A stretch of 64,000 nt of DNA from Basidiobolus meristosporus CBS 931.73 (lineage: Eukaryota; Fungi; Basidiobolomycota): positions 1 to 64,000 of the forward strand of contig MCFE01000423.1 of NCBI GenBank assembly GCA_002104905.1, written 5' to 3'. Numbering within the stretch: the stretch's first letter is position 1; each line of letters begins with the position of its first letter. The notes under the pieces are model-generated. The model saw nothing but the letters and a program-made list of their open reading frames with translations, was not told where the DNA came from and ran no database searches. The position numbers were made by a program, and so were the translations under genes. Shown one piece after another: positions 1-64,000 of this stretch.

Positions 1-360
1 TAAGTTGGGACTAGAAATGGGAGCTCCCCCATATGCACGTATTTTGAATTCCCCCAGAGTGTTGTTGGGTAACTGAAGACTTTGACTTTCGAGCTCGGCT
101 ACACCTTTGGGCATGTACGCTGCGAATGAAAAGCCTTCGGTACGTTTTGTGGGATAAAACAGTTGAACCATGAGAGCGCGGTCTTCCGTGGCAGGTGCGT
201 AAGGATCAGTTCGGTTGTGGTCCACCAACTGTAGCTCTACCGTTCCTATCTTGAATTTTCCAGTTGGTGCGGGAAACGGAAACTTGGTAGCTGCAGCTTC
301 CACCAGCGCTAATATTACTACGGTGGCAAAAGCAGCAGTTTCAATAATCCTGATCTTCAT
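1..360 (-). CDS. Secreted alpha/beta-hydrolase, PAF-acetylhydrolase/lipase-like (N-terminal part; runs off the window edge)
   Basis: Not in the ORF track; translated by hand from ATG at 360. MKIRIIETAAFATVVILALVEAAATKFPFPAPTGKFKIGTVELQLVDHNRTDPYAPATEDRALMVQLFYPT...GAPISSPNL. Signal-peptide-like N-terminus plus the P-x-PTG...D-x-x-R-x-DP...R-x-LMV-x-x-FYP pattern of PAF-AH_p_II-like hydrolases. Confidence 0.7.
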   Translation of the reverse strand, partial: MKIRIIETAAFATVVILALVEAAATKFPFPAPTGKFKIGTVELQLVDHNRTDPYAPATEDRALMVQLFYPTKRTEGFSFAAYMPKGVAELESQSLQLPNNTLGEFKIRAYGGAPISSPNL

Positions 361-601
361 TGGAGGTAAAATAAATGATATCGATGTCGGTTTTCTTCCT
401 GGAAAGTAGTACTTATAGCGCTTAGGGGTGAAAACCCATTGGTAGTGAACACTACTTTGGATCTGCCTCAGCAGAAACGTGGTGTGACTAGGGCCAGGAA
501 TGTATTTATGACTGCTCTATTTAGTTATCATGTAGTACCTGATTTCCTAGCTGATTGGCTGTGATTAGTGCCGTGCTAGGCTTTACTTGATATTCTACCA
601 G

Positions 602-690
602 CTCTAACTCTACTAATCTTGTATCGCACACTCTAACTCTACTAATCTTGTATCGTACACTCTGACTCTACTAATCTTGTATCGTACACT
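602..690. repeat. Tandem repeat, 29-bp unit x3
   Basis: ctctaactctactaatcttgtatcg(c/t)aca at 602, 631 and 660, with 1-2 mismatches and no spacers. Confidence 0.95.
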
Positions 691-1248
691 TGGTCCTGGC
701 TGCCTTTACCTGCAGAAGCGTCCAACGTGGGACACACAAGGCTTATCAAGTTCATTGGTTCTACGATGCGCCACTGTATTTATCCTCTCACATTTTATCA
801 ATGAAACCTCATAGAGACCTTAAGATACAGCTCTCTATTCCATAGCTTCCGAGGTAGTGGAATTAGCAAGCTCAGTAGAGCATGCGCTTTAAAGCGACAA
901 AGGACCAGTGTGTCCTTTTTGTGCAATATCCAGACATCGACCCGATTCCACCTTATATTCCCTGGCTCATATGGCGATATACATATCAGCAAGTTTGCCA
1001 TATACTTTCATATCGAGTGTTTATGTGAAACCAGAATCACATATGCATGGAGTTTATTCCTCGCAGCATATTGAAGTTTCACCAAAGGTCCATCGTACAA
1101 CATAGTGAGGCCGATTTGAAGGCACCAGGCATGCCTGTGGACAAGCATGTAGACGGAAGCGCGGAGTAGGCAGGTTAGGGGACAATTCCTTAGCAATCTG
1201 GTTGCAGGTTGATTAATTTTACTAATTAAGGAATTCAGCATTTGTTGG

Positions 1249-1344
1249 ATTCTAAAAGGCTAATTATGCCATTTCGCAATACCATCTTACCCAGCATTCT
1301 AAAAGGCTAATTATGCCATTTCGCAATACCATCTTACCCAGCAT
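1249..1344. repeat. Perfect 47-bp tandem duplication upstream of catalase
   Basis: attctaaaaggctaattatgccatttcgcaataccatcttacccagc at 1249-1295 and 1296-1342. Confidence 0.95.
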
Positions 1345-1558
1345 ATTTACCTTTAACGAATCGGGGATTTAATCGTGATTGCGCCAACAACCTGACAGGT
1401 ACAATCAGAATGGTAATTTTGATAAAGGAGCAGATTCTCCACTATTTCATGCACGCCTTGCCCCTTGGGTGTGGATACAATCGGGGGGATACAGCATGTG
1501 TACCAAGACTATTTAACGTAGTCTGCGCCATGCATACCCCACCACACTTCTTGCTAGG

Positions 1559-4157
1559 ATGTGTAAAAAGATATCTCTTTTACTTTGCCTTCTTGCAGGA
1601 GCCGAACTGGCTCACCCTCAAATATGTGCCTTGGAGAGAGGTATCACCAGATCCTCCAATGGCTCAGACAAAGAGAAGCAGCTCCACGAATACACTATAG
1701 AAAATACCAACACATATGAGACCACGAATTCTGGCCTCAAGGTATGTGGAGTAAATTGGCAGTATGCTTGGATCACTAACGTGTTCGTTTTAGATAAACA
1801 ATACCCACAGTTTGAAAGCAGGGCTTCGAGGACCAACGCTTCTCGAGGATTTCCAATTCCGAGAGAAAATGATGCATTTCGGTAGCTTCAACCCTGCTCA
1901 CCCTTCTCCAAACCATCCACTCTGACACTGCGCTTTATTCCATGAAAGATCATGAACGAATTCCTGAGCGAGCGGTGCATGCACGCGGCGTTGGCGCCCA
2001 TGGATACTTTCAATCATACGGAGACTACTCCAACATCACCGCGGCCAAATTCCTACGAGATCCTGGGATTAAAACCCCAGTATTTGTTAGATTCTCCACT
2101 GTGTTAGGGTCTCGAGGATCAGCGGATACTGTCCGGGATATCAGAGGGTTTGCCACCCGCTTCTACACTGAGGAAGGTCTCTTCGATATAGGTAACTTTG
2201 ACGCTGCATGAATATCTATTGAGCATCTAGCTAACATGCTATCTCTAGTCGGAAACGATGTTCCGGTATTCTTTATCCAAGGTGAGTGGCCCTGAAATTC
2301 TCTCTGTCGGATTTAATCGAGCTTTTCCATCCACCAGATGCCATGAAGTTCCCCGACCTGATCCATGCCGCCAAGCCAGAGCCTGATACAGAGATGCCGC
2401 AGGCAGGGACGGCCCATGACACTGCTTACGACTTCTTCTCCGAATTTCCGGAATCATTACACGCAGTGTTTTGGGCCTTTTCTGGCAGAGGAATTCCAAG
2501 GAGGTTAGCAGTTTCTCCCCCGGATGGTTGCATTGTACCATACTGACCCGACTTGACCCAGCTTGCGTATGATCGAGGGCTTTGGCGTACACACTTTTCG
2601 ACTAGTCAGCCCAGAAGGTCGATCGGTGTTCGTTAAATGGCACTGGAAACCTCTTCAGGGCCTGTCGAATTTGGTGTGGGACGAAGCGCAAAAAATTGGA
2701 GGAAAAGATCCTGATTTCCATCGGAGGGATCTTTACACTGCCATCGATAACGGAGATTATCCTGAATGGGAGCTAGGTGTCCAAATCATCCCTGAGGAGG
2801 ACGAGTTCAAGTACGATTTTGATCTCTTGGATCCGACCAAGCTGATTCCCGAGTCACTTGTCCCCGTCACCAAGATCGGAAAGATGGTAAGGCGCTCGCA
2901 GGGCGATAGTCGTGCCTCATATATACTAAGTAATCTCGATAGACTCTGAATCGCAACGTGGATAACTACTTTGCAGAGACCGAACAGGTCAGCTTCCACC
3001 TGGGCCATATTGTCCCGGGGATCGACTTCACGAACGATCCCCTTTTGCAAGGTCGTCTCTTTAGCTATCTGGACACGCAGCTGAACAGACACGGAAGCGC
3101 AAACTTCCACCAGATACCCATCAATCGCCCCATCAACGCTGTCCACAACAACCAGAGGGACGGGTTCATGCAAACCACCATCAACAAGGGAAAAGTCGCC
3201 TATTATCCAAACAGCCTGCAAGGAAACTCGCCCCAGGTGGCCTCCCCAGCGAGTGGCGGCTACCATTCATACCGGGAGAGGGTAGATGGACCCAAAGAGA
3301 GAGGCGCCGCTCCAAGCTTCTTTGACTATTTCTCACAGACCCAGCTCTTCTACAATAGTTTGACAAAAGCGGAGCAGGTAAGTCACCCAGATATCTCGAC
3401 GACGATCATCTCGATTAAGCAGTCGATCTATTTTTAGCAACAGCTTGTTGACGCCGCTCGCTTCGAGCTTGGAAAAACAAAATCTCAAGCCATCCGTGAC
3501 AAGATGATTGAGCTGATAAACCATGTCGACCATGACTTGGCAAGGCGTGTGGCGATTGCCATCGGGGTCCAGCCACCAACCTCGAGCCCCAACCCAAACC
3601 ACAAACGAGCCACCACCGGGCTCTCCATTGACCGGTACCCCAAGACCAACATCAAGACACGTACGGTGGCCATCCTCGTTGCTGACGGCGTCGACAACTC
3701 CCAGGTGGAAGCGGTGTACCACAGCCTGAAAGCCCAAGGGGCGTATCCGGACATTGTCGCACCCTACATCGGCAGAGTGCAGGGCCTGGGCTTCCAGTCA
3801 AACAACACCTTCGTCACAACCTCGTCTGTGCTGTACGATGCGGTGTATGTGCCCGGCGGAAGGAAATCCATTGACATATTGCTCTCGCAAAACCCCGCCT
3901 TCCAGTACGACGAACCCATTGAATTCATCCGCGAGGCGTATCGCCATGGCAAACCGATCGCCGCCTCCGGCGATGGGGTCGAGCTGATCAAGAAGGCAGG
4001 GATCCCATACAGCGATAAAGAGGCAGGCGTCAACAGGCTCAAAGGGGTCCTGATCAACCACGGCCCTGACGCTAACACTCTGGCCAAGCCATTCGCCGAG
4101 GCCATATTGACCGGGCGATTTTGGGAGAGGATGAGGATGGACCCAGAGAACTTGTAG
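1559..4157 (+). CDS. Large-subunit (clade 2) heme catalase with signal peptide and C-terminal GATase1/DJ-1-like domain; multi-exon
   Basis: Exon pieces give [28 protein letters not shown] (distal His), [55 protein letters not shown] (proximal Tyr) and VAILVADGV...[13 protein letters not shown] introns, e.g. 1742-1793 with cactaac branch point. Confidence 0.97.
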
Positions 4158-4464
4158 TCGCACCCATTCGGAAAGAGGTCATGTGCATTCCCCCATCCAT
4201 GACACCATTGTTTGTTAATGAGGACTACGCATGTAGAGGCTGGTCTTATCTATAAATAAATGCTCGCCATATATGGCTATCAAATCGAACTTCCATCGGA
4301 TAGCGCCGAGGTGAATAAAAAAAACTGCTGCCGGACTGGGAATCCACTACGTATCACCACCTTTACCCATCTCACGCGGCAATAGCCAGTAGCTGAAGCT
4401 GTATTGTACGCAGTCGAACCGAAGTTCTATTTACCGGATAGTAATTCGTTTCAAGCCAGCCCCC

Positions 4465-6695
4465 ATGTTGACTCGAAACAAACTCGTATTATTGCTCCTC
4501 TCACTCTGTATCTCTTTGGGTTCCTTCACTCTTACCACCGGCCACTCTGCATTTACGAGGTTCGAGCCATGTCCTAGGAGTGGATATTCGTGGGAGCCCA
4601 TCTCTGCAACGTCGCACCTAGACTCAATCAAGAGAACCTTGGATATGAGTATAATCGGCACTGCTAATTCACAGCTCATAGACGGGAAAGATGCTGAAAG
4701 TACGTATCTTATTTACCATAGTTCGCATTTTTTTTTCTCTACTAATCCTTCCACAGTCGCTCCATTCACCTATTACACTGCAGATATGGCCGGGATTCAA
4801 GTACTCAAATATAGCCAGCCCCAACTGTGCGAGAAATTGGGTGGGTGTCCTACCCAGTCGGGCAACGTGACCTTCATTGCAGTAATTTCCTTCTTTTCGC
4901 TCGAAGTGTGGCTATTGCCGATCCTAATGTTTTCTTTCTAGAGCGTGAAACTCTCCAAGTTTGTCCCATTCGTTGACGTGGACATACGAGCCGTTCTCCT
5001 CGATACGAACGAACGCGGGTACGGCTGCTTCCTCCTGAGCCGTGACCAGACGGATCAACCTTACTTTCATATCCTCGTGATCGTGGTTTTCTGCACCATA
5101 TTACTGAGTGTGGCCATGGCCGCGGTGGGCTACTATCTCGGGGAAAGCTCGAACATCTTCGTGTTTAGTTCGAGGTTTGGTGCGGACGGGGAAAACCAAC
5201 TGCTACAGTACCCCGGCTTCTTCGACATGGTTTACTACCTTCAGTTCGTAGTTGTGACCTCCCTGTTGAACCTGGACTATCCTTACTTTTTCCAAAGCTT
5301 CATCGCCTCCTTCCATTCCATCATGTTTGTGCTGGGCGACTCGGTTACTAACCATGCGGCAAGAAAGTCCCGTGGCCTGGCGGATGTCCCGGCCCCTCCC
5401 GTCTCGCCGGACCAGCATGGACTGGAATTTTTCGCCCACAACATTGGGCTCGAGGGAGCCGATCTGTTTGTCTCCATCCTGATCCTCATGGCCATGGTGC
5501 TGCTATGTGTTCTGGTGCTTTCCATCGTGCTAAGCGTTGTTGGATCGGTGCTGAAGGCACGCGCCGACGGATCCCCCTACTCACGCAAGAAGCAGATCGC
5601 GTTCGTTGCAGGTTGGTACTCGATGTTCATGTACACTTCTCCCTCCCGACTAACCCATCTCTCGCAGGAAACATTCTGAGAGTGATTCTCTTGTTCCACC
5701 TGCCCCTCACCATCTTCGGCTTCTATCAATTTTACATTCACGAGACCGCGTGGGTGACGGGGGTGGCGGCGGCCGTGGTGGCCATCTTTTCTTTGGGGGT
5801 TATCGGGGCCATTCTGGGTCACATGTCGCGCATTGCGCCCCGCTCCATCATCTTCATCGACGCGTTCTACATGCTCCTGTACGGACCGCTCTACAACAAC
5901 TACACCTCGGAGACGAGTCGATTTGCCTTCGTCGATGTCGGCTACCGACTCATTCTGGCCCTGATCATCGCGTTCGGGCAGAAGAGCGGCCTCGCCCAGC
6001 TGATCATCCTTTTGTGTCTGGAGGTGGCGAGCTTCTACTCGTTGATCGGCATCCATCCGTGGATCAGTCTGCCGGTGAACCGGTGGGAGATCTCCCGACA
6101 AGCGTTGAAGATCGTCTTTGTGAGTCTGCTGTTCGCCTTCCTGCCCAACATCAACGCAAGCAAGTCCGCGAAAGATTGGTGCGGCTTGATCCTGATCTTC
6201 CTGTTCCTGTTATTCCAACTGGTCTGGGTGATCAAGATCCTGTGCAACATCGGTCTGATGTTCATGAAGAAGTACCACCTTCGTCACGAGCATGCGTTCA
6301 AACCCGATCTGAACCGGGTCCCCAAGAAAACCGCCACCCCAAGCGTCAGGAGCGGGAACCTGCCCCCCAGGGCGGAGGCGTCGGTTTCCCTCGACTACAC
6401 CCACGATCGACCCTACTTCCCCGGCCACAAGCCGGACAACTACTCCGAGTCCCTACCCGAGACCGCCCAGCTCTCCCCCTACGAGAAGTACATGGCCAGC
6501 CTTAGGGAGAATGCGGGGCTACGGGACTCCTTCGCCATGGAGGATTCCAACGGCAACCGACCCTACGCCTACCAGGAGTCGGAGATGAGCCGGTCCAGCT
6601 TCGCCCTGGACGAGTACCCGGCCCGAGAACCCACCCCGCAACATACCCGTCCCGCCAAATTGCCCAAATTCTTCTCGGCCAAGAATAACGAGTAG
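4465..6695 (+). CDS. TRP-like / flavin-carrier (Flc/Pkd2-like) multi-pass membrane protein with N-terminal ML-like domain; multi-exon
   Basis: Signal peptide, Cys-containing luminal domain (CEKLGGCP, GYGC), PGFFDMVYYLQFVVVTSLLNLDYP motif, YGPLYNNY motif, several hydrophobic helices and a polar C-terminal tail. Confidence 0.85.
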
Positions 6696-7060
6696 ACTTT
6701 CCTAACGGATCCCCCGCCCTCCTCATCGAAGTGTAGTGTAGTATAGAGCTTACCCCGACCATCTAATTCAATCTCAATCCTCGATCCTCGATCCATCCTC
6801 CCCTCTCGTTTGTACATTTCCAAGAGCCACCTGCATGGCCGGTACACCCATTCCTCCCTCTTCTCTCCTCCCTTCTCCTCCTCCCCTCAAGCCCCGGCGA
6901 CATGTCCCCGAGAACAAGAATAAACTTTCCTTGGAATCAAGTTGCGGATTTATTACTGACGTGGGATCTATGGATGTTAGGCAATGGAAATGGAAATGGA
7001 AATGAAAATGAGGATGTCGATGACGAGGGGTAACCAAGTCGATGATGCATCGAACACTCG

Positions 7061-8091
7061 TTACGGCAGAATCCGGGGGGTTTGGTGCCGCATACGTCCC
7101 TGTATCTGGAGTTTACAGTCCCCGTCCTGGTGGATCAGGAGGCCGGTGAGTCCCTCGTAGGAGCACCGACGGTTGCTGCGCAGGGCGAGGTAGGTCAAGA
7201 CAGCCTGATCCTGTCTGTGGTTGAGCCGATTGGAGCCGTCGGGTGCAATGCAGGATCGGTCCAAGGCGCACTGGAACAACGGGTTGATCAGGGTGTCCAT
7301 GACCTCGGGGTGGTGGGAGTTGAACCCGATGAATGCCCCGTTGCAGTTCCGCTCGTCCCCGTACTTCTCCAGGTCGTCCTGGAAGTGGTCGAACAGCTTG
7401 GGATGGGTCCATCGGCGTACGTTCCCCGAGCTCGTGGGGCTGTAGAATCCCTTCTCCTCCAGCCACTCGATCACATCCATCAGGAAGTTGGGGAACACCC
7501 GGTCCCCCGAGTCCATCCATAGCGTGATCCCTGGCCGCCTGTCCGCCACCTCCTTCAGGATCCCCGCCTTCCAGGCGTACTCCCCGCGGCTCTGGGTGAT
7601 GTTCCAGAACCCCGGGTACCGGGTGAAATTGAAGGTATGAAGCTCCTGGAACAGCCCCGCCCCCTGAATGGCGGAGAGCTGCTGACGCTGCTCCGCGCTG
7701 AGCCCCAGGTCGTACACGAGCACCCTGGCTCGAACGCTGGTCGGAAGGAAGGTTAGGCTGTTGTGCAGGGAGTAGAGGAATCCCTGCAAGGGACAGAAAT
7801 GGTTGGCGCTTGCTCCGGTAACGATCACGAACTCCTTCGGCTCTAAATCATCAGGTACAAGAGGTGATTAGGCCTGATGGAGGGGAAACCATGCGCCACG
7901 GCACCAAGCAACTTACCCTCGGCGTTCGTCCTGAGCATCCAACCCAAGCACGCCGCGAAGAGGAGCGCGAAGCAGAACAGTCTGAGGGATTTCTTTCCGG
8001 GGAACTTGTCCCGGACGGCGTATCTTTCGGTCTCTTCCCCCGAGAGCCGCTGGATGGTGAGGTAGGTTGTTTGTGGTGGGGATTTGTACAT
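7061..8091 (-). CDS. DUF1647-like type II membrane protein (possible glycosyltransferase-like fold); two exons
   Basis: Exon 1 from ATG 8091 with TM anchor LFCFALLFAACLGWML, then a GTAAGT...TTTAG intron. Exon 2 has IVTGASANHF, VLVYDLGL, EYAWK, LWMDSG and NHRQDQAVL motifs recalled from DUF1647 proteins. Family call is from memory, not a search. Confidence 0.65.
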
Positions 8092-8635
8092 CTCTAGTAA
8101 CGACCGGATGTCAGAATTAGTACAACGGACGGGGTTGGTGCCGAGTGGGGATTGGAAAGTGTTGCTGGTTACCTCCGACGGACGGTTCGCTAGCCAAAAG
8201 ATTCCCAGGCGGTGGGTGAATGAGTGGATTCAATGATCCGTGTGTGAGGGGCGATACAGCCGGCGACGTGCTTATAACAATAGTGGGTGGAGAATGGGCT
8301 TGGTAGGTTGGCTTGTGCGCCGAAGTCCCAGTTGGTATCACCAAGCCCAATGCCAATTAGCCAATGGTTCACCCGGATTTTATTTACCAATTCCATCCAA
8401 CAGGTATTCAAAAATGCAATCTTTCTCGTTCCCCCTCAAAATCATTTTGGAATGCAAAATATCTATCCACGGTGGGCGGTGAATACACAGCCCTCGATCC
8501 ACGTCTCTCTAGGGGTCAAACCACCCAAGGCGACGTTCGTTCGGGCCTGGAAGGTGTTCCCCCCTCCCCAATCGATTAAACAATGGGGGAGGCGCCTAGA
8601 ACTATGGCACAGAAATGATCAAAAATGGGAAACTA

Positions 8636-11026
8636 TCATGTGGCGATCCACTTGAACAAGTGAAGCATCTTGTCGGTCAACCCAACAAGCATATCATCCT
8701 TTCCCATAAGAGACACCCTTTTCATATCCAGGAAGGTGTCTCGCGACCCCGATGCGAGCTCTTGGAAAACGTATTGGGAGTTCGCAATGTCCCAAAGTAG
8801 CAGCTACAGAAACGAGGGTCAATGCGCCATGCTGAGGATCAAAGGGTGGAAAGATAGGACCATACCGATGAAGATGCTTCATCCCCTGCACAGACAAACG
8901 TCGTAGGCTGCGCCGAGTTTCTCCCGTAGGATCGTGTAAAAATGGTGGTTTTACCGAGGGATGTTTGACCTGAGCGTCCATCAAGATGGCATACATGCTT
9001 CACATTGAAATCTTCAGCAGTGTTTTCGATTCGGCTTACGATATGGTGGGTTGAAGATTGGCCAACATTCCGAAAGGATGTCAGCATGTGACTCGAAGAG
9101 GAATCGTATGATACGGAATAACATGACGATCCTACGAAACAATCAGTTTCTCAAGGCCAACAGGGTCGTGAAGTGACTGCTTACCTGGAAGTTGGAGGTC
9201 AAGAACCCTACAAGAGCTTTCTACCGAGGGTGCTTCAATATTCACAAGGTTCTCCCAGGTGAAGACATGCTCCAGATTAGCAGCCAAAAGTTTCCCCGGA
9301 TTCCCGTCTTGCGGTACGTGAACCAGAGAATGGATCGGCTTCATGCCGAGCTTTGCTCGATCCTGAAAATGCTTCACGGGGTCCTTTGTATACCGAAGGT
9401 CAAACATTCTGATCGAATTGTTCGACTGCCCGGAATACACGTAGTTCCCATCCGAAGAGTTCCAACAGCAAGACCAACCAGCAGCGCCCAGATCAAAACT
9501 GTTTCGACGTCAGGATCCACACTGAGGATGCTATACTTCTCACGCATAACACTAACCTTTGAACAACGGAATTGGTGGTAAGCGAAACCAACTTCATGGT
9601 CTTGTCCAGGCTAGTGGTTAGAACTAGATTATTGTCCAAAGGGCTGCAATGGGCATCTCGGACAGCTTTGGAGTGAATAGGGATAAACTCCTGTTGCGAC
9701 AATTCGCGCATGTTCAGCCTCAAGAGGCCGTGATGGTCCAACGAGGACCTGGCCCCTAATGAGCGACTGATAAGCAGCTGTTCAAGATATGTGTTTTCAG
9801 TTACAACACGAGCCGAGTTGTTCTAAAAACCCAGGCGAAGGTCAGTACTCGGTGCCATGCCGAATCTCGAGTAGGCAAGATACTTACATCTAAAGAGATT
9901 GGAACTGTATCCACGCCAATATATTTTCCCTGTGGGGAGCAACTCCATAAGCTAGGTCCAGCCTCGTACTTACTCTTCATTACACCGAGTTGCTGTCGGC
10001 ATCTAAGGATAATACCGTCCATTCAATAACGATGGATTGTTTAAAAGAGCAGACGTTTCTTCAGACAATACAATACCTGTTATACTCCTGCCTGATCCGA
10101 CCCAGCTCTTCATGTACTTTATCCAGCTCAGCCTACGAAAGAATCCAGAACGGCTCAGCGCGTATAGTAGTGACTATTCGATCGAGGGGAAGCCTACCGT
10201 TGCCATTTGATAAGCTAGCTGTAAACGAGCAATCTTCATGTCAGCTTGCTCCCTCAAGGCTCTTTCTTCTCGGGCTTCTCTTAACGCTTGATCTTTTTCC
10301 AATGTATCTATTGCCACGATTCTTTTTGCCCAAATCACTCGAATATCCTTCTTGGTGGCAACTTGACTAGGTACGAAGGCTCTATTAATCTACTACCAAT
10401 TTGAGCTATCACCACGACGACATACTTGCATTCCGGGCATTTACTCTTTGCTTCCCTGGGCTTTCCACTTTTACCCAACCAACGTTCAATGCAACTATCA
10501 ATATTTGCGTGGGCTTTAGTTCAACTAATATCATTACACACAGTTAGGAGAGGTTCAAATACCTTCGCCCAAATAAGTGCCCGCACTTCAAAGATACCAC
10601 TCGGTGCTCTCCACGGCTTGCCCAAGGTTCGAAACAGATAGAGCATGTGGTTGCTTCTTCCCCTTCATCGTCATCGCTAATAGGGCCCGAGTCTCTCTCT
10701 TCTGTAGAGCGTTTACCAGGACCAGCAAAAGGTTTCTGAAAATCAATTTGCGAAGAGAAAGCATTTTCTTGCGAAGTTGCAGGGGCTGTCGACACTGCAG
10801 GCGCGTTTGGAACGGGAAAAACATGCTCCGAAGGGAGGGGTGACTCTTCTGCCTCGTTAGATCTAGGCTGTGCACGTTGTGACGAGTTGGTTTGAGAAAC
10901 TTCAGCAGGAGCTGAAGCAGTGTCACCTGTACGATCTGTACCTCTTTCTACAGGCTCTTCGATAGTCGTTTCTTCCGGGTTTTCTTCTTCCGAATCGATG
11001 GTGATTGGAATAGTTGAAGTGTCCAT
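8636..11026 (-). CDS. RFWD3: RING-WD40 E3 ubiquitin ligase RFWD3 orthologue; multi-exon
   Basis: Acidic N-terminus; RING start [26 protein letters not shown]; WD40 exons ([26 protein letters not shown]); last exon ends [16 protein letters not shown]. Confidence 0.9.
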
Positions 11027-11356
11027 TTAAACTTGGACCTGACGAGAGTCCTTGTTGAAAGTAGCACCCTATTCTATTTACTACTGGCGTGATTTGTTTA
11101 TCAAAAATCAGACACGAAAATAGAAAAATCCCAAATCAAAATCGGTAGAATTTATTCATTTTGCAAACAAATCACTTAGGGTGAATGCTTTGAAGCCAAG
11201 ACGCAAGACGCAGTCAAAATCAGTCTAGAAGTGACACCCAAGGTTACTTTAATGATCGATTGTGATTAATACGGATTCCAAACAAGAGAGGGAGTGTATG
11301 TATGACTGACAGTGAGGGAAGAGATAAAAGTACATTATTGGAGACGAATTCCTAGC

Positions 11357-12969
11357 TTATCCTAATAAGCTGTCTATGTTGGGGGTTGAAACAAATCGTT
11401 TGTGCACATTGCCCATGACGAATGCTTGCTTGTTTTCCGAGTCCACAGCGACGATATTTTGAAGGAAGCCACAGTCGGATCCCGGTGAAATCTAAAGGCG
11501 CATCTGGTTAGTACAGCATCAACAAACAACGAAAGAGTGTTTAGTCGTTACATCAAAGATGAGCTCTCCGATCTTGATTTGGGTTTTGCCCGATTTGTAC
11601 ACAAGGAGTTTGCCCATTAGCCCCTCGGGCTTGCCAGCATCCTCAAGTGAAGGAGCTGCTGCTGCTGTAGCCTCAGTCTCCCCCTCGGCAACTTCTTTTT
11701 TAACGACAACTTCGCCATTCTCGGCATCCACATCCGCAGGCTCTTGCTTGACCAGGGTCATGTCCACCTCCATCTCATTAGACTCCTGTTTGTCGCTTGC
11801 CACCTCAAAAGCCGGCAGCTGCGAAGGAAACTGGAAATAGAACAATCTCTCGTCACCAGCGTTCTGAGTGAAGAAGAATGAGAGAAGGTCCGCGCAATTC
11901 TATCCAATGTATATGCTCACCTCATTGGCGTTGCTGATGAGATCAAGCCCGGGTGATGATGAGCATCCATAGAGGGACTTGGAGTCGCTCATGGACGAGG
12001 CTTCCTCATCTACCTCAGTCTTTACTTGGTTCTCCTCGTTGGTCAAATCATGCTCCACCATCAGAGTATCGTCTCCCCTGGGCTCTTTCTTGACCTCCGA
12101 GGTATATGGGAGCATTACTGGAGTCCAGGCGTCCCCATTGGTAAAAAACTCTCCATCGTTGGCATCATCGTCGTAATTATCGGAAGCACTGAACATGTTC
12201 TCGGATGGGATGTTACTGTGTGCAGGCTCACGGCTACTGGACCCGGTAACCATGACCTCTTGGCCGCTGCCTCCTCTCTCGGCTCCTCTGGAACCTTGGG
12301 TCAACATCGTCGACGTTAGTGCAATACCATTTGAAAAACAACCAGCGACCATTTACCCCCCATAGCAGGTCCCATAGAAAACGGTCCAGACGCAACCGAC
12401 ACCAACTCCTCAGGTCCCTTGCCACGTCCTCTACCACGGCCTACAAGATTTCGAGTAGAACATCCATCAGCTACATGCGAAAAACTCTGTTGCCACAACT
12501 AGGATAATTACCACGACCCCCTCTGCCGCCACGACCTCTTCCTCGTCCGCGATTATTCCCTGTCTGCAATATGTTGAGTGAAAACACTACGAGAACTATT
12601 AACCAGAGCATCTTACAGCGTTAGAGGAGATAGCGTTGTCTAGAAGGGAGGGGGCGCTAGAAGTAAACACATGTGAATCCATTTGGATGTTATCGTTTGT
12701 GCGTTTGATCTCAATGTCTACCTCTCTTTCTTGTTGCGCTTTGTTGGGATCGTTGGGGTGAATCTCATCTAACGTTAGTCTGGCATTTAGTATGGCGATC
12801 ATGAATCCAGCAGCGGCAAACAAAGAGAGAATGCAAACCTTCTGAGTACCGCCTCGAGTGGTCCCTTTGGCCGCGCGAACGGGAGTTGAACGAGCTGGGG
12901 ATTTCACGTGCGCGTCAGTAAAGAATCCGAGAGCAAGAACGTCTCCGGGACATTACCTTGTTCCGACAT
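11357..12969 (-). CDS. RPC53: RNA polymerase III subunit RPC4; multi-exon
   Basis: RGGTQK-MRFTPTIP N-terminal motif, RGRGRG repeats, FYFQFPSQLP, GLMGKLLVYKSGKTQIKIG and CGFLQNIVAVD...VMGNVHKRFVSTPNID* (RNA_pol_Rpc4 domain). Confidence 0.92.
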
Positions 12970-13379
12970 GTCAGACAAAATATGGTATCTATGAGGAAAA
13001 CTGTGCTTAGGAGTTTTATACTGAAGTGAGGCTCTCTAGTAGTACTTCAGCAACTATCAAACGCTGGCTGGGCCATCATTGCACTTGCATTGTGCAGGAT
13101 TTTTTTCTTTTTCACAACAAAAATTTCCAATGAAATCCAAAGCATCTTACCAGCCTGATCAACTAGGATTGATTAACCATTGTGTGATATTATTGAAGGA
13201 TATATTACCGGTGAATCGATGGAGGGCATGGTGTGCGTGATATTGGATTTATTGGTCTTTACTTCATGGATGTTGAGTATTACAGTAAAAAATCAAGGAG
13301 AATTGCAGTGTGAAATGAACGTGAAAAGCACCTCGGCGTGCTGAACAGATCCCCCTTCTTCATATGCATACTGTCGGAT

Positions 13380-13947
13380 TTACTTGGTTTTGATCATTCT
13401 GAGTTTGTTTGGTGAGAATTTGAAGTTGTCGGCATATACTTTCTTGTTGAACTTGCGAGTTTTGGGCTCTTCGACAACATAGTTCCAACCTTGCTTCTCA
13501 GCGAAGCGGATAGCATCCTCCTTGTTGGGGAATCTCATGCGTAGGGCCTGTACAGGATCAGCACTGCTAGACCAACCCATCAATGGGTTTTCCCACTGGG
13601 AGCCAGTGTTGACAAGCTCGAAATCCAACTTCCAGGAACGGGTTTGTTGAAGACCAGATTGCATGGCGGTTTTGGCGGGCATGTAAATACGAACAGTACG
13701 CTCCTTCATTTCCTCTAAACAAACGAGCTTTCAGTATACGTGGTGAGGTTAGCAGCTAGCAAAACTATCGATGTTTACCAGGAGCTCCGGAAATGATGTC
13801 GGCGTGGATAATTTCGCCGGTCTCAGCGGTGGTGACCACCTCTTTGGAGGTGGAGTAAGTGGCACGAGACATAACTGGACCCATCAATCTGCCAACTGGC
13901 TGAGCGAATAGGCCAATACGAGATTTTACAAGTTGGATAGAAGCCAT
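13380..13947 (-). CDS. NDUFS4: Mitochondrial complex I subunit NDUFS4; two exons
   Basis: Presequence, IISGAP, RTVRIYMPAKTAMQSG, WENPLMGWSSSADP, AIRFAEKQGW. Confidence 0.96.
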
Positions 13948-14206
13948 GTCGTTGTTGAATCAATACAGTCGGGGCAAGTTGGTTAAGGATAAATAGCGAT
14001 ATTTAGATAGGAAGAATATCGCCTGTACAAACTTCAGTCCCCCCTTTCTTCAAATTCCCGTATGTCCACTGGCTTTTTGGGTTGCGAAATTGAGTGGGGT
14101 GGATCATGGTCAACATGGGGTTCATCATGGCATTCCCCACAAAATATGGAAATTGGATTCAGACTGAATGCTGTATGCAACATTTAATCATGATTTTTAT
14201 TCGAGT

Positions 14207-14684
14207 TCACCAAACCTTGCATTCGTTCAACATATCTATCACTTGATCGAAGAGAAACCTATCTTCCGAGGGGTTCTGAAGTGCTAATCCCAAAATAACC
14301 GGCCTCGCTTCGGTAGGCCGCATGCGTGATATGCTGGTGGATATTTGGGAGGCATAGATCTGGTAAATGGGCTCGGTGTTGGCGCCGAGCAGATACTGAG
14401 TGTTGGCAACTGGTTCGGAAGATGTCTCTACCGAGCTGAATTCATTGGAAGGTGGCGAGGCAAGTGTCGTGTGAAGCTAAACAAGCGTTGTGCATTAGCG
14501 GGCTTTCCATTTGCACTCGGGCCAATAGATCAAGCTACTTTACCAAACTCCCAATCTTCCCAAATTGACTAACGATGACCAAGATTCTGTTTGAAAATCC
14601 CAGTGTCAGCATCTCTGTGAATACACCGTTGATGGTCCTAGCTGCTTGCTTGTACTGTATGGGGAATGCGGCTTTCTGGGACAT
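14207..14684 (-). CDS. PSMG3: Proteasome assembly chaperone 3 (PAC3); two exons
   Basis: MSQKAAFPIQYKQAARTINGVFTEMLTLGFSNRILVIVSQFGKIGSL, intron, then ...QYLLGA...IYASQIS...RPVILGLAL...VIDMLNECKVW*. Exon 2 translated by hand. Confidence 0.85.
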
Positions 14685-14935
14685 ATTGTAAAGTGTGGTG
14701 AAAGCTACAAGGCACGTTGGTAGCCAGGAAATCGTAGTACTATTTACACAAAATCGATCGCCATTGATATCAGCAAGTCCGACTAAACTAACCAAAATTT
14801 TACGTCGAAATGGGTTGGTTATGCATTTGGAATATCCGTCAACAACTACAGTCAACAATTATTTGTTTATTAAAAAAGAGAATTCACCTCTAGAAACACA
14901 CACTTACTCAGAGCTATCCTACACAGCACAACCAA

Positions 14936-16314
14936 ATGCCTCATTCTGCTCCGTCCCAATGGGTCTGTCTTGCGAATGCCCCAGGTATATAAGAACATGA
15001 TATCAGCCATAGCTACACATCCTAACGAATGTTATTCCTCACAAAAGACAAATTAGAATGCGACCCAGTCCTGATTCAACTTGAGCATCCAAAGACAGGT
15101 AGTTCTGTTAGCAATGCTCTTGCATGTCACTTGTTAATAACAAAGGAGCTTTAGGAAAGCCAGCTCGTTATCTACTACAGAATGGAAAAGTATGCGAAGT
15201 TCAAAAAATTGATTCCGAAGGAACACATTCTTGGTTCATTGACAACACTGTACAGCAAGGTATTCCACCCAGTTCGTTCAACGTGCGTTTTAGTTTCTAA
15301 CTCTGCGGTCGGGTCAGACGGCTCGTTGTTCTTTTTCACCCCAGTAGATCCGCTTTTTTTACTTATTCCGATCTTGGAGGCTGCACGGGAAGAGGCAAGG
15401 GCGTCATCGTTTATTTGTTGATCTCGAATAGTGGCTGACTTGAATTGTTGTCAGTAGAAGAGCGGCTCTGAAGGTGTGTTTCGGCAGTTAGATGATGTAT
15501 TAGGCGAAACATCCTATAGACACATTGCCGAATTGCCGGGGATCATGGAGCAATTGAAGAATATATGCGACTATAAAGGTAACGGGAACACCGCAAGCTT
15601 CTACTCAAATCCCCGCCATCGAATACTCAGCCCACTTTGGTTGCAGTCATCATAGATACGGTGCAGGTATACCGACTGAACAACGAGAAAGTTCTAGCGT
15701 GGCTGAAACGCAAGGTAAGCTCCAGGCTTCTGCACGACAGCCACGTACCAATTCTGTTTACTCCAGGTCGAAATGATTCTCGATCATTTCAGTAGTCTAC
15801 CGGGTCTGAGCCAACAAATACTCTTCTTAGACTCAGAGACTCTAACTGAAGAACAAAGACAAAGTAGGCTCTACGAGTAGCAGTTTACCCTTCTTTTGCT
15901 TATTCTCTTGATTCTCGGTAGTTCTTAAACGACGAGTCATCGTACAAACCCTAAGCGATTACCTGAATGCAGCCTGGCAAGACAGATTGATGAGCGCCTA
16001 TAAGTAAGGCCGTTGAAACACTGCCATGAGTGACCCTGCACTAACGAGCCTAGCTTTGAGGAGATAGCCAAAATCGAAAATGCCGCTAGCATGAGTGCAG
16101 TGGACTCTCCCGCCGATTACATCAAAAGAGCCACTCCTAAGGAGGTGGTTGAGACCAAGGTAACTTGGTCGCAGTAAATCATGGTGACCCACGCTAACCC
16201 TAACGGTATACTCTCGTGTAGAAACCCAAGCTCACTCAGACCCAGAAAAAGTTGGCCAAGGTGAACACCAAAGGGATGAAAACCATGGACTCCTACTTCA
16301 AGAAAAAGCCCTAA
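14936..16314 (+). CDS. RNASEH2B: Ribonuclease H2 subunit B; multi-exon
   Basis: LEHPKTGKPARYL, SWFIDNTVQQDGSLFFFTPVDPLFLLIP, YRLNNEKVLAWL, C-terminal KKLAKVNTKGMKTMDSYFKKKP*. Confidence 0.92.
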
Positions 16315-16572
16315 GCTACCATTCCTCACCCAAGCTGTAGCCTAGAAAGGTCTACAGCCAACTGCGCCAACATTAGATTCAGGCCTTTCAAAGAGGCGCA
16401 TTAAAAGCAACTAGAGAGTGTGTGCTATCGATTCCTGATAATATGCCTCATCATGATATTGGAAACCCAGTAACCATATTAGGGTTAGTTGAATACGATT
16501 ATTTTGAGTTGTGCTAAATGCCAAGATTGCCGTAGTTATTTAAGAATCGGATCGCCCGTTAACGATTGGTAT

Positions 16573-17258
16573 TTATTTGGCGGAGTTTTGAAATTGGCAC
16601 TTTTTGCAGCGACGCAATTCGGCATCATCGGCGTATTTCTCGATAACGGGTTTCAGCTGGGTCCCAAGATCAGTGCAATGGAAACCTTCTTCGTAAACAA
16701 CCTCTAAGCAATTATCGCAGTACCACCGCAGACGATCTAAATAACACTAAGTAGCTGGCGAAGAACGCTCAAGGGCAAAAATACTGACCAATTTGGTGTG
16801 GCTGTCTTTGGCTTTCAATGACCACCCCAATGGTGTCCGCAAATCGAATGGGGTTGTGCGGGACGTTCGCTACAGTCACAAATCAAACATTAGGTGGGTT
16901 TCAGGTGGTTGTGAGGAGACGTTAGCTACCGGGTAATATGAAAAATTCTCCCTCATGAATGGTGATATCCTCAATCTTCCCCTCCCTCATGACCTTGAGC
17001 AGCATGTCTCCTCTATATTGGTAAAACCACTCCTAACGAAAGAAATGTTCAGCCGCTGGGGTCAGAAAGGCTTTGTGAGTAAGTGGGGAATACCTCGGTT
17101 TCGTTAATGTGAAAGTCGGTCCGCTTGTTTGGCCCGCCAACAGCCATAACAATGAAATTACCCTTGTGGACCAGGTAGTTGTTGACAGGAGGCTGGAGCT
17201 TGTCCTTGTGCTCCTCAATCCAGGCACGAAAGTTAATGGGTGGCAGTATGGAAGGCAT
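16573..17258 (-). CDS. BNA1: 3-hydroxyanthranilate 3,4-dioxygenase; multi-exon
   Basis: [11 protein letters not shown]...[50 protein letters not shown]...[10 protein letters not shown]...RRCKKC (rubredoxin-like Cys pairs). Confidence 0.96.
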
Positions 17259-17533
17259 GGCTCTCTAAGGTACGCTTTGGAGCCCACCAGCCCTTTATTA
17301 ACCGACCATGTGTGCTGTGCTCATGATTGATTCAGGAGATAATATCGACCACAATCTTATCAGATATCATTCCGGAACCAGCGCTTGATCACTCTACCCT
17401 CGAAACCATCCACCATTTCAGCCCACCTTTTTTTCCTTTTTTTTTCTTGGAACTCATTTTGACTCCAGATGAATTTAATGAAGGCGAATTTTCGCTCGGT
17501 TCGAATCCCCTGCTTCCCCAGTCCACCTTCGAC

Positions 17534-17983
17534 ATGAAACACAACCACAACAATCCCAACAAAAACCTGCTGAAGCTTCGTCGCCAACGCAAGCAGCACC
17601 ACAAATCCAACCTTCGCGGGGTAGGAAAGTCGGACGGGGCCATCATTCGTAGCGCCATCCCCTCGAAGAAGAAGATCAAGCACCTCCAGAAGGCCATCAA
17701 ATTTGTAAGTCCCACCCGTACCTTTATGTGTAGAGAAAGTCCATGGACTTACCTTGACCCCGTGTCTTTCAGGAGCAAGCCCGTCTGGTTGAGAAAGGCT
17801 TGGCCGTAGCTGAGGAGGAGATGAATGGTACTTGGATGTTTGACTCGCAACACGATCCTCCGTGACGAAGCTAATCATGTTTCCCCTTTAGATGTTGAAG
17901 AGCCAGTTGTTGACGAGAAGCAAGAGCTCGTTGAGGCCAGCAAGAGTGGACCTGGAACCACCTTGGGCGCCCCCAGCCAGTAA
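17534..17983 (+). CDS. Small basic protein of unknown function; three exons
   Basis: MKHNHNNPNKNLLKLRRQRKQHHK...SKKKIKHLQKAIKF / EQARLVEKGLAVAEEEMN / DVEEP...GPGTTLGAPSQ*. GTAAGT and GTACTT introns join into one open frame. Confidence 0.65.
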
Positions 17984-18187
17984 TCCCGCCGCCACCCCAT
18001 GCTGGACCCAACTCACTCCCACTTCTGTAATCTATGTTAGCCTCTTTACTTCAGACTCGTGACACGAGCGACCGCTGCTTAATCCCAACGAACAAATAAA
18101 TAGAATTCATGATGGATGTATTTTTACTAGATGTGGGTGGCATACATTATATTACGGTTTATACATACGGCTCACAGGGACGGCTGC

Positions 18188-18862
18188 CTAGTAAACGTTC
18201 CCGCCACCCAGCAGAAGGACGATGAGGTGGGTTAGTCCCAAGGTGTACACGAAATCTCGAGAGAGCGATGGTGCGGCGCCGATCGGGGAGGCGATCGGCT
18301 GAGTGGTGGGGAAAATGGCCGTGGGCATGCCAGTGGCAGGCTTCGGTGGGTTAGGGGAAACTGGGGCTTGGGTGGGCACAGTCGACCGTGAAGGCCCGGG
18401 ATCGTTGTAAGTTAGGTTGACGGTGGTCGCCCCAACCAAATAATAGGTGCCATTGTAGTTTCCGCCGAGGTAAATGTCCATCATGGGCTGCTGGAGCGTA
18501 GAGGTGCAGGCTGGACATGGCCCTACGGTTGTGATCAATGAGCCATTCACCGTCGTCACTGCCTGGGGAGAAAAAGGAGTGTACGGGCCGCCGTCGCATG
18601 GGGCATAGCCGAAATATAGGCCTTTCAATCCAGGGACATCAAGGAATCCGTTGGCGTAGGTGGCACAATCGGGGTCGCTGCCGAAGTCCCAGGAAATAGT
18701 GAAGGGTTGGGCATGGGGAAGGGAGGTCCCAGTGGCCGGCTTCATACATCGGCTTAGGTCGGAATTGAACCCAGGGAGGAACTGCGCCGAAGCTTTGCAT
18801 GCGGCCTGGACATTGGTAGCGAGGCAAAGTCCAAGAAGGAGAGTTGATACGCTTTTCAACAT
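18188..18862 (-). CDS. Secreted, probably GPI-anchored surface protein; intronless
   Basis: Signal peptide MLKSVSTLLLGLCLATNVQA, a domain with six Cys, a Pro/Thr-rich stalk, and a hydrophobic C-terminal tail (FVYTLGLTHLIVLLLGG). Confidence 0.8.
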   Translation of the reverse strand: MLKSVSTLLLGLCLATNVQAACKASAQFLPGFNSDLSRCMKPATGTSLPHAQPFTISWDFGSDPDCATYANGFLDVPGLKGLYFGYAPCDGGPYTPFSPQAVTTVNGSLITTVGPCPACTSTLQQPMMDIYLGGNYNGTYYLVGATTVNLTYNDPGPSRSTVPTQAPVSPNPPKPATGMPTAIFPTTQPIASPIGAAPSLSRDFVYTLGLTHLIVLLLGGGNVY

Positions 18863-21339
18863 GGACGAGACAGAATGAAACCACGGGCGAGTGAATGGGG
18901 GCGAAATGGCTTTATACACATAGGATCAGCAAGCTTGCTTCCTGGCTCCGTCCGAGTCTATTGGTTGAGCACTGGCTCAAGCCTGTTCTTTTACAATGCC
19001 AACCAGCAGCATACAGGTTACGGTTCATTCGACCATTGGATTGGGTGATGAATTACTTTCCATCTTGCACCTTGCACCTTGCACCTTGCACCATGTACCT
19101 CAGCCAAGCTGATCCAACTTGGTTTCATGAAGGATCAAATGACTTCCCTTCCCTCTTGTTACATGGCTCAGGGGCCAACATGGATTATGGAATTTAATGG
19201 CCTAATTCCCAGCTCGGATTCCGCTAAGCACCATTCGTGCGGATTCCACCAACCACCAGTTGTCTACGTATGGCTAATATGACACCGCATGAGCCGAGGT
19301 TTGGATGCTGATGAAATTTAAGCTATGGGCGGCGCTCACCCCCAATTCATTCCTTCGTTTTGGCCGCACACGACGCATATCTCCCGTTTTGGATGACTCG
19401 GTCGAGATCTGTGCGGTGTTGTTTCTGTCGCACCGCATCATTAGCAAACAAGCTGCCACGTCCCGGGGCGTGGGGGTAAGTGTCGCCCTTTCAATCCCGC
19501 TGCTGAAAGCACCTTCACTCAAGACGAAGCACCCAGTTCTCTCCGTCAGCTTCTCTTGGGGATGACGGCGGAGTCGGAGGATGGGGTTGTGGAATAGGAA
19601 GTATCGGGGCCATCAACGTGGCTTTCTCCGTAGTGCAGCTGCCGTTTGGCTCCCAGCAAGCGATGCTTGGATCTTCCCGAACTGAGTATCCCCCGTCCCT
19701 TACCTTGCTCGAATTCCCTTGGTGAGTTGGAGGGAGCGATGTCCCCGGCTTCTCCTCACCTGCTCGGGTAGAGATACACCAGGTGAGACTTGGTGGCTCC
19801 TTTAGAATATCCAATCACTATAGCTCCACTAGCCAGTTTGTTCAGGAGTGGTGGGAGGACGACAGGTGAGCTCATCTTCCGCAGCTCATGGTTCCATGCC
19901 ACACCCCTACTCTCCTGATATAAAGTGTATAAATGCCGAGCGTTGGTGACTGCTGTAAAGGCACTTGTGGGGTGACCACATTCGGCCGGTCGCATCCATA
20001 CCTTTCGTTTTCTTAAGCCCTGGCCCGCATGGTTACCTGGTGGATTGTTGAACACTCCATACCAGGCCATTCCAAGTATACGAGACACGTGGAGCTGGAA
20101 ACCTGTCCCACTCACGGTCGTTCAATAAATCGGATGCAACCAATCCCTCCGCATTCGGCCATTCCCTCTCGCCTCCAAAAGATCCTTCACCAAGCCACCA
20201 GCGTCCACACCTTGACAGCCTCCTGTACCCGATACCACTCCCACCGGTGGTGACCAGAGGGTTCGCATCGGCGTGGATCCATCTCATCACCCCTAGAACC
20301 GTACGTGCTGGTAATGGGACGTGTTTGTACAGGACTACCCAAGAATGCCCGGTTCCATGCGTCACGTCTACAGTTAGTTCCTGGTTCAGCGTTCGGCATT
20401 CCAGGATTCTCGGATGAGGCTACCAGCATTGCTTGCATGGATGATTGATAGGCTGTTGATCCCCTATCCCGAAGTCGATGCCAAGGTGCAGAATGCCCGG
20501 GAAGATCGCATCGAAGAAAGAGCAATCTAGGCCCGGAACAGGTCGGTCCCACCATCAGCTCATGCTGATGGTAGCATCGGTGCGTAACCAAGATGCCTTC
20601 ACACCCTTTCGTTCACCAATGACGTCGTCACGTTTGGAAGTGCTTGGTTCGTGTGGCGGAGAATTCGTTCAACTGGGTTAGTGCAATATTCCATTGTTCT
20701 CGTTTTCCGCGTGTTCATGCCAAGGGGAATTTGATCAACAGGGGGATGGTTTGGTGGAGGCATCCTTTAGGATCAAGTAACGCCAATCATAACAGCTACT
20801 CACCACTCCAAGCTATTGGTGTTACCAATAACATGTTGAGATGGTTCTCATGGATAATGCATTGCAGCGTAGCCTACCATACTACAGTGTATCCACCTAC
20901 CTACCCTAAGCTGACATCAACTTTGTGTCAAGGCTATGTGTTGGTTGAAAATTCTCTAATATTGGAAATCATCAAGAAGTTCAAGCATATATGAAGAAGA
21001 CCCTGACCTTTGCAAACACTCTCTTTGGATGAGCATTCCCATCCCCATTCTTATTGCAATACTCTCACAAAAGTGTACACACTCTACTTCCATGTGTCAA
21101 GGCTCCTCCAGCCATGTTCTGGTCATTCTTCATGATTCCTTAGCAGTTGTTCCTGGTTGGGGTTTACTTGATACATTTTCACTAAAATTCTGGGTACCCA
21201 CAAAATGAAAGCCTGCAGAGTGGCTCAAATGCCTACAACTGCACATAAATCTATAGAATATGACAAATCTTGTGTTACTGAATATTCACAAAATATCATG
21301 TAGCAGAACATGAGAATAGATAAATGTCAAACAGCAAGC

Positions 21340-22174
21340 TTGAACACATGCTCTGGACTCTAAGCTATTTATATGTTGCTATGCAAAGACATGTAAAGTA
21401 TAAATATACTTTTACATTCAATAAATCATTAAGCAAAACCACATAATCTACTTGTCCTCCCAATCACTTCCAATATCTCCAAGACACTTACAACAGGTTA
21501 TGAGCCCTGATCTGTCACTCTCTGCAATGCCTACTACTGCTACCACTGAAATTTTTCCCTCTGCTGAAAAGTTGGACAGATCTAACTACCAAGTGTGGAA
21601 AGTGAAGATGAAGATGCTGCTACAAGAAAGAGGCCTTTGGGATATTGTCATTGGTGAAGAATGCCCTCCTAAACACATGGGAGAGGAAGCCTTAAAGTAC
21701 CAGGAGAAAGAACAAAGTGCCTTTAATTGCATTTGCCTTAATGTTAAAGACAATCTGCTAATTCAATGCTCAAGAGCAAAAACAGCAAAGAATGCCTGGA
21801 AGGCATTAGAAGACACCTACCAGTCATGTTCAGCTGCTAAGAAAATGTATCTGAGACAGATATTCTTTACTACAAAGATGCAGCTAGAAGAAGAAATGAA
21901 AAATCTAATCAACAGAATTACCCTGTTAGTTGATAAGATGGAATCTCTCTGCACACCAACTACTGATGAAGATGTGATAGTTACATTCCTAAATACCCTG
22001 ACAGTTGGGTTTCATGGCCATGTTTTGGCCCTTGAGTCTGGAACTGAAGATCTGACCTCAAATTACATATACAGAAGGCTCCTGGATGAAGAATTAAGAA
22101 AATCAAGAACCAATCAAAAGGAAGAAGAAAATGCTTTAATGGCCAATGGACAGCCAACGAAGGTGGTGCTCTAG
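21340..22174 (+). mobile_element. Ty1/Copia 5' fragment: LTR 3' part, PBS and gag
   Basis: LTR ends ...caaca at 21495; PBS GGTTATGAGCCC at 21496-21507; gag from ATG 21527 (EKLDRSNYQVWKVKMKMLLQERGLWDIV...AKNAWKALEDTY; Retrotran_gag_2-like). LTR start not resolved. Confidence 0.85.
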
Positions 22175-24282
22175 ACCCCTTAAAGGCAACAACCACTTGT
22201 TTTGAAGCTACTGAAAAAGGAGAGGATAAACATTGGTCCTGAATATGGAAAAGCTGTACAACTGAAGATAGACTATTCATTTCTGCACTAAAATTGACCA
22301 CAAATAAGGATATTCAGGTAGGATATATTGACTCTGGAGCATCTTAACACTTTACACACCAACAAGAACTTCTTTTCTAACCTTGATAAAAGCTGCACTG
22401 GTACATCTGTTTTTGCCTGCTTGTCCCTTAGCAGCACTCTTCTGGCTACCTGACATTTCTTTGCTGCTTGTTTGGAGCTTTCAGCCCTGCTTGTGAAAGC
22501 TCTTGTGGAAGCCACTGGACTTTAGCCATGACACCCTTGTTCTTCTGTGTTTGAGAGTTTCTGCCACTCTTGAGATACTTTCTGAGCATACCAATGCTGG
22601 CCCAAAATCCTTTTGCTTGCTTGAATCTAGGGTAATGCACATGAAACAGATCAAGTGCATTCTCCCTGGCCTTGGGCTCCTGATGCTCCTATGGTATGCC
22701 TACCTTGAGGCAGTGCTGTGTTAGACTGCCTACAACCTCTGGAATATTAGTTCACTCTTTATTATTGATCCCAAGGGCATTACAAATCTTCAATGTCTTG
22801 TGATTTTTAGGCTTGGGTATAAAGATCCTAATTTCTCCCTCCCATACTGTGATAGATTTTTTTATGGACTTTATTCTGTGGCACTATTGTTGTGCTTTGA
22901 AGACTTTACAGTGCTCCTCAACTGTCAGATTGCAGAAAGTGCTCAATTCTTGGCTGTGACATTGAGCTACTTGAGTTCCTCCTTTGCAGCAAAGATACTT
23001 CATTTGCTACCTGGGATATTGATTGCTTCACACATATCATCTGCTCATCCTGTCTTGGGACTATTCCTAGATTTCTTTGTGCCATTGCATCTATCCTATT
23101 ACCCTCTGCACCTAATTTCCTCATTAATGCTTTGGTATGAGCCAACAATATCCTTGCTAATACTGGTAGTGGAGATGTTATAGTGGTCATTTGCTGGTCT
23201 TCCACTGGAGGTACTGCATTTGCTACATACTCATCTGGCTGAGCATTATTATCAACTTGCAGCTCCACAGCAATTATCAGTTACCTAGTTGACTGAGAGC
23301 CTGAGGAGTCCACATTGTTACCTTCAGTGGACACACTGTCAGCATGGCCTTTTATGGATGTAGCCCTGCTTGTTGCATGGAATGTCCAAACAAGCTGTTG
23401 TCCAGCTATTTTTTGGCTGTAATACATGGTGGGGTTTGGTTGTGAACCTGACAACTTTACTTCATCTTTTGACAGCATACATATGAAAGTGAGTCAGACT
23501 AAATGGGAAATAGTATTACCTGAATGTGTTTATGTGGTGCCACAGCATTATTGATAATGCTTATTATGGCGGATTATCACTGAATCTTACATTCATGCAG
23601 GTGCAATATCTCAAATACAAGACTGTTCTAAAATCACATGAGAATTGACATAAAATGTGTTAAAGCAGTGCTTCATTGTTGAGTGAGGAGCTGTTTGGCA
23701 TATGGACAAGACAACTTTGATTCAATGCCATTAGTGAAGTAAGAAATGACCATAAGGCAGTTGTAATAAGCCTCTGAGCCATGAAGCATGCTGACAGCAT
23801 AGGATGCATCACAAGGATCATAGCCAGCATTTTGCCACACAAGCCATATTTGAGCATCCATCAGTTATTATTGAACCGACAATATCTTGCTGGCCACTTG
23901 ATACTTCTATAACAGCTCCTAGCCATACTTGTGACCTTATGCAAACAGAGTCAGGTGAGTTTGTGATGCCTATTGGCCCACCTCAGCCTTCTGATTGTGA
24001 CCTGCAGAGTGATAGCACTGAAGAAGAAGGCTTACTGATGAATTGTGAGCCTATCCCCCCTCACTACAGTACCATTCATGAGCTTAGCAAAATTCCAATA
24101 GACTTGTTCCGTTGGATAGTGCCACATAGTGCCAGCCTGCTTATAGTGCCGGATCAATCTGGCACTCTACGGCACCATCTGGCACTATAATTTCTACCAT
24201 GATGCCAGTGGTATGATACAGTTACTGGTAATTTTACTCAATCTTACTTATGTTGCTCAGAATAGTGCTTTCCTTGCTTTAT

Positions 24283-25167
24283 TTACTCTTCATAATGCTC
24301 CAGACACATTTCTCTCAGTGGATGTCTTCTTGTATGAACATACTGTGCATTAATAAGTATCTTAACTATTTTACCTATCCTGCTGTTTTCACCTATATAT
24401 GACTTTCCTCTGTATTTACCTGCCAATATGCTGAATCTCTTCAGATATCCAAATGTGTGCTCTACCCTCACTCTGAAATGATTAAATATCTCATTGTAGA
24501 GCTTCTGCTTCCTGCTAAGCACACCATTCCTTGGCTTCCTATAAGCTGTAATACATCCTAATCTCTGACAATCCTCTCCTATATAGGCTAAGTCTGCCAT
24601 ACATTTCTCCCCTCTACTGAATTCAGGATGATTCTCTACCCAGAGTGCTTTGTCATGCCTACTTCCAGCAAATGGCCCACTAAACCAGATGATGTTGCCC
24701 TCAATGTCAGACAGTGCTTGAAACTTCACACAGTGTGCCTTGTACTTGCCAGAATAAAAGTGCCTCTGCCCTCTAGAAGGTCTGTTAATCCTCACTGGGA
24801 AGGTATCCAAAATACTCCTGATATGGAACCTGTTGCTGAACACTCTGGGATATGGAAGTCTATTGGAGCTTCTGAACCTAGTATTCCAAGCTTGCTCTAA
24901 GTCATTCATACCCTCTGCAAGGTGGTTCTCCATTGCTGTCAGCTGGGAATGAAAGCTTCTAGGACTTTTGTTGCCATGGATGGTGGGATGAAACCTTGTA
25001 GGGCATTAGTTCTTGTAATAGCAGAGAAGCTTAACAAGGGATCTCCTTGAGTAGATTGGGGTTGATGGTCCACAGTACTTGGTATAGATCTCCTCCAGTG
25101 TGTCAAAAGGAAATCCAGTGGTAGTGATGGGATTGATGAGAAAAGACCATTCAGATGAGTAAGTCAT
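24283..25167 (-). pseudogene. DDE_Tnp_4-type transposase, copy 1, with a nonsense mutation
   Basis: Same frame as the copy 2 transposase, but TAT->TAA at 25006-25008. The downstream 216 aa are identical to copy 2. Confidence 0.92.
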
Positions 25168-25526
25168 ATTAAAATTGATGGATGATTGTATAAAGGCGGT
25201 TTGAATTGATTCGGCGCAATCCGCCTTATTTATCTGATTTTTAACACATTATGGTTAAATCTCCATCAATTGCCACATATCCCATCATTATGTCGCAAAA
25301 ATCATCCGCAAACAATGCCTTGGTACTTTTATTGATGCTTTAATCATAGGTCTATAATCAAATAGGAAATCTGCGATTGATGTGATCTGATCCGTGTCAA
25401 CGCGATCCAAGATGCATCATGCATAATATATGGAAAATTCAACAATCACATTAGTTTTCATATATATTTCATATAAGACCAGGTTGATGCCAATATACTG
25501 CTGTATAAGTATCCAAATCCGTTGCT

Positions 25527-26759
25527 ATGGTCCCCATACCAAGCCTCAACTCATCTTTAGTACAACCCAGACAAAACCCATCCCCCAGCTCACAAGCGCG
25601 GTCCGGACCGGAAAAGTCAATGTCGGATCCGTTCGAGTTCTCGCCAAATGATTTTAGTATGGCCCAAGTGTCTATGATGAGCCTTCATACAGATATTTGG
25701 GCACTACTGATTAATCTAGCAGAACTAGATACCTCAGAGAGTCAACAAAGATGGAAGAATTTGAGTAGAAAGCTGTGGCATGAGTTCTACATCAAGATGC
25801 CAGCCAATGTATGTAAAAAGATATATAACCAGACAAGTATTGAAATCAAGAATGAGCTGAGAGTGAGGGGATTTGACAAAGAAGCCGCGCGGGAACAATT
25901 TTGCGCGCAATTTGCACAGTACGGGCCGGACGCGTCCGTTCGTGCCTCAACTTTGGGAACCAAAGAGATTTTGAATGAGTTTTTGCCTCAAATGACTAAT
26001 GTACTACGTGATATATTAGTAGAGCTAAGTGGCTTCCAAGAGCAATATACACAGGACTCATCCAGGCAACAGCTCCAAAGTATCAGACAGAGGGTAAGTG
26101 AATACCTTGAGGAATCAGATGGTGAGCTTCAGGAGGAAGAATACAGACCGCAGGCAACATCGTCCAGATCGCGCCAGCACGCCTTGCTGGATTCCCTACC
26201 ATCTCTTGCAACCACAGCGCGCCGGCGCACGTCAGTCCAGACCACGCCAACACCCTTTACCAGAATGCCCCGCGTCGAGTCAACGCGCGCGCTTCAGAGC
26301 AAAACTACGAGAACTCGCCAAACTGCTCATTTAGACACGAGTCCATTGGAGCGGACCGAGTCGCGTCAACATGCGGCATCCCATTGAACTCAGCCAAGGG
26401 CCATCTCAACGCGTCAAGGCACGCCTGTGCGTGCCGTTTCGCCCAACCATCAGCGAGTTACTTCTGGTGAACTGAGTGATGATGACCAACATGAAGTGCC
26501 TCAACCACCAGAGCCCTTGGCAAGTAAAAGAACGCGTCAGCGCGTGGCACTACAGGCCGGTTCAGTTAGTTCAGTCGGAGCGATTCAGCGCGGCCAAGCT
26601 GCAGCATTGCAGTCATCAACTAGGAGGCAAAATACTGACTACGAATACACAAGTAGCCAAGATGATAGTCAGCCTGGAAGTAGTATAGGTGTGCAAAGTG
26701 AGTCACTACCAAATGCTTCAGTAGTAATCCCTGTGAGAAAAAAACCCAGGAGAAGATGA
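25527..26759 (+). pseudogene. Transposon ORF2, copy 1 (SANT/MADF-like helix, disordered tail, C-terminal NLS), premature TGA at 26385-26387
   Basis: RWKNLSRKL helix motif, S/T/R/Q-rich tail, terminal PVRKKPRRR; collinear with 46579-47826. Confidence 0.85.
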
Positions 26760-27689
26760 TGCGATCGCTTTGAATCGCTCACATTTGTAATGATCCCGAC
26801 AACCCTTTTTTTTTGCGATCTGAATCAAGCCATCGCAAATCAGTGATCATCAAATTTTTGACATAAGTAATATCAAGGTCGTCTCACATTTGAGACAGAA
26901 CCCCTATAAATAAACACCCTGCATATATATACGTCATCTGTAATACCAGTGCAGCAATTGGATCTGTTCCGCACCTACACAATTGCTTGCGTGCTAGCTA
27001 TGACACCTAGCCCAATCACTAGGATCAGGGATTTACTTGCTCAATGGGCAAAATGGGATATTTGTTGGCGAATCAGGTAGCTTTTTTAGTAGTCAATGAG
27101 CCAATTGGGGGATGCCAGCTTCAGGATACTTTTGGACCAATTAACCACTGAGATACCGTCCGATTGGAGTGAGGGTAACCAAAATGGTAAGTATCAGTAT
27201 AGTTTATAGTGTGATACACATATATTTCCATTTACATTAAAGAAACATATCCAAATACCGGATTTTACCTGCCATTATAGCGGTATCCAATTGCGCACGT
27301 GATGCAAACATTACAAGTTGGCGCGATCATCTGTGCCAACCTCATTGTGTCAGATTGTGCCATAGTGTGCGAGATCGTCCCGCATAGTGCAAAATCGTCC
27401 AAGAGTGATCCTGTCTTCTGGTAGCCATAATATCGCGCCCGATCGTTCTTTGCAACCGCGGATCGTGCCGCGCACCCTGGCACGGTACGATGGAACAAGT
27501 CTAATATATAATGAGACAACACCTGTAGAAAAAATGCTCAGGATACTTTATAAGCCCCATAAAAATATCTTGGTCCTGCAGGTGGATCCAGTACAGATCA
27601 GCCATCAAGATCCATCATTAGGACATCCTAATGCATGCAGCTGGAATTATTGACCCTCTTTACAATTTTATGACAGGATTGTGTCAGTG

Positions 27690-28490
27690 TTTTGCTGATT
27701 TTACTAATAAATAGATAAATAAACTTGGTAATGTTTTGGCGGCCCTTTGACTGGAATCTAATGGTATTCTAAAGTTCTTATTGTGGCTAACACTTACTTG
27801 AACAGACCCAACCAGCCAGTACATCCAATTATTGTATAGAGAAAAAACTTGACAGTATTTTGATAGCCTTGATGCAGATATATGTTGGCATCTTAACAGC
27901 AATATGGCAGCCTACAGCTAGTCCTGTATGATGCCACTCTACCAATTTACCAAATGGTACTTCCTATAGCTACCTCCCTATACACCATTCATATATTCCA
28001 TTATAGAATCACCCCAATAAATGTGCTAACCAACCACTACTGTGGATAATCCACACATTGCTTAAATAAAAAAACTGTGTCTGCTGCTTGATAGCCTCAA
28101 AATAGATACCCACCTGCTGCAATTGACAGACCACAATCACCTCAGCAGTACAGCTTTTCAGTGTGATACTTGCAATGTTGCTTTATACCTTGTCTTGCTG
28201 GTAACTTATACATCCTGCAAACATATGATTGGTTGCAATCACCTTTGCCATGATTACCTCATCAATATCTGCAAAATACTTTTTGGAGTCTAGCCAATAT
28301 ATTCCATCTCCCTGCTAAGTTCTGCTTCCCCTAATAGGTATGCTCTAGCTCTTGTATGGATTAGTTTGGTACTGAATGGTGTGCAATTTGTCTTGCACCC
28401 AAGGGAAACATGGCTTACTTTAGTGAAATTGTCCAAATATGAATCAGTTGCTTGTTGCATCCAACCCATCTTTGCATTCCACAACTGATT
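27690..28490 (-). mobile_element. Decayed CACTA/EnSpm-like element fragment (3' part)
   Basis: Nucleotide similarity by eye to 32540-32700 and 43900-44430, which adjoin the recognisable Tnp2-like relics. Confidence 0.45.
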
Positions 28491-29149
28491 ACCAATGCAT
28501 TGAGGCTGCTTAGCTTCTTAATGCTGTACAAGTCCTTGAGATTTTGGAAGTGATTGGGAGAACAAGTAGATTATGTGGTGTTCACTCAATGATTTATCAA
28601 ATGCAAAATTAAGATATATATTTTTCATGATGTTGGCACAACATGCACATAGAATATAGACTTGTTATATTGTACCATGACATGGTGTGCAGCATGACTG
28701 GCAGTTGTTCAAAAGAATTTAGGGCAATGCTGAAGCTACCCGTAGGCAGGATTGCTCTTGGATGAATTTACACTATATGGGACAATCTTGCACACTATGG
28801 CACTATCTGACACAATGAGATTGGCACATAAAAGTGTGCCAAGTTGTGACGCTTGCATAACATGCACCACTGGAAACCACTATTATGGTAGGTACAATCT
28901 GGTATTTGGATATTTCTCTCTAATGTATAAGGAAGTAAATGCATACCACACAGAGAACTCTACTTATACTTGCCATTTTGGTTACCATCCTTCCAATTGG
29001 ACAGTATACCAGTGGTTGCTTGGTCCAAGAGTACTCAAAAGCTCTAAACCCCAACTTACTCATTGACAAATGCATAAGTTATCTCATTTGCCATCAGATA
29101 TCCCACTTTACCTATTGAGCAAGTTAATCCCTGCCTTTAGTAATTGGAC

Positions 29150-29496
29150 TGTTGTAGGAGTCTATGAGACACTGGATTCAATTGGGAGGTCAAGTAAATT
29201 GTGCGGTTTCACTTATTGATTTACTGAATGTAAAAGTAGCATCTATACTTTACATGGTCTTGGCATAAAAAGCATGTAGAATAGGTTAAGGAAGGTCATA
29301 AGAACATGTGGGCAAAGTTTGGTGCTGTTTGGACAACTTTGAGAACTTTCATGTTCTGGATACCTGATATTATGGTGAAAATATGTAAAGTAAATCCCAA
29401 CAAGGAATGTGGTCAGTATTCTCTAGGATTTGAAGGTAGTGATATAAGTGACTAAGTTAGGTGAGTATTTAGGTGGAATTACAAACTTTTGCAACA
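29150..29496 (-). mobile_element. Solo Copia LTR
   Basis: TG...CA termini, 5-bp TSD TGGAC (29145-49 and 29497-501), similar to the LTRs at 31818-32157 and ~42514-42860. Confidence 0.8.
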
Positions 29497-29986
29497 TGGA
29501 CAAGGTGTCATAGCTAGCACACAGCCAATTGGGTAGCTACAACACAGATAAAATAGCTGCACTGTGATAGGACTGGTGATGCAGAAGATGTATAGATATG
29601 CAGGGTTTTTATTTATAGGAGTTCTGTCTCTGATGTGCAACAACATTGATATTACTAATATCATGAGTTTAGTCAACATTAGTTAGCAATAGTTTTATTT
29701 GGATCACCACAAAAATGCATTTTTGGATCATGAAATATTGCAGCAGCTCAACACAATTACATTATCTTCTAGTTTTTTTCTCACAGGGACTACTACTGAA
29801 GTATCTGGTAGTGATTCATTTTGTGTACCTAAACTACTATCTTATTGACTATCAATTTGGCCACTGGTGTGCTTGTAGTCAGTTTCTTGCCTTATGGTTG
29901 ATAAATGCAGTCCTGTAGCTTGTCCATGCTGAATTGCTCCATATAATGCTACAGAACCAGCTTGAGTTGCCACACACTTACATATT

Positions 29987-30692
29987 AGACTTGTTCCATT
30001 GGACAGTGCCAAATAATGTCATAGTGTGCCAGAGTGTCCAAGTAGGCATATACTTGGCCACAGAGTGTGAAACATTGTTCTTCATGCAAAGCAGCACTGG
30101 TGCTTCACTCACTGAGCTAGAGAAAATCCATTTTTTGACCTTTTTTTGGGATCAATATAGTTCATGATGTGCCAAAACATAGAAAGATTGAAAATATGCA
30201 TCTGATACCCAAAACCCATGGCACTCTGAATCTAGCTCCAGAAATCTGTAACATGTCTCAAAAGAGCATGACACTGTCTGGGGCCACTGGTATTATATGG
30301 CACTATATTTAAGATTAGCACTAAAGTAAGACCATTACAAAGCACTAGTAGTGCTAGATAGTATCAGTAGACCAATATAGTGCCATGCATTCTTGTGACA
30401 TGTACAGACCTCTGGAGCTAGATTCAGAGTGCCATTGGTATTGAGTATCAAATGCTTATCTTCAGTCCCTCTGTGTTTGTGCACATCATGCACAATATTG
30501 ATCCCAAAAAAATGGTCAAACAATGAATTTTCTCCAGTACAGTGGGTGGAACACAGGAGCTGCATTGTATGAATACCTAGAACTATTTTTCACACTCTGT
30601 GACCAAGCACAGTTCTACTTTGCCTCTCTGGCAAGCTATGGCACTATTTGGCAGTCATTGCTCAACTTGGCACTATCATATGGAATAAGTCT
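29987..30692. mobile_element. Foldback MITE of the PHIS-like family (older copy)
   Basis: AGACTTGTTCC...GGAATAAGTCT ends, TSD ATT on both sides, arms are inverted repeats, homologous to 49719-50452. Confidence 0.9.
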
Positions 30693-31817
30693 ATTGCTTT
30701 ACTTGCCAAAGGCTCCTACTGTGGAGGTACTTCCAGTGGATTGTCATCAACCAGTTAGCCAGAAGTAACTTGCTGATGGTTGGGTGTAGCACCCCATGCA
30801 GGCACAAGCCAATGTGTTGGCATTGCCCTTAGCAGAGTGCAATGTGATGCTAGATGTTTGTGTAACTTAGCCTGCACCAGCAGACCTGTGTTGGCAAGTT
30901 CTGGTTGTATTTCTATTAGCCACTCATTAACTTGGTGTGTGGTGCTCCTGTGGAGGATGCTTGCATAGATTGAACTAACATGTGCCAGTATGCTGGTGTT
31001 GTAAGACTTTATAAGAGATACAGCAAGGTATGCTGATGCAGTCCTGATTCTGATGCCCATGGTCTGGATTCTACCTCTTCAAGCTCACCTTCTGATTCTT
31101 TGAAGTGCTTACTTGCCCTCTATCTAATACTTTGGAACTGTTGCCTTGATAGCTCATTTCTGTACAATCACTTACCAATATTGATATTACTTACTCATCT
31201 GAAAGGCCTTTTCTCACCAGTCCCAACAGTGCCACTGGATTTTCTTTTGACACATTAGAGGAGATCCATACCAAATATGGTGGGCCATCTACGCAATCTA
31301 CTCAAGGAGGACCCTTGTTGTGCTTCTCTGTTACTACAAGAACTACTGCCCTACAAGGTCTCATCCCACCACCACTGATTTGTTAGTCTTGCAAACTAAA
31401 TGAGAGTTATCTTGATCAGCAAACCCATCAGGCTGGCTCATATACACGTCCTCATCTAGTTGCCATTCAGAAGTTCAGTTTTTGTATCTATTTGTATATA
31501 GAGAGCTTATATTTGGGTTCAATAGCTGATATTAGTTTGATAGTATTAAACCTAGCTACCAGTACAAAGGTTTCAGTATAGTCCAGCTTCTTTGTTAGAA
31601 AGTATCCAATGGACACAGGCCTTGCTTTAGGCCCTTTAATTGTTTCACCAGCCTTGTGTGTTGACTTGAGGACCTCTTTACATCCAATTGTTTTTTGGTT
31701 GGTTGGTATTTGACCAAGTCCTAAGCTTGATTATTCATTAGGGCCTGATACTCCTCAGTCATTGCCGGTTGCCACACTTTGCTGAGAGTTATTTAGCACC
31801 TCTTTTACAGTCTGGAG

Positions 31818-32410
31818 TGTTGCAAAATTTCTAACACCACCTAAATATTCATCCTAGTCACTAGATTACTACCTACAAATCTTAAAGAATACCAACCAAA
31901 TCCTTTGCCAGGATTTACTAACAATATATTCACCAAAATATTATTTACCTAGATGGTGAAAATTCTCAAAGTTATCCAAACAGCCCCAAAGTTTACAAAC
32001 ATGATCTTTGGCCTGTCATGAGTCTATTATACATATTTGTAATGCAAGACCATCAAAAGTACAAGTAATTCTTTTACATTCAATAATCATTGAGTGAAAG
32101 CCACAAACCCTACTTGTAAGCCAACTCACTTCTAATATCTCCAAGACTCTTACTACAGGTCATGGGCTCCAGCTGTCACTTGTTGCAATGGCTACTACTG
32201 CCATCACTAAAATTTTTCCCTCTGCCAAAAAGTTGGTGAGATCTAACTACTAAGGGTGGGAGGTGAAGATGAAGATGCCGCAATAGGAAAGAGGCCTTTA
32301 GGCTATTCTCATGGGAGATGAATGCCGTCTTACAAGTGTAGAGGAGGAAGAATGCCCTCTTAAAAGCTTATAAGAGGAAGCCTTGGAGTACTAGAAGATA
32401 GAACAGAGTA
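31818..32410 (+). mobile_element. Copia LTR (31818-32157), PBS and decayed gag start
   Basis: tgttgc...tactaca, then GGTCATGGGCTCC; the following sequence is collinear with the gag at 21527 but has stops. Confidence 0.75.
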
Positions 32411-32689
32411 CCCTATGGGAAAAAATTTGGTCCCACTGGTGGATTCAACCCAGATCAGCCATGAGGATACTGCCAAGAAACCATCAAAATGCCAGCAGCT
32501 TGGAATTAGTGGCCCTCTACACATTCTTATGATGGGATTACAATGTCATTTTGCTGATTTTATTTGCTAAATAAAGTTAATAACTTGGTGGGGTTTTGGC
32601 AGCCTTTTGACAGGAGTTGCATGGCATTGTAATGGTCTTGATGAGCACTGCATCTATTTGAGTGGATCTGACTGGCCAGTACATCTAGT

Positions 32690-34550
32690 TGGCTACATGT
32701 CAAGAAGATAGGGGGTGCTTAGCTACTTAGTGCCATAAACATAGGTGTCTCCATGTGCATATCTGTCCCCAGTATCTTCCAACTCTTCCTGGCTGTCCTC
32801 AATGTGCCAACTTATTGCATCCATGACGGACTTGAAGGCAATATTCTTGATAGGATTGGAATATGGTAGTACCTGCAATTTGACTTGTCTTCCTATTTCC
32901 CTACATATCTGCTCTATAGGAAACCCCCAAAAGGTGAAGCAAGGCTCAATATTCTCCACACATCATGCAAGATGGTGTAGAGAATGAATACAGTAGCAGC
33001 GGAGATTCAGGAGTCCAGCTTTACATTTGTAGTATAGCTGCTTATATCCTGTCACAAACTCATTGTACAAAAGCTGTGATTGCATCATGTTGGCATTGGT
33101 GATCTGCTTCTGAGTAAATATCCCTAAGAAAAAAAATAAAGAAAAGGCCAGTAAAATACCGTCATAATATCAGCTGAGTTCCAAGTATTTTAATAGTGAC
33201 AACTCTCAATATCTTGGTTGTTAGCTCATGAGCAGGCAAGCAAACAAACTCTCCAGGAGGAGACTAGGCCAACTACTATTCATATCAAATTTGGTAATTA
33301 GCTGCCATTACTTCCAACTAAAATTGCATTTGAAATTTTGAGCCAAAAACACCAGCTGAATACCAGCAAAGTATCATTACAATATCAGCAGAATACCAGC
33401 TGGAAATTAGATGAATTCCAAGTTTGAGTTTTTTCATAGGGTATTCCCACAATGTTCTCATATGACTCTCAAGGCTTCCAATGTGCTCATGGTAGAAATG
33501 GCATCAAAAGTCCACTTATATAAATACCTTTCCAGTTAATCCAGTCCTTGCACTTGTATTGTCACATTTGCCTATAAATATTGATTAGAGCCTGTGAGAA
33601 GTACTTAGGGTAGCAGATACTCTGTAAAATCTTGCCAATTCTTCAAATATCTCCAGTATCTTGAAGGCCTCATTTAGATTGATATACCCTATGTACAACT
33701 TGGTCATTTGTATAGGGATATTGTTGAAAAGCAAATGCATTCCTCTAGGTGGCAAGCTTTTACTCCAGCAGATACCCTGTATCTTGAGTATCTCTGGTTT
33801 CCAACTATCTCCATGGTCTGGCCAATGGCTTATAGCTTGCCAACTTTGCCACAATTGCATGCTTACTGCTGTACAACTTCTCTGTGGGAAGATGATGCTC
33901 TTAGTGTTGCTGTTTGGATAATAATAATGTGTGTGAGTTATAGAGTACATTCCCTGGATCTCACACATTTGACAACAATGCTGTCCACTGTGTCCATAAA
34001 CGCTGTCTATCCTGCCAATGGCTGGGGTATTGGCAATGCAGATGGTGATATGCGCTTTGATATGATGTCCATTGACCAGTAGGCCAATTGAAACCATACA
34101 AAGTTTATCCAGCAAAGGATACAGGTAGTTATCCATGTTGGATAGTGATTTAGGCCCAGATACCAGTGAGACTACCTTCAGATATCTGCTTTTATGGCAT
34201 TAGATAGCAACAGATACAGGTTGATGAGAATCAGTGGCCAGCAGAATTTGCTGGTAGAGTGCTTGTTTGATGAGAATCCATCAAGTGCCAAGGCAAAGGT
34301 ATGGTCATACATACCTTCAAAGTGGCACTTGCTTCTAAGTTGTTAGTAAATTTTCCATCAAATATATTGGAGATACTTGCACTTAATTGATACTGAGCGC
34401 AGTATATTATAGCTTCACATTATTTGTTGAACTGCATAAGCTTCTTTAGACAGGGCATTACCTGATTAGATCCAGAGTGTGAACAATGTTTTCTCCCAGT
34501 TGTTGTGGATTACTGACAAGTTGGTCACCTTGCAATGGTGGCATTTTCTG
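32690..34550 (-). pseudogene. CACTA/EnSpm-like (Transposase_21/Tnp2 plus DUF4218-like) transposase relic
   Basis: DGFS...CWPLILINL...GPKS..MDNYLYPLLD, NTPA...GHSGQHCCQMCEIQG, FWGFPIEQIC..IGRQVK..VLPYSN motifs; many stops. Confidence 0.75.
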
Positions 34551-34556
34551 ATTTTC

Positions 34557-36780
34557 ATTCATGTTCTGTTAGATAGTGCCACATAGTGCCCAATCAATCT
34601 AGCATTATAACTTCTACCATAATGCCAGTGGTAGGATATAGTTACTGTTAATTTTATTTAATCTTACTTAAGTTGCTCAGGATAGTGTATTCCTTGCTTT
34701 ACTTCATCTGTGTAACACTCCAGACACATTTTGTTCAGTGAATGTCTTCTTGTATGTATACACTTTGCATTGGTAAGTATCCTTATTATTTTACCTGTTC
34801 TACTGTTTTCTCCTATATATGACATTCCTCTGTATTTACCAGCCAATACACTGAATCTCTTCAAGTATCCAAATGCATGCTCTACCCTCACTCTGAAATG
34901 ATAAACTATCTCATTGTAGAGCTTCTGCATCCTGCTAAGCACACAATTCCTTAGCTTCCTATAGGCTCTAATACATCCTAATCTCTGACAATCATCTCCT
35001 ATATGAGCTAAGTCTTCTACACATCTCTCCCCTCTACTGAATTCTGGATGATTTTCTACCCAGAGTGCTGTCATGCCTACTTCCAGCAAATGTCCCACTA
35101 AACCAGATGATGTTACCCTCAATGTCAGACAGTGCTAGATATTTCACACAGTGTGCCTTGTACTTGCCAGAATAAAAGTGCCTCTGCCCTCTAAAAGGTC
35201 TGTTAATCCAGACTGGGAAGGTATCCAAAATACTCTTTATATGGAACCTGTTGTTGAACACTCTGTGATATGGGAGTGCATTTGAGCTTCTGAACCTAGT
35301 ATTCCAAGCTTGCTCTAAGTTATTCATACCCTCTGCAAGGTGGCTCTCCATTGCTGTCAGCTAGGAATGAAAGCTTCTATTTCTTTTATTGCCATGGATA
35401 GGGGATGAAACCTTGTGGGGCAATAGTTCTTGTAATAGCAGAGAAGCTTAACAAGGGAACTACTTGAGTAATTGGGGTAGAAGTTCTGCAGTACATGGTA
35501 TAGATCTCCTCTAATGTGTCAAATGATAATCCAGTGGTAATGATGAGATTAATGAGAAAAGACCTTTCTGGTGACTAAGTCATATTAAAATTGGTAGGTG
35601 ATGGGTCTGAGGCGTATTGATTCAATTTGGTGCAATCTACTTTATATATCTGATATCCATGCATTACAATTAAATCTCCATCAATTGCCATGTATGCCAT
35701 CATTAAGTTGCAAAAATCATCCTGAAACAATGACTTAGTACTTTTGTTGATGCATTACTCACAAGTTTATATTCAAATAGGAAATCTGCAATTGGTGGGA
35801 TCCAATCCATGTCATTGCAATCCAATATGCATCATGCCTAATATATGGAAAACTCTACAAGCACATTGGTTTTCATATATATTTCATGTAAACCAGGTTG
35901 ATACCAATACACTATGGTATAAGTATCCAAATCCATCACTATGGTCCCTATACCAAGTCTCAACTCATCTTTAGTACAACCAAGACAAAACCCATCACTC
36001 AGCTCACAAGCATGGTCCAGACCAGTAAAGTCAATGTTAGATCAATTTGAGCTCTTACCAAATGATTTACATATGGCTCAAGTGTCTATGATGAGCCTTC
36101 TTACAGATATTTGGGCATTACTCATTAATCTAGCAGAGCTAGATACCTCAGAAAGTCAACAGATATGGATGAACCTGAGTAGAAAGCTGTGGCATGAGTT
36201 CTACATCAAGATGCCAGTGGATGCCTGTAAGAAGATATATAACAAGACACATATTGAAATCAAGAATGAGCTGAGAGTGAGGGGATCTGATGAGGAAGCC
36301 AAGCAGGAATCATTTTGCACGCAATTTGCACAGTATGGGCTGGTCACATCTGTTTGTGCCTCAACTTTAGGAATCAAAGAGGTTTTGAATGAGTTTTGGC
36401 CTCAAATGGCTAATGTATTACAAGATTTATTAATAGAGTTAAGTGGCTTCCAAGAGCAATATACACAGGACTGATCCAGGCAACAGTTCCAAAGTATCAG
36501 ACAGTGGGCAAGTGAATACCTTAAGGAATCATAAGGTGAGCTTAAAGAGGAGGAATACAGACCGCAAGCAACAGCATCTAGATTATGCCAGCACTCTTTG
36601 CTGGATTCCTTACCATCCCTTGCAACTTCAGCATGCCGGTGCATGTCAGTCTAAACTACACCAAAACCCTTCACAAGAATGTCCACATTGATTCAATGTG
36701 TGTTGGGTCAATGCATGTGCTTCAGAGCAAAATCACCAGAACTTGCTACACGCTCATTTAGACACAAGTCCATCTGGAAC
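34557..36780. mobile_element. Decayed PHIS-like element, copy 3 (left end, transposase and ORF2 5' part; right part missing)
   Basis: Degenerate left TIR, frameshifted transposase (ORFs 34664-35122 and 35034-35351), ORF2 at 35941-36474 and beyond. Almost all CpG lost relative to copies 1 and 2. Confidence 0.9.
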
Positions 36781-38349
36781 TCAAGGCCAGGCAAAATTCA
36801 CTTGACTTAGCCATGAGCATTATCCTGGACCCAAGCAAGCAGAAAGGTTTTGGTTCAGCATTGGTATGCCAAATGTGTATCTCAAGAGTGGCATAAACTA
36901 TCAAAGGCAGAAGAATAAGGGTGCAATGGCTAATAACCCGCAGCTTCCTGATGAGCCTGCTACAAGACAGGCCAAAAGCTCTAAGCAAGCAACAAAGACA
37001 CTTCAGGTAGCTGGAAGAGTGCCAGTTAGGGACAGGCAGGCAAGCACAGATGCATCAGCACAAAATTCATCAAGAAAAAAGAGTAGTTCCAATTTAGAGG
37101 CACTCAGTCAAAGTATCAGTGAAAGACATGGCAGCAAGAAATACCAGTGATTACCAGAGGAGCCTATCACAACTAGGTCTGAGTACTCAAAATAACCAGA
37201 AAAGTAACATCAGGCTGATAGGGAGTGCTAGTAAGGGGCAAGCAGGCTAGAATAGATGCTTCAGAGTAGCATTTATCAAGGAGAAAACATGGTTTGATAC
37301 CAGAAGCACTCAGAAAAAGTGGCATTAATGACCTGACAGTGATAAAGGAATAGATTGGGGGGAAAGTCTACACAAGCCCAAGAGAGGGAAGCGTGAGAAT
37401 AAAGCTGCAATGCCTTCTAATTAACTCAGTAAGCCTGGAACAGACTGAATACCATCACAGCCAAGATGTATTACCAACATGAAAGCAGCTGTTCTCACAA
37501 GAGTTGGAGGTGCAGCCAGTAGTGCTGCACTTTGGTGATGTAGATGAGCTTGCAGAGACAGGAAATTTGTGTGCCACAGCCTTTGCATCCTCCATTGCTG
37601 ACAGAGTGGAGATCGCACTGACAAACAAAGCAACATTCTCAAGAGCTCAAAGGACTATCACAATGCCTTCAGTAGAATTTTGGAATGGTAATAGACATAC
37701 CAAGTGGTTGCCGCACTACTTTAAGAGCAGTGCTCAAGAAAATGCACTTGAATATTGCAAGGACTAGTTGCAAAGGCTGGCAGATGAGGTGCTAGACCTT
37801 GCAGTGCTTGCTAAAGACAAGGACATATGGGAATTGGTGATGGAGTTGTAGCATAAAGCTGTTGGGTTCTTGCCAATGTAATGGAAACAAATTGTTACTG
37901 TTGAAAATCTTATTCAGTGGTGAATGCTAATGGAGTTAGTGATTGAGTGTGGGGCTGGGCTTAATGCTAGTGTAGGGTATAGGGAGTTGAATAGGTCAAT
38001 ACAATTGGAAATTGTGGTAAAACAGAAGTTTCAATGGAAATAGATAAGTTTGTTTGCATGAAAAGTAAGAGCAATGGTAGAGTCAGGAAGTAAGAAGTGT
38101 GAAAGAGAGGCAAGAGCCAATCAACACTCACAAACAATGGAAGTGATAGAATGTCAAGGATCAGAAAGTGAGAAAATTGAGAGAACCAATATAAAGCCAC
38201 ATATGTGGGGTTGTGATTAAGAATTTTGACTAAGTTTCTTATGAAATTTGGGATGCATTTATTTTTTGACAGTCCTTGCAAATTGTCCTGACAGGAATAG
38301 TACCTCTTAGTCACGGGATTTAAGTCTGTGATAGCCTTTTGACAAGATT

Positions 38350-41300
38350 ATCATAGTAATCTCTCACAGGGTAGTGCCTGTTACCACATTTGCCTCAATG
38401 CTAAGGACATATTGCAATTCAATGATCAAGCACAAAAACAGCAAAGAGTGCTTTGAAAGCATTAGAAGACATATACTACCAATGCTTAGCTGCTAAGAAA
38501 ATGCTCTTGGACAAAAATTCTTTACAAGAAAGATGCTATCAGGAGAGGAAATGAAAAATCCAATCAACACAGTTACCTATTGGTTGATGAGATGGAATCT
38601 GTGGGTGTATCAACTACTGATAAAGATGTGCAAGTTACTATTCTGAGCAGCCCAACAGACTAGCTTTGGGGTCTAGTACCAGCCCTAGAGTCCAGAGCTG
38701 AAGATCTGAGCCCAAGTTGCATGTATGGAACACTTGTGGATGAAAAATTTAGAAAAACAAATGCCATTAAGAAGGAAGCTGATATTACATAGGTTAACAT
38801 TTTGCTTTGGACCTCCTGTAAAAGGACAGAATACCCATCAGACTGGTGCCTCAAAAAGAATGATGATCAGTAAAAGAAGCCAGAATATGCAAATGATGCA
38901 ACCACTGAAGAGTGATTATTCATATCTGCAATAAATATTACCACAGATAACAACTCTTAGACCTGGTATACTGACTTTGGTGCATTTCAATACTTACAGA
39001 CCAAAAAGAAAATCTTCCCCTATATTAAGATATTCCAATTAAGAACAGTAATAGATGCCACACACCTTCCTTCTAAGCAGTAATGCTTGTACCAGAGACA
39101 TCCAAGAACCTACTATTAGTAAGCAAGGCCGCAGCAGCAGGACTCAGTGTCAGTTTTGACAATTGCAGATACAAGATCACTGATCAAAGTGGTGCATGTA
39201 TTGCTTTTGGTATCAGGGATCCAAATTTATACAGGTTGACTTATATTCCAAGATATTTGGAGGCCAACATAAGTAGCTTAAAAGAAAAAAGGGCAATATT
39301 TTGGCACCAAAGATTTAGACATATGAACTTTGATTATTGGTGCAAAATGATCAAGGATCAGCCAATTTCCAGAGTAAAAATTGCTTACCTAGCTAATTTG
39401 AGGCACTGTGAAGCTTGCATACATGCAATACAAGCCAGGCAATGGCTTAAGAGCTCTGGGCTAAAGAAAACTAAGAAAAAAATATGTCTAATTCATCAGA
39501 TCTGCATGGACATATACAAAATTGTTTCCTATGTGGGATGAAGAATTTATTCACTTTCATTGATGCTTATGCAAAATACATATAGGCCTGCTTCATAGAA
39601 AAATGGAGGAAGCTCTGTCAAGGTTGAGGGATTTTGAAGCCAAGGTATGGAGTTAAACTGGTGAGAAAATCAAGAAAACACACTCCAACAATGGTGAAGA
39701 GTATACCTCAAGACTCTTTATCTACTTGGGCAAAATTCATGAGATAAAGCAAGAGACTACTGTAGCACATTTTCAACACCAAGATGAAGTGGCAGAAAAT
39801 ACAAACACATCAATAATTGGATGGCAAAATCTATGATCCATGGTCAAAATTATCCTATGATATCTGGGTAGAACCAGATGCTGTGGCTGTGTAGCTAAGA
39901 AATAGGAGCTATAGCTGTATACTTCATTGCTCTGCTTTACTTGAGTCATAGTACAGATACAGATTATGTACCAAATATCTACAAATATATGGGTGAACAG
40001 CATAAGCCAATAACTGCCTGGAAACTAGTCAAAGTTTGAGATAAATCATAGCAGAAGAATATTTATAAATTATAAACTTAACAATACCAAGGCAAAGAAG
40101 TTGATCAAGACTACCAATGTGTTGTTATATGCAAATTTCTAATTTTACAACAAATGACACCATATTAGGATAAAAATCTGATCTCAAGTCCACTGATAGT
40201 CAGGGCTGAGTCAGAATAAAACAGTAAGAACTTTTCAATTGAGATGCCTCAACAACAATGGTTCAGCCTGAATCTGTGCCCAGAAATATCCCAGAGGTGA
40301 TCATTGCAGCACTAAACAATATATTATCTAAATGGACCACAAATGGATCAAATAAATATATCAAATAGGGCAGAAACTTAGCCTACGACTATTCAGTCCA
40401 TATTTTACAAGCCCTAAAGTGTAAAAGGGGCCATCAATAGCCCTCAGGCAATGTTTTGAAGATCTGCAATAATGGAGGAGTATCTGGCCTGGAGGGATAT
40501 CAGACTTGGGACCTAGGCAACTTACTAATCAACCAAAGATCATTGGATGCAGATGGGGGTTCATGAAATGATATATGGCTCATGGTATAACAGAGAGATA
40601 TAACACAGGACTTGTTGTAAAAGGATAGTTTAAAAGAAAAGGACTTGACTTTAACTGAGACCTTTGCACTGGTAGCCAAGCTTAATTTCATCAGAATAAT
40701 GTGAGCCATAGCTATCATGATAACATGGCAACCATGAACACCCATGCCAAGTTTCAGCTTCCTAGCTCAATTTCTAAGAGATTCCTTCTGGAACCTTCTA
40801 CCACCTTCCAGAAAGTTCCCAACCATTCCAAAACCATTGTTACTCAATGGAACATTCCATGGAAGCTTCCCATTGTATTTTTCATAGTCCAGTACCATTT
40901 ATAGAAATACCAGGTCACATGACTTAGTCACATGATCAGGTGACCCAATCCATTTGCCCATCCTGTCTCAGTGCCTGCCTTCTATATTATTATCCCCAGC
41001 ACTGCTGCTGTGCCTCACCCCACAACCCCATTAGTATTAGCTAATATCTCTTGGCGTCAGTATAACCAAAAAGTATATAGTCCTATCCCCCCTTAAGTAT
41101 TCCTCAGTCTGATAAACACAGGTCTTGAATAAACAGCCTTGCCTTGGAAATCTGCCTTGACTTGTTGATCCACACCTAAGTTCTTTCCCGGTCCTGCCTT
41201 GCCTAGCCCTACTCTCCTGCCTTGTGTCTATTCACCACAATAGCTGTCAAATGTAGGCTTCTATTCATCAAGCTGATGTAAAGACTGCATCTTGAATGAA

Positions 41301-42860
41301 AAACTTAATGAGCACATGCTCATGGGCCAGCCTAACGGGCTTTCTTAACAAGATAACCCCCATTAGGTCTGCAATCTTAAAAAGTCTCTTTATAGTATGA
41401 AATAATTTCCACAAGGCTAGAATTGCAAGATAGATTCTTATTTTGATTAATTAGGTTTCCAAAGAGAAGTGCTGACTGAAGTATCTCCTATAAGCCAGCC
41501 AGGCAAGTCCAGTCTTATTAGCTCCTTATGTAAATCTCATTAGAGTCACCAACAACCAAGAAGCTGTGGAAGAGACTAAATCCTACATATCTAAAGAACC
41601 CAGGATGTCCAACCTGGGAGAACTCATTTACTGTTTAGGCATAAACTCCTTATGAACAGAAGTACAAAGACTATGACTGTATGGCTGTCAAAGTATACTC
41701 AAGATATACTAAAGAAGTATCAAGTGGAAGACTGTACACCAGCAGCTACCCCAATGTAAATAAATCTTGACTTATTGAGAGCTCAACCCAATAAAGAGAG
41801 CCTGATGCTATGAAAAAGCCCTGTCTTTTCCTACAAATCTATGGTCAGCAGTCTGATGCATATCATGCTTGAAACACAACCCAATACTGCATAGTCAGTG
41901 GGAGCTGTCAGTCAATAAATTCAGAACTATAGATCAGATCATATTGCAGTAGTGAAGCAGTTTTTTTGAAAACCTAATTAGAGCTACTAATATCAGCTTA
42001 GGGTGCCCCTGTAAGAAAATAGAGCAGGATATTACAGGATAATTCTATGCAGATTGGGAACAAAGCTTAGATAATAGAGCATCTACTACTTCATACACCT
42101 TTTTTTACTGTAAAGGAGCATTTCATCAAAATTCAAGACAGCAACCAGCTGTAACACTTTCCACCACAGTTGCAAAGTAAATGACAGCCTGTGAAGCTAC
42201 AAAAGAAGCAGCATGGCTAAGGCAGCTTTTCATATACTTGGACTATGTCAAAAATACATTTGTTACTTTATATCAAGATATTCAAGGATGCATAAAATTA
42301 AGTAGAAATCCAACTTCTCATGCTAGAGCTGAGCACATGTATTATGACAATGTTTCACACAAGAAACTATCAATAATAGTATAAATAGCTTAATTTACTG
42401 TCTTACAGAAGGAATGATTGTAAACATATTACCAAACTATCAGCTAGAGACAGATTTGAATATCTTAGGTCTAAGTTAGGGCCATTCAGTATGAGCATTT
42501 ATTCAAGAGGGGGTGTTCTATGATTTGTTACTCTACCAAAATATTCACCTAGGTTGGTCACTTAGATCATTACCTACAAATCTTAAAGAATACTGACCAA
42601 ACTTCTTGCCAGGATATGCTTGGAATATTTTCACCTTTATGTCAGATACCCAGAACTTGAAAATTCTCAAAGTAGTCCAAACTGCCCAGGCCTGAACACA
42701 TGCTCTTGGGACCATCCTTGTTCTATTCTACATGTTTGTTATACAATGACCATGTCAAGTAAATACTACTTTTACATTTGGCAAACTGTCAAGTAAAGAC
42801 TCCATAATCTACTGATTCTCCCAATCACTTCTAGTAATTCCAAGACTCTTAGAGCTGCTT
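38350..42860 (+). mobile_element. Decayed Ty1/Copia element (gag, GAG-pre-integrase, integrase, RT, RNase H, PPT, 3' LTR) with internal insertions
   Basis: gag relic 38380-38900; FWHQRFRHMNF and CEACI at 39083-39541; ETFALVAKLNFIRI at ~40650; TACEATKEAAWLRQL at 42181; PPT aagaggggg followed by an LTR starting tgttct at 42514. Confidence 0.85.
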
Positions 42861-42879
42861 TCCTCTGCATAGTGTCTAT

Positions 42880-43450
42880 ATTTATTGGCACTGCTTCCAA
42901 TTATCTTCTTTGATGGTGATTAAGTGCTTTCCGGTTAGTTACTGTAGGCCTCTTAGCTCCAACTATTGCCTGTTAATTATCAATTGCAAGCTTGATGGCT
43001 TCTTCAATAGTCTGGGGTCTTTGAAAGTTCACTTCCTTATAAGTTCTTTCCTTCACCCATCTGTAAGGTATTCAACTTGATTAAGGGGGTCCATTCTTAA
43101 AATCTGCCCTAGTAAACATCTATACTCCCAGAAATATGCTTAAACCATTCCTTTCTGTCTGAGTGTCTTCAGCCTCCACCTCAGTAGTGTCTGCTGGTGT
43201 GAAGGTTCAAAAGCATCCTGAATTCTCAGCACAAACTCATCCCTGGTAGCAATAGTTGAGCATCCCATCATATGGGCTGACCTGATCCTGTTGGGGGTAC
43301 CACTATAGGACTGGATCCACCAAAATAGATGATGGTTTATGCAGCTTACTTGCTAGGGTAACTCCTTCAGTCCAGGTGCTTGAAAAGCTTTCCTAGCCAC
43401 ATTTCTTCTTCTGTGGCTTCACAGGCTGCCTTATAATGCGCCTATATGGT
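42880..43450 (-). mobile_element. Ty3/Gypsy gag fragment related to family A
   Basis: Reverse complement contains ccagactattgaagaagccatcaagcttgcaattga, matching 52600-52640. Confidence 0.6.
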
Positions 43451-43699
43451 AGAGAGTGCTACCATTGATTGCTTTCCTGAATTTTATGTATTTTCTCCTT
43501 TACTGTCCCTATGAGAATTAATTTGATCCACAGGTGGATCCAATCTGGATCTGCTGTCAGGATCATGTAATGAGTCCATCATAATGCTAGCAGCTTGGAT
43601 TGTTAACCCTGTTTACAATGTTATGATAGGGGTGTGATGGTGTTTAGATGGCTCTTAATTGGATTTCAATGGTATCTTGAAGATTATATTGCAACCTAC

Positions 43700-45148
43700 A
43701 CTTTTTTGAGTAGGCCTATTCAACCAGTGCATGCAAATGCCATATATGAAGTAAGCCTAACATTATTTCAACTGCCTTGATGCAGACATTTGATGGCATT
43801 ATAAAGACAGTGTGGTGGCCTCCTGCTAGCACCATATAATGGTACCTTACCAGTTTACCAAAAATAATATATTCCCTTTTGCCACATCCCCTTGTACCAT
43901 TCATAAATACCATTGTAGAATAACTCCAATTTATTTATTTATCCATTACTACCACTGATAGTCCATATAGAGTCTGAATCAAAGTAAACTATGGCCCACT
44001 ACTTACTCACCTTTAAACACATGCATACATGCTGTATTTGCCACTCATGTATCATGTCAACCTTGCAGCATTGTAGTGTGATATTTGCAAAGTTATCTTA
44101 TACCTTATATTAATGATGGCAAATACATCCTGCAAACATATGCCCAGTTACCACTACTTTTGTTATATATACCTCTTGGATATCTGCAATATACTTCTTG
44201 GTACTTGACCAGTATTATCCTTTTCCCTGCTGGATTCTAGTCCTCTGTATATGTATGCTCTGGTTCTGTTTGTATGAGTTTCAAACTGAATGGCGTAAAA
44301 ATCAGCTGGTAACAAGGGGAAACCTAGCATATACTGGTAAATGTATTATAATAGAACTGGTATCATATTGCTTCTACACTTCTTTAAATTATGTAACTGA
44401 ATATCCATGCATTGGGGCCACTTAGCTTCTTAATTCCAAGGCATAGGTGTCTCCATGTGCACAGCAATTCTCTGTACTCTCCAACTCTTACTGGATGACA
44501 TTCTTATGCCAGCTCATCACACCCCTGACAGATGTGAGGGTGATATTCTTAATGAGATTTGTATATGGTTATACTTGCAACTTGAATTGCCGTCTTATTT
44601 CCCCTTACATCTGCACTATAGCAAAATCTCCAAAGGTGAAGCAAGGTTAAACATTTTCCCCATGCCAGGCAAGATGGAGCAGAGAACAGATATAATAGCA
44701 GCAAAGATTCACCTGTACAGCTCTGTGCTTAAAATTTAACCACTGATATTCCAACACAAACTTCTTGCATTGAAGCTGAAGATGGATCAAGTGGGCATTG
44801 GTGATCTACTTCTGGATAAGGATTACTACATTGCAAACATGTGACTTCCATTGCTTCCAATGCACTCTGGGTAAAACCTTCTCAAAGGCCACTTCAATAA
44901 ATATATATCCAGTCCATCCATTTCTTGCATTTGTATTGTAGCATATGTGCGCTAATATTCATTGTAGCTTGTGACAAGAACTTTGGGTAACATAAACTCT
45001 ATAATGATATGCAATTCTCTCAAGTTTCTCCAGTATCTTAACAGACTCAATTAGCACAAAGTGCCCCATATACAAATTGACAATTACTATTGGGGTATTA
45101 CTAAAGAGCAAATGCACTGCTTCCAGTGAGACGCTTTTGCTCCTACAT
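43700..45148 (-). pseudogene. CACTA/EnSpm-like relic, 3' part (split by PHIS copy 2)
   Basis: Collinear with 32700-33740. The sequence on the two sides of PHIS copy 2 joins up into the homologue of 33740-33790. Confidence 0.7.
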
Positions 45149-45334
45149 ATTAGACTTGTTCCGTTGGATAGTGCCACATAGTGCCAGCCTGTTTATAGTG
45201 CCAGATCAATCTGGCACTCTACGGCACCATCTGGCACTATAATTTCTACCATGATGCCAGTGGTATGATACAGTTACTGGTAATTTTACTCAATCTTACT
45301 TATGTTGCTCAGAATAGTGCTTTCCTTGCTTTAT

Positions 45335-46219
45335 TTACTCTTCATAATGCTCCAGACACATTTCTCTCAGTGGATGTCTTCTTGTATGAACATACTGTGC
45401 ATTAATAAGTATCTTAACTATTTTACCTATCCTGCTGTTTTCACCTATATATGACTTTCCTCTGTATTTACCTGCCAATATGCTGAATCTCTTCAGATAT
45501 CCAAATGTGTGCTCTACCCTCACTCTGAAATGATTAAATATCTCATTGTAGAGCTTCTGCTTCCTGCTAAGCACACCATTCCTTGGCTTCCTATAAGCTG
45601 TAATACATCCTAATCTCTGACAATCCTCTCCTATATAGGCTAAGTCTGCCATACATTTCTCCCCTCTACTGAATTCAGGATGATTCTCTACCCAGAGTGC
45701 TTTGTCATGCCTACTTCCAGCAAATGGCCCACTAAACCAGATGATGTTGCCCTCAATGTCAGACAGTGCTTGAAACTTCACACAGTGTGCCTTGTACTTG
45801 CCAGAATAAAAGTGCCTCTGCCCTCTAGAAGGTCTGTTAATCCTCACTGGGAAGGTATCCAAAATACTCCTGATATGGAACCTGTTGCTGAACACTCTGG
45901 GATATGGAAGTCTATTGGAGCTTCTGAACCTAGTATTCCAAGCTTGCTCTAAGTCATTCATACCCTCTGCAAGGTGGTTCTCCATTGCTGTCAGCTGGGA
46001 ATGAAAGCTTCTAGGACTTTTGTTGCCATGGATGGTGGGATGAAACCTTGTAGGGCAATAGTTCTTGTAATAGCAGAGAAGCTTAACAAGGGATCTCCTT
46101 GAGTAGATTGGGGTTGATGGTCCACAGTACTTGGTATAGGTCTCCTCCAGTGTGTCAAAAGGAAATCCAGTGGTAGTGATGGGATTGATGAGAAAAGACC
46201 ACTCAGATGAGTAAGACAT
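45335..46219 (-). CDS. Intact DDE_Tnp_4-type (IS5/ISL2-like) transposase, 294 aa from ATG 46219
   Basis: LDTFPVRINRP...YSGKYKAHCVKFQALSD, GSRHD, ADLAYIG, YNEIFNHFRVRVEHTFGYLKRFSIL: full DDE triad, intronless, no stops. Confidence 0.93.
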   Translation of the reverse strand: MSYSSEWSFLINPITTTGFPFDTLEETYTKYCGPSTPIYSRRSLVKLLCYYKNYCPTRFHPTIHGNKSPRSFHSQLTAMENHLAEGMNDLEQAWNTRFRSSNRLPYPRVFSNRFHIRSILDTFPVRINRPSRGQRHFYSGKYKAHCVKFQALSDIEGNIIWFSGPFAGSRHDKALWVENHPEFSRGEKCMADLAYIGEDCQRLGCITAYRKPRNGVLSRKQKLYNEIFNHFRVRVEHTFGYLKRFSILAGKYRGKSYIGENSRIGKIVKILINAQYVHTRRHPLREMCLEHYEE

Positions 46220-46578
46220 ATTAAAATTGATGGATGATTGTATAAAGGCGGTTTGAATCAATTCGGCGCGATCCGCCTTATTTATCTGATTTTTAACACA
46301 TTATGGTTAAATCTCCATCAATTGCCACATATCCCATCATTATGTCGCAAAAATCATCCGCAAACAATGCCTTGGTACTTTTATTGATGCTTTAATCATA
46401 GGTCTATAATCAAATAGGAAATCTGCGATTGATGTGATCTGATCCGTGTCAACGCGATCCGAGATGCATCATGCATAATATATGGAAAATTCAACAATCA
46501 CATTAGTTTTCATATATATTTCATATAAGACCAGGTTGATGCCAATATACTGCTGTATAAGTATCCAAATCCGTTGCT

Positions 46579-47826
46579 ATGGTCCCCATACCAAGCCTCA
46601 ACTCATCTTTAGTACAACCCAGACAAAACCCATCCCCCAGCTCACAAGCGCGGTCCAGACCGGAAAAGTCGATGTCAGATCTGTTTGAGTTCTCGCCAAA
46701 TGATTTTAGTATGGCCCAAGTGTCTATGATGAGCCTTCATACAGATATTTGGGCACTACTGATTAATCTAGCAGAACTAGATACCTCAGAGAGTTGACAA
46801 AGATGGAAGAACTTGAGTAGAAAGCTGTGGCATGAGTTCTACATCAAGATGCCAGCCGATGTATGTAAAAAGATATATAACAAGACAAGTATTGAAATCA
46901 AGAATGAGCTGAGAGTGAGGGGATTCGACAAAGAAGCCACGCGGGAACAATTTTGCGCGCAATTTGCACAGTACGGGCCGGACGCGTCCGTTCGTGCCTC
47001 AACTTTGGGAACCAAAGAGATTTTGAATGAGTTTTTGCCTCAAATGACTAATGTACTACATGATATATTAGTAGAGCTAAGTGGCTTCCAAGAGCAATAT
47101 ACACAGGACTCATCCAGGCAACAGCTCCAAAGTATCAGACAGAGGGTAAGTGAATACCTTGAGGAATCAGATGGTGAGCTTCAGGAGGAAGAATACAGAC
47201 CGCGGGCAACATTGTCCAGATCGCGCCAGCACGCCTTGCTGGATTCCCTACCATCTCTTGCAACCACAGCGCGCCGGCGCACGTCAGTCCAGACCACGCC
47301 AACACCCTTTACCAGAACGCCCCACGTCGAGTCAACGCGCGTTGGGTCAACGCGCGCGCTTCAGAGCAAAACTACGAGAACTCGCCAAACTGCTCATTTA
47401 GACACGAGTCCATTGGAGCGGACCAAGTTGCGTCAACATGCGGCATCCCATCAAACTCAGCCAAGGGCCATCTCAACGCGTCAAGGCGCGCCTGTGCGTG
47501 CCGTTTCGCCCGACCATCAGCGAGTTACTTCTGGTGAACTGACTGATGATGACCAACATGAAGTGCCTCAACCACCAGAGCCCTTGGCAAGTAAAAGAAC
47601 GCGTCAGCGCGTGGCACTACAGGCCGGTTCAGTTAGTTCAGTCGGAGCAATTCAGCGCGGCCAAGCTGCAGCATCGCAGTCATCAACTAGGAGGCAAAAT
47701 ACTGACTACGAATACACAAGTAGCCAAGATGATAGTCAGCCTGGAAGTAGTATAGGTGTGCAAAGTGAGTCACTACCAAATGCTTCAGTAGTAATCCCTG
47801 TGAGAAAAAAACCCAGGAGAAGATGA
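46579..47826 (+). pseudogene. Transposon ORF2, copy 2, premature TGA at 46795-46797
   Basis: In-frame join of ORFs 46579-46797 and 46813-47826; otherwise open to PVRKKPRRR*. Confidence 0.88.
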
Positions 47827-48571
47827 TGCGATTGCTTTGAATCGCTCACATTTGTAATGATCCCGACAACCCTTTTTTTTGCGATCCAAATCGAGCCATC
47901 GCAAATCAGTGATCATCAAATTTTTGATATAAGTAATATCAAGGTCGTCTCACATTTGAGACAGAACCCCTATAAATAAACACCCTGCATATATATACGT
48001 CATCTGTAATACCAGTGCAGCAATTGGATCTGTTCCGCACCTACACGATTGCTTGCGTGCTAGCTATGACACCTAGCCCAATCACTAGGATCAGGGATTT
48101 ACTTGCTCAATGGGCAAAATGGGATATTTGTTGGCGAATCAGGTAGCTTTTTTAGTAGTCAATGAGCCAATTGGGGGATGCCAGCTTCAGGATACTTTTG
48201 GACCAATTAACCACTGAGATACCGTCCAATTGGAGTGAGGGTAACCAAAATGGTAAGTATCAGTATAGTTTATAGTGTGATACACATTTATTTCCATTTA
48301 CATTAAAGAAACATATCCAAATACCGGATTTTACCTGCCATTATAGCGGTATCCGATTGCGCACATGATGCAAACATTACGAGTTGGCGCGATCATCCGT
48401 GCCAACCTCATCATGTCAGATTGTGCCATAGTGTGCGAGATCGTCCCACATAGTGCGAAATCGTCCAAGAACGATCCTGTCTTCTGGTAGCCATAATATC
48501 GCGCCCGATTGTTCTTTGCGACGGCGGATCGCGCCGCGCGCCCTGGCACGGTACAATGGAACAAGTCTATT

Positions 48572-49500
48572 CCCTCTATCTGGGGAATTGCCACTTATTG
48601 ACTAATATCATAATCTAGCCAATAGAATATGGCTTGCCAGTTTTGCTGAATTTGCATGCTGACTTCTGTACATTCTCTCTGTGAGAAGATGATGTATTTA
48701 GTGTTGGTTCCTGGATAATGGCAATGTGCGCCAGTTATTGAGTAAGTTCCCTGGAAATCACACACTCAACAATAATACTGTTCAGTGCACCCAGAATAGC
48801 TGTCTATCTTGCTGATAGCTGGGGTGTCTCCAGCACAGATAAAGATATGCATTATCATGATAATCAATAACCAGTATCCTGATAAATAGCACATAGAACT
48901 CATCCAGCAGTTGACACAGGTATTTACTCAGATTGGATAGAGATTTGGAGCAAGCAATCAGTGAGACTTCCACCAGATTTATACTATAATACTGAAGAGT
49001 TGGCAGCAGTTTTTAGTTGATAAGAGGCAGTAGGCAGCAGGGTTTGCAAGCAGAGTACTTGTTCAGTGAGAAACCATCGTATGCTAAGCAAAGGTATGGT
49101 CTCACATGTGTTCAAGGTAGCCTTGGTTTCTTAGCTTTTTACAATGCTTACCATCAAATACATTGCAAATGTTGGTGCTTACTTGAAACTGAGTGTGAAA
49201 CCTGAGTGCTTCACCACATTTGTCAGACTGCATAAATTTTTTAGACAAACTACTACTTGGATGCATACACAGTGTGCACAATGTTACTTCCTGCAATAGT
49301 GACTTCCTGACAAGTTAGACACCTAGCAATTGTGGCATTTTTTGATATGAATGCCATGCAACAGGTAACACAGGCAGGTATTAGAATAATTACTAGGCCA
49401 TATGTTGCCAGCAGCGTATTAGTCCTACATTTGTATCAGGTACATGACAAGCTAAATGCCCAAATGAACTTGGCAAGCAGTAGCAGTAATTTCTCACAGC
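48572..49500 (-). pseudogene. CACTA/EnSpm-like relic, 5' part
   Basis: Collinear with 33790-34550 by eye. Confidence 0.65.
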
Positions 49501-49718
49501 CCCCATTACTGATATTGGTAGCAGTGTGCCACTTCTCTGCTGAAATATTGAACTATTTGTTATCATTCAGCAGCTAAAAATTTACTTAACCAATCTAGAC
49601 TAGTCTTGAGCACTGTAGGACTAATTTGCAGCCCCAAATTTGCCAGTTTTTTCATGTCCATGATCCTATAATGATTCCCCTATAGTGAAGATCAAATTAA
49701 CACTTTTTACCAAACATT

Positions 49719-50452
49719 AGACTTGTTCCGTTGGATAGTGCCACATTGAGTCATAAGTGCCAAATGATGCCATAGTGTGACAGAGAGGTAAAGTGAGCCT
49801 ATACTTGGCCACAGAGTGTGAAACATAGCTCTGCATCTTCATGCAAAGCAGCCCCTGTGTTTCACCCATTGTGTTGGAGAAAATCCATTTTTTGACCTTT
49901 TTTTTTGAATCAATGTTGTGCAGGATGTGTTAGAGCACAAGCAGATTGAAGATATGCATCTGGTACTCAATACCCATGGCACTCTGAATCTAGCTCCTGT
50001 AGCTTGTATCATGTCACAAAAATGGATGGCACTATCTTGGTCCACTGGCACTATCTGGCACTATAAGTGCTTTGTATAGATCTTACTTTAGGGTTAATAT
50101 TTAAATATAGTGCCAGATAGTACCAGTGGACCAAGATAGTGCCATTCATTTTTGTGACATGATACAAGGCACAGGAGCTAGATTCCAAGTGCCATGGGTA
50201 TTGAGTACCAGATGCATGTCTTCAGTTCTCCTGTGCTCTTACACATCCTGAGCTACATTCATCCACAAAAAAAGGTCAAAAAATGGATTTTCTCCTGCGC
50301 AATGGGTGAAACACAGGGGCTGCTTTACATAAAGATGCAGAGCTATGTTTCACACTCTGTGGCCAAGTATAGGATCACTTTACCTCTCTGGCACACTATG
50401 GTATCATTTGGCACTCATGGCTCAATGTGGCACTATCCAACGGAACAAGTCT
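49719..50452. mobile_element. Foldback MITE of the PHIS-like family (734 bp)
   Basis: Ends AGACTTGTTCCGTTGGATAGTGCCACATTGAG and its reverse complement, TSD ATT, ~345-bp inverted arms around a ~40-bp spacer, no ORF. Confidence 0.95.
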
Positions 50453-50995
50453 ATTATGTAGTAACCCTGACACTGTTACAGAATACTCCTGAATGTTGGG
50501 AAGCCCTCCTTAATTAGTGTTACAGCTGCATTGCCTCAACAAAGGTATATATACCAATCCTCTTTATGAGTAATGAACAGTTCAACTATTAGCACTATAT
50601 CTTAATAAGTTCCTCACATCCAAATCACTTCTTAAGTTACAGCTTTCTCTAGCCGCAACATCACATCATTCATCAGTAAATGGATAATTGGGCTCAATTG
50701 GCTTCATATAGTATCATTGCAATATCTTACACAGTTGTTGTCTTATTCTATAGTGGGATTTTCCCAGGCTTATACATGGTACTATTATTGGGGGAGATTG
50801 GGCCATAATTCATCAGCGGGCCTTTCTCTTCAGAACTATCATTACTCTAGCCATATTCAGAAGGCCAAGGTGAGCCTAAAGGCATCACAACCATACCCAA
50901 ATTGGCTTGAGCAAGGCAAAAAGTATAGCAAGGTGCTGTTATAGAAGTATCATATGGCCAGCAAGATATTGTTGATAGGCAATGACAGATGAATG

Positions 50996-51363
50996 TGTTA
51001 TGATCTACTGCTTAAATGCTTAAGTTAGGCCAGCTTTAGTCAAATCAATTAGTGATATGTTTAGCCTATCACTACATCAATGTTATCTACCAAATCAGTA
51101 GCATTAGTCAGCAAATGAACTTGCAGATCCTTATCAGACAGGCATATACATATTAAGTAGGATTTTATTGGATAATGATGATGCAATCAAACAAGTCATC
51201 AGTTACAATCTACATTAGGAAAAACAATTAGTGAGCAGTTGATCTGCCAAAATGTATATAAGGAGCTGCTGGGACCTCAATAAAAATCAGTTCAAGTTTC
51301 AGTGAGTACAATACTAGCTAAACTCCCAATTCCTCTACAACTTTTGTACCAAGACTTGTAACA
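50996..51363 (+). mobile_element. Ty3/Gypsy family A LTR (older copy), followed by a decayed gag start to 51598
   Basis: TGTTA...TAACA termini; direct repeat of 51599-51965. Confidence 0.85.
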
Positions 51364-51598
51364 TATGTAGCAGTAATAACCAGAAACCTTACTCCTAAAG
51401 AAAGTAGAAGCCTCCCTCAAGATGCTCAAAAACCAAGAATGGAAGAATGTTATGCAGCAAATCCTGGCCCAGCGGCAACAGTGACTCAGATCCTTAGCCA
51501 GCAGCAACAAGGAATGACTGCCATGGGGCAAAGCTAGCAAAACCCTGTCAAGAGCAACTTTAGTGTGCAGGTCAACTGGTACCATGGTAGAGTCAATG

Positions 51599-53685
51599 TG
51601 TTATGATCTGCTGCTTGAATGTTTAAGTTAGATCAGTTTTTAGTCAAATCAATTAGTATATGCTTAGGTTATCAGTATATCAGTATTATCTATGAAATCA
51701 GTAGCATTAGTCAGCAAATGAACCAGCAGATCCTTATCAGACAGAAATAGATATATTAAGCAGGATCTTATTGGGTGATGATGATGCAATCAAATAAGTC
51801 ATCAGCCACAACGTAATTAGGAAATACCATTAGTCAGCAATCAATCTGGCAAAATGTATATAAGGAGCTGCTGGAATCTCAATAAAAATCAGTTCAAGTT
51901 TTAGTGAATACAATACTAGCCAAACTCCCTATTCCTCTACAACTCTTATACCAAGACTTGTAACATTGGTAGCAGCGACAATCAGAATCCTCCCTCCTGA
52001 AGAAAGATGGAACCACCCTCAAGATGTTGGACAATCAAGAATGGAAGAATGCCATGCAGCAAATCCTGGCCCAACAGCAACAGTTACTCCAGATCCTCAG
52101 CTAACAGCAACAAGGAATGACTACCATGGCTCAGAACCAGCAAAGCCCTGTTAAGAACAACTTTGGTGTTAAGATCAACCGGTACCATGGCAGAGTCAAT
52201 GAAAACCTGGGAACTTGGCTCTTTCAGATTGAAGAAGCTTTTAAAGCTAAAGGAATTGCTCCAGAAAGCAAGTTGCATTATGCAGCTTCTTACCTGGCAG
52301 ATGCAGCTTTACAGTGGTACCACAACAAGATCAGGTTAGCCTCCATGAGGGGATGCTCTATAATCTCTACCTGAGATGGGTTTGTGTTGGAAAGTCAGGA
52401 TGCTTTTGAGCCTCCACACCAGCAGACACTACCAAGAAGAAAGTTGAAGACACTCAGCCAGAAAGGAATGGTCCACGAGAAAATCCATGAATATAGATGT
52501 CTACTTGGGCAAATTGAAAGAATAGACCCTCTGGATCAAGTTAAATAATTTATAGATGGGTTAAAAGGAAGAACTTGCAAGGAAGTGAATTATTGAAGAC
52601 CTCAAACTATTGTAGAAGCCATCAAGATTGCCATTGACTACAACTCAACTGTGCTGGGAGTTGGAAAGCTCACAATGACTAATCAGAGAGGCTACAATCA
52701 CTCTGTGAGAAGACAATCAGAAGCAGTGCCAATGGAAATAGACACTCTGCAGAAGAGTCCTACCTCAGAAGAGTGTAAGAAGAAAGGACTTTGCTTCAAT
52801 TGCCACCAGCAGAGACATATTGCCAAGTACTGCCCTCTGAGAAGAAATAGACACCAGCCATCAAGAGCATTCAACCATATAGAAGCCCTTGAGCATAGCA
52901 ACATGGGGGATGAACTTGAAAAAGACTCAGAACTCACTTTCCATATGACAGAGGAATACCTATCTCAAATGACCTGAAACTCAGGAAAGCTACTATATTT
53001 TGATGGAGAAATCAATGAAGTACCTGCCAAGATCATGATTGACTCAGGAGGATTGCATGAGTGTGTGTCAGAGCAATTTGCTTTAGACGCTGGAATCAGC
53101 TTGGAACCAATCAAATTAACTTCAGTCTCAACAGCTGATGGAAACTCTCACATAATTAACTGTATTACTCAGCTAGAAAAGATTGAGATCAACAACTATA
53201 AGAAGTTCTACAGGCCTACATATTTGAGAACTGCAAGTTTGACCTTGTACTTGGAAAAACCTGGCTAATTTGTTGTAATCCATCAATCAACTGGAGAGCT
53301 CATTCTCCTCAGATCCGGATGGACAACAAGACCTAAGAGCTATTACCTGCCAGACTGGATTTCAACTTGGTCAACTCCAATGTATATAACAAGTGAACTT
53401 AGTACAACACAGATCTGTAGAGCACTCAGTAAAGGCATGCAGATGTTCCTCATGGCAGTATTACAGGAGAATTCCTCTGCTCAGTACCCCAGAATGCCAG
53501 ACTCTATTGGAGGAATATTCAGACATATTTCAAGAAGAACTTTTAAGCTAACCACCAGTTACAGATGTGGATCATTCCATTGACACGGCAGATAGCCCTC
53601 CAGTGAGTAAGACACCTTACAGAAGGAGCCCATTGGAGTTGGAAGAGATGAAGAGACAAATAGATCAGCTATTGGAGCAAGAATA
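51599..53685 (+). mobile_element. Ty3/Gypsy family A element, 5' part (LTR 51599-51965, PBS, gag with CCHC knuckle, protease, start of RT)
   Basis: PBS TGGTAGCAGCG (iMet-type); YHGRVNENLGTWLFQIE...AALQWY; CFNCHQQRHIAKYC; MIDSGG; PYRRSPLELEEMKRQIDQLLEQ cut at 53685 by a family B LTR. Confidence 0.9.
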
Positions 53686-55040
53686 TGTGAGTACTAAGTG
53701 TAGTACCCACTCTTTGTGCAAGAGCTCTCCCCTGAGTCCTACCCAAAATCCCTTAGTATCCTCCCTATGATCCCCACATGCATCCTCCCTCCTTTTCCTG
53801 CCCTTATTGAGTTAGAATACATACCATAACAGGAAGGTGCTCACACACCTACTTTATAACACATTGTCTATTATCTAAGCCCCACCAAGTGATATACATA
53901 TATCCAATTGAACCAAGTGAGAGAACAACAAGAAATGGATGGAATAAATGCAAGTCTTTATTACCTTGCTACCTTCTATTGGATGCTATTCTGAGCCAAG
54001 TGGTACTGACCTGACCTACAAGCTCTCCCACTCACCAAGTACAGTCAGTAATAACCCACATATATAGTGCCATATCTGCAGGAATAAGCACAAGAGAGGT
54101 AATGACTACTACAATCAAGCTAAAACATACAAGGGAAAGAGAGAGAAAGCCTTTGAGTGGCTTGGTAAGTATGAGAGTGTTGCAGTTAATGCAGGATGGG
54201 ACAACTATAAGAGAGTAAGGCAGTTTGCAAGACATATGGAAGGGTCAGTATGGCAATGGCATTATAGGTTGGAAGACACAGGTAAAGACAACTGCAATGC
54301 ACTAGAAGAAGCCTATAAGACATGCTTTCTATATGCCAAAGGATACCACTACAAAGCCCTTCTACCATTGTCATGGAAGAAAAGCAGTGAGAGCTATGAA
54401 GCCTACACCAAACTGTTTCCACAACAAGTTTGATGTCTCCCAAAGGTCAAAATTGCCAAACAAATGCTCTTGAGGTATTAAATCATGGGCTTAGACAACA
54501 AAGTAAGACATAGGGCATCCACTGAACAACAGTGATGCAAAACATTGCAAGAGTTGGTCAAGCAAGTACAAGGGGTCATCTTGCCATGGGGGCTGCCATA
54601 AAGTGATAAAAGTGATCAAAGATCAGAAATCCCCTGCAAGAAAGGAATAATAACCTCCCCCAAAGACTGTGAGTTAGAGGAATTACGGCAAAAGGTCCAA
54701 GAATTATTGATCAACAATGTCCAAGAACTTGCAATAGAAGGTGATAAACTCTGGGACGCAGTTGTAGATCTAAAGGCCCATGTGCAAGCCCTGACCCAAC
54801 AGATGGAATGACTGTGACAACAGTATCCATGTTATGTATGTGGAGAAGTAGGCCACTGGGCCCACAAATGTGAAGAATGGTACAGACAAGAACCTGTGCT
54901 GGACACAAAAGAGGAGTAGGCATTACAAGACAGAGTCCCTTGCCAGGAGGCCAACAGTACTCAGTCAGTCTAAGCCCTCTGGCCAGAACAATCAAAGAGT
55001 GGAAGAAAAAGTGTTGACAAGTTGCTTTGTAGGAACAGTG
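53686..55040 (+). mobile_element. Ty3/Gypsy family B, older copy, 5' part (LTR 53686-54060 and gag)
   Basis: Reverse complement of the 61426-61811 LTR and the 60500-61384 gag, more decayed. Confidence 0.9.
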
Positions 55041-55470
55041 TGTGGGTTATTACTGACTGTACTTGGTGAGTGGGAGAGCTTGTAGGTCAAGTCAGTACCA
55101 CTTGGTTCAGAATAGCTTCCAATAGAAGGTAGCAAGGTAATAAAGACTTCCGTTTATTTCGTCCAAATCTTGTTGTTCTTCCTGGTTCAATTGGGTAGAT
55201 ATATATATCACTTGGGGGGGCTTAGACAATAGACAATGTGTATAAAATAGGGGTGTGAACACCTTCCTGTTATGGTAAGTGTTCTAACTAGATAAGGGCA
55301 GGGATAGGAGGGGAGGACGCGTGGGGGAATCATAGGGAGGGTACTGGAGGACTTTGGGTAGGACTCTGGAGGGAACTCTTGGGAGAACTCTTGGGCAAAG
55401 AGTGGGTACTACATTGAGTACTCACATATCCCGGGGGTTAAGTGGGAGCTTCATCCTCAAAGTTCTTTGA

Positions 55471-56640
55471 CTAACTCGCTTTTCCAGGATTGATTTTGTT
55501 TACAGAGCATGGGGAGTCACTGTAGTACCGTTGCTGGTTGTCACTCGCAAGGGGATCGTGGGCGAATACCTGATACCATTTGGCGGCAGAGTGGGGTGCG
55601 GCCTGTGTTGCTCAAGGGATGTTTTCCACAGAGCCAAATAGTTGGCAAACCATAGGGTTCTGGGTAAGTTCCTTGGGAGGGTCGGAGAACAAGAAAAGGT
55701 GCAATAGCGCGATAAAGTCTTGCTTCTTTATCTTGCAAATGTTATCAGGGCTTGTCCTTTTTGTGTTCAATATGACGGCGGGGGACCTTTTGAAGAGGGC
55801 ATACACTCGGTCGGCAGTCACCCGTTGTCAATAACAAGTTTTTGCTTCTTCCAAGACGTATTGTAGTTCTTCTGTAGAAACTGTGGCGCGATCAAGGCGC
55901 TTCCGTACTTGCCTCATGGTTTCTACAGAATCCGCGGCGGTTTCTTTGGCTTCTTGGAGTTGGACTTTGTACTGATTCCTGAGTTGTCCTATGGTAAACC
56001 ACTGTAATAGTTGTAACACAGCAACTCGGTGGATTGCATGGGTTAACTGGCCGGTGTATTTAATCCCTTCGCGTATCTTCTCTAAGATGGTTCCTTCTTG
56101 GAAATGTGGTTTGAGATGTTCGCAAATTTCTCAGAGGAGTCCTTTGTTTGGGAGTTCTACTTCTGGTGCTCTTGCAGCTTGTACCAGGTCTGCGTATACC
56201 TCAACAACCATGATACCTATTAATGGCAAGTATGCAACAAAACAGGGGGGCTCTCAAGGTCTCGTGAGGGCGCGACAGTTGATTCCTTGTGTCTTCTGTC
56301 TGACTGTGTCCAGTATGGATACGGGAATCAGCGCGGTGTCCTTCTCCTTAATGATCAAGGAACCTCCTCTTAGGTGGTACACGGTCTTCTTGGGTAGTAT
56401 CTCCATGCTTTGTATTGGCGTGGATAACTTGTCTTGTCCCTCTCTGATTGTGTCTTGTATTAGCGTGACTGCTCCGGCAAACAACTCTTCATAGGTGGCT
56501 CTTGTCGTACGTAATGCTCGTACCATATCTCTTAACACTTGCAGGTTGGTTTTGTTTTCAATATCATCTTGGTTCTGGCTAGTGGGAGGGGTATTGCCAG
56601 TTTTGGGTGAACTGTTTCCTTTGGCGCTTTCCATGTGCAT
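55471..56640 (-). pseudogene. ORF3 of Gypsy family B, ~389 aa, unknown function, four in-frame TGA
   Basis: ORF-track pieces 56254-56664, 55828-56019 and 55612-55821 lie in one frame. The only internal stops are TGA at 56254, 56131, 55828 and 55612. Confidence 0.75.
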
Positions 56641-56769
56641 TCTTTTGTTCTCCCCTTTGGGCAAACTCCCTTGCGCATATTATTTGTACCTATATAGACT
56701 AAAATCTCCTCTAAGAAACTTTGAATGTATCCCGTGTCTTCCTCTATCCTTGTCCTGATAATCGTTTAA

Positions 56770-59700
56770 TCACACTTTGGTCTCAGTGATGATCGGTGGA
56801 TCATCATGAAACGGTTTCAGATGGGCTGGCGCTACATTGCTGATTGTTTTATTATTCAGGGTGATGGTGTACTTTGGTCCGTGGTGCAAACTGATAACGG
56901 TGCATGGGCCAATCCATCGGGGTGTAAATCGTGGGCGGAACTTGAGGCCTGCAACGGTTTGGCTGTACCACACCTTATTGCCTGGTTTCCACTTTTGTCT
57001 CGTTAATTTCTCATTTTTGGGTGGAGGGGGAAGGTGCTTGTCAACATTTTCAAATACTTTTATGTATAGGTGGGCAATACAGTGTATCAACCTTTCTATA
57101 TAGTCGTTATGTGTCGTCAGGGGGACACCTTCCATCGTCAATCCAGCTTCCTCCCGCCACTTGGGTCTTTGTCCACATAGGATTTCATATGGGGAGAAAC
57201 CCGTCGTTTTATTTGGTGTGGTGCGCATTGCTAGGAGTGTCAGTGGGAGCAGCTTGGCCCATGATTGGGGAAGTTCCCAGTGAAGCTTCTCCAGTATGCA
57301 GCAACACGTCTGGTTCTTCCTCTTGGTTAATCCGTTAGTCTGGGGGTGATACGCGGCCGTGAAGACTTGTTTCACGCCCATCATTTTGCACAGGTGGGCC
57401 ACGGTGTTGTTCAGGAAGGAACCACCATTGTCGGACAGGAGTATCTGAGGATATCCGTGTCGGCAGATGAGGTGTTCTAGAATGAATTGGGCGGTTGTCT
57501 TCTGATCTTTATTGCGGACGGCTTGGGCTTCTACCCACTTTGAGAAATAATCGGTAGCAATTATTATGTATCGTTCTCCTTTCTTTGTTTTCATAAAGGG
57601 GCCAACAAAGTCAATCCCTACTCAGTGGAAGGGCAGGTCAACCAGTATTGGTGCGGTTGTCCCTATCTTCTGACTCCAGTTGAATCTTTTGCAAGTGGTG
57701 CATCTTCGTAACGTATTCGTAACGTCGGTCATCATTTTTCGCCAATAAAATGTTTTTCTTAACATCTTATATGTCATTAGGGGGTTAGCGTGTCCTAATG
57801 ACATATGTCTTTCTTGTATGATTTCTTCACGGGCTGCTAGTGGGGGTACCTTGGCTCTGGACTCTCCTTAGAGGAACCATAGTCAATTTTCTTGTACTTT
57901 GTACTGACACCATTTCCTTCGAAATTCTCTCTTCTGTTTGTTTGTAATGACGTGTTTGGGATACCTCCCTTTCTTTTTAAAGCAGATTATGTCCTCATAC
58001 TCATCACTGACACGTATTTGGCAAACGGGATAGCGACTGAGGAAGTCTGCGTCCTGGTGTTTCTTGCCAGCGCAGTGAATTATTTCAAAGTCGTATTGCT
58101 GTAGTCGTAGGGCCCAACGTGCTAGTTGGCTGGTAAAGTCTTTAGTTTTCATCAGCCAGACCAGTGCGCTGTGGTCCGTTACTATTGTGAATCGGCAACC
58201 ATGTATGTATGTATGGAATTGTTTAATTGAATAAACAACAGCCAGACATTCTATCTTGGTAACGGGGTAGTGGCGTTTGTGTTTGTTTAGCAAACGGCTC
58301 ACGTAACCAATCGGGTGGAATTTGCCAGGTTGGTGGTATTGTCCCAGTACGGCGCCTATACCGGTGAGGCTTCCATCACAGTTAATAAAAAATCTTGCAT
58401 CCCAATTGGGAAATTGTAACACTGGCGGTGACGTCAGGGAATGTTTCAGTTGATCGAATGCTCTCTTTTGAGGCTCCGACCATACAAAACACTGGCCCTT
58501 TCGCGTCAATTTGTATAGGGGGCTGCTATTGTCGCAAAGTTTTTGACAAAGCGGCAATAGTAGCCAGCTAATCCTAGGAATCCCAACACTGCATTAATGT
58601 CCTTTGGTGCAGGTGCATTTTGAACGGCTTTCAGGAGTGACGTAGATGGGTATATTCCATCTGCCAAGATCTTGTGGCCCAGGAACAACAATTTTGTATA
58701 CGGGAAATGGCACTTCTTGGGATGTAGTTTGAGTTGGTTCTCAAGGAGGGATGTCAGGACACGTTGCACGTCGTGTATATGTTCTTCTACATTGGGGGAA
58801 TATATTGTGATGTTGTCCAGATACACAAGGGCGCATTCCCATTGTAGATTTCCTAGCACCTTGTTGATCATCCTTTGGAACGTAGCGGGGGCATTGCACA
58901 AGCCAAAGGGTAGTTGGTTCCATTTGTATAATCCAAACGATGTTATAAAAGGGGTTTTGGGTCGATCTTCTGGGGCTACTTCTACTTGCCAATACCCGGA
59001 GATTAAGTCAAGAGAGCTAAAATATTTAGCTCCAATTAATCTGTCCAAGAGGCTGTCTATTTGCGGTAGCGGATACACGTCCTTCCGGGTGACGGCGTTC
59101 AATTTCCGGTAGTTGATGCAAAAGCGTCGCTTTCCGTCTTTCTTTGGGACTATCACTACGGGGGAAGCCCACGGAGACTGGCTTTCTGTAATGATGTCGT
59201 CTTTTAATAAAGTTTCAATTGTCTCTTTGATATAGTCTGCGTCAATTTTTGAATTCCTATAGGCTTTTTGCTTGATGGGGTATTTGTCGGCAAGGTGGAT
59301 TTGGTGATATACCCCAGGTATATGACCAATTACTTGGTTCTTAGAGAATATTCGGGCAAGCGGACGTATTCCTTCTAGGAATTTGTCTCGTAACGTAGGC
59401 GGTAGACCGGGGTCCACATCTAGCTCAGGGAGTTCTTCTTCTGGTTCTTTGTTTGGAGGTGGTCCTTGGTCATTTCCGTCAACTTCCTCTAAGTTTAACA
59501 ATGGCACTCCTCTAGGCAATGTCACCGTGTGTTGCCCGTTGTTAACCACTAAGCATTTCAGGCTTTGCGTTTCAAATTTCGGTGGTATCCATACTTTAGG
59601 GATCAAGATTCCTTCCAGTTGCTTGGATGCTTTTGCTGCGGTTATCATTCTTCCGCTTGTTGAATAAGCTATTGGTGTTTCTAATGAGATCACCGTCTCA

Positions 59701-60608
59701 CTGGCAGGTGGTATTTTTATCACCTTTTGTGTGATGATTGGAGACTGCAACAGTTTCACCTCTTTGATTGTCACACTGTTGCTACTCGCCTCGCTCTCAT
59801 TGGTGATATGAATCAGTGGGATACTGTTGGTATCCCACCTGAGTTCAGATGCACTGTAAAGTATATCCATCTTATGTTGGATAAACCAACTCTCGCCAAT
59901 GAGTAAGTCGTTGGCTGCGACGGGTAGGACCACAACATCTTGGCATATTATCAAGTTGCCTAGCCAAATGGGGCAATTAGGCACCACACCTACCATTGTA
60001 TCCAGTTGGTCATTTGCTAGCCGTACTCAAATGGTGTCGTCGGGGACTATGTTTAGTTTTAGACGTTTCGCTAATGACTCTGACATGATCAACGTAGAGG
60101 ATCCTGTGTCAATAAGGGCAAGAATCTCCTTATTCTCTATATGTACCTTTACGTATGTACCTTTATTTGGTTTTTGCAGGACCGTCTGGTTGACATGGAG
60201 GGTTGTTATCTCCTTCAATCCCTCTATCAGTTCCTTGACTAGAGCCGGGGCCAGTCCCAGTAAATTGGTTATTGGGAGGGTTGCCTTGGTTTGCTCTAGT
60301 ACCTTCATTATGGGGAATAGGCCATGGGAAGACGTGCTAGCGTTCTTTGTTTGCTTTAACACTTCTTCCCAAGGTTCATTCCGTACTTCTTCACCTAATT
60401 CCGCGCTCTTTCCTTTTGACGGAACCTCTACAACAGGTTCCTTTGCCTCCTCTCTAGAAGCATCATGTTGATGCTTCTTCTTCCGCACTTCAATTATCCT
60501 GACTGGAGGGCTTAGATTGACTGAGTCCTGTTGGCCTCCTGGCAAGGGACTCTGTCTTTTGACGCCTTCTTCTCTTTTGTGTCCAGTACGGCTTCTCTTC
60601 CGTACCAT
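56770..60608 (-). pseudogene. Gypsy pol (protease, RT, RNase H, integrase) with stops and one frameshift
   Basis: LIDTGS; SPWASPVVIVPKKDGKRRFCINYRKLN; LPFGLCNAPATFQR; YLDNI; INCDGS; TDHSAL; ATDYFSKW...SDNG...AYHPQTNG; GPY/F-like PRWIGP. Confidence 0.95.
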
Positions 60609-61384
60609 TTTTCACATTCATGGGCCCGGTGACCTACTTCTCCACACATATAACACGGATACTGTCATTGCGGTCGTTCCATCTGTAAGGTCAGGACTTG
60701 AACCTGGGCCTTTAGATCTACAACAGCTTCCCAGAGTTTATCACCTTCTTTGGGGACTTCTTGGACATTGTTGATTGAGAGTTCTTGGACCTTTCGCCGT
60801 AATTCCTCTAACTCACGGTCTTTTGGGGAGGCGACTTTTCCTTTCTTACGGGGGATCCCTGTCCTTTGATCATTTGTATCACTATAGGGTAGCCCCCATA
60901 GCAAGATGACCCCTCGTACTTGTTTGACCAACTCTTGCAATGTTTTACATCCCTGTTGTTCTTTGGACGCCCTACGTCCTATTTCGTTGTCTAAGCCCAT
61001 GATGTAATACCTCAGGAGCTGTTGTTTGGCGATTTTGTCCTTTGGGAGACAATGAACTTGTTGGAGAAACAGTTCAGTGTAGGCTTCATAGCTTTCACTG
61101 CTTTTCTTCTGCAAGGGCAGTAGAAGGGCTTTGTAGTGGTATCCTTTGGCATATAGAAAGCGTGTCTTGTAGGCTTCTTCTAGTGCATCCCAGTCATCTT
61201 TGACTGCGTCTTCCAACCCATAATGCCATCACCATGCTGACCCTTCCATATGTCTTGCAAACTCTCTTACTTTCTTATTGTCGTCCCATCCTGCATCAAC
61301 CGCAACTCTCTCAAACTTATTGAACCACTCAAGGGCTTTCTCACTCTTTCCCTTGTATGTTTTTAGTTTGATTGTAGTAGTCAT
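60512..61384 (-). pseudogene. Gypsy family B gag with CCHC zinc knuckle, two premature TGA
   Basis: ATG at 61384; TGA at 61229-31 and 60665-67; CYMCGEVGHRAHEC; TAA at 60512-14. Confidence 0.9.
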
Positions 61385-61407
61385 TACCTCACTTGTGCTT
61401 ATTTCCA

Positions 61408-61421
61408 CAGAGACGGCACCA
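61408..61421 (-). promoter_or_regulatory. Primer-binding site, tRNA-His-like
   Basis: TGGTGCCGTCTCTG just inside the 5' LTR; complementary to a ...GAGACGGCACCA 3' end typical of tRNA-His(GUG). Confidence 0.6.
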
Positions 61422-61811
61422 AATATGTGGGTTATTACTGACTGTACTTGGTGAGTGGGAGAGCTTGTAGGTCAAGTCAGTACCACTTAGTTCAGAATAG
61501 CTTCCAATAGAAGGTAGCAAGGTAATAAAGACTTCCGTTTATTTTGTCCAAATCTTGTTGTTCTTCCTGGTTCAATTGGGTAGATATATATATCACTTGG
61601 GGGGCTTAGACAATAGACAATGTGTTATAAAATAGGGGTGTGAACACCCTCCTGTTATGGTAAGTGTTCTAACTAGATAAGGGCAGGGATAGGAGGGGAG
61701 GATGCGTGGGGGAATCATAGGGAGGGTACTGGAGGACTTCGGGTAGGACTCTGGAGGGAACTCTTGGGAGAACTCTTGGGCAAAGAGTGGGTACTACATT
61801 GAGTACTCACA

Positions 61812-64000
61812 CAGTGTGACAATCAAAGAGGTGAAACCACCACAGTCTCCAATCATCACACAAAAGGTGACAAATACCACCAGCCAGTGAGATGGCAATT
61901 GCATTAGAGACACCAATAGCTTATTTGACAAGTGAAAGAATGTTAATTGCAACAAATGTATCCAAGCAACTGGAAGGAATCTCAATCCCTAAAGTATGGA
62001 TACCACCAGAATTTGGAACGCAAAGTCTGAGGTGCTTAGTGGCTAACAATGGGTGACACATGGTGTGGTAGTATATATGTTCAAGGAAGAGATACATCCA
62101 ACACTTCTCAATTGTTTTGTGTGTGGGGTGTTCACTGGGTGCAATAATCTTTGGCAAAAGCTTGCTAGGAATACTTGGGCTCTGTCTCTAATCTTATGTG
62201 ATGGGGAATAAAGCCACAAGCTTGTTAAGGGAAAACTATTGAGCTACAATCCCCAACTTAGTTGGTTTCTTAACAAAAGTATGTCCTGGGTTCAGCGTTG
62301 TGGTGGTGTAGAGGTACTCCTGGGAGAAGCTACACAACTCAAGGTGTGTGAGGTGTCTGATGGGTGCAATAACCTCTGTGTCCAAGCTGCTGGTGTCTTT
62401 GTCAATATGCCACTGGTAAAAGCTCCTGCTTCTCTAGCTTCCTAGGTGCTCCAAGTGTCTCCAAAGGCCTCTGTGTGTCTTGTGCACTACCCTGAAAAGC
62501 TCCTTGATTGCAGGTCTGAGATGTACTGTTGAAGGCAGGTGCAGTGATCAACTGCTAATCAATAAGGTAGAAGTGTTACTGATAGAAGGGATGATTTATT
62601 GATGAGGGATTGCTTTCCTTTAAATACTTTTCCTGATTGCCAAGTGATTACTAATGACAAGGTTCTAGAAGATTCTAGGTATCAGTGGAATTCTTGATGA
62701 CATTACTGATATACTGATAACCTAAACATATACTAATTGATTTGACTAAAAACTGATCTAACTTAAACATTCAAGCAGCAGATCATAACATACCCATCTA
62801 ATTTACTCCTAAAAGCTGCTCAAGATACACCCACACCAAAGGATATAAATGCAATGTTGGGATTCCTTAGATTGACTGGCTACTATTGCTGCATTGTCAA
62901 AAACTTTGTGATGATAGCAGCCCCCCTATACATATTGACACAAAAAGGCCAGTGTTTTGTGTCATTGGAGCCTCAAATTAATGCATTTGATCAGCTGATA
63001 CATTCCTTGATGTCACTACCAGCGTTACATTTTCCCATTTGAGATATGAGATTTTGTACTAACTGTGGTGGAAGTCTCACTGATACAGGCACCATACTGG
63101 GACAATACCACCAGCCTGGCAAATTCCACCCAATTGGCTATGTGAGTCATTTGTTAAGCAAATACAATTGTCACTACCTGTCACCAAGATAGCATATCTG
63201 GCTGTTGTTTATTCAATTAAACAACTCTATGCATACATACAGGGTCAGTAATTCATGATAGTAGCAGACCACAGATCACTGGTCTGGCTGATGAAAACTA
63301 AACACCTTTACCAGTTGACTAGCACATTGGGCCCTCTGACTACAAGAATACAACTTCAAAATAACTCATTGCACTGGAAAGAAACACCAGGATGCAGACT
63401 TCCTCAGTTGCTATCCTGTTTGCCAAGTACACATCAGCAATGACTGCAAGGATGTAATCTGCTTCAAAAGAAGGGGGAAGTACCCTAAACATGTTGCTAC
63501 AAACAAGCTGAGCAGAGACTTTTGAAGAAAATGGTGTCAGTTAAAAGTACCAGAATATCAATTATGGTTCCTCCAAGGACAGTTCAGAGCTGAGGTACCA
63601 CTGGTAACAGCCTGCAAAGAAATCACACAAGAAAGACATATGTCATTAGGACATGCTAACCCCCTAACAACAAATAAGATGTTAAGAAAGATGTTTATTG
63701 GAAAAAATTGATGACTGACATCACATATACATTACAAAGATGCTCCACCTGCAAAAGATTTAACTGGAGACAGAAGATAGGAACAACTGCACCAGTACTG
63801 GTTGACCTACCCTTCCACCAGGTAGGAATTGACTTTTTTGGCCCCTTTATGAAAGCAAAGAAAGGAGAACAATACACAACAATTGCTACCATCATTTCTC
63901 AAAGTAGGTAGAAGCCCAAGCTGTCCAAAATAAAGATCAGAAGACAACCACACAATTCTTTCCAGAACAACTGATCTACCAGCACAGACATCCTCTGATA
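61812..64000 (+). mobile_element. Ty3/Gypsy family B older copy, continuation (PR/RT linker, RH, IN 5' part; RT largely deleted; runs off the window)
   Basis: 61812-62060 matches the reverse complement of 59490-59780; 62825-64000 matches the reverse complement of 57470-58640. Interrupted by ~62070-62820. Confidence 0.88.
62701..62790 (-). mobile_element. Family A LTR 5' fragment
   Basis: Reverse complement of tgttatgatctgctgcttgaatgtttaagttagatcagtttttagtc... (51599). Confidence 0.85.

Follow-up and report, generated by a model that had tools for sequence, protein, structure and literature searches.

How do the transposons of a fungal genome come to lose nearly all of their CpG dinucleotides when the genes beside them retain theirs? 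This question is raised by the window analysed here, the 64 kb stretch of contig MCFE01000423.1 from Basidiobolus meristosporus CBS 931.73 (genome size 89 Mb). A preliminary description, drawn from the letters alone, had proposed that repeats in this DNA undergo CpG-targeted C-to-T mutation resembling that of some basidiomycetes, and that in an early-diverging fungus this would amount to an undescribed genome-defence system. The supposition about the host was correct, as B. meristosporus is such a fungus; one host protein encoded in the window matches K493DRAFT_357708 of this strain with 100% identity. The features of the window are these:

1..20868: host gene block (catalase, TRP-like channel, RING/WD40, Rpc4, NDUS4, PAC3, RNase H2 subunit, 3-HAO and others)
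20869..24098: first part of the CpG-erased TE island
21452-22174: Copia-type gag, within the start of the CpG-erased island
24099..27503, plus strand: young PIF/Harbinger copy 1 (TIRs 24099-24124 and 27478-27503)
24099-25190: transposase part of copy 1, gene on the minus strand, nearly CpG-free
25191-27503: part B of copy 1, CpG-rich, containing ORF2 (25527-26387)
34597..36778, plus strand: old Harbinger copy 3 of the same family, with 10-11% non-CpG divergence from the young copies
45151..48569, plus strand: young PIF/Harbinger copy 2, sister of copy 1 (97.8% identity)
53686..55027, plus strand: left part (LTR and gag) of an old Gypsy copy, CpG erased
55041..61811, minus strand: young Gypsy element (LTRs 55041-55426 and 61426-61811; RT and integrase ORFs)
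61812..64000, plus strand: continuation of the old Gypsy copy, CpG erased, 82-85% identity to the pol of the young copy

Distribution of CpG in the window

The host block has no CpG depletion: its gene spans have an o/e of 0.86 and its intergenic DNA one of 0.75. Its border with the TE island is sharp: dense CpG ends at 20868, beside a Copia element, and the next lies at 22158. Within the transposons the o/e is 0.05 for the old island, 0.60 for the young Gypsy element and 0.92 for part B of the young Harbinger. Wherever CpG has been erased in the window, the DNA derives from TEs. An Rfam search of the window gave no match. It had been said that adjacent host genes keep their CpG, and this is borne out; moreover, the unique non-coding DNA does not share the loss seen in the old TEs. 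The data thus support a process confined to transposons that spares the neighbouring unique DNA, the non-coding part included.

Two young sister copies of a PIF/Harbinger element

The two-copy repeat noticed in the preliminary description is real, but its start had been misplaced: the copies begin at 24099 and 45151, outside the interval given there. They did not originate by segmental duplication, since their flanks are unrelated and TIRs delimit both ends. Nor is the whole element CpG-rich, as had been implied: CpG is all but absent, in both copies, from the ~1.1 kb at its start that make up the transposase part. This poverty is older than the divergence of copy 3, and the part displays only 5 TG/CA double mismatches, where part B has more than 60 CpG sites.

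Between copies 1 and 2, the 135 inferred CpG dyads (270 CpG positions) account for 48 substitutions, whereas the 3131 sites outside CpG account for only 11, 6 of them transitions (Fisher odds ratio 61, p=3e-44), which agrees with the earlier impression that the copies differ mostly by CG versus TG or CA. CpG takes 81% of the substitutions and CpA is not the preferred target. The dyads divide into 92 CG/CG, 26 CG/CA, 12 CG/TG and 5 TG/CA, and CpG cytosines mutate ~53x faster than other sites (range 30-106). The LTR pair of the young Gypsy element behaves similarly: 3 of its 5 CpGs differ, as do 2 of the 375 remaining sites.

Copy 2 has an intact 308-aa DDE_Tnp_4 transposase ORF with zero CpG (minus strand, 45335-46261), the counterpart of which in copy 1 is interrupted by a private TAA at 25008-25006. 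By contrast, ORF2 is disrupted in copy 2 by a TGA at 46795, where copy 1 has CAA (codon 73, 25743), and ends in copy 1 at a TGA at 26385, where copy 2 has CAA (codon 287, 47452); both stop codons derive from TCGA sites. The CpG decay explains how a CpG-free transposase gene can remain intact when its CpG-rich partner has been knocked out at TCGA codons. A corresponding pair exists in the Gypsy gag, with TGG-TGA-TGG on the minus strand of the young copy (TGA at 61231-61229, in frame with the ORF 60665-61216) and TGG-CAA-TGG at ~54254 in the old one. The proposed origin of all of these pairs, opposite-strand C-to-T changes at an ancestral CpG, is supported, and either strand can be affected.

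With respect to the rest of the family, short-read unitigs indicate that it is very large and heterogeneous, with copies numbering in the order of a thousand, some of which still have 82% of their CpGs. A Pfam search found no domain in ORF2, an exact-protein look-up found no record of the transposase, and a word-index protein search returned two distant Logan matches for the transposase and none for ORF2; consequently, the family-wide evidence rests on the unitig shares given below.

Old Harbinger and Gypsy copies

The old copies, one of which (Gypsy) is split by the young Gypsy insertion, retain <7% of their CpGs. In copy 3 only 4 of 60 remain, 46 having become TG or CA and 4 TA; a CpG-rich 29-mer of copy 2 (at 47331) is, as had been reported, entirely TG/CA in this copy (at ~36693). 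Among 132 dyads in the old copies, 59 are now TG, 53 CA and 5 TA.

A TpCpG preference on single cytosines

The preliminary description had missed a preference that concerns the individual cytosine, and this is the new observation made here. Per lineage in the young copies, 22.7% of TCG cytosines (30/132) have changed to T, versus 4.3% of those in other CpGs (17/398; OR 6.6, p=3e-9), although even the non-TCG CpGs decay ~25x faster than background. In dyads with one TCG cytosine it was this cytosine that was struck, by 20:3 in the young copies and 25:4 in the old Harbinger and Gypsy copies (45:7 overall). The T-context share of CpG cytosines falls accordingly from 32-34% in the host block, where TCG is the most frequent NCG context, to 17-20% in young TEs and 6% among the survivors in old TEs. 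TCGA was altered in both sister copies at 5 TG/CA dyads, where a uniform model would predict ~2. In the family-wide unitigs, the mutated form makes up 78-97% at six TCG sites and 12-45% at four other CpGs, in a biased sample taken from the best 40 of 557 variant rows, chosen for support in all four runs. All of the quantitative data derive from a single 64-kb window and two of its TE families, plus the unitig shares at these 10 sites.

G at +1 is required for mutation: TCH mutates at below ~0.15%, and the 6 non-CpG transitions between the young copies all lie outside TC contexts. An APOBEC-like TC deaminase that ignores the next base is excluded by the unstruck TCH and by CCG, which at 6.5% is barely raised; the same two contexts rule out UV damage at T-5mC dipyrimidines.

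Strand pattern

Strand-polarised runs of C-to-T or G-to-A changes are absent. Copy 1 has 14 runs versus 13.0 expected (z 0.43) and copy 2 has 11 versus 10.7 (z 0.13), a random order that implies gradual and independent events. The overall asymmetry, 31 minus versus 17 plus, is not significant (~p=0.06). An extra CpA-to-TpA component was also considered; it is not separable from CA derived from CG, and the NCA excess in the old copies is confounded.

Methylation and its rivals

The source data of PMC10538959 list for B. meristosporus a DNMT1 (ORX99839), UHRF1 (ORX90637), two Dim2-like proteins (ORX98566 and ORX84408) and HELLS, and give DNMT3, DNMT4 (RID) and DNMT5 as not detected; the 5mC column is blank for this species, for which the literature searched yielded no 5mC measurement. 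In other early-diverging fungi, Linderina and Phycomyces, 5mC is reported to be restricted to repeats (PMC11258239). The best reading of our results is probably TE-restricted CG methylation followed by 5mC-to-T decay with a TpCpG signature. The transposons, and neither the host genes nor the host intergenic DNA, would be CG-methylated, with DNMT1-UHRF1 the likely maintenance system and the Dim2-like enzymes likely responsible for establishment; both 5mC as the substrate and the identity of the depositing enzymes are what we infer. Methylated cytosines would become thymines singly and on either strand, so that each copy would drift from CG to TG/CA until CpG was nearly gone. The conversion is strongly context-dependent, a T-preceded cytosine being lost ~6x faster than other CpG cytosines, even within the same dyad.

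This bias is the sole feature that goes beyond plain 5mC deamination, and it counts to some extent against methylation, as symmetric maintenance with plain chemical deamination predicts no six-fold difference within a dyad. Mammalian 5mC deamination leaves a signature that is weakest, not strongest, at TCG, and the mammalian CpG rate excess is roughly 10-20x, below the value found here. Furthermore, Horns 2012 (PMC3318451) contended that the TpCpG bias does not follow from the methylation patterns known. Since the bias distinguishes between the two cytosines of one dyad, its cause is to be sought in conversion, in repair or in strand-specific methylation; it may lie in DNMT-catalysed or other enzymatic deamination, a strand-specific methylation preference, biased T:G repair or polymerase error opposite 5mC. 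Somewhat doubtfully, we would also entertain an enzymatic mutator, directed at TEs, by which methylated TpCpG becomes TpTpG at single cytosines; it would parallel RIP without needing RID and would be identical with the process in Pucciniomycotina.

A homology-triggered analogue of RIP, in which recognition of duplicated DNA, perhaps premeiotically in the zygospore, would lead an enzyme to deaminate TpCpG cytosines in both copies, seems unlikely. It would be independent of RID and either shared with Pucciniomycotina or convergent. In its favour, mutation at the same trinucleotide has been termed RIP-like in that group (PMC3318451), the single-cytosine bias suggests an enzymatic step, only repetitive DNA is mutated in the window, and TCGA was struck in both sisters more often than expected. 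All the same, the runs that such a mechanism should leave are lacking, the decay of non-TCG CpGs is what general methylation would give, and a family of this size with members still so rich in CpG is hard to square with an efficient process. The ready formation of zygospores by B. meristosporus adds to the case against efficient repeat-induced mutation, and RID/DNMT4 is not listed for the species (PMC10538959). Considerably less probable is a DNA cytosine deaminase directed to TEs or heterochromatin, with an intrinsic TCG specificity and acting on unmethylated DNA without any 5mC. TC-preferring AID/APOBEC-type deaminases do favour T at -1, which resembles the preference found here; such an enzyme is difficult to reconcile with the contrast between TCH and TCG, with the hypermutation of non-T CpGs and with the DNMT1-UHRF1 maintenance machinery listed for this fungus.

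It is scarcely credible that no mutation in place occurred, the pattern being due instead to master-element polymorphism, selection on the elements or assembly error. In a large and heterogeneous family some differences could predate both insertions; copies 1 and 2, however, are sisters that have in common a rare T at the 26675-equivalent position, a variant carried by ~0.5% of the family, and the LTR pair of a single Gypsy insertion displays the same pattern. The old copies of both families, which are unrelated, have ended in total CpG loss with the same bias as to which cytosine was struck first; the positions concerned also vary among independent short-read unitigs, and the creation of stop codons argues that selection did not shape the changes.

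Relation to known systems

Neurospora-type RIP, which is RID-dependent and premeiotic, likewise makes irreversible C-to-T changes in repeats and stop codons in transposon genes. It targets CpA, whereas the Basidiobolus target is CpG/TpCpG, without polarised runs, without a listed RID/DNMT4 and with young high-copy elements only lightly mutated. The likeness to basidiomycetes that had been suggested is much closer: RIP-like TE hypermutation with a CpG/TpCpG signature is known in the Pucciniomycotina Microbotryum, Puccinia, Melampsora and Rhodotorula (Hood 2005; Horns 2012, PMC3318451), and a Masc2/DNMT1-type enzyme is a candidate for its cause (Amselem 2015, PMC4352252). In both cases TEs undergo C-to-T at TpCpG, other CpGs are moderately raised and TCH is not, no RID is listed, and repeats are affected while single-copy genes keep TCG. 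Basidiobolus differs in being a zoopagomycete, far outside Dikarya, and the present work goes further in demonstrating the bias within single dyads and in quantifying the rate ratios; the literature searched held no earlier report of the TpCpG signature outside Basidiomycota.

The decay of methylated TEs in vertebrates, plants, Agaricomycotina and Tuber resembles our case in its both-strand CpG transitions limited to silenced repeats, in the sparing of unmethylated genes and in the DNMT1-UHRF1 maintenance system, which is listed for Basidiobolus. Our case is set apart by its strong single-cytosine T(-1) bias, by a very deep depletion (o/e 0.05) with a border sharp within a few hundred bases, and by a rate excess of ~53x that surpasses the mammalian one. 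In the Dim2 study of Zymoseptoria tritici, the methylation context is reportedly not restricted to CpG. Dim2-dependent C-to-T mutation in repeats is described there (PMC8016269), a parallel in which a cytosine methyltransferase raises repeat mutation outside classical RIP; Dim2-like genes are listed for Basidiobolus too.

The preliminary interpretation stands as regards CpG C-to-T change, TE restriction and basidiomycete likeness, but an undescribed genome-defence system overreaches: CpG-to-TpG decay of methylated TEs is already known, and what the published data list for B. meristosporus is DNMT1, UHRF1 and Dim2-like proteins and no RID (PMC10538959). Nor is an active mutator called for, as there is no RIP-type polarity and the rate needs none: by our own rough estimate, unrepaired chemical 5mC deamination would be faster than the decay observed. 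The finding extends a known phenomenon and is neither a new kind of system nor a new genome defence.

TpCpG hypermutation has been without a settled mechanism since 2005, and among its known hosts are obligate plant pathogens (rusts and anther smuts) which are hard to handle. The signature now extends beyond Dikarya into a culturable zoopagomycete. Should an enzyme-driven mutator prove to be the cause, the process would be either ancient in fungi or twice evolved, and open to study in an easily cultured, homothallic early-diverging fungus. The same decay explains the origin of the CpG-free TE islands in the 89-Mb genome, and the CpG-rich young Harbinger and Gypsy copies are natural reporters with which the process can be measured.

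CpG landscape of the window

The sequence divides into a block of host genes and a long transposon island.

Features of the window (coordinates, strand where relevant, description)
1-20868: host gene block with long catalase, fungal TRP-like channel, RING/WD40 protein, Rpc4, NDUS4, PAC3, an RNase H2 subunit and 3-HAO
5505-6695: host ORF of 396 aa, matching a Basidiobolus meristosporus CBS 931.73 hypothetical protein (K493DRAFT_357708) at 100% identity
20869 to the window end: transposon island
21452 (start): Copia-type gag, inside the island and past the CpG boundary
24099-27503 (copy 1) and 45151-48569 (copy 2): young Harbinger pair, 97.8% identical across 3.4 kb
Within both young copies, minus strand: DDE_Tnp_4 (PIF/Harbinger) transposase gene, with a Pfam match
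Within both young copies, plus strand: ORF2, without a Pfam match
34597-36778: older Harbinger copy (copy 3)
50992-51598 and 51595-52201: ~607-bp unit duplicated in tandem, 85% identical, within the CpG-erased island
55041-61811, minus strand: young Gypsy, LTRs 98.2% identical; its gag has an in-frame TGA at 61231-61229
53686-55027 and 61812-64000: older Gypsy copy of the same family, split by the inverted insertion of the young one

An exact-protein look-up places K493DRAFT_357708 on contig MCFE01000423.1 of assembly GCA_002104905.1, with window coordinates equal to those of the record. The preliminary description had spoken of an early-diverging fungus only conditionally; the identical host protein confirms one, B. 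meristosporus (Zoopagomycota/Basidiobolomycota).

The observed/expected (o/e) CpG ratio is 0.7-1.0 in all 1-kb bins of the host block and, with the exception of the three young elements, 0.00-0.11 per 1-kb bin in the island. The boundary is sharp: CpGs are spaced about 20 bases apart up to 20868, and the first one after that is at 22158. Host intergenic DNA has an o/e of 0.75, so that unique non-coding DNA is not depleted; an equal loss there, which would have spoken against a repeat-specific process, was looked for and is not seen.

Divergence between transposon copies

The young Harbinger copies have 26-nt terminal inverted repeats and unrelated flanks. At the position of 26675 both have T in place of the A that makes up 99.5% of the family read depth; they are true sisters, and their differences therefore postdate a recent common ancestor. 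A 15-bp CpG-rich tandem unit (26278 / 47331-47345) is found twice in copies 2 and 3 and once in copy 1, which implies a deletion in copy 1.

All of the sites quoted in the preliminary description, including the stop codon/CAA pairs, are present as described, and its claim that CpG changes dominate the differences between copies 1 and 2 is upheld by an odds ratio of 61 for differences at CpG positions (p=3e-44). The pair yields 135 inferred ancestral CpG dyads: 92 CG/CG, 26 CG/CA, 12 CG/TG and 5 TG/CA, as against 11 non-CpG differences in 3131 aligned sites. The transposase part, 1092 bp with hardly any CpG, has 5 non-CpG differences and 1 CpG difference, and the CpG-rich part (2328 bp) 6 non-CpG differences and 42 changed CpG dyads; divergence thus follows CpG content and not position. 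The LTRs of the young Gypsy, identical when inserted, now differ at 3 of 5 CpGs versus 2 of 375 other sites. In the old Harbinger copy, at 10-11% non-CpG divergence, CpG is kept at 4 of 60 positions and has become TG, CA or TA at 50 of the 60.

Rates of change by class of site
Class; rate per lineage; relative to non-CpG
TCG cytosine; 0.258; 147x
Other CpG cytosine; 0.044; 25x
All CpG cytosines; 0.093; 53x (30-106 when the 11 events are given their Poisson range)
Non-CpG site; 0.00176; 1x

Preference for TpCpG

The preliminary description had claimed CpG-targeted C-to-T mutagenesis of repeats; a TpCpG bias at the level of the single cytosine is an addition to it. All of the statistics come from two transposon families of this single window, together with a biased selection of the unitig variants. 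When every cytosine of every ancestral dyad in the young Harbinger copies is scored per lineage, change is seen in 30 of 132 cases (22.7%) after T and in 17 of 398 (4.3%) after A, C or G (odds ratio 6.6, p=3e-9). The bias operates inside the dyad: in dyads with a single TCG cytosine, that cytosine has changed 20 times and its partner 3 times (p=5e-4). For such dyads in the old copies, the first-changed strand was the TCG one by 25:4 (p=1e-4; Harbinger 9:0, Gypsy 16:4), and all 6 of the surviving CpGs in this test are in dyads without T context. The T-context share of the remaining CpG cytosines is 6% in the old island versus 32% in host DNA. Of the five dyads changed in both sisters, three are TCGA, including both of the ORF2 stop codon/CAA pairs, which explains why double hits seem too frequent. 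TC before A, C or T is unaffected, with none of the 6 non-CpG transitions between copies 1 and 2 in TC context.

A family-wide view was obtained by placing unitigs of the source sample, from two whole-genome runs, on copy 1 (~22,000 pieces). Their variant places comprise 107 C>T, 94 G>A, 38 A>G and 25 T>C, with all transversions together at ~40. In the biased subset of variants, the mutated form makes up 78-97% of the unitig depth at six TCG cytosines still intact in copy 1, and 12-45% at four non-T CpG cytosines. The summed word depth of the family, 3-8x10^5 as against 50-220 for single diverged pieces, suggests, as a rough figure, a copy number of the order of a thousand.

Mechanism and precedent

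In mammals, CpG transitions are ~10-20 times faster than other changes. Deamination of 5mC in duplex DNA in vitro at 37 C is of the order of 1e-5 per year, and at this rate unrepaired deamination would erase CpGs far more quickly than is seen here. The speed of loss therefore calls for no special mutator such as the preliminary description had suggested; it is the context bias, not the speed, that needs explaining.

Neurospora-type RIP fits poorly: the target is CpG and not CpA, plus- and minus-strand changes are mixed at random along both copies (z of 0.43 and 0.13 in runs tests), and the very large Harbinger family still has members that keep 82% of their CpGs. Methylation is favored by the strict requirement for G at +1, by the 25-fold elevation that extends to non-T CpGs and by a loss confined to transposons with a sharp border. 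A table published by Funabiki et al. as source data lists DNMT1, two Dim2-like enzymes, DNMT2, UHRF1, HELLS and a CDCA7-like protein for B. meristosporus, and gives DNMT3, DNMT4 (RID) and DNMT5 as not detected (PMC10538959). Moreover, 5mC is reported to be confined to repeats in Linderina and Phycomyces (PMC11258239). Since the bias lies inside single dyads, dyad-level methylation is by itself an insufficient explanation, and the TCG preference must arise in one of four ways: it could come from the conversion step (DNMT-catalysed or other enzymatic deamination), from strand-specific methylation, from T:G repair or from replication opposite 5mC.

The same trinucleotide excess seen here in Basidiobolus transposons was described in Pucciniomycotina by Horns et al. 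(2012), who did not find it in Agaricomycotina or Ustilago and noted that known methylation patterns leave it unexplained (PMC3318451). Amselem et al. (2015) tied the CpG signature of basidiomycetes to 5mC deamination and to an enzyme of the Masc2/DNMT1 type (PMC4352252). In the literature searched, neither TpCpG nor CpG hypermutation of transposons is reported for Basidiobolus or other Zoopagomycota; an entomophthoralean genome paper used the composite RIP index of ascomycetes alone (PMC11105155), and CpG goes unmentioned in a 2025 kingdom-wide RIP survey (PMC12543289). Given the precedent, this is an extension of the Pucciniomycotina-type signature to another lineage and not, as had been proposed, an undescribed genome-defence system. 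As far as the literature searched shows, what is new is the signature in an early-diverging fungus, together with the single-dyad evidence.

The CpG-free transposase and the Harbinger family

The transposase part of the young copies (24099-25190 in copy 1) has only 5 CpGs in 2184 bp (o/e 0.05), and in copy 2 it retains an intact 308-aa DDE_Tnp_4 ORF (45335-46261, minus strand). The divergently oriented ORF2 part has an o/e of 0.92, and ORF2 is disrupted at TCGA codons in both young copies. A CpG-free gene is immune to the CpG mutational process. Compared with copy 3, the transposase part shows 5 TG/CA double mismatches versus at least 60 CpG sites in the ORF2 part; it was thus already CpG-poor before copy 3 split off. 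The copy 1 transposase ORF is ended by a private non-CpG change, a T at 25006 that creates a TAA (25006-25008, minus strand); 99.7% of the family read depth has A at this position.

About 6,000 of the ~22,000 Harbinger pieces in the source sample are at least 99% identical; another sample labelled as this species has only ~60 pieces, none of them at this level. The contrast suggests that the family expanded recently in the source strain or lineage alone. Many of the family unitigs part from copy 1 just past 25177/25188, where the CpG-free half meets the CpG-rich half, and there may be Harbinger sub-families that have only one half in common.
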